Source: Cyanophora paradoxa CCMP329 (taxonomy: Eukaryota > Plantae > Glaucophyta). Taken from it: DNA of 64,000 nucleotides. The DNA lies in NCBI GenBank assembly GCA_004431415.1, contig QPMI01000631.1, forward strand, positions 19,560-83,559, written 5' to 3'. Under the pieces are notes generated by a model that saw only the letters and a program-made list of their open reading frames with translations, was not told the origin of the DNA and did not search any database. Made by a program: the position numbers and the translations under genes. Numbering within the stretch: position 1 is the first letter of the stretch; each line of letters opens with the position of its first letter. This document shows, one piece after another, positions 1-64,000 of this stretch.

Positions 1-30
1 CTCTTGTTCCCCCTCCCCTTCAAATGACCG

Positions 31-2379
31 ATGCGGGGGTGTGGCAGCCGCATCTTCGTCGCAGAGAACGGTCTTCCCCTCGGGGCGATGTGGGCCGAAT
101 CTTGCGCCCTCTGTGCGTCCGCCTCCCCCCCTCCACACCTGTACCCCGTGGGGTTTCCGAAGCGGGGTACGCTTCCAGACACGACGCTGGACGATGTGCT
201 GGGGGCCGGCGTGTGCTTCACAGAGGCTGGCGAGCGCAACGGGGCCCGTCGGTGGGTGTACCCCTGGAGTCCTCCCCCTGCCCCCCCACCCCCCCCCCCC
301 CTCTCCTGGAACTGGGCGCTGCGGCCGTGTTTGATGTTCGACTCGCCGCAGCGCGGGCGGCGGGGGCCCCTTCGCGGGTCCTCGGACAGGGGGGCGGCCC
401 AACCTGCTCCGCCCCGCCATCGGCGCGCCGCTCGCGCCTGTACCCCCACCCCGTGGTCGCCGCTGACCTTGTACCCCTCAGGCGAGGGTCTGGTCTGGGC
501 CCTGTACGACGCTGTTCTGGCCTACGACGGACCCCGGCTGAGGCGCGCCGCGGGCCCTCTGGAGGCGCACGCACGAACCGAAATCTGATACCCCTGCAGG
601 GACCGTGTAGCCCACGGGGAGACCGTTGAGGGCGGCGTACCCCCCGAGGCGTGCCAGTACCCCTGAATCTCTTCCCACTCTTCTCTGAGCGGCAGTGCAG
701 GTCTCCGAGCTTCTGGTGGGGGCTACCGTTGCGCTCTGCGCCCGCTTCGAGCCGCCTGCTGCCGGGGAGGGGTGCGAGGAACCCGAGCTCGAGTCGATTG
801 CCGCGCACTTTCGGGGGTACCGCTCCGCGTTCCACCCGCTCAGCATCCTCCGGAGGGCCATCGAGGCGAGCCGTGTACCCCCCTCCACTCCTCCTGCCCC
901 CCCCCCCCTCTTACTTTTTCGCCGCAGGACGCGGAGGAAGAGGCGGGGCGCCTGGGGGCGGAGGTGGGGGCGGCCCTCGCGGCGCGGCCCGTCCGCCACT
1001 CCTGCCGCCTCCTGGACGTGCGCTACCCCCCCCCCCCCCCCCCCCCCGGCGGCTCACCTGAGGGCGGACCAGGCGGACCAGGCCGAGTACTTCGAGCTGG
1101 CGGCGGACGGCTCCGACGTCCTGTGCGCTCAGATCAGATCAGATTCGATCTGATCTGGTTTGATCTGAGTCGGCCCTCGCGGTCCGGCCCGGCAGGCCGG
1201 CGGCGGGCGCGAAGGCGGGGCCGACCCTCTCGGAGCTCGCGGCGCGCGCGGCGGAGCTCTGCGCTTCGCTTCGGGCCTCAGGCGGCCCCTTTGGCGTGCG
1301 TCGGGTCGGGTCGGGTCGGGACCCGTCCGCTCTGCTCTGATGCGGGTCGCGGCCGCGGCGCCGGCAGGTGGAGGCGCGGGAGTGCTCGGCGGAGGAGCAC
1401 GCGGCGATCGCGTGGATGCTCAAGGTCCGCCTTCCCTTAGCCCCGCTGGGCTGGGCTGTAGTCAGCGGCCCCGCTGCGTCTGCCTATGCCAAGCCGGCGC
1501 CGCGGCAGGCGGCGGAGGAGCTGTCGGGCCTCGTCCGCGTCCTCCGCGACCGCGTCGCCGAGGCGATGCCCCTCGCCCTCGCCAGGTCGGGTTGGCCGCC
1601 CCCCGCTTAGCCCAACCTTGGCGGGTCCCACCAAAGCGAATATGAGCCCAACCTTGGCATTTAAGTTAGCTCAGAGGCGATGCCCCTCGCCCTCGCCAGG
1701 TCGGCTCGCCCCGGCCGGGCCGGGCCGCCCCCCGCTTAGCTAGCGGGGCCACTGACTGTGGCTTTAAATTTAGCCTGGCTAAGCTGAGCTAGCTGTAATA
1801 TCGCGGGTCCCACCAAAGCTAATATGAGCTCAACCTTGGCATTTAAATTAGCTAAGAGGCGATGCCGCCCGCCCTCGCCCTCGCCAGGTCGCCCCCGCCG
1901 CCCTCCGATCCTCTTCGAGCTCAGACGAAGTGGCGGAAATCCGCAGGAAATTGCGGACGCAGCAGAGGAGGAATCTGGACGTGCTCCTCGGGCTGGGCCG
2001 GGTCGTGGCGGCGGCGGCCGCCGCCTCTTCGCCGCCGCCGCCGCCGGCCGGGCCGGACCCCGGCGCGCCAGGCGCGGGCGTGGCGCGGGCGCGGGCGTCG
2101 GACTCGCCCGCGCCGCCTGCCTCGCCCTCCGGCGCATGGCGGGCCCGGGGCGCTCGGCCGTGCCGGACGCGCAAGCCGTCCACGTATCCCTCGCAAAGGT
2201 ACACCCACCGTCCAATCAAATTTAAACGCCAAGATTGGGCTCATATTAGCTTAAGTGGGACCCGCGTTATTTGCTTTAGTGGGACCTTCCGAGTTTACTG
2301 GCGTTTTGTTTTTCGCTTTCCTTTCGAAATTCTGACGCTTTGTTTTTCACTTTCTGTTCGAATGATAAAGAGCTCATGA
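31..2379 (+). CDS. Multi-exon host gene of unknown function, probably 5'-truncated by the window edge
   Basis: Protein-like segments (GEGLVWALYDAVLAYDG, VSELLVGATVALCARF, AAEELSGLVRVLRDRVAEAM, EVAEIRRKLRTQQRRNLDVLL) are separated by short C-rich introns ending in GCAG. No family recognised and the end is uncertain. Confidence 0.4.
1620..2267. repeat. About 50-bp dispersed repeat, three copies (1620-1670 +, 1802-1853 +, about 2217-2267 -)
   Basis: GCGGGTCCCACCAAAGCNAATATGAGCNCAACCTTGGCATTTAA occurs twice directly and once as an imperfect reverse complement. Confidence 0.7.
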
Positions 2380-3003
2380 TCATTATGATTTCTTAATGTA
2401 CGTGTGTATCATGATCACTGAGCTCGTGATAAAAAAGCGAAAGCGCTAAAGCTTCAACTTCCGAGTTCACTGACGTTTTGTTGTTCACTTTTCGCTCGAA
2501 ATTCTGAGCGCTAGCTTGAATAAGCTTAAGCTTGCCCTCGTCGCCATCGAGCCGCTGAGCGTCCGACGGTCTTCGCTCGGTGCTGCGCAGGTGCACGCCC
2601 AGACGAGGGAGAGCGCGTGGGGCGTGGCCGCGTGCCGCGCCAAGGACGTTCTCTCGCGCTTGCATACGCAACTGGGGCAGCCGACGTCGACCTAGGCTAG
2701 GCCTAGGCCTCTTCAAGGCTTGTTTAGCACAAGGTTCACATCACTATCATACTATGATAGGATCATCAATATTTTGTAAATCGTGATCATTCCAGAACGG
2801 TGACTAGCTACCGACGAGCCTACCGTAGACTGGTCCGTAGTACGGTCGGACCGGCGGTCACCGGCCGCGGGTCGGTACCTAGTAGCTACGCCGCCGTAAC
2901 GCCGGCGCCGGATCTTTAATTTCGCGATTGCGGAGCGCGAGCGTGCCACGCGGTGAGCTCGAGGCCGGCGGGTGAGCCGCCGTGAGCGCCGCGTGATCAT
3001 GAC

Positions 3004-3529
3004 TAGGGCTGGGCCGGTGGCGGCCGGTGGCAGTGGCAACCTCCCACCGACCGACCGGGTGGAAAATCTGGCCCACCGCCATACAACGCCCGGTACCATA
3101 CAAATTAAAATTCTAGGGGGGTAGGCTCGCAAAAATGTCATATTCTCGCGCGCGAAAGTTTCATATTCCGTACTCACCCAGCAAAGTGCTGCTTAGTTCA
3201 TCTTCCTCCGCTCCTGCCTTGCAATCGTGAATGACGTCGGAGCCCAAGGAAGCTGACGTCGACGCCATCGATATCGATATCCCGTACCCCTTTTGAGCAC
3301 CAACCACCCCGGCCGGCGCCTCCCCCACAACTGGCTTGAACCCGCCCCAAAGCACTCGCTTTAGATAGTAGGCGCGTAGCGCCTTGAAGCTGTGCAGAAT
3401 TTAGCGTATTTCCTGTCAATTTTCACGCACTGTAGCACGTACCCCCACCTCCACCGACCGCCACCGGTGGGTAACAGTCAGCGGGCCCACCGACCCGGTG
3501 GGGGAAAACTCGGACTGTGCCCAGCCCTA
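3004..3529. mobile_element. Candidate hAT-like MITE
   Basis: 11-bp terminal inverted repeat TAGGGCTGGGC...GCCCAGCCCTA with subterminal CCACCG/CGGTGG motifs. The target duplication is only imperfect (ATCATGAC vs TTCATGAC, offset by 3 bp). Confidence 0.45.
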
Positions 3530-3586
3530 AGATTCATGACCGCACTGGTCACCGCAGTCACTGAGTGCCCCATATGGCATATCATA

Positions 3587-3854
3587 CCGTCGGGCACTAA
3601 ATTACTGCGGCGTTAATTAACGCGGTTTCAAAAATGGCCCTCCTCTGAGCGAAATACCGCGGTACCAAATTAACGCGGTTTTAAAAATTTGAGGCTTGTT
3701 TGTATGGGGCAGTAATTTCAGGGGGTACTGTATATGAGGCGACTTCTCAGCAGCAAATTACCGCGGCACCAAATTACCGCGTTTTAACAAACTTTTGGCG
3801 CGTTAATTTGGTACCGCGTTAGTTAAGTGCCCGCGGTACTGAAGTGCCCTACGG
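3587..3854. mobile_element. Candidate Tc1/mariner-type MITE
   Basis: TA-CCGTCGGGCACT...AGTGCCCTACGG-TA (12-bp TIR with 1 mismatch, TA on both sides), plus internal repeated AATTACCGCGG/TTAACGCGG motifs in both orientations. Confidence 0.6.
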
Positions 3855-5505
3855 TAGTAGTAGTATCGCCGCATACGTATACTACAGTACCCAGCCTGGG
3901 TATGCCACCGGTACCGGCGGCCCACCGGCGGGGGCCACCGCACGGCGGCGGGCGGCGGGCGCTGCAGCCTGCAGCCTGCAGCCTGCAGGCTGACCGCACC
4001 GTGGCACTGTATGACAGTGTATGTACATGTCACAGCTGCAGTGTCATTGATGTCAAAGCTTACTAGACTACTACCAGACTGTACCAGTACGCTTTGCAAC
4101 TTATTTGGATTCATTCAAAACTCCCGAGGCCCCAACCGCGGCCGCAGTGCCGCCCGGCCGCAGTGCTGCCGCACTACCGTAGTATACGTATACTATGATA
4201 CTCGGATCCGGTCCATCATCCGGATCCGGAGGTATCTGTATATATCCTATATATTTATATATTCTATTCGGAAATTCCCGTTCAATTGCGCAATTTTAAT
4301 AAATCGCGTGACGACGGTGACGTCGATCGATCGCGATCGGCATGCACATGCAGTCACTGAGTCGACGAAACTTGAAACTCCGGATCCGGTCCGGATCCGA
4401 CGTCGACGTGATTCCTTGTCATGACTCATGAGTCATGACTCATGATCTCAGTGCATCTCACTATACTGCAATTGACCCCGGTGACCGGCGCCGTTATTGC
4501 AATTGACGTCATGATCACGCATGATCACGGTCGTCGATTGGCCAAGTGCGATCGGCGTGGTACCCCCAAAGGAGGGGCCCCAGGGCCCAGACTCTCCGGG
4601 CCTCCGGCCCTGAGGCTCCGGGTCCAGGGAGTCCGGGACTCCGGGTCCTCCGGGATCCGATGATCCGGCGCGGGCCGGGCCGCGCGGCGCCGCCGGTGCG
4701 GGCACTGCGGGGCCGCGGCCAACCGTTGAACAATTGCAACCATCCCAGCGATATCGATTTCTTGGAGCTGTACAGCCTGTACGGTGCTGTACGGAGCCTG
4801 TACCATGTACTACCGTCCTGTACCAGGCTGTACCAGCCTGTACGTACCGGTAGCCGCGGCCGCCGCCGCGCGCGGAGCTCGAGCCCAAGTGGACACTGGA
4901 CACGCAACTCGCGGCGAGTGCGCCGGCATGGCACTGCGGCATGCGCAGCGCATCACTCAGCACTGGTAGTCACTGCAGCTGGCTAGCGGAGCCTAGATCT
5001 AGAGCTCGTCAAGTTGGCGCGCGGCGCGCGCAGGCCTGCTTCTGCGAATACTAGACAGTGTCGCAAGACTCAGATATAGAGCTCGCGATATCCGCTGCCC
5101 GCGGCCGGCCCTATAGCCGCCGCGAAATGGTGCCGTGGAATTGGTACAACTTGACGCGAGCTTGCACGCACTAATCTTCACTGTGCGGGCAGGTGTGGGT
5201 TTTGTAGTCTGTCGAGGACGCACGCAGCGTGTCCGAGGACTGCATTAGAGCATTAATCAGCAGTCTTATATATATATGCCTGTGGTACCGGTGCGCATGC
5301 TCGGCGATGAGCTTTGCAAGTTTGTGTTTCGGATTTCGCTATATATCTATATGTATAAGTGCTAACGTTTTAACCGCGCGCGTTGCTTGGAATAATGGGT
5401 CGTGGCCAAGATGTAAACACACACACACACATATATATATACATGCATATGGACCAGTAGTATTTCGCGCCGCGCCTCACATTGTTGGCGTTCGGCGCGC
5501 AGGCC

Positions 5506-8500
5506 ATGCATATAGACGCAGAACTTCCCACGGACTCCGAATTCGAAGACGCTTCTACGGCCGGGAACGGGAACATCGGCGCCGACAGCCCGTTGGTCCT
5601 GACGACGCATGTTTCATTCAGGCGGGCGGCGCCAACAACGGCGGGCGCATCGAGATCCGGCCGGAAATCTTCGAATTCGGTCGGGAAGTGGCTCAAGGAC
5701 ACGCGGTCACTTGCCGACGAGGTCGAACGGAGCAGGAGTGCAGCGCGAGAAGCAGGCTTAGGCGCGTTCACGCCTGGCGGCCTTCGCGATCCGCGAAGCT
5801 TCGACCCGTACACGCCGGGGGCGCTCTCCGGATCCGCAGCCTCCAGCGCGCGGCGGATCGCTGCGTTCAACGTGCTCTCGGCCGCCTCCAGCGCATTAGC
5901 AGCCGAATCTTTCGTCCCAGACCTGCGCGACGATCGCGAGGCGCAGGCAACATCGGCGGCCGGTATCTTCTATGAGGACATGGACACCAGCAGACCGCCG
6001 CCGGCGCCTGGAGATCCGATCAGCGGCCCTGCATCGCCAGCTGCGCACCGCGTCTCCGTCGTGTCCGTGCAGGAGGCCGTCCTGCTGCAGTTGGCTGGCC
6101 GTTCGCGCCATGGCTCGATGGACGCCGGTGTGGTCTCCGCCCCTCAGACCGAGGCCCGCGCGGCCACTTTGACCGGAAAGCTCAAGACGAGCAAGTCCAC
6201 CGGCGCCTACCTCGGGAAGGAGGTCGTCGGCCGCGGCGAGCGCGCCGAGGGCGAGGTCGTCTCGCGGACGTTCGAGGAGGAATGGGACGAGGCGAGAGGC
6301 GCCTTCAGGGGCCGCCTGGGCTCTGGAAGCGCGCTGCTGGAGCTCGCCGCTAGGAGCAGGGGCTCGCCCGCCCTGCCGCCAGCTCTGAACAGCCGCGACG
6401 ACTTGCGAGACTCCCCTGCAGCCGATCGCGACGACGCTTTGAGCGAACGGTGCGATATATTTATATCTCGTTAATATTGGAGTTAATTATATAACGCTTA
6501 ATATTTATGCTTGCAAATTGACGTCGACATCTACATCTACATTTGCTGATTTCGCTCGAGAAGCAGGTCGGGGTCCTGGAAGAGGAGCCCTCGCCCTCTT
6601 GCGCTGAGGCCCGGCCAAGTGCAGCCCTCGCCGACCGCGGCGCGGTCTGCAAGGAAGTGGAGGACGCTCACGCGATCCCGCTTCGTGGGCTGGTGGCACG
6701 ACATGTCTTTACGGTCGAAGCAGTGTTCTACCATCTTCATGGCACAAACCGTGCTCCTTGGTGCGCTTTTCTTGTTCAGAGCCTTGCAAAATTGCTCTAT
6801 TTAATCGCCCAATGCATATGCTCACCGCCACGCGCGCTTTATCAGTCGTAATTGGCCTTCTGATATTTGCTTTCTTCAACTGGAGGTGAATCTTCGCTTG
6901 ATGCGGTGTTCTCGCAACTGGCTCCAAATCCTCTAACCGCTCCTCATTTTCATTGCTTCCACATCCAGGGTGCCAGAAATTCAGGTGCAGGAACAGGCGA
7001 GGCAGGAGCTGTCTCACTTCAAGACCGCCGTAGCCGTGGCGATGCGGGATGTGCTTCTTCTCGAGAACTTTGACTTGCATTTCCACACTCTCGTTTTTTG
7101 ACGAGCGCACTTGCATGTGCAGGCTCGTGATCCGGCGCCGGCTGACTTTGAAAATGCAATCGACGCGACGTTATTGGAGCTGCTGGAAGGATACGCTGCT
7201 GTATACAGGATACCCAACTTGCTGTCTACAGATCGACTGCCGCAGCTGGCATCATCGATGTTGGTTGAGGACGCGAAACGTAAGCTTTTCACGCTTCGAA
7301 TGGATTTTCGCAGCTTTTTTTTGACACCTTGAATCTACGTCGTTTGTGCGCGCAGTCAAACGAAACGTCGAGATCGCGAATGATGTTCTGCGGGCACTGT
7401 TGTCTCAAATCGCTGAGGGAGCGACGCGGGCGGAGAGCAGGTGGAGCGCGGTCCGTGAAGAGATGTTGGTGTTGGCCACCATGCACAGCAGCGCCTCAGG
7501 CTCGCTCCTCGTGGTGCGGCATTTCGAAAACATGTTAAATTTTCCTATAGCTACCGCCTGTGCCTTAAAATATGTTTTCCTATAGCTACCGCCTGTGCGT
7601 TGTTGGTCATGAGTTCCTCCTGCCGCAGATTCGAGGCACGCGCACTCTGGCTGCAGCGGATTCAACGCGGCGGGCGTTGTTCGTTGCAATCTGCATCGCC
7701 TTGCCCGTGCTCCTTGTTGTCAGCGGGGTGATGGCTTTCTTGCTTGGCCACGCGCTAGTCAAACCCATTCGGCGCCTGCAAGGTACTTTATAAATTAGCC
7801 TATTATCGTGCTTGAGCTCACTAAACGCTCTTCGCGGCCCGCTGCCGGAGCTCGCGAAGTCCAACTAGACGTCGTGCTCTTTCGCAAATGCGCAGCTACC
7901 GTCCAAGCGCTCGCTGGCTTTGACGGCACCCAAGGAAGATCTTACGAGTATCATTCTAAGGTCCGCGTCGGATCCGTGGGGCCACTTGATAGCGCCTCCA
8001 CATATATATGCTGGGTTGCCATGGCCGACGTGTGCGCGCGCAGCTTCCCGGGACCGGAACACGCGCGGTCGTCGAATCTGGAGACGAGATCGGGCGCCTG
8101 GCGTTTGCCTTCAATGGACTCCTGGACCGCGTCGACGAGGTAGCGAAATCGATCTTCCCTTACAGGGTGTGGCGGCATCTAACCATCTCGTGATGACCAG
8201 GCTTGGAAGGACATTCGAGGCTTGTTAAAGAAGGCGGCGATCCAAGAATTCCGCGCTCGGCAGATCATGGACACGGCAAACGACGCGGTGGTGCGCATTT
8301 ATACAACTTCTGCGAAATACCAATCGAACACTTACACGGTCGCACGCATGCGCATCCGGTCATAGATTCTAATCAACGGAGATTCAGTCATACAGTCCCT
8401 CAATGGGACCTTCACCGATGTCTTTGGCTATACGGTGCGCTATTGTCCGCGATCGCAGTACTATAGCTAGTCAGTGCATCCGCGGATCGACGGTCTTACT

Positions 8501-11500
8501 CCGTCGATCATCCCAAACGCAGGCAGACGACCTGGTTGGGAAGAAGATCAACGTGATCATGCCGCGCCGCTATGCCGACCACCACGGTGCCTTTATCTTC
8601 TTCGATGCGCTCACTTCGTTTAATTCGCTTATTCCTAACTCGCTGCTGTTTTCACAGAGGGCTACGTGAGGCGGTACCTGGACACGGGGGAGAGCCACAT
8701 CCTGGGGACCATCCGCGAGGTGGAGGCGCTCCACAAGGACGGCCACGAGTTTCCCGTCGAGCTCTCCATGTCGTGCGCCCGGCCCTTTCGTTGACAAGTC
8801 CCGATGCGGAACGAGCAAAGCTTAAGCTTACGCTGCCGCGCAGGGAGATGATCATCGGCAGCGAGCACTTGTGCGTTGGCTTCGGCCGCGGTCTGGATTC
8901 AGATCCGGTCGCATTCACACGCCGCGAATTCCGAACCTGATCATGACGCACCCGCCCGCGTCCGCCCGCCCGCGCGCAGCTTCGTCGGCATGCTGCGGAA
9001 CATATCGGCGCGCAAGGACATGGAGGCGGCCCTGAGGAAGCAGCGCTCGAAGACGCTCGCGCTGCTTCGGAACATGCTGCCGCCCCGCATCGCGCAGCGG
9101 CTGATGGACTCGCCCAACGAGAGCATCGCCGACCGCTGCGAGAACGTCACCATCCTCTTCGCGGATCTCGGTGCGTTCGCCCTATAGCTAACATCGTGTC
9201 GCGTTGGCTTTTGACGCTAGCGCCGTGCGCTTCAGCGGGCTTCACGCCGCTGGCGGGGAGCATGGACGCCGGCGCGCTCGTCTCGCTCCTGAACGCGATC
9301 TTCTCCGAGTTCGACGTCCTGGCTGCCCAGTACCAGGTCGAGAAGATCAAGACCATCGTGCGCCGCCTCTTTGATTTCCTACAATGGCATCAGAGTTCTG
9401 CACTACAGCTGCACACGTGCACGAAGCGAATTGAAGTCGGCTCGGGGGACGCCATCGGCGCAGGGGGACGCCATCATGTGCGCGGCGGGGCTGCGGGACA
9501 CGACGGAGCGCCCGATGAGCGCGGACGGCGGCGCTGACGTCGACGGCGGGAGCGGCCTGGAGCGGATGGCGGTGCGTTGAACCTCAATCTGCCACGGCCG
9601 CCGACGCGCGCGCGCGCTTCTCGGGTTCTGACGAATGCGTACGTATACCGCGGCGCAGCGCATGGCGCTGGAAATGCACGGCGTCGTCGAACAGCGGAAG
9701 GACGCGCAAGGGCGACCGCTGAAGCTTCGCATCGGCATCCACCACGGCGTTGTCGTTGCCGGGTGCGCTGAATTGGACGCGCCGTTTCAGGCCTAGGCCC
9801 TTCTGAGGAGCGAGCCCGGCTTATGCATATGGTCCTCCGGATCCTTGCAGGGTGATTGGCAAGAAGAAGTTCTTGTTCGACCTGGTCCGTACACGATTTG
9901 CTCACATATGCATATATGAATTGTCTATTTGCTCGGAGTGTAGCCTCTGAGCTGATCGTGCGGCCCTCTTGCAATGTTCAGTGGGGCGACGACGTGAACA
10001 TCGCGAGGTATTATTATATACATTTATTATTACCGGCGCCGGCCGCTGCCTCTGGCGTCGCGGAATGTTTACGTTGCGCTCACGCTGACTTCGCGGTAAC
10101 AGCCGCCTGGAGAGCTCGGGCGTGCCGGGAAAGACGCAGGTCAGCAAAGAAGTCTACGACCGCCTGAAGGACTCGCGGCTCTTCACGTTCGGTTCGCGCG
10201 GACTCTGACTTTGAATGAACGAATTTGAGCTAATCGGCGACTCGTCATCGACAGAGGAGCGCGGTGCCATTCCCATCAAAGGCAAAGGAGGCGAGCGCGT
10301 TTGTTGCAAGTGCAAACGCTTCCATGCAGTCTAATTTGCTGACCGAGTCGCGCAGATATGCAGGCGTACCTTCTCTCGACGGGACCGGCTTTCCGCCGGC
10401 TGAAATCGCCTGTTTCGGTGAATGGAGGTCTGGGCCGCTCGCCCAGGTGAGCCAATTGATTCAGTTTGCGTCGCAAGGCTGAGCGTCGTTTAACGAATTA
10501 TTCGCAGCATGTCTGCCCAGCTAACGAGCATAAACAAGTCGATCGTCTCAGCCTGGCAGGTCGGTGATGTCAAATTTGTGATTCTCCCCACGAGCTGCGT
10601 TCCGACGGAGTCCGCCGGTGCCGCAGGAGCTTCGCAGCGTCGCCATGAACAGCGACAACGCTGCGTTCTCGGAGGGGCTCCCGTCGCCCCGCGCGGCGGC
10701 CAAGCCCACGGCATCGCGGCGCCACAAGGCGCGCCGGGAGACGATCCTGCGGCTCGACCTGGCGAGCATCTCGGTGTTCGACCTGAGGGAGGAGGACGGC
10801 GCCGCCCTCTTCCGCCGCCTCGTCGAGGACCTCGAGGTGCATTATAAGAACCAAAGCCATTATTTCAATATCGTTCGTGTTGTTGTTGTATGTATCGGAA
10901 TATCTTAATCGCGCCGCCAGCTGCACAAGACGCTCGGGCTGGACCTGAACATGGTCGAGGAGCTCGCGGCGCAGGCCCTTGCCGACCACCGCGACGTGCC
11001 GTACCACAACCGGCTCCACGCCATGGACGTCTCGCTCACGACGCACTCGCTGCTGAAGAGCTGCAAGGCTTTGCCGTCTGGATCTGCCGCCGGCACCGCG
11101 GCCGACGCGGAGCAGCACCTGCAGCTGCCCAACGCCGTTGCTGTCGTCCCCGAGTTCCAGTTGACGGAGATCGACCGCCTCGCGCTTATGCTCGCCGCCG
11201 TGTGCCACGGTGCGCCGCGCCGATACCCATGGCCATCGATTGCTGCGCGCCAGTCGGGGGAAACAAACGTTGACGGGATCCACCGCAGACCTCGACCACC
11301 CGGGCCTCCTCGCAAAGCGCCCCGACCCGCAGACCCCGACCTCCTACGACGCCGCCGCGAAGCTCGAGAAGTCGTTCCGGGACCGCCCGCAGAGCCGCAA
11401 GTCGCTCGAGGCGCACCACGCGAACCGCTGCGTCGAGCTGCTCGAGAGGCACCTCCGGGCCATCGCCCCCTCCCTCATCGACTCGGAGATCCTCCACATC

Positions 11501-12649
11501 CAAAAGGCGCGAGCGAAACCGTTTCGCAACATAAGGATATATACAAGTTCTGAACGCGCGCGCGCGCGCGGCCGCGCAGATCGCGCTGGAGGGCATCTTA
11601 GACACGAACATGGAGATCCACGAGGTGAATTCGCACACAACAATCACGCTAGCGCTGGTCACCGGGTTCCGGCGTTAACGTTGAAATTCGCCTCCTCAGG
11701 ACTTCATGAGCCGCTTCAAGCAGTTCTTCGCGCTCGAATCACCGCGGAAACACGTGCACGCGCACGCGGGCGCCGGCGCCGGCGCCGGGACCCCTGGACG
11801 GGCGGCCATAGCCAGCCACAGGGCCGAGCTCGAGCTCGACGCCGGGCACGACGCGCATGTGCACGCGGGCGAGGACCAGAGTTTGAGCGACACTGGCGTC
11901 GTGGCCGCGGGTGCCATCATGCAGCACTTGAACGTGGACGCCGGATCGACCCTCGAGCTCGAGCTCGAGGCCGGCCGCGCGTACGGCCACGTGGACGAGG
12001 CGGAGCGCCAGTACGCCGGCCGCCAGCTCCTCTGCGGTGCCATCCTCAAGGTCGCCGATCTCGGGTGCGCTCTTTAGTATAATTTCTTCGGATGAGATAT
12101 TGAAGCTTAAGCTTTCTGCATTTCTTTCTTTCCAACGCCAACGCCGTCCCGCCCCGGCAGGAACGCGGCGCGGCCGTTCGCGGACGCGCGGCGCTGGGCG
12201 CGGCGCATCGTGCTGGAGCTGGGGCTCGCGTCCGCGGCCGGGACGGGCGGCGAGGCGACGACCCTGTCCCCCGACGCCGACCTCTCCGCAGAGGGCCCTC
12301 TGGCGGACGAAGCGCTCGCCGGGCCGCAGGGTAATAACTATTTATCTTCCATCTCTATAAGATTTACCTACCATTTGCCCAATAATAAACGTTCGAATGA
12401 AAGTTTGAATTCTTCTTGTGCAGACTCGTTCCTCCGCGGAGTGGCCTTACCCCTCTTCGAAACCGTGGCCCGCATCCTCCCCGAGGTACGCGTACTTACT
12501 TTAACACGCGGCTCTAATTTGATTCATTCAGCCTTTTTATATGTGACGCCGCGCTCGCTCGCTCGCAGGGCGTACGCCCGATGCTCGAGCGCGCGACAGT
12601 GAACGCAGACGCGTGGCGCTCCCTCAAAGGAGAGCCGAATTCGAATTGA
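5506..12649 (+). CDS. Membrane HAMP-PAS-class III adenylyl cyclase fused to a C-terminal class I cyclic-nucleotide phosphodiesterase (multi-exon)
   Basis: TM plus HAMP (LVKPIRRLQ...DEIGRLAFAFNGLLDR); PAS (INVIMPRRYADHH/EGYVRRYLDTGESHILGTIREVEALHKDGHEFPVELS); cyclase (VTILFADL, EKIKTI/GDAIM, LRIGIHHG, KKFLFDL/WGDDVNIA/SRLES, IKGKG); PDE (PYHNRLHAMDV, CH/DLDHPG, LEAHH, ILKVADLG/N, QDSFL). Splice phases are continuous from cyclase to PDE. The start codon is uncertain. Confidence 0.88.
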
Positions 12650-13161
12650 GAATTGAGTCGTCAATCCTTCCTTTCTATATATATGTATATATGAGATTTA
12701 GACGAACAGTAGTCGTCAATCCTTCGAATTCCTTTCTATGATTTAGACGTAGGCTTCCGTCCACTGGCAGTTCTTTCGTATCCGCAGCAATCGCATTTAA
12801 GTATATATATATATGCATGTTTTTTGCGGCATGCATCTATATGCATCAATATCGATGATGTTCATGATGTTAGGATGTAGTTTCAGTGAGCGGCAGATTT
12901 CCATCGTATATATCTGAAGCTTAAAAGCTTGTTCACGCGTACGCTGTCGGCTGTCGTACTATATGTAACTAATTATAAATATCTTAAGTTTCCATTTTCT
13001 CTAGATCTTCCGAGTTCTCTTCACGGTTCACTTCAAGACTTCGTCTGTGGCACATCGATAAACATAGCCTCGTGCTTGCATGGCTTGTAATATTTTTCTA
13101 TCGGGCCTGTTATTCGTTCCGCATCTCAGTGCTTGTATAGATATCCGAAAATTGGCGTCTC

Positions 13162-16100
13162 TTTTTTTTTTGGTGAATTACCGGCCACAGTCTCTAGACA
13201 CCAGCACTGCGGGGGCTGCCCAGGGGGCATAGAGACAAAAAAGCAAAATAACTAGCAGACCGCGCCCGGCCCAGTGCAAGTGCAGCAAGTGCGGGCCGCG
13301 CGCGGAGGTGCAAGGGGGGGTACTTGTACACATTGCAGGGTACTTGGGGGAGGGGGGGGGGGGGGCAGAGATCTAGAGGCAGGGCGGGCGGCCGGGCGAG
13401 GCGGCCGGGGTGGCGAGGCGGCCGGGTGGGGTGGCGAGGCGGACGGTTGGGGTGGCGAGGCGGGCGGATGGGGTGGCGAGGCGGGCGGCGGCACCAGGCT
13501 GGCGGGCAGGCGAGGGCGGCGGGGGGCGGGGAAGCGGGAGGACAGACAGGTGGCGCCGGGCCCTGCGCATAGCCTGCACATACGCAGAGCCGAGGCGTCA
13601 GCTCGCCCCGGACAGCGGCCGTGCGGGGGCGGGGCCCAGCGGGGGCGGCCGGGCCAGGTGCGCAGCAGCAGCGGCGGAGCGAACCTGGAGTCGACGACGC
13701 TGAGGCAGCCGGCAGGGCGGCGGGTGGGGAAGCGGGAGGACAGACAGGTTGCGCCGGGCCCTGCGCATAGCCTGCACATACGCAGAGCCGAGGCGTCAGC
13801 TCGCCCCAGACAGCGGCCGTGCGGGGGCGGGGCCCAGCGGGGGCGGCCGGGCCAGGTGCACAGCAGCAGCGGCGGAGCGAACCTGGAGTCGACGACGCTG
13901 AGGCAGCCGGCAGGGCGGCGGGCGGGGAAGCGGGCGGAGGGGCAGGTGGCGCCGGGCCCTGCGCATAGCCTGCACATACGCAGAGCCGAGGCGTCAGCTC
14001 GCCCCGGACAGCGGCCGTGCGGGGGCGGGGCCCAGCGGCGGCGGTCGGGTGAGATGCGCAGCAGCAGCCTGGCAGCGGCGGGGCGAACCTGGAGCCGACG
14101 AAGCTGAGGCAGCCGGCGGGGAAGCCGGCGGAGCGACAGGTGACCAGGCACTGCGCACAGCCTGCGCAGGGCCAAGGCGTCAGCTCGCGCCAGACAGCGG
14201 TGGCGGGGCCAAGCGGTGGCGGCAGGGTGAGGTGCGCAGCATTAGCGGCGCGCCGACCAGCGGCGGCGGCCGGGCGAGATGCACAGCAGCAGCGGCGGGG
14301 CGAACCTGGAGTCGACGAAGCTGAGGCAGCCGGCGGGGCGGCGGGCGCGGAAGCGGGCGGAGCGGCAGGTGGCGCCGGGCCCTGCGCATAGCATGCGCAG
14401 ATCTACAGCCGCGGCCGAGGCGCGCGTCAGCTCGCGGCGTGTCCTGGAGAGCAGCGCGAATACTTGCGAAGCCGTCATCATCTGCTACGGATCGCTGGCC
14501 GCGGGTCAACATACGCGCATGCATATGTGCGCGTGGCGCCGAGCTAGCGCGCTGGCCGTACTTGCTCACCGGCATGACAGCTCGTCGTAACTGAACTTGA
14601 GCTTGAACCGGCCGCGGAGTCCGTCAGAAACCGAGAGCGTAGGCGGCTCGAGGACGCAGCCGGAAGCGCACCGGAACGCGGCGTCGCTGGCGCCTTCATC
14701 CGTCCGCGCCCCCGGCGCGGACGTGGTCACACGCCCCCGGACGTGGTCACGGACGCTTCGGCTGCTTGAAGTGCTTCCCGCATCATTGCGATCAACATCG
14801 CTTGCTCTTATGCGCCATGGCGGCCTACGCTGTTGTACCCAGCATGCGGCGTCCATTCCCCCCTGCTCCATTCCCCCCAAGCGGCGTACGGGTACTGCAA
14901 CACGATTTCGGCGCCAAACTCTCAGGAGCGCTTTTTTCCGGCGCCCGGTACAACAGGTACTTGAGGCGGTCTAGCGCGCCGCACGCCGCTTCTCGAGCCC
15001 GGGCATGTATGACAAAGTTTGTAGAGCGCATCGAGAGCAATCATGAGCACGTGGTCCGGCGCGTATAGCAACAGCAGGTGAGGCGCGACCTCGACATGTT
15101 TGCGCAGCCCCGCCCCTGCATTTTTTTCCGCCGCTCGCAGCGGCTACGATGCGATCACACCTATACGAGAGCGCATGCAAAGAATCGCATCTTACAAAAA
15201 TTGCTAACACAGAAAGTACGCCGCACCAACTCACCAGGGGAGCAAGGGAGGGGGTACCCCCCCTTGCAACTAAGACAAGAGCACGAAGAAAGATAAGACA
15301 AAGAGCCAAAATCGACAATAAGAAAGGAAAGACACAGAGCTCGAGACAGATCGATTGCGAGAAGAGACGATAAATCGAGCAGATCTAGGGACAGAGGATA
15401 ACTGACACGAAGAAGAGCCAGAGCTAGAGGATAACTGACACGAAGAAGAGCCAGAGCTAGAGATACCATCAATATTAGAAGGAATTACATCACTAAGAAG
15501 CGGGGGACAAAATTGAGAAAGATAAATAACAGGAAGAAGACAAGTAAGAGGAACAACAAGACGACATGGAGGCGGAGGCGAAGCAGGACGATGCGAAAGG
15601 GCAGAGCTACGGCACGAGGTCGAGGAGGACACAGGAGGCGGAGCAGGCGGATCAAGAGCGTCTCATTTGGCCGCCACGCGTATATATACGTACCTAGGCC
15701 TGGGCACCCAGCGTGGTGCCGGTACGCTTTCCGTGCGCATGCTCAAGCACAGCGTTGAGATCGAAGATCATCGAGCATCGCGAGCCTCAAAAAAAAGAGT
15801 GCTGGGAGCTCCCCACTCCGATCCAGCTGCAGATCTAGAGGGGCCGGGGGCCGGGGCTCGCAATCGGGATACGCGGCCGGATCATGATCAGCGGCTTCAT
15901 ACGCGGCCGGATCCGGAGGCGACGGTTATTTTCAATTGCAAATGAATTTATATATATAATTAACTTAGAAAAATCGACGTCGACATGCAGAGGCTGTGTC
16001 TTTCCTTTCTTATTGTCGATTTTGGCTCTTTGTCTTATCTTTCTTCGTGCTCTTGTCTTAGTTATTTTGCTTTTTTGTCTCTATGCCCCCTGGGCAGCCC

Positions 16101-16193
16101 CCGCAGTGCTGGTGTCTAGAGACTGTGGCCGGTAATTCACCAAAAAAAAAAAATGCAGAGGCTGTGGCCGGTAATTCACCAAAAAAAAAAAAA
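13162..16193. mobile_element. Nested repeat: two inverted copies of an about 160-bp poly(A)-ended element, the left one split by a 2-kb insertion
   Basis: 15994-16153 is the reverse complement of 13162-13254 joined to 15268-15337. AACTA is duplicated at the break (13250-13254 and 15268-15272). An extra partial 3' copy lies at 16154-16193. Confidence 0.7.
13529..14400. repeat. Tandem repeat, 198-bp unit, about 4.5 progressively degenerate copies
   Basis: The unit starting GGGAAGCGGGAGGACAGACAGGT recurs at about 13529, 13727 and 13925, then degenerates. It is preceded by about 21-bp GGGGTGGCGAGGCGG repeats. Confidence 0.85.
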
Positions 16194-16335
16194 GACATGC
16201 ATGCACACCACCGGGGGGGGGGGGGGGGGGCTTCATCACGAGCGGGGTACTGAACTCTCGTTGTCTGGCGACAGTGCCGCGCGGCACGTATACGTATGCC
16301 GCGACTGTAGCGTGCAGCACGTGAGCGAGATATCG

Positions 16336-19300
16336 ATGACTATGCCGGTGGAGCTCGAAGCGCTCCTTTCGCCGTGCCCGATTGGCGAGGACGGCGCGCT
16401 CGCGGAGTCCGATCCCGCGCATCCTTTCGACGTGCGCGTCGTGGCGGCCGTGTGCGAAGGCGATCCGGGCGAGCCCGCCACGCCTGCGCACCGCGCGGTG
16501 CTCGCCGGCCGCAGCGCCTACTTCCGGGCCATGCTGGGCGGCGGCTGGCGCGAGTCATCGGGCGCCGGGGATGTCCGCGTGTGCGGCTGGAGCCCCGCCG
16601 CCCTCCGCGCCGTCGTCCGCTGGGCGTACGCGGGCGACCCGGGCGCGCTCCCCGCCGGGGCCGACGAGCTGGCCGAACTCTGCCGCGCCGAGGACTTCTT
16701 CGGCCTGCCGGGCTTCACCGAGGCGCTGGAGGCGCGGGCGCTCCGCTCCACGCCGCCCGCCGCCGCGTGCCGCCTCTGGCGCACCGCGGAGGACGCGGGG
16801 CACGAGGCGGTGGCGGGCCTGGCGCGCCGCGCCCTCCTGCGCGCCGCCGACGAGGCGCCGGGCTGCGCCGCGCTCGGCGCGCTCCCCGCCCGCCTCGCCG
16901 CCTCCGTCCTCTCCGACCCCTCCGCCCGCCTCCCCTCCGAGGCCGCCGCCGCCCGCCTCGCCGCCCGCTGGCGCGTCCTCTAATTTCCCGTACGCTTCGT
17001 CGCCCTTTTATCTGACTCGGTACCCCTCCGCAGGTGCCTCGCGGCGCCCCCCGACGTTCGCGCGGCAGGGGCCGCCCTCCTCTGGCCCGCTGTTCGCGTA
17101 CCCCTCCTCTCCCCCGCGGACCTCGCCGGTACCCCCTCCCCTCCCGCGAGCACCCCGCGGCGCCCCTTGCAGCTGCGTCCAACTCATGTACCCGCCGTCT
17201 TTCAGACTGCGACATCTCGAGGGGTCTACCCCCCGCCACCCTCGCCTCCGCCCTTTCCGCCCTCCGCCGGGCCACGAACGCGGTCGCCGCGGATTCCGTA
17301 ACACCCTTCGCTTCCAACCCCCGCCTCGGCCCCTCCTCCGAGGTCCGAGGGCGACCCATGCGCCGGGGTACCACAAGCTCGCCTCACTTTCGGCGCAGTC
17401 GTACAGCCTCAGGGGCCTCCGGCACGTCCCGGGCCCCGCCCTCGCGTCCCTCTTCGAATCCGGGCGGGACCGCTTGCCTTCGCTGACCGAGGTGGGTTCG
17501 AGCGAGCCCGCCCGACCGCCCCCGCGTCGCCCGCTCACGTATCCCCCCCCCCCCCCCCCGCCTCCAGCTGGATCTGTCCGGGTACCCCTCGTCCCTCCCG
17601 CAGTCTATCGGCCCTAGCTCGAGACCCGCCTTCCTCAGCTGCGCGCTGCTGGACGGGGAATCGCTGGTCGCGATCTGCGGCGCCCTCGCCCGCCGGGCCG
17701 CTCCGCTCCGCCGCCTCGACCTCTCCGGGTGCCCCCAGGTGCGCGTACCCCTCCCCAATCGCGTACCCCCCAGCCCGGCTCCTTCGACCTTCCAACGCAG
17801 CTCCACGCGGCGGCCATCGGGCACGCGCTCCTCAGCCTCTCCTCCCTCCAGGCTCGCCCGCCCGCCCGCCCGCCCGCCCGCCCGCCTGATTCGATCCGCG
17901 CTCGCCTGATTTGATCTGATTCGGCCGCTTCGCCCCGCCCCGCAGGACCTCGCGATAGACGACTGCCCCATCGCCGCGTGCGCTCATCTGATCTGATCCG
18001 TCTGATCTGAGCTGAACTGATCTGATCTAATCGCAGGCCCCTCCTCTCCCCCTACGAGCGTCGCCGCGGGTCCCTCCTCCGCCTCTCCGCCCGCCGCGCC
18101 GACGTACCCCCCAAGGCGGCCGCCAAGCGCCCCCTGGTCCGCTCCGCTGGGTACCGCGATTTCTCCCCCTCCCCCGGCCTTCGACTGGGGGTACCGCGAA
18201 GGTGGCGGGCCTCCTCTCGGCCGCTGGTACCCGTCTGGCCGCGCTCGACCTCCGGGAGTGGCGTACCCCCCTCCTGGAGGAAGACGCGGCGGCCCTTGCG
18301 GAGCGCCTTCGATCGGGTACCCTCCGCGAGCTCGACCTCTCCGGGGTACCCTGTACCCCTCTTCCCCTTTCACCTTCCCCCTCCCCGCCTCTGACCGGGG
18401 GTACAGGCCTGGCATGAGCAGACGGAGGCGGATCCAGGGGGGGATGCGGCCGGGGGGGCGGCGGCGGCCGCTGCCCCTTTATGTGCGGGCCTGCGGGGCG
18501 CCCCCTCTCTGACCACCCTCCGCCTCGGCCACTGCCCCTTCGTCTCCGATGACCTGGCGCGCCCCGTACCCCCCCGCTTCTTCCCCCCCTCCCCGCACGC
18601 CCTCCGGCGCTCACGCGCCCCTCCGTCCGCAGGTCCGCGCGGCGCTGCGCGCATCCCCCCTGCGCGAGCTGTCCCTGCGGGGTACGCCGATCTCCGACGC
18701 GGCGTTCGCGGACGCACCCCCGTCCTCGCTCTCGGGCCTCGAGGCGCTCGACCTCCGCGAGACGGGCATCGAGGGGTGCATCCTTTCCCTGTACCCCCCT
18801 TCGCCCGCGTCGCTTTTCCGAGTACCCCCCGCCGCCGCGCAGGACCACGTGGCTCCCCGGGTGCCGCTCCCTTCGGAGCCTGAACGTGCGCGGCTGCAGA
18901 GGCTTCAGGCCGCCCGGTCCCTCCTGGCCAGGAGACGCCAGCCCCCTCCTCGAGGAGCTCAAGGCCGGCTGGGGCATCTCCGACGTGCACCTGTGCGTCC
19001 GAAAGAACGCCGTACCCCCCCCCCCGCTCGCTCGTCCATCTCGTGATTCAAATCGGCGCCCGGCGGGCAGGGCGAGCGCGCCGCCGCTGCGGGCGCTCTC
19101 CCTGGGGCTGGGTACGAGCGCGACGGACTCGGGACTCGTACCCCTCGTCCGCCGCTCGGGGCGCCGCCTCCGCGCCCTCCGCCTGTGCCCTTCCCCCCCC
19201 CCCCCCCCACCACCCCCCCACACCCCACACCCCTTTCCCCCCCCTAAACAGCTTCGCAGGTCGTTCGCGCGGCTCAGCGGCCGCGGCCTGCGGGCGGTGG

Positions 19301-21290
19301 TCGATGCCTGCCCTGAGCTCGAGGCGCGCTATGCATCTTTCTTTGGCGCGCGTGCCTGACCGCTTCTCGACCCCATACTTCGCCGGGCAGATCCTGAGCG
19401 TCGAGTGCAACCTGGATGAGCTGGGCGACCGTTCACCCGACCGTTCAAGCAGCGAAGGCGAGGAGGAACAGACGGAGGGGGAGGAGGGGGGAAGGAAAGG
19501 GGAGGATGTGGCGGAGGGGCCCCGCCCGCACGCCCTCGCCCCCCTCCTAGGGGAGGGGGGTACCGGTGCATTGCGCGCCCTCCGGCTCGACTGCGGACGG
19601 TGGCGCGGCTTCTGCCGAGGCCTCCCCGCCTCCTGGGTACGCCTTTTCCATCTATTCGCGCTCGCCCTTCACCCCTCTACTAAAGCGTACCCGGGCAGCT
19701 CTCGGGCCTGCGGTCGCTGCGCCTCTTCCAGTGCCGGGACCTGACCGACGAGCACCTCAGGTGATCCTGAGCTCAGTTCGCCCTCTGCGGTCTTATCTGA
19801 GCGCTGTTCGCTCCCCATCCGCCGTTCGCAGGCCCGCCGGGCCCGCCCCCCTCCTCCCCCTGGAGGTGCCCCCCGCCCTTCCCCCGCCCCCGGCCCGCGC
19901 GTGCCTCTCCCTCGAGACATTAGATCGCGCTCCCGATCTCACACTCAAACCGCGGATCTCGCGCCTAAGACAACATCAGCTTCAGCTAAATTTTAAGCCT
20001 TAAGTCATCCAAGCTAATGCTCCCCCCCCCTCCCCCCCCCCCCCTCTCCCCCCGCCCTCCCCCGCACCCGGCCCGCGCACGCCCCTCCCTAAGCCTTCGC
20101 GTACGCCCACGTACGACTTCAGCTGAAGCCTTAAGCCTTGGCCGACATCCGATCTCGCGCTCAGATCAGATCAGATCTGATCTGATCCGATCCCGCCTCG
20201 CCTCGCCCCAGGAGCTCTCTGTGGAGGAGTGCCGGGGCGTGTCGGGGGCCGCTCTTCTCGCCCTCGCCGCCGCCTGCCCCGCCCTCCGGTGCGCGGGCGA
20301 GGGCGTTCCAGGGGCGTCGACGGCAGATGCCCGCAAACCAAACTCAGAGCCGCGGCCCGCGTGTGCACGCGTACATATCTAGGCTCCTGCGCGGCCTACG
20401 CCGCCTTCACTTCCTCTCTACGCCCCCAGTCAGCGAGAGCGCAGCGCGTTGAACGAACCCTGTGACATAGATACTCCACCAACATACCTACAATCTAGAC
20501 TTGGCCCGGCCCGCCCCCGCTTAAGCTTAAGCTTAAGCTGATGTTGTCGTACTCCGCGCGGCGCCGGCACGGCAGGTCGCTGCGGGCGGCGCACCTGGGG
20601 CCTACCGGCGTCCCCGCCTCCTTCCTCGAGGACCTCGCCGCCCTCTGCCCCGCCCTCCGCTCCGCCCTCGTCGACCGGTGCGCCAGCTTCAAGGCTTGGC
20701 CTCATGATGGGCGATAATAAGAGGTCATAACAAATCCGGTTGCTACTTGAACTAAGAAACACGTTAAGCCAACAATTAGGCTGTTAGGAAACGGCTTGCC
20801 CTGCCGCCCTCTGCCCCGCCCTCCGCTCCGCCCTCGTCGACCGGTGCGCCAGCTCGAGCTTAGATTGCGCCTTGAGCTTAAGCTCAACTTAGCTTGATTA
20901 GCTACAAAGGATGATTGGATTTAGCTTAAATCAGCTTAAGATTTAGCTTGATTGGCTTAAAATGATGATCGGCCCCGCCCTCCGTGCCGCCCCCGTCGAC
21001 CGGTGCGCGCGCTTAAGCTTGGATTGATGATGATGATGCGTCGATTTAAATTAGCGCGCGCTTAAGCTTAAATTAGTTTAAGCTTAAGCTCAGCGGTGCG
21101 TCGATCGATGATGATGATGATATTTGGGATCAGGTGCGATCTGGTGGAGGGGGGGATCCGCGCCCCGGCGGCGCGCCCCGGCCCCGGCCCCCGCCCCCGC
21201 CTCCTGCTCAACGCGTGCCGCCGGACGGAGCACCTCACAATCCGGTGCGCCGTCAGCAGGGGCGACCCCGTGGACATGTGCGCGCAGTAG
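16336..21290 (+). CDS. BTB/POZ-domain protein with leucine-rich repeats (multi-exon)
   Basis: BTB motif FDVRVV...PAHRAVLAGRSAYFRAML...AALRAVVRWAY. LRR exons include LRRLDLSGCPQ, LRELSLRGTPISD, LRALSLGL, LRALRLDCG and ELSVEECRGVSGAALLALAAACPAL. Last exon ends VDMCAQ-stop. Confidence 0.8.
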
Positions 21291-22141
21291 TCGGCCGTAG
21301 ATCATAGTTGGCGCAATAGTAGATCTCTATAGCTAGTTATAGTAGTTGCATGCCGCAGTGCAGTGCAGCCTCAATAACCTCCAATTTGCAATTGCAATTG
21401 CAAGACAAGAGAGAGGGCCCGGCCGCGGGTGATTTCTGAGGGCCCGGAGACAAGACAAGATCTAGACAAGTTAATTTGAGGTGCTCTGCTGCAGCTGCAG
21501 CTGGTCGATCGCGAGCTCGTCTTAATGTTTGGATACGTGTGCGAATCATTCATTATTCGAATTCTAGATCTCCCAATCAATCTCGATCTCGCACTTCATA
21601 CATGCGCGCATGCATATGCATGCATCATGGGCATACGAGTCTTTCGTTAAACGAATTATCAGCGCAAGGACTCCGAGGCTCGTTAGGGCTTTTAAAATGT
21701 ATATATGGTCACGTGATACGGCCTAGAAGGCTAGCTAGCTCTCGCTAGGGCAGCCGTCACAGCCCGCACGTGCACGTCACGGCGTGCTGCCGATTCGAAT
21801 TCCGGAGTCCCGGTCGACTCCCGGATCGGGACTCGAGCTCGGTTCTCGAGCTCGGATTCGGAGCCGGGCCGCGGGGGCCCGGGGGTCTAGATCTCGGCTA
21901 TGCATGCAAATGTGCGAATTCGAATTCAGCGTTCATGATCAATCGCAGTTGTGTACGTACATTAAGCGTACGTTTACGACTCCCGGGCCCGGGCCCCCAG
22001 CGCCCCCCTGCAGCTGCCCGATGATGGCCCCCGGCTCGAGCGAAGGTCGCGCGGGGTCGGATTTATATACGCTCGAATCCTATAGCTAATTATAATTATG
22101 ACTTTGTAGTAAGGGCGCTATCTCTAGATCCAGCTCAGATC

Positions 22142-23779
22142 TCATGTGAGCTCAGCGCTGGCCTCTGCATGCGCATCTGCAGCCGGGCGCCTGGATCTCA
22201 GATCAGATCTGAGCTCGAGGTCGGACCCGAGCCGGGCCGAAGTTCGGTACGTGTACGCGGAGGCGGACACGGCGGGGTCGACAGAGTCCGGCAGGCCCCT
22301 GCACACAGACGAAAGTAGTTCAGTTAAGGTTAAATGTTTTGGATCCCGGAGCTCTATTCGACCTCGAGCTCGCAAGATTTATAATTACGTGTACGGATCG
22401 GTGTTTAGAGTCGAGGCTCGCGGTGCATTAAAATTTATATATGAAGCGAGGGGGTGCCCGCGGGCGGCGTGGGAGCGGGGCGCGCCTGTGCCGGCCGAGG
22501 AGCATGAGGAGGGACACCGAGACCTGTGCGTGGACACGTGCGAACGAACCCTTAGTTAACGGGCCAAGCAAAGGCGGGCGGGCGAGCGGCGGGTGATTGA
22601 TATTTGCAATTGCGCCCGGGTGCCGGCCGCTCGAAATTCGAGGAGGCCTAGGCCGTCAGCACTAGCTGCAGCGGGCAAGGGCGAGCGAACCCTGGAGACG
22701 GGGCTGCGAACGAAAAGACAACAACGAGTCAGCTCGCGGGGCCAACGAGACAACGGGGGATTGCTTTCCAAGGCCTAGATTCAATTTAGGGCCTAGGCCT
22801 AGGCCCGCCCAGCTATAAATAGGTCCAGTCTAATCTCGCCCCCTGCGGCGAACCTGAAGGCGGCGGAGAGAGAGGCGGGGCGGGGCTCGAGAGAAGAAGG
22901 TGGCGGCAGAGTTGAGCCTAGTACTGGGCTGTGCCCTGTCGGGCAAGCAAGCAAGCCTTGCACTCGCACGCGCGGCTTGCTTCCTAGGCCTACCATTAAT
23001 TTAGGTCTAGCACGAGTATATTTTCCCTAGGAGGAGGTATCTAGGAGGCCAGGCATAATCACCCTAGACGTACCTGAAGGCGGCGGAGAGGGAGGCGGGG
23101 CTCCCCGGGGCCCCCATCGAGAACCCGATGTTCCCTGCGAACGAAGCGGGCGAGGCGCACGCGGACGCGGATCGCAGTGAGCTAGCGGGGGTACGCGACG
23201 TCCTCGGGGGGAGGGGGGTACGCATGAGTGCGCCGCCAGGCGCACCGTACGCCGACACCGCCTCGAAGATGACCTGCGGGGGGGGGGGGGGGGGGGGGGT
23301 AGGTTAAGGATGGAGTGGAGGGCTCGGGCCGGGCCGGGCCGGGGGGCGATGGCGGCGCGTGCCGCGAGACTCTAACCCGAGTGCGTGGGGGCGGCGCACG
23401 TCGAGGACGTCGTACCCCTGCGGATTCCGAAGGGATGGCCCCTCGGCGATGCAGATCTGGGGAGGCTCCCTGAAGGAGACAGCGCGGGGGGGGGGGGGGG
23501 GGGGGGGGGCGTGGGGCGGGGTACCACGATTATCCCAAGCCAGATCCATGCGATGTCGCGCGTGACCATGTACTGGGAGGGGGTAGGGCATTACTAAAGA
23601 AATAAAGAAGAACTGAAACAGGGGGGAGAAGGAAGATGGGGGTACCTGGAGGTGCTTTGTGGCCGCAGCGGCGCCCCCCAGGGGCCCGGGAGCGGGGTCG
23701 GGGGTCGGGGGCTCGCCAGGAGGGGGTACCACCAGCGAGCGTCGCCGGACGAGTTCCGTTGCGAACGAAGCCTGCTCGG

Positions 23780-23813
<34 letters not shown>

Positions 23814-26800
23814 CGAAAGGCGAAGGGCGCGGGCGCGGCGGGGGGTACGCCACCCACGCACCAGAGAGGCGCTGCGGTGCAGGCGGGCGCGCGAGGGGAC
23901 GGACCCCGATCGGCCGGGGGCCGAGGGCGGCTCCTCCCCCGGGAAGGCCGGCGCGGCCGGTAACCCCCTCGCGGAGGCGCCGGTACCCCCCTCGAGCTCC
24001 CGGGCCTCTTTGGCGGCCTCGGCGTCCCGCACAGCGCCCGAGAAGCGAAGGGAGAGGCTGAGGGGGCGCCGGACGCTTAGAGAGGGGGGGGGGGAAGGGG
24101 GGGGGCGGAAAGGGAGGGATAGGGGTACGCGCACATGAAAGGAAAGGGGGCAAGGTACATCATGAGGATGATGACTGGCCCATGGGTTCGGGTCGGGCGA
24201 GCGACATTCAAAGTCACTCAACGTTAAGGGGGCGGGGCGGGGAGGGGGGTACCGAGCCAGAGGGCGGGGCTCATGGCGGCTGCGGAAGGGGCGAGTACCC
24301 TGTCAGCTACTGAAGCGAGCCGAGCCGTGTCGGGACTTCGCGGCCGGGGCTAGCTGCTGGGCCGGGGCGGGGCGGGCCGATGCTGATGTACCCAGGCGGG
24401 GGCGGGGCTCCGGGCTGCCCGCGAAGCCTAAGCCCGCGTGGCCTTTCTGGACCGATTTCGTGGGCTTAGACTAAGCTTAGGGGCGGGGCGGGCCGATGCT
24501 AGAGCTACAGATCTAGCCTAGATCGATATCTAGCTATAGATGCTAGATCTAGCGGGAGTGCGGCACCGATGCTGAGGGTTGTGAAGCCGGCGTAGCGCGT
24601 CGTGACCGCCATGAAGAAGGCGTTCAGCAGCTGCGCGGGGGGGTGGGGGGGGGGGGCGGTGTCAGCGCGGAGAGGATGGGGGCCAGGAGAGGGCCGGAGA
24701 GAGTCCAGCAAAGGAAGGGCGGCCTTAAGGGCTGGCGGCCTCGAGAGGGAGGCCGCTGTCAGCGCGGAGAGGATGCGAGCCAGGAGGAAGGGCGGCCTTA
24801 AGGGCGCCTTCTGGCCCGGGGCGGGCCGCGGCCAGCCTGAGAGCCAGCCAGCCGGGCCGGGAGCAGGGGAGGGGGGTGGGAGGGGGGGGGGGGGGGGGGG
24901 GGGGGCGCCTTGGCGCTGAGGGAGCCAAGCTCGTCGTACACGGGCTCATCCAAGTCCAGCGCCGCCGTCAGTACCCTGCGGGGCAGGCCGCGTAGGTGAG
25001 GAGGTGCACGTGAGGGGAGGGCGAGGGCGGCGGGATTGGGCGAGGGCGGCGGATCCGGAGATCAAGATCTAGAGCTCTTGCTATATATATACATTCTCTT
25101 GCAGATACCGCGGCATCGGATAGCGGTGGAGAGCACCGGGGGCGGGCATAGACCATATCTCGAGGCTTTTTTCCCATATTGAAGCCTGCACTAGCCAACA
25201 AGCCGTGTTCATAGACTTAGAGAGCCTTTGTTGTTCCTGTGCTCGCGCTCGCGATCATCGGAGCGCGCATGTGAAGAGCTCTTAGGGCGGGGGCACCCTA
25301 TCCTCGAGCTCTTGGGATTGTTTGTTTGTTCGAACTCTAAGCGGGGCGGGCGCGCATGTGAACGGCGAAGAGGGCGGCGAGAGAGCGTGGCGCGGGTCTA
25401 TAGCTAGTCGGCCAGATACAAGCCTGTGTTCCTATATGTATCGTTAGAACCTTGCGGACGGCGAGAGAAGTGCTTTAGGCCTAGGGCGGCGTGCGAACGG
25501 TGGGCGCGCATGTGGACGGTGAAGAGGGTGAAGACGGCCGCGAGCAGCGCCAGCGTCGGGCCCTTCCTGTCCCGGAGGCGGCGGCCGCGCCTCCGGTAAG
25601 ACGACGCGGGGCGGGAGGCGGGGCGGGGCGGGGCGGGGCGGGGCGGCCTATCTATGACTGGGCGGGGCCCAGCCTAGTAGGGAATCCCCTCTCCCTCCTC
25701 CCCTTCTAGAGGACCCGAGCGGGGCGGGCCCGGGGCGGGGCGGGGCGGGGCGGGGCGGGGGCGGCCTTTGCGCGCCGGAAGAGGTGCGTCGTGCAGCGGC
25801 GCGGGTGCCTGGAGGCGGCGGAGCGAAGCGATCAGTCAGTCAGTCCCCGTACCAGGACCTCTGATAAAAGCCAGGACCAGGACCGTAACGGCCCGCAACG
25901 GGCTCGCTCGCCTGCGTGCGGCGGCGGTAGCGTCAGTTACGTTAGAGATCTCCTAGAGCCTGCCAGCCAGCCGGGGCTCAAGGGTGGTCCCACGGGCCCA
26001 AGGGCCGCCGGCTTCGCCGTTCACCTGATGAGGTAGAGGAACGGTAGCTTTGCCGGGCCCGGCGCCACGCGGTGCGCCGCCCGCACCTGGCGGGGGCGTG
26101 GGGGGTACGCGTTCAGTGCGTGGCTAAAGGGGCGAAGAGGCTCAAGGGCGGACCAGCACGAAAAGGCCGACCGGCAGCCTGCGGCAGGGTCGGGAGGGGA
26201 GGGGGAGGGGGGAGGAGCCGGGGGGGGAGGGGGGGGTACGGCGCACAGCTGGCCGCCCAGGAGGCTAAGGAAGGCCGTGAACAGGAGAACGAAGCGGTCG
26301 TGCTGGGGTTTCGGGTACAGGACGTGAAGGAGAATCTTGGGGGGGGGGGGGGGTGGTGTTAGAAGAGCCGGGGTACGCCGCACCCGGAACTGGGCCATGC
26401 TGTCCGGCAGGGGGCTCAGCCCAGCTGCGTAGAAGGACGACGCGGCGTGGAAGAAGGAAAACCTGCGGAACTCGAATTTTCTCTTCCGGGGGGGGGGGGG
26501 GGGGGAATTGGGGGGGGGTACGGCGACGCGCCACCAGGGGTTCACGTTTGCCTCGCCGAGGGCACGGCGGGCGTTAGATTCGAGGTTGAAGTAGGGAACG
26601 AAAGCCAGCAGGGCGATTGACTGGGGGGTACGGCGCGTTGAGGGGTTACGCCGAGGACGAAGGCGGGGGCGGGGTTGAGGGGGGTACCAGCCAGGTGACG
26701 AAGTACCCCACGATGAGAGCCTGCAGCCTCCGGAGCGCGTGGTACTCCACCAGATCTGAGGAGGGGGTAACTTGTTTCGAGGAGGGGGTACGCGGGCATT

Positions 26801-27635
26801 GGTTGAATGGGGTACGGGCACACCGATAAAGAGGGGGTGGGAGGGATCGGGGAGGGGTTCGCTGATCGCGCTGGCGTGTGAGAGGGGATCGAATGATAAG
26901 AATCGGAAGGAGGGAGCCCGAACCGAGCGGCGACGGGGGAGCGGAGGTACGGAGCCGCGCGGCCCCGGCGCCTGTACAGGAACCGCTTCGCCGAAACGAT
27001 CGCCAGGACCTTCATCGATCGGACTGGCTCATGCGGAGCTTGGAATTTGAATTTGAAATTCGATTGTTTGGACGCACCGTTGTCACCTGGCTTCCGAGTG
27101 CGATGCAGACCCTGCGGGCGCCGACCGAACCAAGACTAGTCAGCGGCGGAAACAGCACGAGCGAAGCGCATGCGCACCAGCAGAGGACCTGCCCGTTGAC
27201 GGAGAGCTTGTTGAAGTCCAGGGGCGCAAGGCCCGTGCACGTCGCGCAGGAGACGCCGAGGAGCCCTGCGGAAGGAACCGACGAGGCGGATCGGGCGGCG
27301 GCGCGGAAGAATTCAGAGAATTTGATGCGCTCGGAGCCTCTGAGCGATGCTGCGCACACGCGGCGTCGAAGGTGAGCCCGTCGATCGCACAGAAGAGTGC
27401 GCCGACGGCGAGCGACCCGAACAGGAAGCTTGCGAAGTGCACCTGTGCGCGTATACAAGTACGTACGCGTCAGAGGGAACGCAATTGCAAGCGCAGAGGT
27501 GGGGGACCCGCTTAAAAGCTGGGAGCGCACCCGCCAGAAGTTGAGTCGGCTGGATACTGGACGCGGGAGGCTAGGCAGAGACGCGATTCTGTCGACGAGC
27601 GCATCGTACAGGGCCCGGAAGCGTCCGCAGAGCAT
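22142..27635 (-). CDS. Trk/HKT-family K+/Na+ transporter (multi-exon)
   Basis: LNFWR/VHFASFLF, VEYHALRRL, FSFFHAASSFYAAGLSPLPDSM, NAFFMAVTTRYAGF, IFEAVSAYG/NIGFSMG, MLLGRHR/GLPDSVDPAV. Confidence 0.88.
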
Positions 27636-27696
27636 GGGGCGCCTGGCCGACTTGCGGCTCTCGCCCCCTACCCCCCCATTCGACCTGACCCCGACC

Positions 27697-29786
27697 ATGC
27701 TCCGCTCTATCGCTTCCCGTTCGGTTGCCGTTCGCGGCAATGCCCGGCACATGTCGGGTGCGCGGCCTCGTGTTGCCCCATACCGCTTCCTCGCGCCGCT
27801 TCGCCCGCTGACATACGCGCGCGTCCCGATCGCAGTGGCGGCTTCAAAGAAGCCGATGAAGGTCGCAATCACGGTAAGCCGGCGTCCGCCGCCCCGCGAC
27901 GCCCCGTCGGGCCGATGCCCTCATCGCGCCCCGTCGGCCCGAGCAGGGCGCGGCCGGCAACATCGGCTACGCCATGGTTCCCCGCGTGGCGAGCGGCCAG
28001 CTGCTGGGCCTGGATCAGCCCGTGCACCTCTCGCTGGTCGAGGTGCCGCAGGGCCTCAAGCCGCTCGGCGGTGTCGAGATGGAGCTCGACGACTGGTGCC
28101 GCGGCCCCTTCCTCTTCCGGCAGCGTTCTCCGAGCGTCCTGATCGGCCTCCCTGCGCCCGCGCAGCGCGTTCCCTCTCCTTAAGAAAGTGACGTGCACCG
28201 CCGACCCGCTCGAGGGCTTCGCGGATGCCGACGTCGGTGCGCGTCCTTTCTTTTGTACCTTTCGACTCGCCGCACGTCCCGTAAGCTGCGCCCCGGCGAT
28301 CGCAGTCCTGCTGGTCGGCGCCAAGCCCCGCGGCCCGTGCGCTCGTGGCGGCGCCTGCATCCTCGCCGGCCCCTTTCTCACACCGTAGCCAGCGGCATGG
28401 AGCGCGCGGATCTGATGAAGGACAACGCGAAGATCTTCGTTGAGCAGGGCAAGGTGCGATCGAATTCGCCCCCGCCCGCTTGGAACCCGCGGCGGCCACG
28501 CCCGCCGAGCGCCGGCCGCGCCCGCCGCGCCGCTAACGCAGCGCTCTCGTCGGACAGGCCCTGAACCAGGTCGCTAAGAAGACCTGCAAGGTCGTCGTCG
28601 TCGGTGCGCCACGTGCCGATGGCGTCATGGCGCGCGGCGGCCGTTCTGACGGTCCTTTGGGCCCCGCGCCTCCGCCGCGCGCGCAGGCAACCCCGCCAAC
28701 ACGAACTGCCTTATCGCCGCGACCTACGCGCCCAACCTCGACCCGAGGGTGACACTTCTCCCTCCCCGCATTCCTTTCCCGCAACTTTTGATCCGCCCTA
28801 ACATTTGATCCGGCAGAACTTCTCCGCCATGACCCGCCTGGACCACAACCGCGGGCTCGGCCAGCTCGCGAAGAAGTGCAACGTCGGCGTCGACCAGATT
28901 TCGAAGTTCGCCATCTGGGGTACGCGATTCTCGCCGTACCGGGGCGGGCGGGGGGCGGGCGGGCGGGCAGGCCGGGAGTAGAATCCAGGCGACGCCGTCC
29001 AAGCTCTAGAGCAGAATGGCGAGCGTGCACAGAAGTGTTGACTCATGGCCCGCTCCGCCCACCCCCCCGCAGGCAACCACAGCCCGACGATGTACCCCGA
29101 CATCTCCCACTGCCTCATCGACGGCAAGCCCGCCAAGTCCCTCGTTGACGAGAAGTGGCTCAAGGAGGCACGTACCCCTTTTCTCGCCCCCTTCCCACCC
29201 CTTTTACACTGCCTGACGCCGTAACCCCTCCCCGCGCAGGTTTTCATGCCCTGCGTCCAGAAGCGCGGCGCGGCCATCATCGCTGCCCGCGGCGCCTCGA
29301 GGTGCGCCTGCCTGTACCCCTCCCCGGCCCGCAGGCCTCCGCTACCTCCTCGTGCTGACGTACCCCTCCTCTTCACTTGTACCCCCCGCAGCGCTGCGTC
29401 GGCGGCGTCGGCTGCGATCGACCACATGCGGGATTGGGTCCTGGGTACCAACGGCGCCTGGACTTCCATGGCCGTTTACTCGGAGGGCAAATACAGTGCG
29501 TCGCCTCGCTCTGGAAGGGACCGAGATTCGATCGCGCGCGGTCTGACTGGACCCCGGCCGACCAGACACCCCGAAGGGCGTGTACTACTCGTACCCCCTC
29601 ACGACCGCCAACGGCTCGTACAGCGTCGTCGAGGGCCTCTCCGTGGACGCCTTCTCGTGCGCCGAAAAACATTCGATCCGCTTCGTGAAGATTCGATCTC
29701 ACATTCGATCCAGGGCCGAGTGCATGGCCAAGACGGGCAAGGAGCTCCTCGAGGAGCGTGACCTGGTGAAGGACTTCCTCAAGTAA
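27697..29786 (+). CDS. MDH: Malate dehydrogenase (cytosolic/MDH1-like family) with a putative mitochondrial presequence
   Basis: [97 protein letters not shown]. Confidence 0.95.
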
Positions 29787-30175
29787 GCGAGCGGACGGAG
29801 AAGCTTGACCTTCAGCTTCGCTCGCTTGGCTGGGCAGGCGAAGCCAGCGTGCACGGGTCCCCGGGCCGCGCTTGTACATAGGGAGCTTTTAGTTCGCCGC
29901 CCTCGGCACGTTCAGCTCCCGTTTTTGCTCAGCGAGGCCAGTTTTTAAGAGATGTCTCTCCTTTCAGCGGCCGCGGGCCGAGCTCGAGCGCGCCACGGGC
30001 ACGTGCGGATTTGGGGTCCTAGGCCTCAGGGCTTCAGAGCACGTGATTTCTCGGGCACGACGATGTGGCACAGACCGACAGACCGCTATTGGCCCGGCCG
30101 GAAGCGCCGGCGCCGGCGCGGCCGGCCCCTAGCTAGCCTACTAGAGCGTACCCAGAATTTTGATCCCCGTCGAAG

Positions 30176-33100
30176 ATGGCGGCCGGCGCGTTCGTGGCGC
30201 CGACGGCAGCGCCGGCGAGCTCCTCTGTTCAGCAGAATGCCGTGCTGGCGTCTCCGGCGGCGCGCAGCGCTCAGCCGGCCCGCGCACGCGCCTCGGCCAG
30301 GCGCGAGCCGGCCCCGCGGCAGCGGCGGCAGTTCCTGGGCGAAGAGCTGCAGTTCAGACGTCTCATTCTGAGTACACCGCGCGTCCTGTTCGCCCGGCGT
30401 GCAGACCCGGCGCGCCCCGCCTCCGTGCCGGTGCGCACGCGGGCCCTCCATCATGAGCTCGGGCCGCCCGCGAACTTCTCGCGCCGCCGAACGTGTGATG
30501 CTCTAAGCTACAGCTTCGCGGCTCACACGGCCCGCGATCCTCGCAGGCGGCCGCGTCCGCCTCGCTGACCGAAGAGTTCCTGTCGCGGGTTCCCGAGGGC
30601 GGCGCCCTTGAGCGCCTGCGCGCGGCGGACCGCGTGTGGACCTCCATTCGCGCCCGCGAACAGCCCGCGCCGCCCCGCGTCATCGGTGCGAGCCGACCGG
30701 ACCCGCCGGCGCCGTGCCCTGCTGAGTCCGAACGGCGGTGCAGAGGAGTCGAGTGAGCGCATCGGCCGCGAGATCGAATTCGACGTCGCCATCTGCGGCG
30801 GGACGCTCGGCGGTGCGGCGCCCCCGCACAGACCGACCTCCGCCTTCGCCCCTCACCGCGCGCCTCCGGCCCCGCCCCCTCCTCAGTCTTCCTCGGCGCG
30901 GCGCTGGCCTCCAAGGGGTACCGCGTTGCCATCATCGAGCGTGGGGAGCTCCGGGGACGGGTACAGGAGTGGAACATCAGCCGCCGGGAGATGGAGACGT
31001 TCACGGAGATGAACCTGCTTACCCAGGAGCAGGCGCGCCGCGTACCCCTCTCCCCGTTCGCTCGCTCGTACCCCACCTAACTGCGGCATCCCCGCAGCTC
31101 GACAAGGCGATCTGCACGGAGTACAACCCGGTACCCCTCCCCTCCCCTTCGTCCCCGTACCCCGGGACCCCGCAATGCGCCCCTGACGCGCGCCTCGCAG
31201 GGCCGCGTCGGGTTCAAGGGCGGCAAGGATCTCTGGCGAGCGCCGCGTACCCCCTGCCCCCGAAACCTCCGCGGGGCCCTGACACGTGTACCCCCCTTCA
31301 GGGTCCGTGACGTCCTAAACGTCGGGGTCGATCCCGTGTACCTGCTGGAGCAGCTGAAGGTTTGCGGTACCCGCACCCCTTCCCCTCCCTCTCCTCATAC
31401 CCCCCGCCCCTAGAACAAGTTCATCTCGAGCGGGGGTACCCTTCTCGAGCGTACCCCCTTCGAGGGAGCGATCGTGCACCCCGACGGGGTCGAGGTACCC
31501 TCCTACTCCTCTTCCCCCCGCCCCCTCTTCGCCGAATCGCGTACCCCTGCGCAGCTGAAGCTCGGGGAGCGGAGGATCACCGCCCGTCTGCTACTGGACG
31601 CCATGGGCAACCTCTCCCCCATCGCCAAGCAGGTACCCCCCCCTACCAAAAACGCCGTACCCCGGAACGAGCGAGCGAGCCGCGTGCAGGCACGGGGGGG
31701 AAGGAAGCCCGACTCGGTCTGCGCGGTCGTGGGCACCTGCGCCACCGTGCGCCCCCTACCCCCCCTTCTCCTCCCCCCTTCCTTCCTAACTTCTACCCCC
31801 CTTCCCCCCCCCCCCCCAGGGCTTCAAGGACGACGCGAACGAGACGGGGGACCTGATCTACAGCTTCACCGAGATGCAGGTGCCGTACCCCGGCCCGTCG
31901 GCGCTCGCTCGCTCCCCCTTCAGCGCTCGGATGTGGGGGGGGGGGGGGGGAGCGTGGCGGAGGGGGAGATTAAAAGGACGCCCTCCGCTTGCCGCCCCGC
32001 CTCCGCTAGTTCCAAGAGCCCGCCCCGCCCGCTCAGCGGCTAGCTCGCTCTCGAGCCGCCCCGCCTCCAGCTAAGCCTGGTCGGCGGGGGCCGGCCGCTC
32101 GGCCTTTGGCCGCCCCTTGAGTCACTGAATTCAGCTCCCGCCTGAAAGCCCAAAGCCTCTCCCGGCCCAAAGCTGAGGCGCTTCGCGCAGGGGGACCTGC
32201 AGTACTTCTGGGAGGCCTTCCCCGCCCGCGACGGCCGCACCACCTACATGTCCGCCCCGCCCCGCCCCGCCCCGCCCCGCCCCGCCCGGATCTAGCTCTT
32301 GATCTAGATCTAGAGCTAGATATCTAGATCCAGATCTCTATCTAGCTCTTGATATAAATCTAGAGCTAGCGCACCCCCTCCCACCCTCCCACCCACCCAC
32401 CCTCCCACCCACCCTCCTCCCACCGTCCCACCCTCCTGCCTCACCCTCTCCCGCCTCACCTCCCCCTCCCCTACCCTACCCCCCCCCCCCCCCCCCCCAG
32501 GTTCACGTACATGGACGCGGACCCGGCGCGCCCTTCGCTGGAGGCCATGTTCGAGGACTACCTCCGCCTTCTCCCCGAGTACCAGGTCGGCCCTCAGGAG
32601 GGACGCCTTGCGCTCAGAGCCTAGGGACCTGCGTCCTGGGGTCAGCGCCCTAGGGACCCTAGGGACGTGGGAGGGCCTGGGCCCGGGGAGGGACCAGGGT
32701 CGAGGGCCCTGAGAGGGAGGCAGGGAAGGAGGCAGGGTGGGCCTGGGCCCAGGGAGGGGGAAGGGACTAGGACCGGGGCGCTTGAGAACGAGTGCGGGCA
32801 TGGAGGAGCCTCAATCTCTTGGGCCCATGCGCGCGCGGGGGTACACAGCCGCGCGCCCCTCCGCCGACCGCCGCTCTCGCAGGGCGTGCCCCTCTCCGAG
32901 ATCTCCCCCCTCCGCGCCCTCTACGGCTTCTTCCCCTCCTACCGTGAGAGGTACCCCTCCTCCTCCTCGGCCGCCCCAGCACCCGCAACCCCCTCTCACG
33001 CCCCATCCAGCCCCCTGCAGACGACCTGGAACCGCGTGCAGCACGCGCGTACCCCTCCCCTCCCTCCCCTCTGGCCGCTTACGCCCCCTCCTCAGGTCGG

Positions 33101-34127
33101 GGACAGCAGCGGCAACCAGAGCCCCCTCAGCTTCGGCGGCTTCGGATCCATGGTACCCCCCTCACGTCGCTGACCCCCTTTTTCTCTTCTGAAAGCTGTA
33201 CCCCCCTGCAGGTCCGGCACCTCCGCCGCCTGACCGACGGCATCTCGGGGGCCCTTCAGGTAACAGCGTACTCCCCCGGGGTTGAGGGCCGTACCCCCGC
33301 AACGAAGCGAGCGAGCACGTACCCCCCCCCCGCAGAACGACCAGCTCTCCCGGGACGATCTGGCCCTCCTGCAGCCCTACCAGGTACCCCTCCCCTACCC
33401 GCCTCTCCCCCCCCTCTCCTTTCTGATCCGAAGCGCCAGCCGTCGGTGAGCGTCGCGTGGCTGTTCCAGAAGACGATGTCGGCGCGCGTCGGCCAGGTGC
33501 GCTAGCGCTCCCCGCCGGACCCCCTAAGCATGGGCCGCGCCTCCTTTCCTTGCCAAGGGCGCCGACCCCGCCGCGCCGCCGCGCCGCCGCGCAGGGCCGC
33601 TCGCTGTCTCCGAACCACATCAACGACGTCCTCAACGTCGTCTTCGCCGAGATGGAGGCCCGCCCCGCCCCGCCCCGCCCCCAAACTTGAACTTAGCTTA
33701 AGCTTAAAAACAGACTGATGAAATAAGCTTCTAAGCTCTAACTGCTGAACTAAGCTTAAACAATCTGCCGAGATGGAGGCCCGCCCCGCCCCGCCCCCAA
33801 ACTAAGGAAACCAACTAGACTGAACTAAGGACTCTCCGCGCCGACCGCCTGCGCGGGAGGCGGGAGGCAGGCCCCGCCCCGCCCCGCCCCGCCCCGTCTA
33901 AAGCTAAACAAAATTTAAATAAGCTGCTGAACTTGACTTCGTCTAGCTCAACGTCTAGCCAACTGGACTAAGCTTAAATCGGCGCCCGCCCCTGGAGACA
34001 GCTTACCCGCCCCCCCCCCCTTCGCCGCGCAGAAGCTGGGGGACCCGGTGCTGCGGCCCTTCCTGCAGGACGTCATCCAGTGGCCCGCCCTCACCCGCAC
34101 CATGGTACGCCCCTCGCCTCTAGATCT

Positions 34128-34170
<43 letters not shown>

Positions 34171-35175
34171 CCCCGGCCCCCGGCCCCTTCTGCTTCTGCT
34201 TCTGGGCCCGACTTCCTTCCTTCCGGGGAGAAAGCCCCGGCTTGTCCCAGCCCTCCTCCTCTTCTTCGCTCCCCTAGCCCCACCTCCCAGAGCTCTAGAT
34301 CTCCGATCCCGGCCCTCTTCTGGAGGCTTCAGCGTCCTCTGGGCCTCTCCCGCACCGACGTACTAGAGGCCTTCTAGGTGCCCCCGGGCGGCCCCTTCCG
34401 CCTCTTTCGCTTCTCTGGAACTCTCTAGCTTTTCGTGGGGAAGAATCCCTAGCTTCTCGCAGGCGTACCGGACGGCTGGGCGGCTGAGCTGGACCCCCTT
34501 CGGGGCCGGGCGCAGGTGGCGATGTCGCTCGCGGACCCCCTCCTCGTCGCCCGCGTCATGGCCCAGGCCCGTGCTCCCCTCCCCGCCTAGATCGACGTAC
34601 CCTTCCCTAAGGCCGAGAGCCCACCCCGCCTTCGACTCGATGAGAGCCGCCCTCTCGGCCTCAGGGCCCCCTCCCCTGCGCCCTTCCGATAGCGAGAGCC
34701 TTTGGTCCTGCGGGCCCAGCCGCCCCACCCGCCCCGCCCCGCCCCGCCCCGCCCCGGCCCGGCCCTTCGGCGAACCCTTGCGCGGCAGGTGGGCCCCGGT
34801 GCGCTGCTGGACTGGACCCAGCACTACCTCGCCCTCGGCCTCTACGGCGCCTCGCTTCCCCTCCTCGAGCGCTGTGCGCCCCTCCAGGCTTCCCGCGCCG
34901 CGCCCCTTGGCTGCCAAAGTTTCTAAGGGTTCTTAGCTTCTAAAGCTTCTTGGCGCGGTGCGCGCCGCTCTGCCCCTCCTCCAACGCCGCGCGCGCCCTC
35001 TGAGGCCTCTCCTTTCGGTTCTCCGAGTGCGAGCGCTGACTCCTCGGCAGCGGCGGTGCAGGCGACGGGGCCGCCGCAGGACCGCTGGCGGGCGCGGCAG
35101 CGCTTCGAGGGCGTGCGCTTCGGCTGCGCGGGGGACTACACCTACCACGCCCCCTCCGGACCCGGATCCCAGTGA
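30176..35175 (+). CDS. cruP: CruP/CruA-type lycopene cyclase family FAD-dependent protein, plastid-targeted
   Basis: FDVAICGGTLG, QEWNISRRE, VRDVLNVGVDP, LLLDAMGNLSPI, QYFWEAFPARDGRTTYM/FTY, GDSSGNQSPLSFGGFGSM, LRPFLQDVIQW. N-terminus MAAGAFVAP is Ser/Ala/Arg-rich. Confidence 0.85.
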
Positions 35176-35299
35176 TCTTGTCTAGGTCTAGATCTAGCTA
35201 GAGCTCCAGACTCTTTGCTTTTTCATGATATATCTTATCTTCAAGCACTACAAAACCGTTCGAAACTCTCGCTACGAAACCGGCGGGGGCCCGGCCCGT

Positions 35300-36383
35300 C
35301 TAGTGGCCAGCCGACTTGAACTTGTTGACCTGCGCGGGTTCGAATCCGAATTCGAAGGGTGAGGGCGTGGGCAAGGGAGAGGGGAAGAGAGGGGGGCGCA
35401 CGTTGAACTCGGTCTCCATGCGGAAGCCCTGCGCCGCGAGATCCTCCGCGTACCCCGCGCCCGCCGGGAGGACCTGTACCCCAGGACCCGGATCGTGACC
35501 CTGTACCCCCCCGAAGATCCTGGAGGGGTACAGGGGGCGCACGAGGACGGAGAAGGGCTCGAGGCGGAGCCAGAGCTTGTAGGGGGTAGAGATGAGGTCC
35601 TTGGGCTCGCAGAGGCAGTTCTTGTAGTTCCTGGTACCCGTCTAAGCCGAGCCGGCAGAGGCGCCCCCGGCCCACACGCGAACGAAGCGCGTGCGCACCA
35701 CGCCTTGGACATTGAAGTCTGCGCGTCGCGGATCGAATTCGGGTGAGTGTGGGGTGGAGCGGACGGGGGCCGCCGCAGGCGGGTCTAGCTACGCACCTCC
35801 TTGCCGCCGACCTTGTGTGTTACGGTGAGAATGAACTGCGGCGGAAAGCGTGAGCCCGCGCGGAGCCCCGCGCGAGGGTGCGGGCCGCCGGACCTCGTCC
35901 CAGCTCTGCGGGACGCAGCGTGAGCGGCGGCGGCCGGGAGCGGCGCGACGCGACGCGGTTCACGAGCGCACGGCTATGTGGAGATCCTCGTCGTCGGCGA
36001 TGCGGCCGCTCTTCCAAATCACCTTGGTCGGAAGCGGTTTCCTTGGCGTCGAAGAGGCGACCGTCGAGTTAGACCGCGCATCCGCGGCGGCGCCGGTTAC
36101 GCTCACCGGTCGAGGTAGTTCACGCTCTCTTCGAAGCCCGAAGTGACCACGCAGGCGATCTGGACGCGGCATATCTCGTCACCTATCACCCCAGCGGAGC
36201 GGGTTGCGCGGGCTGCATCAGCGCGAACCTTCGTGGCCGGGTCCACGAAGACGGCGATGGTGTGCCTGCGGCGAGAGAGACGGCGGTTAGGCGCTGTGAC
36301 GGCGCGACGCGGCGGCGGGTGTCGGACGGCAAGTCCTCGTGCTTCACGCACATGATCTGCTTCTTATCGGCGGGGCCCGTCAT
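35300..36383 (-). CDS. Hypothetical multi-exon host protein
   Basis: Exon-like segments (KPLPTKVIWKSGRIADDEDLHI, NYKNCLCEPKDLISTPYKLWLRLEPF, GYAEDLAAQGFRMETEFN, VNKFKSAGH-stop) with intron-like spacers. No family recognised. Confidence 0.5.
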
Positions 36384-36571
36384 CTTTTCGTTGCGTGCTG
36401 GCGACAAAGGCTGCGACTGGACGGGTACGGCAACTCGAGCCCAAACGCTCTCGGACCGCACGCCGCCGCCAGCCGCTTAAGATCAGTCTCTGGCTTAGCT
36501 AGCGCTCGTAGCACTCTGCTGGCGACACAGGAGGTACCGAGCGTTGTGGAGCTAAGTTTGCGGCGGGCGAC

Positions 36572-37306
36572 ATGGCGGGGACGGCGCTGGGCCCGGAGGC
36601 CGTCAAATACCTCGAGAATGCGGTGCTGCACCTCAGGAACAAGCGCTCGAACATTGTGCGTGGTGCTCCAGCCTCCGCCTGGCCGCCCCGCTGACCAGGC
36701 GCAGCTGAACCAAATTGCGGCGGACGAGGAAGAGATCAAGAGGATAGACCAGGACTACGCGAAGATCCAGCCGAAGATAGACAAGCTGACCACGGACCTG
36801 GAGGCGAAGATGAAGGAGCGGGAACAGTTGCAGGGCCTTCTGAAGGTGAGGCGGCCGGCAGCGCGGGGCGCTCGCGCCGGCTGAGCGCGCCCGCAGATGT
36901 GGAACACAGAGGCGACGAGCACCATTGCGAACGCTACGAAGCTGATCAGGCAGAGCAAGGTGGCGACGGGCGTGCTGGCGAGGCAAGAGGCCTCCGCCAA
37001 GACCGACAGTGCGCCGCCGCAGCGCGCCCCGCCGAGCGCCCAGCGCCGAGCGCCACAGCTGAGCGCGCCTGCCCCGCCGCAGTGACGAAGGTGGCGACGA
37101 AGTCCCGGCTCAAGTGCGGCGCCGGCTCCCCGCGCCGCGCAGGGGGCGCCGGCCTCACGCGCGCGCGCGCGCCGTGCAGGTACAACCCCGATCTGGCGGC
37201 GAAGCTCCTGTCAGAGACGAGCATCAGCGGCGGCGGTGCCGGCCCCTCGGGATCGGCCTCCGGGTCCCGATCCGCCTCCGCCTCCGCCGGCAACGCGGCG
37301 CACTAG
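36572..37306 (+). CDS. Small coiled-coil protein, possibly SSNA1/DIP13-like
   Basis: MAGTALGPEAVKYLENAVLHLRNKRSNI...QIAADEEEIKRIDQDYAKIQPKIDKLTTDLEAKMKEREQL has the heptad pattern and length of SSNA1/NA14. The family call is tentative. Confidence 0.55.
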
Positions 37307-37877
37307 CGAGGGGGCCGCCCCAGCGCCGTCGGATCAATTAATAGTAACGATCAGCTTGTTCTCGCGCACTGGCCATGCATATGGGGCCGAGCCAAGTCCG
37401 GCGGGTCGGAGCCGTTACGTATACTGGTGGCCGGATTAAGGTGGCACCGATCATCGAATATCGTAAATGTATATTTATCTTTCAGAGAAAGCCCGTCAAA
37501 AAGCGCCACCCGCTTTCAAGAAAGCCTACGAATCCGCTATAGACATCATACTATGATATATATAATAACAAGTTAACGTTGCAATAAGATAGTCAGCGAT
37601 AGCAAGATTTAAAGTTTAAACTGCCATGTCAAAAAGCTCTAAGCTATTGCTCCAATCCAGCTATTCTAATTCTCTACGTGAAGCGAAGTCGCTACCCACT
37701 GTCCAGGAGAGAAATCGACCGAGAAGATAGTACAGAAAAAAGATAGACAAAGGGACACAGCGTCAAAAAAGCTGCGGCAATGGCGACACTTGTCCAATCC
37801 AATCTGATGACGATGGAGAGCATAGGGCGAATGGTATGTGCAGAGCAACGTTCAAAAGAAGGGACGGGGCGGGCCGC

Positions 37878-40800
37878 TCAGCTCGCCAAGACGGGGTCCG
37901 CGAACGGCGCGGCCCCGAAGGGAGGTACGACGACGGCGGGGGTGCGGGGGGTAGAGGGGATCGAGGGGGGGCGGGAGAGGGCCGTGGAGGAGGCGGAGGC
38001 GCGGCGGGAGTGGCCGGCGCGGGGGGTAGGGGGACCCGGGAGGATGGGGGCTACCGTGTACACGGGGGAGGGGGGCTGGGAGACGGCCGAGGGGGCGCGG
38101 ATGAGGGGGGTATCGCTCCCCACCGAGGCGGCGGTCATGAGCCCGGGGGAGGAGTCGCGGCGCGGTAGGTTCGCAAAGCCGCCAAAGCCGCCGTAGCCGC
38201 CGAAGCCGCCGCCGCTGCCTCCGCCGCTGTCGGAGGCGCCGAGGGCGCGGGCGGAGCTGCTCTTGACCGGGGACGAGGGCTGCTGCCCGGCTCCCGAGGC
38301 GGCAGCCTCCATCTGCAGCTCGCGGGCCGAGCGCCGCGTGGCCGCCGGCGTACCCTCCCGGTCCGACGTGCCCGAGGGGGTACGCCTGTGCACGCCCCGC
38401 ACGGGGGTCGAGCGCCCCGTGGCGCCGCCGCCGCCGCCGCCCTCGCCCCCGGCGCGCGAGGAGGAGATGGGCAGCTCCGAGAGCGCCACCATACCCCGCG
38501 GCTCGGGCGGGGGCGGGCTGTCGCCCTCGCCCCCCACGGCCGGCCCCGCCCCGTTCGGGCTGTTCACGTCCTCTTCCGACGTGCGGCGGGCCTTGCGACG
38601 GGGGGTACGCGAGCGGTGCGGGACGCCCTCCGAGAGAGCGGCGGCGACGGCCCGCGCTTCAATGTACCCGTCCGCCACGCGGACGTACGAGAGGAGTGGG
38701 GCGGACACCAGAAGGGCGACCAGGACGGGTATCATGCCGTAGCGCTGCCGGGGGGTACGGTCGGTAGGCTGGACGGGTACAGGAAAGAGGCGGGCGGGAG
38801 CGCGGCGCACGAGCTCGCCGCTCGCCGCGGCGACGGTCGCGGAGACGGCGGGTACGACGATGCTGGAGCCCTTGCCCGCCGCCTCGAAGAAGCTAGGGAG
38901 GGGGTAACCCGTCAGGCCAGCTGGCCGAGGGGGGAAGGAGCGCGAGGGGAGTACGGTCGCACCCGAAGAAGGCGCCCTCGCAGCCGTCGGGCGTCATGTG
39001 CGCGAGCATGCTCCGCGAGAAGCTCTGCGCGGGCGGCAGACCAACAAACAGGTCAGGGCCTCTTACGATCTAAGAGAGGCTAGCTAAGAGATCTAAGAGA
39101 TCAGAACAAACAGTTCAGGGCCTCTTAACATATCTTCATAGACTAGATCAGCAGGGACCTCTTACGATCTAGGGAGGCTAAGAGATCTAAGAGATTAGAA
39201 CAAACAGTTCAGGGTCTCTTTAACATATCTTAATAGACTAGATCAGCAGGGCCTTCATAGAAAATAAGGTTAGACTCAGCAGGGTCTCTTTGACATATCT
39301 TAATAGACTAAATCTTTGATTCCAACAGAGTCTTAATAGAAGACAAGGTCACCGTGAAGGCGCCGAGGGAGAAGCCGTAGACGAAGCCGAAGGCGTACAT
39401 CTCGGAGGCGGTCCGCAGGCCGACGCGGGAGCCCGGGATGACGCCCAGGAGGACGTACCTGTCGGGCGGGCGGGCGGGCGGGAGGTAGTCAGTTAGAAGC
39501 TAAGTTAAATTAAGCTAGAAGTTAGTCTAGCAAGTGAAGTTAGAAGTATATCAATATTTGTCTAGCAAGAAGTTATGTTAGCAGACAGCGCGGCTCGCCA
39601 GCGAGGCGGGCGGGCGGGCGGGCGGGTGGGAGGGCGTCAGCGGAAGGGAGCGCGGCGGCTTCGGCGGTGTCGGGAGGGGAGGGCCCGTCGTTAGCTCTTA
39701 GGAGGGGGGCGGACTTTCGAGCTAGGGGCGGAAGGAGCGCGGCGGCGGCGGCGGCGTCGGCGGCGGCGTCGGAAGGGGGGAGAGAGGGCCCGTCGCTTGT
39801 TTTAGGGGCGAGTGCGGCTGGGCGGGCGGGCGGGCGGGCGGGCGGGGAGGGCGCACAGGGCGACGAGGATCATGGCGACGACGCTTGACTGCACGATCGC
39901 CACCGGCCGCGCCCCGAACCGCTGCGAGGCGGCGATGCGCGGCTCGGTCAGCCGCGGGGTGTACGATCAGGGCGCGTGTGAGGCGGGGCTTCGTAACGTC
40001 GCGCTCTATGGGACGTCTCTGTGCGGGCTTCTCTGGGAGATGTCCTTGAGATCCTTAGAACGATGCCATCTAAGCTCCTAAGATCCTTTTCTAAGCTCTG
40101 TAGAGAGGAGCGGGGGGAGGGCCGCAGGCCACCGTGGCGGCGCGGAAGGCGGCGAGGGCGCCTTGGATGTTCTTAAGTGCTCCAGATGCCCTCTTCGCTA
40201 AGCTTCTCAGCTGCTACGCTTCCTTTTCTATAAGGGGGCGCGGCTAAGGGGGGCGGACGGTGGCGGCGCGGTAGGCGGCGAGGGCGCCGAGGACGCCGGC
40301 GACGGGGATCTCCAGCACCAGCAGCGCCACCAGCATCCCTGGCGGCGAGGGGTGGCTCAGTTGGAGGGGGCGGGAGGCGGGGGGCGGGAGGCGGGAGGAG
40401 GGGGGCGGGAGGCGGGGCGTCCGGCTAAGCTCGGGCGGGCGAGAGAGACGACAACCGGTGGGGAGGCTCGACCGCTCGTAAGAAGGGAGGGGGGGGGGGG
40501 GAGAGCTTGAGCGGCGCCGGAAGGGAGGGAGGGGAGGGAGGGAGGGAGCGGGGGCGGGGGGCGCCCACCGGAGCGCTCGAGGGTCTGGTCCGCGAAGTAG
40601 GCGCCGAGGGCCCTGCGGTGGGTGCTGGAATCAGGCGGGGCGCTCGGGGTGGGGGACGGGGGGGACGCCGGCCGCCGTCAAGGTAATAATAAGGAGGCGC
40701 CGCTGTGGTTTATGCGTGGCGATTACGCAGCCTAGCGTTGCTCTGGGGGAGGGGGTGGGTCGCGGGCGCCGGCCGGGCGGGCCGCGGGCATCCTTAGAGG

Positions 40801-42748
40801 TGGATGGATGGGGGCGCGGGCGCCCCAATACGAGCCGGCCGCGGGGGGGGGGGGGGGCGGGGGCTGGGGCAAGGTACGCACGCGAGGCCGGCGAAGGCGT
40901 CCGAGGCGACGAGGTACGCCAGCAGGAACCGCCCCGCGTTCGGCAGCTGCGAACGAAGGGATGTCGGGGGGGGGGTGGAGGGATGGGGGAGGGGGGGGGG
41001 AGGGGGGGGGAGAGCACCTTTTGGGCGCTGCCGACGGCGCGGCGGAGGCGGGTGAGGGAGACCCCGAGAGCGCTCCGCGAGACGGCGAGGGGCGGGCCCA
41101 GCCGCCGCTTCAGAAGCACCGCCGCGAACACCGAGAAGCCGGCCCACTGGGGAGGGGGGGAGGGAGCGTTAGAGGAGCAGAGAGGGGGGGAGGGAAAGGG
41201 GGGTACCCAGCAGCCGGCGATGAGGGAGGAGAGACGGTACCCCAGCGCCGGGTTGGACACGAAGGCGAGGAAGGGGAAGCACGCCAGGAGGCACGCGGCG
41301 CCTGGGGGAGGAGGGGGAGGAAAAAGGCGCCCGTGAGGCGGCGTCGGGAGAAAGCAAAACGGGACCCGGCGGGAGTCGAACCCCCGACGAATCCGGAGAC
41401 GACTCCGCGGACGGAGAGCCAGACGGTGGCCCGCTCCAGAGCCGTCCGGTGCTCCGAGGGATCCTCCCGGTACTTAATCTGGAGGGGTGGGCGGTGTCAA
41501 GCGACAGGGGAGTACACGAAAACGGCAGGCAAGCCGGGCGGGGTCTACTTGGGGGGTACGTACCTCGGTGTCGTTTCGGGCGAGGATGGGTAGGTACGCG
41601 TTGAAAGCCACGACGGAGGCCCCGTGGAAGAACTTGCCTGCGGCCCCGCTCAGGGTACGCGAAAGGCTGGTTAGGCTCAGGGGTACGACGCGAACCGAGG
41701 ATGAGCAGGATTCCGACGAGCCAGTAGAGTTGTTCGGCCTGCGGGACCGGTTCGGTTCAGGGCGCTCTCGGGGCGGGCTAGGGGCGCGTTGCCTTAGGGA
41801 GCGGCCTCGGCAGGCCGGCTAAGGCTGCTAGTAGTTCCTTCTAATAGTTTATAGAATCCCAGGGCCGCGGGCAGCTTTCCGGGAGGCTGGGACGGGTCGG
41901 GCGGGGCTCGGGTCGGACCTGGACGAAGGCGACCCCGATCGTGCAGGTGGCGCCGGCCGCCGCGCAGATCACGAGCGCCCGCTTCCGGTACCCGCTGCGG
42001 CGGTACGTCGGCACTGTGCGCATATGTTGGGCGGCGGGCGCGTCGCGCTGCGCACGAGAAGTCGAGGAAGGCCGAGAAGAGGCCGAACACGAAGATCTGC
42101 GGGCGGAGGCATCAGCACGCGCTGCGCCCGGATTCGAGCGGGATAGCACCTGCAGGGCGCCTTGGATCAGGCGGCACGCGGCGACGAAGGCCGCCGGATA
42201 GAAGGCCGACCAGCCGATGGTCACGAGGCCGTCCGCGTTCGCGGCCTGCTCGCACATCCGCAGCAGCAGATTCGGCAGGAAGCCGGCGAACATAACCACG
42301 ACAGGCGCCCTGCGGACGGCGCGCGCGTCATGAGCCCACAGCAACGCGCAGACAGCAATTGCAGGCACTGGAGGCGTACGTGCTCGCGAATTCCTGCGAG
42401 GGCGAGTCAGCGGGCGCATCGAGGATCGAGAGAATGCGATTGCACGCACATAGCTGCACCGGGGGGCGGCAGGGAAGACGCAGGGACGGGGCGACGGTAA
42501 ACGGACAAGGTCAAGATAGGGCGCGGCGGGAGTTCGCACCTTATCCACCCGCGCCTCTCCCACAGCCCGGCATCTGGTTCATGAGAGCATTCCACTTGAC
42601 CGAGCCGCACGGACGAGTGCCGCCGGTCAAGGGGCTGGCTGAAGCTGCGCTCCGCAATGCCATCGTTCTGCTGGTCCTCCTCGCCTTCGACGAGCACGAA
42701 GTCGACTTCTAAAGTCTCCACCGTCCTCCTCGCGCTTAGAGGTGCCAT
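37878..42748 (-). CDS. Atg22/UMF1-like MFS transporter (multi-exon)
   Basis: SGYRKRALVI, VVAFNAYLPILARND, WAGFSVFAAVLLKRRLGPPL, RFLLAYLVASDA, EMYAFGFVYGFSLG, SFSRSMLAHMTPDGCEGAFFG, RYGMIPVLVALLV, followed by a Ser/Pro-rich C-terminal tail. Confidence 0.78.
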
Positions 42749-44296
42749 CCTGGGCGGGGCCTCCCGCTGGTCCGAACAAAAGCACCGAGCTGGCGGCGGA
42801 GCGCCGCTGCGGGCGTACGATACAGTGCTCTACGTGGTTTGCTGCTGGACTGGCGACTCTCTGCGAGGACGCAGGGCGCTCGAGGGCGGTGAGCCGTCAA
42901 GTAGAACGCGCTCTCCAGCTGTCAGGAAGGGCGTGCTGGTGCTCGGGGGGCGCTTTATCGGCACCAGTGAAATGGGCAGCAGTGCCAGACCGCGCTGCTG
43001 GCTTGCGCGACGGCCGCTTCGAAAATTCACAGCCGCGCCAGCGGTCGGCGTACCCCCGCCCCAAAGCTCAGGACTGCCGATTCGATGGGCCGTGCTTACC
43101 ACCAACTTGAATTCGAAGTGATTCAGGCGGTGCACCTGAACCCGAACTCCTTCCATGTTGAGCGAACTTGCATGAAGTTGCATCATCAAGCGCGCACTGC
43201 GGATGCGAACTATCATAGTATTGATCATCGGATGCGCGCACTGCGCTGCCTGCGCATGCCGGCTTCTAGTCGAAGTTCTAGATCTAGCTATAGATCTGCA
43301 TGCGCAGCTGCGATGCCGCAGTGCGCATGCGCAGCGATGCGCTTGCTCTAGCTATAGAGTCTAGATCTACTAGCTAGCGCAAATCGATTTCGAATATAAA
43401 TGCGCTGGGCCGGCCCGCGGCGCCGCGACGCCAATAAAATTGATCATGATCATGAGCTCCGATCGTGCGCGATCGCGAGCCTCGAAGATCTAGAGCAAAT
43501 ATGGCGCCGCGCGCTCCGCGCGTCAGACTCATGATCATCGATCTCGAATCTCGATGATGACCTCAGTGATGATATTGCCGCGCGCGCCGTTACACTGCCG
43601 TATGTACATGTGCAGTGCGCGCAACGGCCCATGGCCAACCATGGCCAACGTTGAACATTGAACCCAACTCTCTCGATCGCGAGCTCGCGATCGCGGACGT
43701 CACGGCGTCCGATCAACGCCCGCGGCCGAAGCACAGATCTAGAGTCGGATTCTAGACTCTGAGACACACGTGCACATATATCTCGAGCTCTCTCTTAAAA
43801 TTAAGCTGGCGCCGGCGGCCCGACCCGGTGTGACCCGGCCCGGCCCGCGGCCGCGGCCGGCCGGTCCGGATCTTCAAGGCTTTAATAATAGGGAGGGGAG
43901 AAAGGAAGGGGATCGAGAGCCTTGATCATGATCATGAACTCTGAATCATGATCATAGATGCATATGACTCTGAACTATAGCTAGAGCTCGAGCGATTTTC
44001 GTGGCCGGAGAAGCGCTTTAATTTGCGATCAAATTCATGATAATCATGAGTCAAGCTTTTAAGCTTAAGAGGAGAGCTCCAGGCTGCTAGCTGGAATCGC
44101 CTGATCATGATCGGTAAATCTCCGCCACCAGATGCATGTGCATATGCGGCGGCGGCGTGGTGGCGCGCGCGGCGTGGTCGCGCCACCACGGGCCAAATTA
44201 AATCACGACATTCTCCCATGGCCATGCATATATCTGCGCATGCGCGCGCGCGCGCGGCTGCGCGCGGGGCATGCGCACGTTGATACGATGATATTC

Positions 44297-45066
44297 ATCC
44301 TCTCCGCGACCGCTGAATCGCCCGCACAGGAATTCGCGAGCACGTACGCCTTGAGTGCCTTGCGGCGTCTGCGCGTCGCCGTGGGCTCATGACGCGCGCG
44401 CCGTCCGCAGGGCGCCTGTCGTGGTTATGTTCGCCGGCTTCCTGCCGAATCTGCTGCTGCGGATGTGCGAGCAGGCGGCGAACGCGGACGGCCTCGTGAT
44501 CATCGGCTGGTCGGCCTTCTATCCGGCGGCCTTCGTCGCCGCGTGCCGCCTGATCCAAGGCGCCCTGCAGGTGCTATCCCGCTCGAATCCGGGCGCAGCG
44601 CGTGCTGATGCCTCCGCCCGCAGATCTTCGTGTTCGGCCTCTTCTCAGCCTTAACTTCGAATTCCTCGCGATCGGCTTCTCGTGCGCAGCGCCGCGCCTG
44701 CCGCGCGCCCGGCGCGCCCGGCGCGCGCGCGTATGCACGCCTCGATCGCCGACGTGCCGCCGCAGCGGGTACCGGAAGCGGGCGCTCGTGATCTGCGCGG
44801 CGGCCGGCGCCGCCTGCACGATCGGAGTCGCCTTCGTGCAGGTCCGACCCGAGCCCCGCCCGACCCGTCCCAGCCTCCCGGAATGCTGTCCGCGGTCCTG
44901 CGATTCTATAAACTATTAGAAGGAACTACTAGCTATAGCAGGCTTAGCCGGCCTGCCGAGGCCGCTCCTTAAAGCAACGCGCCCCTAGACCGCCCAAGAG
45001 CGCCCTGAACCGAACCGGTCCCGCAGGCCGAACAACTCTACTAGTACTGGCTCGTCGGAATCCTGC
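44297..45066 (+). pseudogene. Inverted partial duplicate of the Atg22-like gene (copy of about 41705-42426, introns retained)
   Basis: Near-identical reverse complement, including VVMFAGFLPNLLLRMCEQAANADGLV and intron sequence. It lacks the first exon and all downstream exons. Confidence 0.85.
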
Positions 45067-45171
45067 CGTCCAAGGCCCGCGGCGGTCCAACTCCGGAATT
45101 CCATCCCAGCAGGAGTTCAAGGTCCGAATGCCACCCCGCGGGAGTTGAAGCGCATTAACATAGAATAGGAG

Positions 45172-45245
45172 CGCCCTGGGTGGGGCTCGAACCCACGACC
45201 ATTAGGTTAAAAGCCTAACGCTCGTACCAACTGAGCTACCAGGGC
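45172..45245 (-). tRNA. tRNA-Lys(UUU)
   Basis: GCCCTGGTAGCTCAGTTGGTACGAGCGTTAGGCTTTTAACCTAATGGTCGTGGGTTCGAGCCCCACCCAGGGCG folds into a full cloverleaf with anticodon TTT. Confidence 0.96.
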
Positions 45246-45507
45246 CGTCGGACCTCTGCCCGGTGGGCCCGACCGGTCCCGTTCTCCCCGCTGCACTCCG
45301 CCGACTCCGCGAGCGCTCCCGCCGCCCGGAGAGCGTTCCCGTCGCCCGTTGAGCGCTGGGCACCTGTCTTTCGCGCCGTGCACGCCCCGCTCCGCCCTGG
45401 CGCGGTGTGAGCCCGCGGAACGCTGACGGCCGGCCGCGAGACGGCGCGGCCCGGGGCGAGGCCGCGGAACGCGCTTCCACCGCTCCGGCAATCGTAGCAG
45501 CAGGGCA

Positions 45508-45680
45508 ATGCCGGCCAGCGGCGCGGAGGCGGCGGCCGCAGCGGCGCGGCTCGGCGACCTGCCCGACGAGCTCTTGCAGCGCGTCGCGACGCACCTCGGG
45601 CCCCTCTCGGCGCTCCCGCTGCTCTCCGTGAGCCGCAGGCTTCGCGGCGCCCTCGCCGGCGCGCCGTGCGCCATAGGCAG
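45508..45680 (+). pseudogene. 5' end of an F-box gene with no visible continuation before the viral block
   Basis: MPASGAE...LGDLPDELLQRVATHLGPLSALPLLSVSRRLR matches the F-box consensus LxDLPxELLxxIxxxL...VSRRxR. Confidence 0.6.
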
Positions 45681-46121
45681 ATCTAGATCTAGAGCTCGCG
45701 CTCGCCCAGCGAAAACGCGATGATTGCTAGCTGCAGCCACGGTTACGCACTATATATATGAGGGCCATCAATGGGCCAAACGCGAAAAGGCAACTCCGAG
45801 AGCTCGAGACTCGGAAGTGACGCTTGGATTGCGGAGGTTCTTATAACCGCCGCAACAGCTGTGGGGGTACCCCCTCCGAGGCTGGCGATCGCGGCGATCG
45901 CGACCCGATCGCGACCCTGGTGATCGCGACTTTCTCCCGATCGCGACCCTTTTCGATCGCGATTTCGAGATCGGGGGCATTTCTGCGATCGCGAGAAAGG
46001 AAAAATCGGAAAAGGCCGAAAAGTGCGTTTTTCACGCGTGAAATCGACCGAAAACGAGGGTTCGAATCCCGGGCCCGGATTTGGACTTGGGCAAAATCTC
46101 GGACTGAAATGGGAGAAAAAT

Positions 46122-46186
46122 GGGACCTGGGACTTGGGACTTGGGACTTGGACTTGGGACTTGGGACTTGGGAAGAGTTGGAATCA
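46122..46186 (+). repeat. (GGGACTT)7 array plus GGGAAGAGTTGGAATCA, copy 1
   Basis: Read directly; two units are variant. Confidence 0.9.
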
Positions 46187-46229
46187 GAGTCTGGACTCAA
46201 AACGGGGAAATTTTCGGAGGGGGAGAAAA

Positions 46230-46700
46230 ATGTCAGGCAATCTCTATTACGATTTCCCCTTTGAGTTGCATATGGCATTCGAGAGGCTGCGCGAGTTCTG
46301 GCGTTGGCACCTCACAGGACATGACATTCCCGACATAACACCAGAGCCCAACACACAGGGCGTGCTTGAAGTCATCCGTCAATATCCGCGTCGATTCAAT
46401 GAATGGATCGAGTTCCACGCAACGAACCGTTTCCAGAGTCTCCCCGAGGCCATACGCGAAAATTTCGTGAGGCTGGTGGGACCAGGCTACGACAACCCTA
46501 ACAATCATAGACCACGCCCAGCTGGCGTGACGCGCGAAGCTCGAGAAGACCGTAGACTTTTCCGCAGGGAATTGAGAGAGGATAGACGGAGGCTTTCAAT
46601 GGGGCTCCCGCAGATTGTGAGGGGGTACAGCCCGGATTACGAGACTTACCAAGAATTGTACGGCTTCGAAAATCCCTTTGAGAGGGTACTACCAGGGTGA
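46230..46700 (+). CDS. Hypothetical viral protein (156 aa)
   Basis: Intact intronless ORF MSGNLYYDFPFEL...ERVLPG with AAAAATG start context and upstream AAATTTTCG. Confidence 0.65.
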   Translation: MSGNLYYDFPFELHMAFERLREFWRWHLTGHDIPDITPEPNTQGVLEVIRQYPRRFNEWIEFHATNRFQSLPEAIRENFVRLVGPGYDNPNNHRPRPAGVTREAREDRRLFRRELREDRRRLSMGLPQIVRGYSPDYETYQELYGFENPFERVLPG

Positions 46701-47035
46701 GGGCCAGGGGGGCCCCTGAGGGTGTACCCCCATCCGAGACTCGACCTTCGGCGGACGCACTCGGGCAATTTCCGTCAGGCCGGCTCCTTTTTCTGTCTTC
46801 GGTCCAACGCTAAATTTGGCTTTTTCAGGCCAGTTGGCAACGTTTTCCGTTGCGAACTAGCCCAGGAAAAAATTCGCCCACAAAACCGCGGTCCGCCGCC
46901 ATTTTGCCTCACTCTTGAAACGGGTTCGCCGCCTTCTCTCAGCCCAAGGAAACCCTGCCTCTCCGAATTTTCACAAGTCCGCCCTCACAGTCACCTCACG
47001 TTTTGCCTTTGCTGATTTCTTTTCCCTTTGCGCAG

Positions 47036-48103
47036 ATGTCGATTCCCGCTGAGCTTGCCGAGGACTTCGCCTTTGTCCAAGCAACGTGGGCTAACTCCGG
47101 TGGCACTCAAGGGGCTACCCCTGAGATGGAGCAGCGCGCCGACGCTCTGGGGTACATCTACAATTATGCCATCTTACGCGCCACTGGCCCGAAGTGCAAC
47201 TTCTCCCCAAGTCCGCCTTCACGTCCAAGGCCAAGAAATCCAAGTCCAAGCAACCCAAGCCCGAGCCCCCGTCGACGTGCCCCCCGTCCCCGGCTGGGTC
47301 AAGACCGCCAACGGCTGGGGCGACCCCAAGCTTTTCGCCGAGTCTGCTGCCGAGACGCTCGCCTGGGCCTACCCCCCTCAAGTCTTCACGAATTACCCCC
47401 TCCGTCATCGTCGTCATCTGCCCCTCAGCCCGTCGCCGAGCCCGCCCCCGAGCCCGCCGATGACGCCAAGTCCGAGGCCTCTGACGTCGAGTCTGACATC
47501 AACGACTTCATCGACTTTGACGTGCCGATTCCATACGACTCTGAGTCGTCTTCTGACTCTGAAGGCGACAACGAAAACCCGACTCGCAAGCGCCGCATTA
47601 TCAAGACCAAGTCAATCGTCAAGAAGAAGTTCATGGAGACTACGTCATTCACCGACAACTCCGAGCGCGTCAAGGACCCCGCCAAGGCACACGAGAAGGA
47701 CTTGAAGCTCGGCGCCGGCATTGCCCGTTCTCGCGTGACGTCACACTACAGCGAGCGCCTGACTCAGCACGTCAAGACCATTGAGAAGCGCGTCCTCTGC
47801 AACGAGCTCCGCAAGGAGTTGGAGCGCAAGCGGCGCCACGAGCGCCTTGTCCAGTACCAGATCAACAAGGCGCGGATCGCCGAGCGCAAGCAGAAGGAGG
47901 CGGCCGAGCTCAAGGCGCGCATCGAGGCTCAGCAGCAGCGCGAGGCAGAGGCGGCAGCGGCCTTGGCGGCGCAGCGCGAGCGCGAGCGGCAGGACTTGGT
48001 GCAGGCAGCGCAGTCCCTTCCCCGCATTCCCCTTAAGTCGGCGCCCGAGGGCCTCATTGAGTTGGTTTCCGATGACGATGACTCTGACTTTGAGATGCTG
48101 TAA
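47036..48103 (+). CDS. Hypothetical acidic/coiled-coil protein with NLS-like stretch; probable compensating frameshifts near 47200-47400
   Basis: Long ORF with a D/E/S-rich tract, TRKRRIIK and a C-terminal coiled coil. ATG is directly preceded by a splice-acceptor-like TTTCCCTTTGCGCAG. Confidence 0.7.
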   Translation: MSIPAELAEDFAFVQATWANSGGTQGATPEMEQRADALGYIYNYAILRATGPKCNFSPSPPSRPRPRNPSPSNPSPSPRRRAPRPRLGQDRQRLGRPQAFRRVCCRDARLGLPPSSLHELPPPSSSSSAPQPVAEPAPEPADDAKSEASDVESDINDFIDFDVPIPYDSESSSDSEGDNENPTRKRRIIKTKSIVKKKFMETTSFTDNSERVKDPAKAHEKDLKLGAGIARSRVTSHYSERLTQHVKTIEKRVLCNELRKELERKRRHERLVQYQINKARIAERKQKEAAELKARIEAQQQREAEAAAALAAQRERERQDLVQAAQSLPRIPLKSAPEGLIELVSDDDDSDFEML

Positions 48104-48149
48104 ATAGTATTGCGTCATTCCATTGTACATACTTGTAAAAATTGGCCGA

Positions 48150-48925
48150 CTATTCAGTTACGACTTGGCGCGATCCTGGGACTTGGGACTTGGGACTTGG
48201 GACTTGGGACTTGGGACTTGGGACTTGGGAAGAGTTAGACTCAATTAGTTCGGCCATGAGGGTAGAGCCCACGACCATTCCAGAGGTAGGCATTCCGGCG
48301 ATGTTGTTGTACAATTTGAAAGTGAATTTCGTGAAGAGGAGCCGGGGCCAGACCTGGGTACGGGGATTCGAGGCGCCGTATGAATAATCGGTACCCGAGG
48401 CGCCGCCCGTGGTGGCATTCGTCATCATCTCCTTTGCGGTCATCTTCCAGAGGTTGTACATCTCAAAGGGAACGGCCTGCGTGGTCTTGTGTGTGGCATC
48501 GATGAGGGCGCCATCTAAATGCGTTTTGATGTTCGGATTCGCACCATTCCCGAATTTGCGAGTGAGGGCGGTGTTAGCGGTGAACTTGAGTTCGAGCACG
48601 CGAATGGCGGGCCGATCAGGCACAGAGGGCTCTATCTTTTTCAGGAGGCCCGAGAGCCAGAGCGCCTCCGCCTCATCCGCGCTCACGCCCGAGTCGATGT
48701 CAAAGTACACGTACACGGAGCAGGAGGCGGGATTCTCGAAATCGTTGGAGGTGACGCGCAACATGACGGGATTCTGGACCCTCACGGTGAGCGGGGTGGC
48801 GTAGTTTCCGTCCCACTCCACCTTGTCCGTCCCTGCGTTGGCCACGTTCCAGCGTTGCCGTAGAAATCGGGGACGATCGAGCCGGCAGACACGGTCTTCA
48901 CGATGGTGGCCGAGGTGGTCGGCAT
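48150..48925 (-). CDS. Beta-rich putative virion protein, paralog B (frameshift near the 5' end)
   Basis: VRVQNPVMLRV, SADEAEALWLSGLLKKIEP, IRVLELKF and GSTLMAELIES align with the neighbouring gene. Confidence 0.6.
48178..48243 (+). repeat. (GGGACTT)7 array plus GGGAAGAGTTAGACTCA, copy 2
   Basis: Seven perfect heptamers with nearly the same tail as copy 1. Confidence 0.92.
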
Positions 48926-48948
48926 TTTGCGACCTCAAATGAGAAAGA

Positions 48949-49628
48949 TTATCCGTGAAAGAGGGTGATGTCGCCACCGATGTTCATGACGCGGGCCCCA
49001 GGCACAGAGTCAGCGTCGGTGCCGTACGCGTAGGAAATCGAGCACTCACGCAGCTCCGCGCAGAGGCTGGCGCCCGTGCTGAAGTGGGGCTGGTCGGCGG
49101 CGTAGGAGAGGGGGAAGACCTGGAACCTGAAAAAGGTGAAGGGGAAGCGGGGTAGAGTCGAGCCGCGTGGGTTGCCGCCCGTGTAGAGGGCCCCAGGGTC
49201 GCGGGACTTGGATTGAATTTCGTGAAGAGCACGTCGCCCTTGAGCGTACCCCTCATCTGGTAAGTTCCCGTACCCGGAAGATTCGAAGAACTGGGGTACC
49301 GGTTCACGGTGGGGCCGTACCCCGTCTCCCTGAACTTGACCTCGAGACAGCGCAAGACGTTGGCAGTGGCCGTGGCAGGTGCCACCTTTTTCACGAGTCC
49401 TGATTCGTGCAGCAGCTCGATAACCTCTGCGCTGAGGCTCAGAGGGTCGAAGAAGAGCTGGTAGGAATAAATCTTGGGCGTGGCGTAGGCGTTCTGAACG
49501 ACCTGAATCACGACGGGATTCTGCAGAAAGACGTCGACGTAACTGCCGGAGGGTATGCGTGCGAAATCCTTGGTGTTGTTGCCAACGTCAAGTGAGCCGC
49601 TGAGGGTCTGGTACCAGTTGGAAGTCAT
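48949..49628 (-). CDS. Beta-rich putative virion protein, paralog A (frameshifted)
   Basis: VFLQNPVVIQV, SAEVIELLHESGLVKKVAP, LRCLEVKF, then in a shifted frame FTFFRFQVF...GASLCAELRECS. Confidence 0.6.
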
Positions 49629-49667
49629 TTACCCCGGGGCAGATATTTTTTCGGATCGTAGAGGAAA

Positions 49668-51802
49668 ATGCCCCGCTTCGTATTCGTGAAAAAGCAGGTG
49701 GTGCAGGCTCCGCAGTATGGCGTGGAGCCGATCTCGCTGACTGTGGGCAGGCCCCAGGTGCGATCGGGCTCCGTGCTCAACAACGGGAACAGTACGTACG
49801 GCTTTCAGCTGAACTGGGTCGCGGTCACCAACGCCGTCAAGTACAAGGTGTACAGGGCGACCAGCATCAACGGCCCCTGGGATCTCGTGGCCACGGTGAA
49901 TGCGCCAACCGTCACCTACACGGACTCTCCTTTAGTTTGGGGGCCCAGCGACTCTACCGCGTGGCGGCGGTTCGCGAACAGGGCAGCAGCAGCACGGGCT
50001 CTGATGGCAAAGCCCCGCCCACAACCTACGCACAGTCGCTTCTCTACACCCACGAGGGTGCCATGAGCAATTACATTCTCTTCCAAGGCATAGGCGGCTT
50101 CAGCCCGCAGATCGAAGCCTACACCACGCTCACGACCGCCACGGCCCAGACCTACGGCGATTTTATTGCCGGGGCGGCCCCGCGTCTTCGGGCTTCCCGA
50201 AACCCGCCATAGTCGTCACAATCAACTGGGTGGCCATGGAGGGCGCGGACTCGATTCGAATTTACAGGAACGGTACGCCAATCGGATTTGCGAGCAGTGC
50301 CCTGTCTACCTCGTACATTGACGATAGCACTGCTCTTACGTGGGGCACGGAATACTCTTACCAGGTGGCCGGCATCGTGGGCGGTGTCGAATACGACAAG
50401 TCCGATCCGCTCCTGGTCTGGACTATGCCAAACGCCCCCACGAACGTGACGGCATCAGCACCCAACGACCAGCAGCAGCCTGTCAGCCTCAGCTGGACTG
50501 CGTCCACGGGAGCGACGGGATACAAGATTTACAGAGACGGGGCCTACCTCACAGACTCCGCGACCAACTCCTACAGCGACACGACCACCGTCTGGGGTAC
50601 AGGGTACGAGTACCAGATCTCCGCGACGAACACGGGAGGGGAGGGGCCGAAGAGTATTGCGGCGTACGTCACCACGGACCCGGGGGCGCCCACTGGGCTC
50701 ACTGCAACCCCGCGGCGGGGCAGCACAGCCTGTTGTGCTCGAGTGGTCGGTGCCGGTGACGGGCGTCACCGTCTCCTACAACATCTACAGGGGTGGCGTG
50801 TTCCTTGCCAGCGACACGAGCAGCCCCTTTTCGGACACAACGACCGTTTACGGAACCACTTACACTTACACCATCAAGGGCGTCAACCAGATCGGCGAGG
50901 AAGGCCCTCAGTCCTCGTCTGCCAGTGCAACAACTGCAAACGCTCCTGTTTTGGGTACATTCTCCTACACCGGGGCCGACCAGACTTTCGTAGTACCAAC
51001 GGGGACTGTGGCTGTGCGTGTCATCGTATGGGCGGCCGGGGGTGGAGGCGGAGAACGCGCAGGTACGGGGGTCCGTGGAGGCGCGGGTGCTTGCGTAGTT
51101 GGTACATTGGCTGTGTCCTCGGGGAGACGCTCATCCTTGTTGTTGGATGCGGCGGCCCAAAGGGTGTATCGGGGACTGCCACTGCTACCGTCTACGGAGG
51201 TGGTGGAAGGGGCTGGAGCCATAGCGTCGATCCGGAGTACAAAAACGGCGCCGGTGGTGGTCGTTCTGCAATTCAGCGCGTTGCAGGGACCGACTTGGTT
51301 GTTGCAGGGCCGGAGGTGGGGGTACATGTGATTCGAATGGCGGCGGGGGAGTAGGCGGGGGTTGACCGGTGGTGCGGCTGGGTTGGTTGGAGTAACCGGA
51401 GAGATACCGGCTCAAGGAGGCACCCAAACCGCTGGCGGAGCCGGTGTTGTGGCCTCAGGGGCCAGGCCCAGCAACCCGGGAACTTTGCGCCAAGGTGGAG
51501 AGACTGGGCCTGATTCAAGCGGCTACAGGTTCGGTGGTGGTGGTGGTGGTGGTTACTTCGGTGGAGGCTCTGGGTCCAGCAGGAGCGGAGTGTCAGAGAA
51601 CCCAATAGCAAGAATGTTTGGAGGTGGCGGTGGCTCGAGCTACATAGGAAACTTGACGGATGCTACGGTGTATCCTGGGTCCGGCCAGGTGGCAGGAAAT
51701 AGCGGAGACGCTCACTACGCAGCAGGCATTGGTAGGGGCGGCAACGGTGGCTCGTCTTTCAGCGACGGTGGCAACGGTCGAATTGTGATACTCGCGGTGT
51801 AG
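49668..51802 (+). CDS. Fibronectin type III repeat protein with a C-terminal glycine-rich domain (fibre/spike-like), several frameshifts
   Basis: Four FN3-like units (LNWVAVTNAVKYKVYR, LSWTASTGATGYKIYRDG...YEYQISATNTGGEG), then FSYTGADQTFVVPTG...WAAGGGG and GGGGGGYFGGGSG...GGGGGSSY...GGNGRIVI. Confidence 0.8.
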
Positions 51803-51822
51803 TTATTCCTAGTTGTTCCAGA

Positions 51823-52881
51823 TCAGCTCGCCAGTGCCGCTACCTGGTCTTTGAGAGTTTGAACTTCTTGTGAAAGTTCCTGAATTGCCTTCAACGACAG
51901 GGAAATGAGCCTGTCGTAGTTTACCCCGAGAAATCCATCCGCGTTCTCGAAAACGAGACTCGGGAAGACGCCTTGGACTTCCTGTGCGATGAGACCGTAA
52001 TCCGTTTTCGAACCCCCGAGGATGTGTTCTTCCAGGTGAACGACACGGGATTCAGCTGCAGCAGAAGAGGGAGAATGCCCGACATGCTCGCGACATTTTC
52101 TTTCAGGCGGCTATCGCTCGACGAGTTTGTCAGGTATCCTTGAGCATCCGAATAAACGGCTCGGTTTCCATCGCCCGTGAGCGTCGAGACGATGAGCCGA
52201 CCCGTGATGCCAACGCCGACGGTTCCGCACAGCAGTCGTTCGGTGCCGTTGTTTCTCAAGGATAGACCAGAGCTGACGCTTCCGCTATCAACGATTGAAG
52301 TGTTTGCTATGCTTAGGCCATTAGTAGGGCCTTCGATTGCCGAGGTAAATAGAGTACCTGTAACACCAACGCCAAGAGTCCCACAGAGGAGTCTATCGTT
52401 TTCGTTGTACTTTATAGCTACGCCTGAACCACCGCCATTTATGTACGGTGACGTTCCGGTAATTTGCAGCTTATCGTCCAATGTAACGATGCCCGCCAAG
52501 TTTGAAGCCCCGCTCACCCTAAGCCCCCCACCACGTTTGCTCCGCCTCCTTGCACATACAGAGCCGCATTCCCCTCCCCGTTCACAGTCCCATTAAAGGT
52601 CACCTGATTCGTGGTGTACCCGCTCCCGTCCCAGGCCCCGTTCGTGACGGTGAGCCTCTGCGTCCTCACGCGCCCCGGCACGGCCGACCCGCCCTCCCGC
52701 GTGCGCATCTTGTCGCAGCGCAGCTCGCCGACGCGGACGAGGTCGGCCTCGGAAAAGGGACGGCCGTGGCGTTGTAGGGGGCCTCGGTGGCCTGGTTTCC
52801 GAGGGTGGTCTCCTTAATCGTGTGATCGCCCTTGTGATTCACGCTGGCAGCATAGGTAAATAGAGGGACAGCGACCGACAT
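51823..52881 (-). CDS. Fibre protein with C-terminal peptidase S74 intramolecular chaperone domain (frameshifted)
   Basis: SSSDSRLKENV...LLQLNPVSFTWK, then YGLIAQEVQGVFPSLV...GVNYDRLISLSLKAIQEL. Internal repeated (ND/TE)RLLCGT(L/V)GVG(V/I)TG shaft units. Confidence 0.85.
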
Positions 52882-52905
52882 TTTTGGATTGCATCAGAAA
52901 ATCGA

Positions 52906-55900
52906 TTACATAAGCAGCTTGCCGATCGCGGTCCAATGAATAAAAAGCTGGACAATTTGGGTGGGCGTGACCGTCATTCTGGGTTGGAATCTCACTTTAA
53001 CTGTAAAGCCAGTGTGACTCACCGCCGTGACGTTGGCCCCGTAGAAATCGACATCCGTGCTGCCGCCGGGATTGATGTCGAACGAGGGGGTTACGTTAAT
53101 AACCGGCGTTGGGTTTGCTTGGGTCCCCAGTCCGCCTCCAGTGTCGTACGCCTGTCCGAATGTAATGTTGAACGTCACCGTGTATGTTGAATTGATGTTA
53201 AACTCCGTGTACGCAGCGTAGGAGTGGAAGGACGTGCCGTGCGTTATGTACGCATCCATGTTCACGTTTCTGTGCCCGTGGCTGGTGAGCGAGTACTCTG
53301 TGTGACTGTGCGTAGAGGGTGGGAAGGAAGTGGGTCGGTCGATGACATTATCCCAGTACACATTGTGACTGTGTGTAGAGGGGGGAAGGTAAGTGGCTTG
53401 CCCGTTACGTTGTCCCAATCCACGGAGATGTTCGTCAAGTCCGGGGCCGTCCAGTCGCTGATCTGAGAGATGGTGTGCTGGTGGTCTGCGTGGGGATACG
53501 TACTCGGCTTCCCCGTGATGCTATCCCACGCCCACGTTGTTGGTATCACGGGTATCGTCGGCCTCCCGCTGAGATCTGCATACGCCCCGTGTGTGCCACC
53601 GTCGCCAGCTGCGGCACGGCAACGCCCACGGTGCTCACGGCCTGGCTCGCCCCCGGCGCCATGTGCCACTCGTAGTTCTGCGATGCAAACACGGGCTGGC
53701 CTGGCTCGGGCGCCCAGTACTCGATGCCTTTGGCGATCTTCTTGGTGTATGGTGCTGCAGGCCTGTCAACCAATTTATCGACGTAGGCCTTGGGTACCAG
53801 CCAGTTTGCCTTGGGGCTCTGCGAATTGATCCCGTTGTCTATGAAGGCCCGTAATTCCTGAAGGCCTCGGCCTCCCACCAATCCTGCATGCGGAAGGTCC
53901 CGGGAATCTCGAGGCGCGAGTTGGCGTCCGCCAGGCGGGCCACCTGCGCCCCTCCGTTCGACGAGACGCCCGAGTGACGGATGGCCGAGCCGAATTCGCG
54001 CCTTAGGGCTTCGATGTGATTGATCCTGTTGAGGCCCTCCTGGTAGACGGCAATTAAGACGCGCTTCCGCCCCTTGGTCTCCTCCTTTATCATCTGCTTC
54101 AGGTCGCGCATAAGTCGACTCAGGGCGAGCGAAGTCGACCGAAGCCCTCCTGCATTTTAACGGTGAGCTGGGAGAGGAAGAGCACGGTCGCGCGATCGAT
54201 TTCGAGCAGGGTCTTCTGGTCCTTGGGGGTACGGTAATCGTTGATGCTGTTGTCGAGCGCGCGAATGAAGGCCTGCAGCTCCTTCGGCTCCTTGATTTCG
54301 TTTAACCGCAGCTCCTGGGCCAAGAGCGAGGCCATTTCGCGCGCCTCCGAGGGGTCGTACACACCCAAAAATCCGGAGCCCAGCTCGCCTCCAGCCGATT
54401 AATTCGGTTGCGCAGCTGGCTCGCCTCGTCGCCCCACGTCTCGACGCCCCAGTCGTAGATCTGTTGCGAGAGCTCCGCGATGAACTGTATGGTGTCGGTC
54501 GCCCAGTCGACGGGGTACTTGAAAAAGTTCTTCACGATTTCTTCCGCGCTGCGCCCGTTGATGATATCCACGATCACCTGCGCGATGGCGCCCGCGAGGA
54601 TGGACAGGCCAAGTCCGCCCACCGTGCCGATCCTCATTTTCGTGAGGGCGCTCAGGGCGGACGACATGCCCGTCTGAAGGCCAAAAGAGCCGACCGTCAT
54701 GATCATCTGATCGCGGAACGTATCGAAGAACTCGGCCTCCCTATCTTGCCCTGCGAGAGCGCCTGGTAGGCCGAGAGCAGGCCGCCGGCCGTCGCCAGCC
54801 CAAGGCCCGCCGCCGCCGCGCCCGCCCGCCGCATGGCCCGCGAGCCCGTACCCCCGAGCCCGGCGCCCACCAAGTCGATGCCCGCCCCCTGAAATAAATC
54901 GGCTGCCCCGAAAGACATGCCGTCGTTGTTCGCCGTACCCGCCGCCGAGAAGAGCGTCTCGGCGCTGAGGGCCTCCTTGGCCACCCCGGGCCGCCTTGCC
55001 CTCGGCGCCCCAGGTACGCGTCGCGCTGCTCTTTGGTGGTGAATCGCTCGAGGTCGAAATCGGCGAGGGCGTCGGCGGTGGCGCGGTTCCAGTCGCCGTA
55101 GGGCATGAGGGCGTTGCGCAAAATAACGTCCGAGTCGCCCATCACGCGCCTGTCGAGCGTCTGAAACACGCCCTCGGAGGGCAGGCGGGCGGTGCCCGGG
55201 CGCATCTCCTCCACGGAAACGTCGTCCCTCTCCGCGAGTGTGATGTCGTCTGGGCTGGCCAAGCCGACGCCCGCGCCCTCATCGGCGTACGCCCTTCCCT
55301 TCGTTTTAATATTTGATTGGCCTCCCGTTTCAATGCTTGGTACTCTGTCTCTACCTTGGTCTTTCTTGCCTCTTCCTCTGCCGCCTTGCGCTCTGCGATC
55401 TTCCGCCTCTGCTCTTCTATCTCGGCGTTGCGTCTCGCCGCGTTCTCCTTCGCCTGCTGCTTCCGCTCTTCAATCACCCTGTTTGCGTACTCCTTGTCCG
55501 CTTGGGCCTTTCTGTAGCGCTCCTCGATCTGACTCTTGCCTCGTCTCCTCTCTTCCTTAGATCGCCCATGAATGCCGTCGTATCTATGTGAATCTTGTAT
55601 TTGGCGGGTGGGTGCTCACGTTTGAAGGCCTCCAGATCGCGCACCATGGCATCGTACTGCGCGAGCCCCTCCGCTGGAATGATGGCTCTTCGCATTTCCC
55701 AAAATTTGCTCAGCTTGCCCACGTAATCGACCATGGAGAGGTACGCGCTCTGTGCGCCCGCGCTCACCGTTTTCGGATTGGCTCGCAGCTCTGCCACAAA
55801 CTTTCCCTTTTGCATCCGGTACAGTGACCATTCGAGGGCTCCCGCCATAGGCTCACTTCCGTCCGCAGTTCGCGGTGCATCTCCTCCACGTCGCCGTATG

Positions 55901-58086
55901 CTATCCAGATGGCATCGCTGATGGGCCTCTGAACAGCCTGACGCTCAAAGTTTTTCCACTTCTCATCGGCCATCTTTCTCCTCAGTTCTTCGGCGTCTTT
56001 CTGACCCCTTCCCGTCAGCTGATCCATAACGTAGCTAAAGTCGCGCATGTTCTCTTCCATGGCGCGGACCCTGTCCCCCGATGCATTTCCTTCTTTCAGT
56101 TTTTTGAGCTCCGAGCGGTAAAAATCCATCTGCGCCCCCTGAACGTCTCCAGTCGTCGCTTACGCTCCGCTACCTTCGCTCCTCCAGCCGTGCAAATTCC
56201 TCGTCTGATGCAGTTTGCATTGCCTTCAGTCGTTCCTCTTCTGTCTTGGCAGCTGCCTCCTCGTCCGCCTGCGCCGCTGCTCTAACGCGTCGAAGAGGGC
56301 CCTCTGATCCTCGAGCGTGAGGCCAATGAGCTCTTCCACCTGGTCGCTCCTACCCAGCCGCGCGAAGGCAGCCTCTCGGCGGCCGGCCTCGGATCGGGCC
56401 TCGGCGTCGTCTGCGTCTCGGCCGTCCCATGGGCGAGCGAGCCTCTGCCGTGGCCGCGTACTTGAGCAGCCTCTGTGCCAGCTCGTCCGCGTTGGCCTTG
56501 AATTTTTCGACTGCTCGTCCGCGCGCTCGCGGCCTCCTTTAAATTTTTGATTTCCTCCCGGAGCCTGTTCGCCTCCTGCACCGCCCCGTTTGCAGCTCTC
56601 CTGCCTTTCTCCTCGTTTCCTCTTCCTCTTCCAGCAGCTGCCTTCTCGTCTCTGCCTCCTTTTCCAATTTCTTCTTCCTATCCTCGATCTCTTTCCTCTG
56701 CGCCTCAAGCAGCTCGGTGCCTGCGGTCAGCGCTTCAATTTCCTGCAGCTTTTTCGCCTTGGCGGCTTCCCTTTGCTCGTTTATCCTCTTCAGCTCCTCC
56801 TCGGCGTCGAGTATCATTTTCGTGCGCTCTTCCGCGACCTGGCGCTCTGCCGACCTTAGCGCGGTGAGGGCGCTCTCTTCCTGCCTTTGCGCGTCTGTCA
56901 TCAGCTTGTTCGCTTCCGCCTTCTTCTCCGCGACCTCTGTCATTTCCTTGTCTTTCAGCTCGCTCCATTGCTTCTTTTCGTTCTCGAGTTTGTAGTACTC
57001 GCGCTGCGCGTCCTCGGTATCGAATTTAATGGGGGTCTCGCGTTCAGCTCGTCGATTTGCCTCACGAACCCCTTCCGATCCTTGTAGTATTTGATGCCGC
57101 CTACGATGAGGGCGCCCCCGAAGATGGCCGTTGAAGTGGCGAGGCCTGCTACCTTATCCATGCCCTCCCCGCCTGAGCCGCCGCCACCCGAGCCGCTGCT
57201 GCCCCCGCCCCCGCCCACTGGCGTGCCGCTGGAGCCCCTCCGCCCCCGTGCCTGTACCCCCACCCCCGGTGCCTGTACCCCACCCCGGTGCCTGTACCCC
57301 CACCTCCCGTGCTTCCACCACCCGTACCCCCACCCGGAATCGCACCCGGCACCTTGGGCCCGCCGATGATGTCGTCGTACAGGTGGCGGTGCGCCCAGTC
57401 CGTGATGTCGGCCTTCACGTGCGGGTGCTTGACGAGGGCGTACCTCTCGTCGTGGAAGTGGTCCTTCAGCGCCCAGTTCTGCGTCTTCGCCAGTCCGAGC
57501 GATCGGGGAGCACGTCGGGCGCCGTTGGGATGCGGCCCCCGCCGTCGTCTCCGGCGTCTCGCCCGTCCTGTCGGCGCTCAGGGCGCGGATGTTGACCTTG
57601 AAGTGGTCGAACCACGCGAAAAACTCCTCCCTGTCGCGCCTGTACTGCTCGGGCTCCATGCTCGGCAGCGCCTGGCGCTCCAGTAGATGTGGCGCAGGGG
57701 CCCGCGATGCGCTCGAGTGCGTTGTACCCGGGCCTCACGTCTCCCTCTGCCCCCTTTAGAGTCAGTTTCACGAGGTTCAGGGTGGCATCCTTTGCGGTGA
57801 CCGAGTTTGCGATTTTCACGTCGGCCGCCCTCTTGATAATGTTCCAGTCCACGCCCGTCTCGGTCGTCACGCCCCAGAGCCCCTTGATAATTGCGGTGAG
57901 GTCACCGTAATCGTCCAAGGTACCGACGGACGTCAGGAAATCGCTGTAGGTCGCGCCCTTGCGCAGCCTTATCTCATCCGCGTAAATTCCCCTCACGCTC
58001 AGGCTCCCGTCTATCGCGAAGGCACCGTTCAGCACCTCGTCCGGATTCGGGATGGCCATGCGCCAGGGGTCGTCGAGCATCGACAT
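52906..58086 (-). CDS. Very large (about 1,700 aa if joined) coiled-coil plus phage-tail-fibre-like protein, broken into many frames
   Basis: Abutting same-strand coding fragments: Gly linker, long E/K/R coiled coil, hydrophobic Gly/Ala helices, WDSITGKPSTYP/WDNVTGKPLTFPPSTHSH repeats and a C-terminal TGFTV...IHWTAIG domain. It could instead be 2-3 genes. Confidence 0.6.
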
Positions 58087-58111
58087 TTTATCCGCGAGAG
58101 AGAAAAATTAA

Positions 58112-58582
58112 CTAATGCTCCGCGTCCCACGTCCACTTCAGCTTGCCGCTCACCTCGCCCGTTGTCCAGCGGCCCACGGGCACCTGCAGAAAACGTCGGC
58201 GTAGGGTAATCGGCCTGATAGTGATCTGCTCGTCACGCAGCCAGCGGTAGGCCTCGGAGGCGTCGCGAATCTTTGGCTCCCAGTATTCCCCACCCGTGCC
58301 GTTCGGCAGCGAGTACCCCTCCCTTGCTACCCGTACCCTGTAAAAGTGATCGCCCATTAGCGTGTCTACCCCCTGTACTCGAATTCTACGATTAAGGCCA
58401 AGTCCTGCCATGCGCTCTCACCGAGACGGATGTGACTGAGGCTGTGCAGCAGCCCGTATTTAATTGGACCAGAGGCGGTTACAAGATCGACTCTGTAAGT
58501 AAGGGCGAGGGGTAGCCAGGCACGCCCGTAAAGGTACGCGTCTTGACGCCCGAGCCTTTCGCGGGAATATGATCAGGCGCAT
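58112..58582 (-). CDS. Hypothetical viral protein (frameshifted)
   Basis: ORF 58112-58411 plus upstream coding sequence from TTAAATG at 58582, preceded by the ATTTTCG motif. Confidence 0.45.
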
Positions 58583-58615
58583 TTAAGGGGGCCTGCGAAA
58601 ATCTAGTCGGCCTAC

Positions 58616-59057
58616 TTAGCGTAGGCCCAGAGGCCGAAGTTCTTGACGATGAAGGCGTTGTTCTTCTTGGTGGCGCCCGTGATGTCGGTGAAGCGCACGC
58701 GCAGCTCCTGGAATTTGTCGTACGCGACGTAATTCGGGCGCACGGCCATGGGCACCTCGAACCAGTAAAGGATGGTGTTTTCCAGGCGTCGTGGCCCACG
58801 TCGGAATCACGACCTTGTTGATGCACGCGTTCACGTTCGAGATGGTCGTGACGTTCAAATCGGGCACGTCCATCAGCAGCACGTTTACGGTTTTCGCGGC
58901 GGTGGGGTCCGGAATCGCGGTCGTGTCCAGCTCCAGGTAGACTCCCTTGATCTGCAGCGTGTCGATGTCGGAGGGGATCTGGTTCAGCCTGAGGCGCCAG
59001 AAGCCTCGGAATCCTGCGTCTCTCGTTCGACTGGACGTAGAGGTTAACGCAGGACAT
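58616..59057 (-). CDS. Putative minor capsid/penton (single jelly-roll) protein, frameshifted
   Basis: Joined frames give IDTLQIKGVYLE...VLLMDVPDLNVTTISN...KVVIP...ILYWFEVP...FQELRVRFTDITG, resembling the penton pattern of Polinton-like and NCLDV viruses. Confidence 0.5.
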
Positions 59058-59060
59058 TAT

Positions 59061-59270
59061 TTAGGCCTTAGGAGGGGCTGAGAAATTAAGCCCGCTTCGG
59101 TCCATGTTCAGGAGGTGGGCCCACGAAGTAGTAGCCCGCGAATTGTGCGAGAGGATCCGCAGCAGGTAGTAGCGCGCGGGCGACATGTACGCAACGGCGC
59201 CGAGGGTCAGGAGGCTGCCCAGGTAGCGCGAATCGCTGAGGATGTTGTCGAGGCTCGGCAGGGACATCAT
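59061..59270 (-). CDS. Small hydrophobic viral protein
   Basis: 69-aa ORF with YLGSLLTLGAVAYM and the shared upstream motif. Confidence 0.45.
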   Translation of the reverse strand: MMSLPSLDNILSDSRYLGSLLTLGAVAYMSPARYYLLRILSHNSRATTSWAHLLNMDRSGLNFSAPPKA

Positions 59271-59298
59271 TCTCGGGTTTAAGGCCCCTTTCAGAAAT

Positions 59299-59653
59299 TT
59301 ACTTGGGCATGAAGAAATTCCTGACGCGCTCTCCCTCCTCGTGCAGCGCCCACTGCAGCCGGTCGATGACGGCGGCCATCACGGGCGGGCTCGCGGCGGG
59401 GTTTTTCGCGTACGCCCTGGCGTCCTCTGCATCTGGGGTGGTACTGCTCGACCCGCTTGGCGTAGCTCGCGATGGCGCGGCGGGTGCACCGATCCAGGTC
59501 AGCCGCCATTTCCGCCGGTGCCTTCGGCTGCTGCTGCTTCTTTCGCGCGTAAGTCCTAAGAAGCCAAGGGTAGGCCGTGGTGCTGCTGCTGGTGCTGGTG
59601 TTGGTGGACGATTGATCCTCGGCGCTGGGGGCTGGTGTCGCGGGAGTCTCCAT
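59299..59653 (-). CDS. Hypothetical viral protein (frameshifted)
   Basis: METPATPAP...AADLDRCTRRAIASY, then AVIDRLQWALHEEGERVRNFFMPK-stop; shared upstream motif. Confidence 0.45.
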
Positions 59654-59664
59654 TTCCCATGTTC

Positions 59665-59930
59665 TCTAGAAAAAAACGCGTACCGGTCTGCGTCATCTGA
59701 ATGTCCACGTGGTGCGGGCCTATGTTCTGGACGCTCTCGCGCCTCTGCTCGGGCGGGGGCTCGGGCTCGGGCTGCCCGCGGCGCACGACCCTAAGGGCCG
59801 CCGCCTTCAGGGCGCCCAGCACGGTGTTGGGGCGCACTCGCTCCGTGCCGCCCAGCAGCTCGGAAATCAGGAAGAGCGCGCCGCATACGACGGTGATGAC
59901 GTCCGAGTGGGTGCATTCCCCCTGGAACAT
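59665..59930 (-). CDS. Small viral membrane protein; end uncertain
   Basis: VITVVCGALFLISELLG...PNTVLGAL resembles small LxxSExL...N membrane proteins of viruses. Confidence 0.5.
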
Positions 59931-59939
59931 CTTGCGGGC

Positions 59940-61892
59940 GCGTCAGATTAATTAACCGCGGCCCTGCCCTTCCGCGCCCCTTGCCCTTTCCGCGCCCGCG
60001 GCCCAGCCCTCCGATCTCGGCGGCCTGCGGCGCGAAGCGCGGATCGTCCGAGGGGGCGGACTCCGTCTGGAAGATGGAGAAGAGGTAGCCGTCCGTGTTG
60101 TTGTCGGTGTTATTCTGTTGCGCGCGTGCGACCACTGCTTCAGCAGGTCGCGCCGCTGCGTCTCGGGCAGCGTCTTCGTGAGGTACTCCTGCAGCCGCCC
60201 GCCGTAATTTTCCTCCGGAATCAGCTCGGCGAGGATGGTGGGCGGGTCTTTTCCCATGCCGATTCTCCCCGGTTCAGGTCGTCGATGAGCTCCGCGTTCT
60301 GCAGGATTCTCTCCGCGTCCTGCCCGCCTCTTGCTGCAGCTGCTCCACCAGCCTCCTTCCGGCCTCCGCGAATTTGCCGGCCAGAATTTCGCCCAGCCTC
60401 TCGTAGACGGTTGTCGTACCCGGCTCCTTTTCCTTGAGTACCACGACCCAATCGTACTTTGCCCAGAGCACCTGCAGGTTCGATATGTGGTCGATCGTGA
60501 CGAGCACGTGGGCGTGCAAGCAGCCGTCGGTCGGCCCCACTTCCACGCCCCCCTGCACGCGAATTCCGATGATGGCGTTTGCAAAGGTATCGTCCTTGTA
60601 CTTGCCGTCCTCTTCCTTTAAATTAAATCGAATGAACTTGTAGAATTCGGCGTCCGAGAGCACCTGGGCCAGGCTGCCGCGGAAGGCCTCCACCTCGAAT
60701 TCTCTCGCGGCGCCCAGCCTCTTGTGTGTGTTGAAGAGCACCCAGTACCGCGACTGGCGCGCCTGTCGAATATCGTAGCGCGTGCTGCCGTCGCGTTCTT
60801 TTTGTTGAGGATGAAAACCGAGCGGCCCGTCTCGTTGATTTCGGTGATGACCTTTTCGAGCGCCTCCAGCCCGTTGGCCCTCGCGGCCTGCAGCCCCGTT
60901 TTCGTCTTTTCTATGTTCTCCTCACTCCGTCGATTTCCTTAGGATCTCGTCGATCCTGCTCATGTCGGGCGCGGCGATATCCTGCTTCCTAATTTTCTCC
61001 TGGCCCGAACCCGGCGCGATGGTCGACTGGCCGAAGGCGGCGGCCATATCCTTGGCGGATTTCGAGGCCTTCGTCTTCGGCCGCCCAGCACCGTCTGCGC
61101 CATCTGATTCTGCGCCTGCGCCGACACGGCCGTGGTGTCGCCCCTCTTGCGCCGCTGCAGGCCCAAATTCGCGAGGAGGCCGCGATCGTCCAGGAATCGG
61201 TAGCACTGCATGCAGAGCCACGAGTTCTTCGGGTACACCGGGGCAGCTGCGCGGGCTTCTTGTCTTTGATCGGGGGTACTTGTTTTTGGCCTTTGCGCCT
61301 TCGCCCACTCGTTTGCCTTGTCGACCTTTTTCGCGTAATCGGCGTACGCGCCTCCTTCTTCGCGGTCGCCTCCGCGACGGCCTCCGCGGTGCCCTTTTTG
61401 CGGGTATGCTCGGGATTTCGTACATGAGGCGCAGGCAGCGGTAGCAGACGGGCGGCGATTTTTGGGCGCTCTGGAAGGCGCGCGGGATGGCCCGCAGGCG
61501 CTCCTCGGGCAGCGCGTCGTAGAACTGCTTGCTGTGGATGCTCCAGAACGTGGCATCTTTGTAGTAGGCGTCGAGCGCAGTGGTTTCCGGTACCTGCACG
61601 CGCGTGATCGGATCCTCGAGAATTTTAACTACATCCGGGATGCCCTTCTGCATTTCGATGATCTGCCGTTTTCGCCTCGACCAGCACGGCCCGCTTTGGA
61701 ATTTCGACTATGGGCATATCGAGCTCGTTGTATTTCTTTCCTTCATCTTTCCCCCGCTCCCTTTGGCTTCGGCTCATCCTCGGCCTCTCTCTTCACTCTC
61801 CTCTGATTCCGATTCTGGCTTCTCCTCTTCTCGTACGCGACCCTCGGACTCGCTCTCCGGCTTCTTCTTACGGCCTCGGCGCTTCGGAGCAT
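59940..61892 (-). CDS. Long HUH-superfamily endonuclease with N-terminal basic/acidic region and two CxxC pairs (frameshifted)
   Basis: Motif I YWVLFNTHK, motif II EVGPTDGCLHAHVLVTIDH, motif III LQEYLTK. Upstream frames carry CYRC and CMQC and an N-terminal PKRRGRKKK. Confidence 0.75.
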
Positions 61893-61913
61893 ATTATTGG
61901 CTACAAGAAAAAA

Positions 61914-62744
61914 TTACACGAGCTTTACAGCACCCGTCTCGAGGGCCTCTACCGTCTTCGTAATGTACAGCTGCAGCAGATCCTAAGGTTGTCTGCGGTA
62001 GCAATTTACGTCTACGTGCATCTGCCTGGCGGTTCTCGCTTCCTGTAGCCCGTCTCCTTGCCCGTCCACTGCATGCCGAGGGCGTCCTTTCTCCGTATCG
62101 GGCCACCGCCGTCTTCTGGTACTCCTCTCCAACCAGTCGTCCTTGTAAAAATTCGGCAGGCCGCCCTGCCCTCCGTCGCATGAAATCGATGAGGAAATCC
62201 GACGCCCGCTTGCCGTCGAATTGCAGCCGCGAGTAGTGCACCAGCGTGAGCAGGATGTGCGCGTGAGCGCCCCGACCGCGGCCGTACTCGATGCCGATGT
62301 TCGCGTTGCCCCTCTCCACGTGCGTGTCGTACATGTCCGATTTAAAATCGAGACCCTTGGGTTCGCCTTGTCCGCGTATACCCCATCTTTATGCACTTTG
62401 CAGCTGCCTGTCGTCGTAGAAAAGGGCCTCCAGCCCCTGTGAAAGGCGTCTTGAACCTTGGAGCCTTCTCCCTGCTCCGGGGCTTGTAGTTGGTCTGGAT
62501 GGTGATCATAAATTCGACTCGCGCTGCGGCCTCTGCTCGACTACCCCGGACGGCGTCGTGAAGGTCTTGGTGGCGCGCGTCCAGCACTTCTGGAACCACG
62601 TCTTGCGGGTGCCAGCACCTTGTCTTGATGTTGCCCACCACGATGTGAGTCTCTACCCGGAGCGGCCGGAGGCGTCATGCGGAGGTGCGGGTTCGGGCGC
62701 GGGTTGCCTGTTTGCTGCTACGCCCTCGCGATGAGGTTGAGCAT
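61914..62744 (-). CDS. Short HUH-superfamily endonuclease (frameshifted)
   Basis: Motif I FMITIQTNYK, motif II IEYGRGRGAHAHILLTLVHYSRLQFD, motif III LQLYITK. Confidence 0.78.
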
Positions 62745-62813
62745 GTCAGACCAAGGCTAGAAAATTTTCCGAGGCTAGGGTGAGCTCCACGTGGGCCCGG
62801 GTACGCCTGCGCC

Positions 62814-62890
62814 TCACCTGAGCGATCACCTGAGCCTCACATGAATCACCTGAGCAACGCCTTCTGTCACATCTGCGGGCTCACCTCGCT
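62814..62890. promoter_or_regulatory. Iteron-like TCACCTGAGC repeats between divergent HUH and VLTF3 genes
   Basis: Three exact TCACCTGAGC copies plus the variants TCACATGAA, TCACATCTGC and TCACCTCGC. Confidence 0.5.
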
Positions 62891-62968
62891 GGGACCCACT
62901 CGATTGCGTGAAGCCAGTTTGCTACTTCTGCAAGGGCGTAGCTCAGCTGCAGTACGAGGACTCGAGGA

Positions 62969-63785
62969 ATGGCAGACTCTGGCGAAATCGATCTCCTCCT
63001 CCGAACTTTGAGCAGATCCAGCGCTACGGCGCCATCCTTCACGACGAGGGGACCAGACTTCGACACTCCGGCACCGTACCCGCCGCCCGCGCCCATCACC
63101 AGTTCCTACCTTGGAGCGGAGAGCGCCCCCGCAACGCAACCGTCGCACCCAAGGCCCAAGGCGAAGCGCTTCCCCTGCGGAAATTGCGGCTCTACCCGCC
63201 TCGTTGGTGTTCACCTGGATGGGGATCTGGTTTGCCAAGGCTGCGGTCTGGTCCTGGATCTTTATTATCCGGACCATCAACCCCTGGCTGTCAGCGAAAT
63301 CCACAGCAACTACCTGCGCAAGTACCACGTATCTGAGCGACTTAAGCAGCACTGCCTGGAGGATTCTCCTGTACCCGAGGACGTGCTGGCAGCTATTGCG
63401 AGGCGCATGGCAGGGAAGGAGTGGAGCAAAGACAATATCCGCCAAGTTCTCCGGGCTCTGAAGCAGCAGAAGTACATCGAGCGCTGGGCGCAGATCAAGT
63501 GGCGCATCACGGGCGAGCGCCCGCCTCCGATGAGCGCGGAGGATATGGACCGGGTGCAGGAGATGTTCGCCCTGGTGGAGGTCCCCTTCAGCATTTTCAA
63601 GTCGCAGGGTAGGGAATATGCTCAACTACAACTACGTTTTCAGGCAGATTTTCGTGCTGCTAGATTTGCCCCAGCACCTCCCCTACTTTCCCTTGCTCAA
63701 GAGCAGGCAGAAACTCTCGGAGTTAGATTCGATTTGGAACAGGATCTGCGAGTACAACGACTGGCATTTCTTTCCTACTCTTTAG
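62969..63785 (+). CDS. VLTF3: Viral late transcription factor 3-like (VLTF3/poxvirus A2 family), one frameshift near 63613
   Basis: Zn ribbon CGNC...LVCQGCG, YLRKYHVSERLKQ, IRQVLRALKQQKYIE, then NMLNYNYVFRQIFVLL...YFPLLKSRQKLSELDSIWNRIC...WHFFPTL. Confidence 0.92.
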
Positions 63786-64000
63786 CTACTCTTTAGTGAT
63801 CGCGGCGGCCTTCCGCTCGAGCGCCTGCTTGATTCCGAAGCTCGCGCTGGTAGCCTTGATTAGCATGTTCGTCTGCCCGTGTGTAAATCAGGATGAACAT
63901 AATTCCGCCGGTGGGCGTCGTCGAAAAAACTTGAGGGTGAGCACGTATTTCGAGAAGCAGGCCGAGGAGAGGCCGTTGACGGCGACTTGCGCGGCGAGCT
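63786..64000 (-). CDS. 3' end of a further viral gene, truncated by the window edge
   Basis: Coding-like frames ending FGIKQALERKAAAITKE-stop, abutting the VLTF3 stop. Confidence 0.4.

Follow-up and report, generated by a model that had tools for sequence, protein, structure and literature searches.

A predicted membrane protein of the glaucophyte Cyanophora paradoxa joining a FixL-type PAS domain, an adenylyl cyclase and a remodelled phosphodiesterase

The gene described here raises the question of whether a single glaucophyte polypeptide both makes and degrades cAMP, as the original prediction held, and what signal would control it. Little is known of direct O2 sensing in algae, and among the lineages with primary plastids the glaucophytes have received the least study. 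We give a probability of roughly 0.5 to the reading that the gene encodes a single membrane protein in which a heme-binding, O2-sensing PAS domain of FixL type is joined to an adenylyl cyclase with its full set of residues and to a remodelled phosphodiesterase (PDE) of weak or altered activity. The features are listed below; the window is the whole stretch of 64,000 nucleotides that was analysed.

5506..12649, + strand: whole gene, 32 coding exons, 1515 aa
5506-6449, 6567-6760, 6846-6885, 6969-7050, 7123-7279, 7356-7513, 7629-7782, 7896-7960, + strand: exons 1-8
8044-8139, 8201-8290, 8366-8434, 8523-8586, 8658-8772, 8844-8870, 8980-9170, 9236-9357, + strand: exons 9-16
9464-9571, 9659-9762, 9851-9884, 9982-10007, 10103-10191, 10255-10290, 10356-10446, 10508-10559, + strand: exons 17-24
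10627-10836, 10921-11209, 11289-11506, 11580-11624, 11700-12064, 12161-12330, 12424-12485, 12569-12649, + strand: exons 25-32
5506..6700, + strand: N-terminal ~360 aa, rich in Ala, Ser, Arg and Pro, likely disordered and cytoplasmic
6721..6885, + strand: membrane helix 1 (exons 2-3), from hydropathy and alignment to the TM1 region of paralog P0052
6969..7673, + strand: predicted non-cytoplasmic region of ~150 aa, short and diverged relative to P0052
7674..7757, + strand: membrane helix 2, from hydropathy
7758..8139, + strand: HAMP domain (exons 7-9), Pfam HAMP 1.3e-5 on exon 9, aligning with the HAMP of P0052
8267..9019, + strand: FixL-type PAS domain, E 1.8e-23 to S. meliloti FixL; key residues proximal His704 (8583-8585), Arg710, His718, Ile719, distal Arg724 (8714-8716) and Leu740
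9005..9110, + strand: long helix (coiled coil or signalling helix) from PAS to cyclase, helix 109-132 of public model P0001 in the structure model
9130..10380, + strand: class III adenylyl cyclase, from Pfam, alignment and catalytic residues; Asp814 and Asp858 (metal), Lys854 and Asp937 (adenine), Asn944, Arg948, Arg916, Lys985
10381..10740, + strand: cyclase-to-PDE linker of ~75 aa (exons 23-25), low model confidence, last part conserved in P0002
10741..12620, + strand: remodelled class I PDE; retained residues His1135, His1139, His1202, Asp1203, His1206, Glu1243, His1246, Thr1284, Asp1410, Asn1413, Glu1431, Gln1468, Phe1471

The DNA shows directly how the reading frame runs, in which order the domains come and which residues they carry. 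Joined, the exons read through as a single 1515-aa open frame whose sole stop is at 12647-12649 in window coordinates; the start codon of this model is tentative. The 31 introns are 61-117 nt long, 29 with GT-AG and two with GC-AG borders, and 13 of them begin with GTGCG. Intron 30 is the only one that could be retained without harm to the frame; each of the other 30 would bring in a stop or shift the frame. A leave-one-out matrix served to rank the splice sites among decoys within the gene (1115 donors, 335 acceptors), and introns 21-25, between cyclase and PDE, had donor percentiles of 0.89-1.00 and acceptor percentiles of 0.75-0.95. The lowest-ranked sites of the gene, the donor of intron 9 (0.63) and the acceptor of intron 10 (0.42), both lie between HAMP and PAS. 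Every junction quoted in the original prediction for the exons linking cyclase to PDE was present in this single frame, with canonical introns, and the assignment of both domains to one predicted gene is supported.

Hydropathy, the Pfam HAMP match and the alignment to P0052 agree on the proposed TM-HAMP-PAS arrangement upstream of the cyclase. Two hydrophobic stretches were found (aa ~367-397 and ~537-572), and the exons encoding TM1 and TM2-HAMP align with P0052, a model spanning TM1 to PDE, with scores that none of 500 shuffles reached. In P0052 the counterpart of the non-cytoplasmic region has roughly double the length and resembles Cache domains (P0052 160-600 scores 0.97-0.98 to Cache/HAMP clusters); exons 5-6, which encode this region in the studied gene, had no Pfam match. 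Exons 1-2 gave no Pfam match at E <0.1, and the gene's N-terminus showed no similarity to that of P0052 (366 of 500 shuffles reach the score).

All catalytic motifs that had been quoted for the cyclase and the PDE were found, and the cyclase has the complete adenylyl-type active site claimed for it: two metal Asp, the adenine Lys and Asp, the transition-state Asn and Arg, and the phosphate-binding Lys985. Lys985 is encoded in exon 22, which is skipped by P0001 and present in the paralogs. Guanine-selecting residues are absent, the Lys and Asp being those of adenylyl cyclases. The cyclase is predicted to make cAMP. In Foldseek searches, the top matches to the PAS-helix-cyclase segment were soluble guanylyl cyclase, over ~395 columns.

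The second half of the claim, that the protein also degrades cAMP, stood only in part. The PDE keeps all four zinc ligands (His, His, Asp, Asp), the acid His, the Mg-shell His/Glu/His/Thr and the purine-site Gln and Phe; in PDE4D numbering, His204, Glu230, His233, Thr271, Asn321, Glu339, Gln369 and Phe372 have retained equivalents. Three other sites, conserved in all six intact PDE comparators, have changed: the H-loop Asn is Thr, the Asp of T-D is Asn, and the M-loop Gln is Ala, with both the H-loop and the M-loop rebuilt. The original prediction had considered the surviving motifs only. That the three sites matter is presumed from the six comparators, and our literature search returned no passage on their loss. 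Because three invariant sites are changed and two loops rebuilt, we consider the odds that this copy both makes and degrades cAMP to be about even.

A reading in which both domains work at ordinary strength and the O2 sensor sets the balance between synthesis and breakdown is the best of the alternatives, and we judge it unlikely. Favouring it are the retained zinc, acid, Mg-shell and purine-site residues, an 82% identity of the PDE to that of P0002 over 312 core columns, and a structure model in which the PDE is a helical domain (pLDDT mostly >85 outside insertions) with the fold of PDE 7d7p (Foldseek E 5.5e-11, TM 0.73 by target length). The overall pTM of this model was 0.53, and domain packing is therefore not predicted. 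Streptophyte CAPE, whose PDE likewise retains its metal ligands, shows PDE activity (PMC5159850). Against it stand the 12 columns lost, including the H-loop Asn, T-D Asp and M-loop Gln, out of 37 that are invariant in six intact PDEs. The 25 columns kept compare with a background identity of 22% (binomial 6e-9), and each intact PDE keeps 37 of 38-47 invariant columns in the leave-one-out baseline. The PDEase_I Pfam score is 98 bits, versus 191-233 in intact family members, and identity to the Gloeochaete PDE is 28%, versus 39-41% for the paralogs; cyclase identity to Gloeochaete is 48%, versus 43-47%. In the sister gene P0138 the PDE active site is gone (8 of 37 columns), showing that PDE decay occurs in this family. 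In the PDE tree the stem leading to the P0001/P0002 pair is long (1.55) and the tips are short (0.13 and 0.10), a pattern of rapid change and later conservation. With only 25 of 37 invariant columns and both loops rebuilt, this is probably not an ordinary PDE. Binding of metal and of cyclic nucleotide has likely survived in what is likely a weak or altered enzyme; even full activity may have been preserved, as no metal ligand has been lost and both the acid His and the purine clamp of Gln and Phe are in place.

The PAS domain points to the likely input. Its closest solved structures are FixL and then DosP, and the alignment to FixL spans 108 residues without a gap. Equivalents of the FixL F-helix His, Arg206, His214, Ile215, Arg220 and Leu236 are retained, His704 being aligned to FixL His194/His200 at the heme-ligand position of the F-helix; the third distal-pocket residue, Ile238 in FixL, is Met here. 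The FixL numbers for Arg220 and His214 are presumed ones, counted off the 1dp6 chain. PMC10765370 names His200, Arg206, Ile215 and Leu236 of FixL. All six glaucophyte PAS domains in the alignment retain the heme His, and the distal Arg is absent from the PAS of P0052. The FixL type of the domain had been overlooked in the original prediction. The F-helix His makes heme likely, not certain; the PAS domain likely binds heme and senses O2, and because heme His, distal Arg and pocket residues are all kept, O2 is the likely gate.

It is considerably less probable that the PAS lacks heme or that the gate is not O2, so that the outside domain and HAMP control the cyclase and the PAS serves as a dimerisation relay. 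The TM-sensor-TM-HAMP arm is present, Cache-like in P0052, and in the FixL cluster 40% of PAS domains lack the His and some eukaryotic members have changed function (PMC10468136). However, the PAS of the studied gene retains the His, distal Arg and pocket residues, and is near-identical in P0002 despite divergence of the remainder of the protein, while its outside domain is short and diverged, and the Gloeochaete protein has the PAS with a different, multi-helix membrane part.

Other gene models also bear on the fusion. The public C. paradoxa model P0001 corresponds to residues 653-1515 of our 1515-aa model minus exon 22 (12 residues), covering the end of exon 10 to exon 32 and thus uniting PAS, cyclase and PDE in a single polypeptide (Pfam Guanylate_cyc 2.3e-48, PDEase_I 1e-27, PAS_9 1.3e-10; cyclase at 151-325, PDE at 470-832). 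P0001 begins at the PAS, and the TM-HAMP arm is linked to it only by the 32-exon model and the paralogs, across the two weakest splice sites. P0001 is an AUGUSTUS prediction, trained on RNA-seq (PMC6704402), and not a cDNA. Four presumed-RNA read runs searched with 5300-12800 gave only pieces of 24-31 nt and no splice joints among the 24 matches listed, and carry no weight either way. That the fusion is a modelling artefact or rarely made, with separate transcripts or a protein ended after the cyclase by retention of intron 23 (stop at 10448-10450, Met codons at 10509 and 10646), is very improbable: P0001 is itself a prediction, but the intron 23 donor is strong (percentile 0.999), the next Met follows that stop after only ~60 nt, the end of the linker is conserved in P0002, and the same fusion occurs in five other glaucophyte proteins, one of them (P0154) transcriptome-derived.

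The cyclase-then-PDE order is common to four more Cyanophora models and to P0154, the transcript-derived Gloeochaete protein. The P0002 model contains two stretches that look mis-spliced. Intact-looking PDEs occur in P0052, P0060, P0081 and P0154, which, judged by their residues, are better candidates for true make-and-break enzymes. Matches to both families were found in six of 153 proteins screened, all six glaucophyte by name or cluster, and no PDE match was found in 80 further loci. The best 120 of 737 matches included two proteins with both families, the query and P0177, an unrelated cyclase-first protein from outside the glaucophytes. The family count is a minimum. The word-based fusion searches missed diatom GC/PDEs known from the Atlas, and the fusion may therefore range more widely. 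In a quick cyclase tree of 78 rows, five Cyanophora rows formed a starred group (98), and P0154, P0138 and a cyanobacterial group sat on open forks, so that the tree demonstrates neither monophyly of the family nor a cyanobacterial origin. A plastid-derived origin was considered and is not claimed.

The mechanism that we infer is as follows. A class III cyclase works only as a pair of halves, and because this one has both residue sets, the membrane-bound protein would be a homodimer. Binding or release of O2 at the PAS heme would shift the long helix below it, a region with a weak HNOBA match (6e-4), and thereby open or close the cyclase dimer, by analogy with the heme-PAS-helix stack of FixL and the PAS-coiled-coil-cyclase stack of soluble guanylyl cyclase. 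The TM-HAMP arm may supply a second input from outside, and the tethered PDE would limit or read local cAMP as a slow drain or cAMP-binding feedback module, not as a full-strength off switch. More tentatively, the glaucophyte proteins could be an undescribed family of membrane-bound, O2-gated cAMP switches of heme-PAS, cyclase and PDE, including the first cyclase under heme-PAS control in a eukaryote with plastids, with the studied PDE a metal- and cAMP-binding feedback module and one genome holding intact, remodelled and dead PDEs; we regard this wider reading as possible and somewhat doubtful.

If correct, the coupling of a FixL-type heme domain to a cyclase would provide a concrete, testable link from O2 to cAMP in a photosynthetic cell that swims and for which O2 follows light. 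The series of intact, remodelled and dead PDEs offers natural material for studying the purpose of a tethered PDE, and the soluble PAS-cyclase part could act as a genetically encoded O2-to-cAMP converter.

Comparison with known systems relied on published descriptions for CAPE and diatom GC/PDE. Fusion of a cyclase to a PDE is not new as such, both of these being in print, and the reversed domain order pointed out in the original prediction is not the novelty, because a diatom fusion with N-terminal helices has been published and P0177 is also cyclase-first. In diatom GC/PDE, as here, a class III cyclase and a class I PDE share one chain with two N-terminal membrane helices, and the cyclase precedes the PDE. 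The Atlas cluster that most resembles paralog P0081 (0.94) comprises 130 proteins, mostly from diatoms, in which both families are present. Independent assembly of the glaucophyte fusion, suggested in the original prediction, is a possibility, as is common descent with diatom GC/PDE. The diatom enzyme is predicted to be a guanylyl cyclase, whereas ours is adenylyl (Lys854/Asp937). The accessible part of PMC4726125, which places both helices of the Seminavis robusta protein N-terminal to both catalytic domains and considers the pairing diatom-only, describes neither HAMP nor heme-PAS.

CAPE, too, is a membrane protein with two helices that unites a class III adenylyl cyclase with a class I PDE. 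The claimed distinction from CAPE holds in domain order and membrane topology: in CAPE the PDE comes first, the helices lie between the domains and the cyclase is last, whereas in the studied gene both helices precede the PAS and the cyclase precedes the PDE. The available parts of PMC5159850 and PMC8115329 report both activities for CAPE and mention no PAS, and confine CAPE to streptophytes, nearly all with motile sperm. Our literature search found no glaucophyte cyclase-PDE and no heme-PAS cyclase in algae, most subscription papers being outside its scope; the main text of PMC6704402 has no occurrence of 'cyclase' or 'phosphodiesterase'.

FixL and DosP share with our protein the PAS sequence, F-helix His, distal Arg, pocket residues and helix to the output domain, but in bacteria they act on either a histidine kinase or an EAL domain for c-di-GMP, and here the outputs would be cAMP synthesis and breakdown in a eukaryotic alga. 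Chlamydomonas reportedly has FixL-like heme proteins. Soluble guanylyl cyclase, the best structural match, has the same stack of PAS, coiled coil and cyclase, but is a heterodimer that makes cGMP and lacks a PDE; its heme lies in an H-NOX domain and senses NO. The O2-sensing adenylyl cyclases of trypanosomatids are also heme-gated cAMP sources in a protist, as predicted here, but in the accessible text they are soluble, have a globin sensor and lack a PDE (PMC7719234). Make-and-break fusions are known elsewhere and an oxygen-sensor version was not found in print; the glaucophyte family would represent a third layout of the cyclase-PDE fusion, beside CAPE and diatom GC/PDE.

The gene at 5506–12649 on the forward strand may encode a sensor-gated cAMP switch of the following kind, a reading to which we give a probability of about one half. 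The protein would sit in the membrane as a homodimer, O2 at the PAS heme would act on the cyclase through a long helix, and the tethered PDE would serve as a slow drain or as a brake that reads cAMP. Residues are numbered on the 1515-aa model.

Cyclase followed by PDE occurred in 6 of the 153 proteins of the representative search: the public model of this gene (P0001), its paralogs P0002, P0052, P0060 and P0081, and P0061. The first five are all from Cyanophora. P0154, a cluster mate of P0061, is a transcriptome protein of Gloeochaete wittrockiana with three domains:
288–399, PAS
442–622, cyclase
710–947, PDE
The fusion therefore occurs in a second glaucophyte too, there as a single protein derived from mRNA. 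In P0138, a seventh Cyanophora gene, PAS and cyclase precede a remnant of the PDE that lacks active site and metal ligands and retains 8 of 37 invariant columns; it is a pseudo-PDE sister of the studied gene. In the public model of P0002 the C-terminal third of the cyclase is missing, and so are five residues of the metal motif in the PDE; the two gaps coincide with exon borders of the studied gene, and this model appears to be mis-spliced. The cyclase tree, whose rows include neither CAPE (the streptophyte PDE-first fusion) nor diatom GC/PDE sequences, does not place the origin of the family.

Every PDE motif named in the original prediction was found, as were the Mg-shell residues, Asn1413 and Glu1431. 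However, an unrelated stretch of greater length takes the place of the H-loop, whose asparagine is missing, the T-D motif reads T-N, and the M-loop motif downstream of Glu1431 is absent; these sites are retained in all six intact comparators, and P0002 carries the same three changes. Invariant columns are retained at 25 of 37 (intact PDEs, 37 of 38–47; background, 22%), far above background and far below intact PDEs. That one polypeptide both makes and degrades cAMP is about as likely as not for this copy, and the rival reading of a fully active PDE is less likely. PDE identity to the Gloeochaete protein is 28%, versus 39–41% for paralogs, and cyclase identity is 48%, versus 43–47%; on these alignments, faster change is confined to the PDE, with the cyclase unaffected. 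The long stem and short tips of the PDE tree point to remodelling followed by renewed conservation, rather than continuing decay. Given the retained metal and Mg residues, the rebuilt loops and this stem-tip pattern, we expect that metal and nucleotide binding would be kept and turnover lowered or altered. Our literature search found no paper on the effects of these substitutions.

The cyclase retains its two metal-binding Asp residues, Lys854 and Asp937 for adenine selection, and Asn944, Arg948 and Lys985. In class III cyclases that work as homodimers, each chain brings the residues for the two halves of the active site, and with this full set a single chain would provide both. The fold model is confident within each domain (mean pLDDT 77.5, pTM 0.53), and its top Foldseek match, soluble guanylyl cyclase, aligns across PAS, helix and cyclase.

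The best solved matches of the PAS are FixL (1.8e-23, aligned without gaps) and DosP, both heme O2 sensors, and His704 aligns to the FixL heme ligand His194/His200 (available portion of PMC10765370). Counted on the 1dp6 chain, Arg710, His718, Ile719, Arg724 and Leu740 correspond to B. japonicum Arg206, His214, Ile215, Arg220 and Leu236, and Met occupies the Ile238 position. Arg220, the counterpart of Arg724, is the distal arginine. The ligand histidine is retained in all six glaucophyte PAS domains aligned, and we infer that the studied PAS would bind heme and O2. Upstream lie two hydrophobic stretches and a HAMP match. P0001 begins at the PAS, and the P0002 and P0060 models start within HAMP; that of P0052 spans TM1 through PDE, and the TM1 exons and the TM2-HAMP exons each align to it (0 of 500 shuffles). 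The outside region is Cache-like in appearance in P0052, about half as long in the studied gene, and without a match there in a family search. A rival reading, in which the PAS is not the gate, is unlikely. Separately, P0011 and its cluster, with a member from the diatom Conticribra, carry eight PAS repeats upstream of an adenylyl-type cyclase; the last keeps the His and the distal Arg of the FixL heme pocket, and by eye several others share this motif, making a multi-heme O2-sensing cyclase in diatoms possible.

The gene is real. Translation of 5400–12750 in three frames, with exons joined at GT/GC-AG sites, gave 32 exons in a single frame ending at 12649. The 31 introns measure 61–117 nt; 22 contain an in-frame stop and eight more shift the frame, with intron 30 doing neither. 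The five cyclase-to-PDE introns outscore most decoy sites (donor percentiles 0.89–1.00, acceptor 0.75–0.95). Exon 26 as query retrieved P0002 and P0001, the latter labelled Cyanophora paradoxa (851 aa; PAS, cyclase and PDE families) and equal to residues 653–1515 without the 12 residues of exon 22. Because paralogs also have exon 22, which encodes a conserved lysine motif where the cyclase ends, the originally predicted splicing, which includes this exon, is preferable to that of P0001, a type of model described in the accessible text of PMC6704402 as a prediction trained on RNA; P0001 itself is no cDNA. Two transcripts, or a truncated product, are very improbable. Retention of intron 23 (10447–10507) would place a TGA at 10448–10450, just past the cyclase, and a cyclase-only isoform is possible. 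An acceptor-like site three bases upstream of the proposed start codon (5495–5508) suggests a 5' UTR intron or an additional upstream exon. Intron 6 holds a 27-nt direct repeat (7540–7601), and by eye the first bases of exon 17 recur at the end of intron 16 (9445–9476).

Downstream of the gene are three features:
13162–16151, pair of perfect inverted repeats of 93 nt each, separated by 2.8 kb and enclosing a 198-nt tandem array
15268–16063, second perfect inverted pair, 70 nt, nested inside the first
16120–16980, forward strand, BTB/POZ domain exon (match 1.4e-8)
The region 13162–16151 is likely a nested non-autonomous DNA transposon. Frames after the BTB/POZ exon resemble leucine-rich repeats by eye.

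The value added here lies in the FixL-type sensor and the series from intact to dead PDE, within limits set by prior art on fusions. No paper on a cyclase-PDE of glaucophytes or a heme-PAS cyclase of algae appeared in literature listings, whose coverage mostly excludes subscription journals, and the main text of the genome paper (PMC6704402) does not mention cyclases. The cyclase-first order, originally taken as distinguishing, is not unique on domain matches, since P0177, a 596-aa protein from outside the glaucophytes, likewise places its cyclase before its PDE. P0177 was predicted on a contig of 14.5 kb and has guanylyl-like cyclase residues and an N-terminal hydrophobic stretch; a viral-relative search found none close to it. 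CAPE, in the descriptions available, differs in domain order and membrane topology, so the studied protein is not a CAPE. In the diatom GC/PDE of Seminavis robusta, two helices likewise precede both catalytic domains (PMC4726125, in the portion available), whereas the studied protein is adenylyl-type, with HAMP and heme-PAS. The Atlas cluster most similar to paralog P0081 comprises 130 proteins, mostly from diatoms, that carry both families. Trypanosomatid O2-sensing cyclases use a globin sensor, in the accessible part of PMC7719234, and the Cyanophora gene instead has a FixL-type PAS.

Follow-up and report, generated by a model that had tools for sequence, protein, structure and literature searches.

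A probable integrated relative of the mriyaviruses, with paired HUH endonucleases and a VLTF3 gene, in Cyanophora paradoxa

The right-hand part of the window (the whole 64,000-nucleotide stretch analysed) is occupied by a gene-dense viral block that begins at about 45.9 kb and continues past the window end, with about 18 kb visible. The preliminary description had reported at least 18 kb of compact viral genes, and this holds: a Markov host/virus score turns from host-like to virus-like at about 45800-46000. Host DNA lies on the left, and this is the one junction visible in the window. The features are as follows.

45171-45245, minus strand: host tRNA-Lys(TTT) (ARAGORN), 0.5-0.8 kb left of the element
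45553-45648, plus strand: host F-box-like fragment (PF12937, E 5.7e-4, below cut-off), stopping just short of the junction
45700-46000, no strand: left host-virus junction zone, where the Markov score changes sign and CTAG and poly-G/C runs disappear; exact end approximate
46121-46173, no strand: tandem array of a 7-bp G-rich unit, 7.7 copies (TRF), near the left end
46230-46700, plus strand: 156-aa ORF with no assigned family (no Pfam or PHROG match)
47036-48103, plus strand: low-complexity, charged ORF of about 350 aa (no Pfam or PHROG match)
48177-48230, no strand: second array of the same 7-bp G-rich unit, 7.7 copies (TRF)
48235-48925, minus strand: protein of about 230 aa, paralogue 1, a weak minor-capsid (penton) candidate from an Atlas lead to V18-19
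48949-49628, minus strand: paralogue 2, about 226 aa, a penton candidate by kinship to its neighbour
49668-51802, plus strand: FN3-repeat and glycine-rich protein, likely a fibre or spike (PF00041, E 5.7e-7; phrog_1696, E 1e-13; phrog_11583, E 5.7e-9)
51823-52881, minus strand: phage-style fibre with a C-terminal S74 intramolecular chaperone (PF13884, E 5.8e-6, two frames)
52906-58086, minus strand: long coding stretch, on our frame model possibly a single ORF of about 1700 aa
58112-58411, minus strand: open reading frame of about 99 aa, no assigned family
58612-59057, minus strand: gene of about 150 aa, penton-like by eye only, no family match
59061-59930, minus strand: three small ORFs, of which two contain hydrophobic segments, no gamadvirus family match
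59952-61892, minus strand: long HUH protein of about 640 aa, with a Cys-motif N-terminal region and, at the C-terminus, an HUH domain like that of the gamadvirus short HUH; start placed from an upstream motif
62012-62744, minus strand: short HUH endonuclease, about 240 aa long with an uncertain 3' end; its closest counterpart is the HUH domain of gamadvirus HUH_long
62813-62855, no strand: direct repeat of 11 nt, three copies, in the gap that separates VLTF3 from the divergent short HUH gene; candidates for origin or promoter elements
62969-63785, plus strand: VLTF3 late transcription factor with an N-terminal zinc ribbon (PF04947)
63786-64000, minus strand: 3' part of a small gene that runs off the window, weakly homologous to the gamadvirus gene that faces VLTF3

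The two 7-bp arrays flank both plus-strand ORFs. A literature search on titles gave no support for a telomere origin of the arrays, and the element's left end showed nothing unusual as a hairpin (z -1.63).

The VLTF3 gene named in the preliminary description is present. PF04947 matches two overlapping frames (62942-63793, E 3.1e-6; 63534-63782, E 2.2e-11), and a TFIIB-type zinc ribbon is matched in the same gene; full-length copies (P0018, P0022) are 276 aa long. In our tree the element's VLTF3 groups with those of small viruses, and 24 rows of giant-virus type split off at 100/100; a second tree divides 43 from 109 rows with SH 100. Within the small-virus VLTF3s the Cyanophora sequences make up a clade on a long stem, which lies outside the gamadviruses in the best tree. 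There the element adjoins 12 short, unlabelled VLTF3s found on contigs of at most 47 kb (94/82), which may belong to Yaraviridae. The nearest relatives outside Cyanophora come from contigs no longer than 40-47 kb and from gamadvirus-like genomes with MCP, A32, YqaJ and RuvC genes. Grouping with a five-row giant-virus subclade, the one nesting tested, was rejected (p-AU 0.001). The VLTF3 tree proposed in the preliminary description put the gene on the small-virus side; placing it as sister to the giant-virus rows (p-AU 0.47) or to the gamadviruses (0.18) was nevertheless not rejected. Hence the tree does not firmly place VLTF3 in a family.

Two HUH endonucleases had also been claimed, and both are borne out. 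A profile built on the short HUH of gamadviruses matches 60277-60921 (E 1e-13) and 61897-62388 (E 4e-5), and a profile-profile comparison with gamadvirus HUH gives 96% / E 1.8e-9. Motifs I and II of both genes align with gamadvirus HUH; the motif III tyrosine aligns in the short HUH and, for the long HUH, in copy P0002. The element thus appears to carry an HUH endonuclease with motifs I-III, as is expected of Mriyaviricetes. It also has the duplication into short and HUH_long forms expected of Gamadviridae, with the paralogues corresponding crosswise to the gamadvirus pair. Neither gene has a Pfam or PHROG match, sequence searches of PDB and Pfam recognise neither HUH set, and Atlas returns nothing for HUH. 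An AlphaFold model of an HUH fragment reached pLDDT 42, too low for use, and a BFVD search with it found nothing at E <= 0.001. No stable hairpin was found upstream of the short HUH gene (z -0.95).

Beyond the preliminary description, the gene cut by the window end appears to be a weak homologue of F2, the gamadvirus family that faces VLTF3. F2 was the best of 223 profiles (P 3e-6), scoring 13.1 bits where the highest of 2000 shuffles reached 8.2; the match is weak and reads through two breaks. F2 is convergent with VLTF3 in all 72 loci that have F2, and the ATPase comes next in 64 of the 72. Because the ATPase follows F2 in gamadviruses, we predict a packaging ATPase just past the window end. 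A reading by eye of the 63786-64000 gene as the C-terminus of an MCP was set aside: a homologue search was empty, MCP profiles did not match, and F2 did.

The three fibre genes and the penton-like gene claimed earlier fared unevenly. The S74 and FN3 fibres stand, the former also matching many tail-fibre PHROGs (down to E 1.6e-17). The third, at 52906-58086, combines a coiled coil, hydrophobic segments, short units that by eye resemble tail repeats, and an end resembling an H-lectin, but its H_lectin match (E 0.0065) is below the Pfam cut-off. The gene at 58612-59057 resembles a penton gene by eye only. It is covered by contigs from two probable RNA runs, neither recorded as RNA, and parts that those runs leave uncovered do not count as silent. 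At 48235-48925 a language model gives a weak lead to PF21507 (V18-19; score 0.92, 159 of 256 features, 19% of members), but the predicted fold is unusable at pLDDT 32, and a BFVD search found nothing at E <= 0.001. This protein shares 40% identity over 68 aa with its neighbour at 48949-49628 (E 1e-10). All three penton candidates are unproven.

The preliminary description had proposed a search for a double-jelly-roll MCP, an A32 ATPase, VLTF2, a helicase and an integrase. None of these was detected within the window, nor were RuvC, PDDEXK or Mriya_1/48/50/51, by gamadvirus profiles that are perhaps too distant. Mriyaviricetes are characterised by genomes of 35-45 kb that lack DNA and RNA polymerases; in the visible block no polymerase family matched among 34 frames scanned against Pfam and PHROG. 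When six of the 17 window proteins were compared profile to profile against 65 gamadvirus alignments, no probability exceeded 5.2%. IMG/VR held no close relative with gene context, although nine gamadvirus loci were recovered; JGI metagenomes gave 19 loci, the best segments at 32-40% identity, and no close relative. Phages gave no match to the element.

An alternative is that the block derives from a virus that has decayed or lost its capsid, or is a fragment of a far larger insertion from a giant virus; it would have spread through duplication or in the manner of an HUH transposon. The missing MCP, the many frameshifts in the window copy and the unrejected sister position to giant-virus VLTF3 would fit. 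However, the frameshifts are absent from short-read contigs, and among the matches listed five of eight short-read pieces differ by gaps only, with zero substitutions; the frameshifts are very probably long-read errors. In a second variant, 26 of the 28 tested differences are synonymous (12/12 in the 5' part of 52906-58086, 5/5 in 58112-58411 and 9/11 in 58612-59057), and this holds even in structural-type genes. The HUH pair, moreover, is gamadvirus-like, and NCLDV-type MCP genes abound in the C. paradoxa genome. We consider a decayed or giant-virus origin very unlikely.

Matching gene models on at least 25 contigs are labelled Cyanophora paradoxa, in line with the glaucophyte host proposed earlier. 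VLTF3 accounts for 21 models on 19 named contigs and HUH for seven on seven; on one other contig, VLTF3 and HUH models lie three gene numbers apart. These contigs differ and carry different alleles, and 14 DNA-type runs contain an equal share of words (0.54-0.56). Both observations speak against a free or episomal virus of the culture joined to host DNA by an assembly chimera. That reading could draw on the high depth of short-read contigs across the block, a depth never taken here as copy number, and on a junction seen in the assembly only; we regard it as remoter still than decay. Run X20 (organism B; four pieces, depth 2.6-3.6) was excluded from the evidence.

We conclude that the block is probably the left-hand 18 kb of a provirus, the integrated form of a small mriyavirus-related DNA virus (probably 30-45 kb) which forms a recent, selection-maintained copy family in Cyanophora paradoxa. 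It apparently represents a deep, undescribed branch of mriyavirus-like viruses; the earlier suggestion of a probably undescribed lineage is supported. Formal membership of Mriyaviricetes is not claimed, because the MCP and ATPase fall outside the window.

The chief competitor is a 20-30 kb NCLDV-like Polinton-like virus (PLV) similar to Zora, VC218, VC134 and Zephyr, equipped with an RVE or tyrosine integrase of its own, which acquired mriyavirus VLTF3 and HUH genes. According to the accessible text of 10.64898/2026.06.19.733378, 28-50% of the genomes in those groups carry HUH, or about 30% carry VLTF3, and about 60% encode integrases. A family of tens of copies points to an integrase, the fibre set is PLV-typical, and one C. 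paradoxa element whose lectin fibre is laid out in the same way has been classed as a PLV (PMC12220804). Yet VLTF3 together with HUH, or a duplicated HUH, is not reported for those groups in that accessible text (10.64898/2026.06.19.733378). Four gamadvirus-type genes are clustered here, with one adjacency conserved, and 18 kb are spent before any MCP, ATPase or helicase. We therefore hold a PLV unlikely, if less so than decay.

For the mriyavirus-related provirus, we envisage that host nuclear RNA polymerase II would transcribe the genome, with VLTF3 as the virus-supplied late factor. An HUH enzyme would nick the viral origin and host DNA polymerase would drive rolling-circle replication. The A32 ATPase predicted to the right of the window would then pack progeny into a double-jelly-roll capsid, whose S74, FN3 and lectin-tipped fibres may bind the algal surface. 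For integration, an integrase encoded in the unseen half has an about even chance of being responsible; the second HUH paralogue acting through strand transfer is a less likely route, and passive capture by host repair is the least likely.

A bolder proposal, which we think doubtful, is a third family-level lineage of Mriyaviricetes: an actively integrating, inducible glaucophyte provirus family with no integrase, in which one ancient HUH duplicate replicates and the other inserts. If so, the HUH duplication would predate the gamadviruses, and the first glaucophyte virus could be obtained from a model strain; we know of no isolated glaucophyte virus. Among living viruses, mriyaviruses have been put forward as the nearest relatives of the giant-virus ancestor, and the element would widen the host range of mriyavirus-like viruses to glaucophytes. 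A multicopy, apparently intact, possibly transcribed family in a cultured alga would allow mriyavirus rolling-circle replication, the second HUH and integrase-less integration to be tested through induction, a search for circles and nicking assays.

Some of this has precedent, and the earlier claim of a novel system was overstated (PMC10120064; PMC12220804; 10.1101/2022.07.28.501842): endogenous capsid genes in C. paradoxa, a PTR-PTR-H-lectin fibre and an integrated gamadvirus elsewhere are already known. In PMC10120064, 366 C. paradoxa MCP hits in two clusters (272 and 94) are catalogued as Polinton-like viruses. That filing is by capsid only, VLTF3 is absent from the main text, and the best HHpred matches of six listed MCPs are NCLDV capsids. 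PMC12220804 reports a C. paradoxa 'PLV' fibre with a PTR-PTR-H_lectin layout, the lectin fibre layout of the window block. The endogenous viruses of both reports share the element's host, but no tie between their MCPs and this contig was found.

Among named groups, the element differs from giant endogenous viral elements (Megaviricetes) in that its VLTF3 was not nested within a giant-virus family: the 24 rows of giant-virus type group at 100/100 apart from it. Zora (VC102), VC218, VC134 and Zephyr are likewise small and mriyavirus-related, with HUH or VLTF3 in some members, and usually carry an RVE or YR integrase and Mriya48 in 20-30 kb (accessible text of 10.64898/2026.06.19.733378). No tandem HUH pair is described there, and the element has no match to the gamadvirus Mriya_48 profile. 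Yaraviridae (Yaravirus brasiliensis and relatives) share VLTF3, HUH and a small genome, some with duplicated Sputnik-like pentons, but their HUH, unlike the element's, is not described as duplicated.

The mriyavirus affinity in the preliminary description is supported, but the Gamadviridae of class Mriyaviricetes (PMC11253617; Phaglo-G and the Pleurochrysis endemic viruses), rather than Yaravirus, are the closer model, in the HUH pair and the gene facing VLTF3. HUH duplication is described in gamadviruses only. They have VLTF3, about 33-41% identical to the element's, and likewise no polymerase seen. Their tandem HUH order is the same, short and then long with a C-terminal HUH domain (PMC11253617 Table S1), and the same small gene faces the VLTF3 3' end. 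Phaglo-G is integrated in Phaeocystis, with short tandem repeats on its flanks (10.1101/2022.07.28.501842). Differences are considerable. Only four of about 17 element genes match, gene order is otherwise different, and neither the ten family-specific PEV proteins nor the conserved gamadvirus gene order was found in the visible block. The gamadvirus long HUH measures 1600-1860 aa against about 640 aa, and upstream of VLTF3, where gamadviruses have a minor capsid/Mriya_51/Mriya_50/PEV_20/Mriya_48 block, the element has its HUH pair. The element further stands apart in its three fibre-type genes and in its tens of copies in a glaucophyte rather than in haptophytes.

The right-hand part of the window had been described as at least 18 kb of viral sequence, and composition bears this out. 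This block has a GC content of about 0.58-0.62 and, unlike the rest of the window, is nearly devoid of CTAG and of poly-G/C runs. A host/virus Markov score switches sign between about 45800 and 46000, and in a codon model coding frames span most of the block, broken by many frameshifts. To its left we recorded the following features.

8947-9534: adenylate/guanylate cyclase domain, piece of a host gene
13162-16151: perfect 93-nt inverted repeats, 2.8 kb apart, around a 198-nt tandem repeat in three copies
16120-16980: BTB/POZ domain, piece of a host gene
29225-29758: lactate/malate dehydrogenase domain, piece of a host gene
41723-45042: long inverted-repeat element, terminal arms of ~0.65 kb (86-98%) flanking a 1.9-kb core, with a tRNA-Lys gene directly after
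Left of the block: the tRNA-Lys gene and an F-box-like fragment

The element at 41723-45042 had no Pfam match in the three frames scanned and is transposon-like. At 45171-46000, the virus end, the tRNA gene and this element all lie within about 1 kb; from this one junction, a preference of the virus elements for tRNA neighbourhoods is possible. At 46121-48230, two 7-bp arrays of identical unit flank two plus-strand ORFs, a pair that looks like a separable terminal cassette. Directly 5' of the ATG of the second ORF are a pyrimidine tract and CAG, resembling a splice acceptor.

Pfam, run on 34 frames, matched VLTF3 in two, confirming that gene, S74 chaperone in two and FN3 in one, with H-lectin below threshold; a PHROGs scan of the block frames added tail-fibre matches. 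Three fibre genes had been proposed. Their domains establish the predicted S74 and FN3 products as proteins of the fibre type; the third candidate, the long stretch 52906-58086, has terminal short repeats followed by the weak H-lectin match. These repeats, which lack a Pfam match, we take to resemble phage tail repeats. A layout of phage-tail repeats with H-lectin is reported once, in a C. paradoxa PLV, in the section of PMC12220804 consulted. The proposed penton-like gene could not be substantiated: the three candidates, at 48235, 48949 and 58612, are unproven. An A/T motif lies 14-15 nt 5' of the ATG in five genes and 23-24 nt in two more (28 distinct sites); because it was chosen by eye, we regard it as a candidate promoter only.

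Four genes end the block.

59952-61892, minus strand: long HUH gene
62012-62744, minus strand: short HUH gene
62969-63785, plus strand: VLTF3
63786-64000, minus strand: gene cut by the window end, adjoining VLTF3

Aligned VLTF3 relatives led to 80 viral loci. Loci L001-L073 share gene content and gene order with Pleurochrysis endemic virus 2 (PEV2), including MCP, A32, YqaJ and RuvC (Pfam, L010 and L001), and their order agrees with PMC11253617 Table S1. Among 187 family profiles from the loci, F26 was the only one to match the window once VLTF3 and the frames antisense to it are set aside. This family corresponds to the short HUH of gamadvirus loci, where HUH_long is next in tandem, an arrangement described in the excerpt of the mriyavirus paper. 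It matched the long HUH gene at E 1e-13 and the short one at E 4e-5, and motif I, both motif II histidines and the motif III tyrosine are visible in the alignment. Hence, the two HUH endonucleases noted at the outset are upheld. Against separate profiles, the long gene scored 53 bits with gamadvirus short HUH and 34 with the HUH_long domain, and the short gene 22 and 32, respectively. In the HUH tree the short gene, read through breaks, groups with six HUH_long domains (95/87). The HUH duplication may thus predate the gamadviruses, and the opposite paralogue would carry the N-terminal extension; given long branches and a short gene read through breaks, this crosswise pairing is suggestive.

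Where does the VLTF3 belong? A library search gave 3253 relatives, 150 of them listed. A FastTree of 152 rows placed the Cyanophora clade inside a 43-row short-VLTF3 group, separate from 109 long VLTF3s. An IQ-TREE of a chosen 56-row subset (3 Cyanophora-clade, 12 unlabelled short, 17 gamadvirus-like and 24 giant-virus-type rows) retained this split at 100/100 and placed the Cyanophora clade, on a stem of 0.79, outside the gamadvirus-like rows (99/94) and adjoining the unlabelled short group (94/82). In both trees the VLTF3 sits on the small-virus side, in line with the preliminary description, but AU tests rejected neither union with the gamadviruses (0.18; core 0.17) nor a place sister to the giant-virus rows (0.47). 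Joining the clade with one giant-virus subclade was rejected (AU 0.001). We conclude that the Cyanophora VLTF3 represents a deep-branching lineage whose family assignment is uncertain. VLTF3s of P0030, P0031, P0034, P0062, P0063 and L001 branch outside the core gamadviruses and may represent further mriyavirus lineages without placement. L001 (IMG/VR, 11.8 kb) carries gamadvirus genes in a different order.

The last 210 bases, read through two breaks, matched family F2 best among 223 profiles (P 3e-6; 13.1 bits, against 8.2 for the best of 2000 shuffles); in a single frame P was 0.005. F2 is a conserved small hydrophobic gene (~114 aa, e.g. L010:10740-11081) of 72 of the 80 loci, on the opposite strand and overlapping the VLTF3 3' end, which it faces in 72/72; the ATPase is next in 64/72. 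From match and synteny we predict an ATPase directly beyond the window. In PMC11253617 Table S1, PEV2 VLTF3 is numbered 24 and the ATPase 25, which leaves no number for F2; the gene seems to have been missed there.

The HUH search found seven proteins, gene models on seven different contigs of one EukProt proteome; P0001, labelled Cyanophora paradoxa, is 100% identical to the window across 79% of the query. Six of eight VLTF3 clusters are from the same proteome and two from ENA and Logan contigs (76% and 59% identity), so the lineage has further members. Including cluster members, 21 VLTF3 models lie on 19 named contigs (at least 25 contigs with those of HUH); two encode the full-length 276-aa protein, and on another contig a VLTF3 model and an HUH model differ by three in gene number. 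VLTF3 relatives outside the proteome include P0010 (ENA, 3.6-kb contig) and P0014 and P0027 (Logan, contigs to 8.2 kb).

We compared 4 of 24 listed sequencing runs over 57400-64000. A DNA-type run covered 30/30 bins, and five of its eight listed pieces aligned without any substitution, with 5-15 gaps apiece; one of these, 1112 nt spanning the long HUH domain, had 6. Single letters absent from the window made up 11 of the 12 indels listed (108 more). Long-read errors leave such a pattern, and passages of PMC10120064 also describe them as a problem for such elements; the element is probably intact. The remaining three pieces carry 11-21 substitutions and represent a variant. Of 40 substitutions listed (151 more), 28 were tested, 12 being omitted for an uncertain frame or non-coding site; 26 of the 28 were synonymous, so purifying selection acted while the two virus variants diverged, and three reading frames gain independent confirmation. 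Contigs from two presumed RNA runs (two studies) lie over 58470-59149 and from 62837 beyond the window end, overrunning it by 1344 and 516 nt; both begin at 62837, where DNA continues. They are a weak hint that the block is transcribed.

We conclude that the element is real, multicopy, mriyavirus-like and deep-branching; the MCP and ATPase, which decide class membership, are not in the window. Our literature search found no paper on a glaucophyte mriyavirus, and Cyanophora is not mentioned in the mBio mriyavirus text or two supplements, the 2026 framework text or the portion of PMC5294986 consulted; supplement rows of PMC10120064 give 366 MCP hits in C. paradoxa.

Under the mriyavirus model, itself a prediction, host polymerase would transcribe the element in the nucleus and an HUH enzyme would start rolling-circle replication. 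Synteny and the NCLDV-type MCPs known in the C. paradoxa genome point to packaging and a capsid. One junction and many contigs suggest integration into host DNA; the excerpt of 10.64898/2026.06.19.733378 reports integrases as absent in mriyaviruses and common in related PLV groups. As far as seen, the element would work like the gamadviruses, but it differs from them in gene content and hence is no gamadvirus.

Follow-up and report, generated by a model that had tools for sequence, protein, structure and literature searches.

What do two adjacent HUH endonuclease genes do for a virus-like element in an algal genome, and how do viruses that have no known integrase reach many copies in such a genome? 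The locus that raises these questions lies in a 64,000-nt stretch of the Cyanophora paradoxa CCMP329 contig QPMI01000631.1 (the window; coordinates count from its start), where a first-pass annotation had described two intact tandem HUH endonucleases and suspected a mriyavirus. We lean, with modest confidence, towards a reading in which the short HUH protein initiates rolling-circle replication and the long HUH protein serves as an accessory second nickase for termination or resolution, in a gamadvirus-like mriyavirus. Published sources are cited for their accessible text. The argument draws on the following features:

45700..64000, no strand: endogenous virus-like element, visible part (left end approximate, boundary inferred; right part beyond the window)
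59952..61892, minus: long HUH gene (sister models encode ~658 aa); missing bases break its frame in the window
60174..60747, minus: HUH core of the long gene (YWVLFNTH 60747-60724, HAH 60516-60508, YLTK 60185-60174)
61203..61446, minus: two CxxC motifs of the long gene (CYRC 61446-61435 and CMQC 61214-61203, ~80 residues between)
near 61890, minus: basic start of the long gene, PKRRGRKKK-type (six-frame translation)
61914..62744, minus: short HUH endonuclease gene (sister models encode 285 aa); its frame, too, is broken in the window by missing bases
62512-62489, 62265-62257 and 61967-61956, minus: short-gene motifs FMITIQTN, HAH and YITK (six-frame translation)
62745..62968, no strand: intergenic region between the short HUH and VLTF3 genes, candidate origin or promoter
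62969..63796, plus: VLTF3-like late transcription factor, TFIIB-type zinc ribbon (Pfam PF04947, 27.6 bits, cut-off 25)

About 18 kb of the element is visible before it runs off the right end of the window. Its GC content is 0.599, against 0.652 to the left, and it contains no long G/C runs, against 27 there. Left of about 45.7 kb lies eukaryotic, repeat-rich DNA, in which the last host-like features before the element are a tRNA-Lys(TTT) gene (45171-45245) and an F-box exon (45508-45672). The exon of this 45171-45672 segment seems to end at the composition change, and the element was possibly inserted beside the tRNA gene or into the F-box gene. Elsewhere in the host DNA, an imperfect inverted repeat at 41723-45042 (arms of ~700 nt, 86-98% complementary, around a 1.9 kb A+T-richer core) is possibly a non-autonomous transposon, and exons at 8852-11550, 16120-16980 and 29225-29758 give matches to HNOBA/guanylate cyclase/phosphodiesterase, BTB and lactate/malate dehydrogenase. 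Near the left end of the element, between 46,000 and 48,300, a G-rich heptamer forms two arrays of ~7.7 copies, some 2 kb from each other and similar in their flanks, which could possibly be a terminal or integration signal. The endogenous gamadvirus Phaglo-G has short tandem repeats at its flanks (10.1101/2022.07.28.501842). An origin of the arrays as host telomere repeats found no support in print, the words 'telomer' and 'viral' being absent from the accessible text of PMC6704402.

The VLTF3-like protein is 33% identical to VLTF3-like ORFs of IMG/VR relatives and is, by its sequence, a marker of Nucleocytoviricota and mriyaviruses, as expected for Mriyaviricetes. Together with the sister accessions from Cyanophora paradoxa described below, it rules out a bacterial or plasmid origin. 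Mriyaviricetes are further characterized by a 35-45 kb genome with a helicase and with neither DNA polymerase nor integrase; in 124 frameshifted ORF pieces from 41.5-63.8 kb, Pfam gave no match to any of these three. No integrase family matched the frameshifted ORF pieces of at least 100 aa in the visible ~18 kb, and capsid, packaging ATPase and helicase genes were not found in the window. A fibre-like cluster at 50005-53900 contains fn3 repeats with a glycine-rich region, a gene bearing a Peptidase_S74 chaperone and a third gene that has tail-like repeats and matches H-lectin weakly (E 0.026); PMC12220804 mentions such a protein, combining phage-tail repeats with an H-lectin domain, in a PLV of C. 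paradoxa. Judging by eye from the translation, two tandem beta-rich paralogous genes and one minor-capsid-like gene lie at 48153-49628 and 58619-59056, and an ESM Atlas score of 0.78 lends the minor-capsid-like candidate no support.

Both HUH genes are on the minus strand, and the long gene starts 21 nt past the stop of the short gene. As in the HUH superfamily (Y1), motif II reads His-hydrophobic-His, being HAH in both genes, and motif III follows Y-x2-3-K (YITK in the short gene, YLTK in the long). Every motif named in the first-pass annotation was thus recovered on the stated strand, but the description 'intact' fails for the window itself, where the motifs of each gene sit in different frames and no single ORF holds them all. 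The long protein is built from a basic NLS-like and acidic start, a split CxxC..CxxC, a coiled helix, a C-terminal HUH domain and an RG-rich tail; the NLS-like start and the CxxC pair had been noticed earlier and are seen both in six-frame translation and in whole sister models. From their sequence, CYRC and CMQC likely form a single split zinc site. Pfam found no helicase domain fused to either HUH protein, which bears out the earlier observation and rules out a fused helicase.

The frameshifts are most likely assembly error. Relative to a sister protein, the short gene has 27 bases missing, none extra and one mismatched residue of 285, while residues 1-620 of the long gene have 31 bases missing, none extra and three mismatches. 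Part of the window is contained in 20 of 24 listed sequencing runs, all bearing the label of a single organism; 14 hold about half of its words, and short-read contigs were compared from four (three DNA and one possibly RNA, which covers 62825-63800 only). For each of the three DNA runs, a single contig covers most of the long gene without substitutions (gaps 21, 27 and 32), the contigs being longer than the window sequence at each gap and free of substitutions over ~2 kb. Missing-base counts derived from the proteins and from the read gaps are 21 and 21 at 59.9-61.8 kb, 11 and 11 at 61933-62311, and 8 and 6 at 62282-62573. Losses without substitutions fit a long-read consensus error rather than decay. 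In two of the DNA runs, a contig of low depth also connects 63005 to 62551 through 8 letters and represents a rearranged copy elsewhere in the family.

That this copy is instead a decayed fossil, with real frameshifts and neither protein made, strikes us as very improbable. Such decay would account for the many breaks of both genes in the window, and PMC12344493 reports methylated giant-virus regions in C. paradoxa, with viral genes of this alga methylated and silent. Short-read contigs also merge and average over near-identical copies, so they do not prove this one copy whole. However, every break is a loss of bases and substitutions are almost absent, a pattern that differs from neutral decay; other contigs carry whole models of both genes; and silence leaves the coding content of genes unchanged. 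The first-pass annotation would have given way had the Tyr motifs fallen out of frame after polishing, whereas short-read contigs and sister models keep them in frame.

The sister copies come from three protein searches, which returned 30 clusters (29 EukProt gene models and one ENA assembly) whose accessions name Cyanophora paradoxa. There are 56 gene models on 39 contigs, 17 of which carry the adjacent pair (a count of models, uncorrected for assembly redundancy), and the element is likely integrated in dozens of copies in this alga. Whole models measure 280-285 aa for the short protein and 657-676 aa for the long. Although not demonstrable from the window alone, the fusion of the CxxC region to the HUH domain is displayed by P0023, which has 658 aa and 96% identity to the window piece, and by P0024, with 676 aa; these whole models rule out two separate genes in the 'long' region. 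In a further model, P0051 (868 aa), the two HUH proteins form a single chain, which is likely an artefact of gene prediction at a frameshift.

Two sequence types are present. The window's type combines a short protein of 285 aa with a long one of 657-658 aa, and the second a short protein of 280 aa with a long one of 676 aa. Marker-peptide typing of 14 pairs gave 12 concordant and two mixed, the latter suggesting recombination. Between the two long types, identity is 90% over the HUH core and 56-57% over the N-terminal region, a difference that constraint on the nuclease would produce. Among sister models that span motifs II to III, HAH is kept in 15 of 16 long and 22 of 23 short proteins, Y-x-x-K in all 16 long and YITK in all 23 short ones. 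Read depth over the short gene is ~3-4x that over this long allele, in line with two long types, although contig depth is a poor measure of copy number.

Beyond this alga, a profile of six sequences was searched against 1.84 billion proteins and returned 420 at E<=0.001, the best 150 of which were analysed. The lowest E values, 1e-17 among other short forms and 3e-12 among giant long forms, establish sequence kinship with gamadvirus HUH proteins. Pfam, NCBIfam and PHROGs provide neither a family name nor a transposase match for either protein. A PDB sequence search found nothing below E 0.2 for the HUH proteins, and ESM Atlas matches of 0.76-0.78 fall below the useful range. Pattern scans of viral contigs (four single proteins, one alignment) and of metagenome contigs turned up no close relatives. 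P0060/P0061 and P0062/P0074 have longest contigs of matching length (8,181 and 4,240), a hint, though no demonstration, that the compact pair is found jointly elsewhere too.

The best 150 of 420 comprise fragments, short forms (~220-290 aa), giant forms whose HUH domain is C-terminal (1,500-1,900 aa), and compact long forms; among the matches listed, three compact metagenomic forms (613, 724 and 611 aa) align with the Cyanophora long protein over most of its length. The E-x-G..H-x-H cutting pattern is carried by 139 of 144 aligned domains from this set, and the other five were dropped. At positions that played no part in this selection, the 139 retain D (138/139), H (139/139), S (126/139), Y (136/138) and K (132/137), so that conservation of the HUH motifs exceeds chance. 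Within the same best 150, 32 of 35 non-Cyanophora long forms have two separated CxxC motifs ahead of the HUH domain, two of the three misses looking like 5'-cut fragments, and no CxxC of any kind occurs in 82 short forms.

Gene order is shared as well. The short gene followed by the long gene on one strand, with a gap of 20-39 nt, is found at 8 of 16 IMG/VR loci; four others end too soon to tell and four have the short gene alone. The window therefore contains the gamadvirus pair, a short HUH protein next to a larger one with a C-terminal HUH domain. Both pair-bearing records that could be searched (2/2) encode an A32 packaging ATPase and gave no tyrosine recombinase or rve match. ORFs of the 16 relative loci match only HUH, VLTF3 and one fn3 piece in the window, a comparison whose sensitivity is lowered by frameshifts and partial loci and which, for ten gamadvirus-specific PEV proteins, comes down to these same matches.

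We then placed the two proteins in a tree of 64 of the 139 sequences (LG+G4, no mixture model). Two compact forms are grouped with the Cyanophora long proteins at 98/80, and the long forms as a whole come together at 88/73. On the short side, the Cyanophora proteins cluster with three environmental sequences at 100/95 and fall outside a clade, supported at 95/97, that contains the other short genes. AU tests leave all three histories standing (p 0.07, 0.35 and 0.25), among them, at p 0.07, a separate duplication in the Cyanophora-type lineage; the CxxC segments score 5-10 bits against profiles of the giant forms. Architecture and gene order make orthology with the gamadvirus genes likely; the tree does not prove it.

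AlphaFold models of the two proteins (mean pLDDT 54 and 63) have an alpha/beta, ferredoxin-like core, with pLDDT mostly 80-92 over residues 381-550 of the long model, and place motif III on helices H259-283 and H570-582. The sole match of both models at E<=0.001 is one viral structure of 793 residues (E 8e-9 and 1.5e-8), which, as a guess from its accession, may be half of a Pleurochrysis virus HUH_long. Foldseek gave no PDB match to an HUH protein at E<=0.001 for the short model. SIRV1 ORF119 (2x3g) is among the top PDB rows, at Z 6.8 for the long model and 6.1, tied with unrelated ferredoxin-like folds, and 7szx scores Z 5.7 and 6.4; no PDB row reaches Z>=8. A predicted short-long complex scored 0.00 with alignments unused, which is no evidence for or against an interaction.

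The short HUH and VLTF3 genes are head to head, and TCACCTGAGC occurs in three exact copies in the region between them, at 62814, 62826 and 62846. A 9-mer occurring three times was seen in 10 of 20,000 shuffles of 62745-62968, and the repeats (62814-62855) are a candidate, putative binding site, not a shown origin. The region folds no better than its shuffles (z -0.71). A triple 9-mer ahead of the short gene was seen in 1 of 15 relative loci, so that the repeats do not amount to a family trait. A separate upstream motif (A/T, then a T-run, then C) stands 10-45 nt before many start codons at 48.9-62.8 kb of the window and in the relative loci L001-L016. With a pattern chosen post hoc, it precedes 84 of 213 main ORFs of relatives against a 4% background and 7 of 13 window starts checked against 8%. 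In the window, both HUH genes and several virion-like genes have it upstream, as do 8 of 8 long genes of relatives. By sequence, it is likely a shared mriyavirus promoter element.

How might the pair work? In HUH chemistry, histidines bind a metal, a tyrosine makes a 5'-phosphotyrosine bond and a second tyrosine ends the round. In the reading we prefer, the short protein would nick the viral origin, prime a host polymerase and start rolling-circle replication. Each protein would supply one catalytic tyrosine to form the 5'-phosphotyrosine bond, its HUH histidines binding metal. Ending a round would require a second tyrosine, which the long protein could provide, thereby terminating the round and releasing unit-length genomes. 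Its basic start would bring it to the nucleus and its CxxC region would bind DNA. A separate gene beyond the window would encode the helicase and, as proposed for mriyaviruses, copying would fall to host polymerase. Integration would then be a side effect of nicked intermediates and host repair, with no dedicated step.

Published gene tables are consistent with unequal roles. All mriyaviruses encode an HUH nuclease, and gamadviruses add the duplicate HUH_long with a C-terminal HUH domain, the rest of which the original paper calls uncharacterized (10.1101/2024.02.29.582850). Since the short HUH is present in 20 of 21 gamadvirus rows of the PMC11253617 table and HUH_long in 15, being absent from six, the short gene looks essential and the long gene accessory. 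The division of labour suggested in the first-pass annotation is plausible; its further proposal, that the HUH pair explains endogenisation without an integrase, we treat as a guess. Against the preferred reading stand a tree that leaves orthology unfixed, PDB HUH matches tied with unrelated folds, and a window with no capsid, ATPase or helicase gene.

Could the long protein itself be the integrase of the element? It would then be a zinc-finger HUH enzyme, similar to Y1 or rolling-circle transposases, that inserts the viral genome while the short protein replicates it. We consider this unlikely, if deserving of weight, and rate as slightly less likely again the fuller version in which the compact HUH_long is a zinc-finger HUH integrase that spread the element to dozens of sites by a strand transfer resembling that of rolling-circle transposases, with its short paralog as initiator. 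IS91-type and Helitron enzymes combine a zinc finger with an HUH domain, the build proposed here for the long protein; in our alignment each domain has one conserved Tyr rather than the two of those enzymes, which lowers the case for membership but not the chance of a like function. Dozens of near-identical copies (the 56 models on 39 contigs and 17 adjacent pairs) are more than accidental insertion easily explains and count against integration as a side effect, although a survey reads such insertions as mainly accidental (10.1101/2025.04.19.649669). Mriyaviruses are described as without integration genes, yet they include endogenous forms (10.64898/2026.06.19.733378), and neither of the two pair-bearing records searched offered a recombinase in its place. 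In the PMC11253617 table, the long gene is dispensable in the six rows noted above and is listed for endogenous Phaglo-G, but one Pleurochrysis endemic virus row is without it. Most carriers of the long gene are, moreover, metagenomic contigs with no sign of integration, and a true integrase could sit in the part of the element outside the window.

A comparably slim chance attaches to a late role for both nucleases, which would not start replication but act on genome ends, nicking and rejoining them to resolve concatemers or hairpin-like termini for packaging, as has been proposed for the rudivirus Rep. SIRV1 ORF119 has the highest sequence identity of the listed PDB rows for both models (17% and 23%) and also appears among the structural matches of the published analysis (10.1101/2024.02.29.582850), but our structural match is tied with unrelated folds. 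The T-run motif, chosen post hoc, is shared by both HUH genes and virion-like genes and may mark a late class. A RuvC resolvase for concatemers is present in most mriyaviruses, and primase activity has been lost in most (10.1101/2024.02.29.582850); the latter argues for a nick-primed start, as in the preferred rolling-circle reading, and against late end-processing.

Mriyaviricetes regions are reported in a Glaucocystophyceae assembly (10.1101/2025.04.19.649669); they are probably this virus family, and the figures or supplements of that survey may describe this element. The accessible texts of PMC10120064 and PMC6704402 contain nothing on it, and 'Cyanophora' does not occur in the table of PMC11253617. 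In a literature search that reached few subscription journals, neither a compact HUH_long nor its CxxC pair nor HUH-driven integration of mriyaviruses turned up. Here, both genes are present in a cultured alga in many near-identical and apparently whole copies, which fall into two sequence types with mosaics, and the compact long protein is a stripped-down form that exposes the conserved parts, the split CxxC pair and the nuclease. This makes it testable whether mriyaviruses replicate by rolling circle and how viruses lacking a known integrase reach many copies in algal genomes. If the integrase reading were true, the long protein would be the first mriyavirus integration enzyme, in a culturable glaucophyte.

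Among known systems, the HUH fold would probably be shared with the SIRV1 ORF119 Rep (2x3g), the parvovirus NS1/Rep nuclease and IS200/IS605 TnpA. This likeness comes with no sequence-level match, no fused SF3 helicase and scores tied with unrelated ferredoxin-like folds. The single HUH protein of Yaraviridae (Yaravirus gene 27) belongs to the same nuclease family and has the same motifs (10.1101/2024.02.29.582850), whereas the yaravirus rows examined in the PMC11253617 table are without HUH_long. The Zora and VC218 mriyavirus-like groups are also small Nucleocytoviricota-like viruses, some with an HUH gene, but they often carry rve or tyrosine integrases, and the accessible text describes no long second HUH for them (10.64898/2026.06.19.733378). 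With the capsid gene absent from the window, the element could conceivably belong to these groups rather than be gamadvirus-like.

The closest counterpart is the Gamadviridae HUH/HUH_long pair (KY346835_11 and KY346835_10; Yutin et al. 2024, 10.1101/2024.02.29.582850), which has the same order and strand and a gap of ~20-40 nt. Both pairs share the C-terminal HUH domain of the long protein, a single-Tyr motif III, E-x-G..H-x-H..H-x-S, the split upstream CxxC and a VLTF3 gene in the genome. The suspicion of a mriyavirus was well founded, and the pair, being the published gamadvirus duplication, is not unexpected. Despite this agreement, the Cyanophora long protein measures ~660 aa, less than half the size in print and against 1,591-2,114 aa in the eight IMG/VR pair loci examined, and has HAH where the giant long forms have HFH. 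Its VLTF3 gene is directly head to head with the short gene, rather than ~9 kb away, the short gene falls outside the clade of other short genes, and many copies are endogenous. The HUH and HUH_long pair itself is already published; the compact long form, its compact relatives and the conservation of the CxxC pair are new details.
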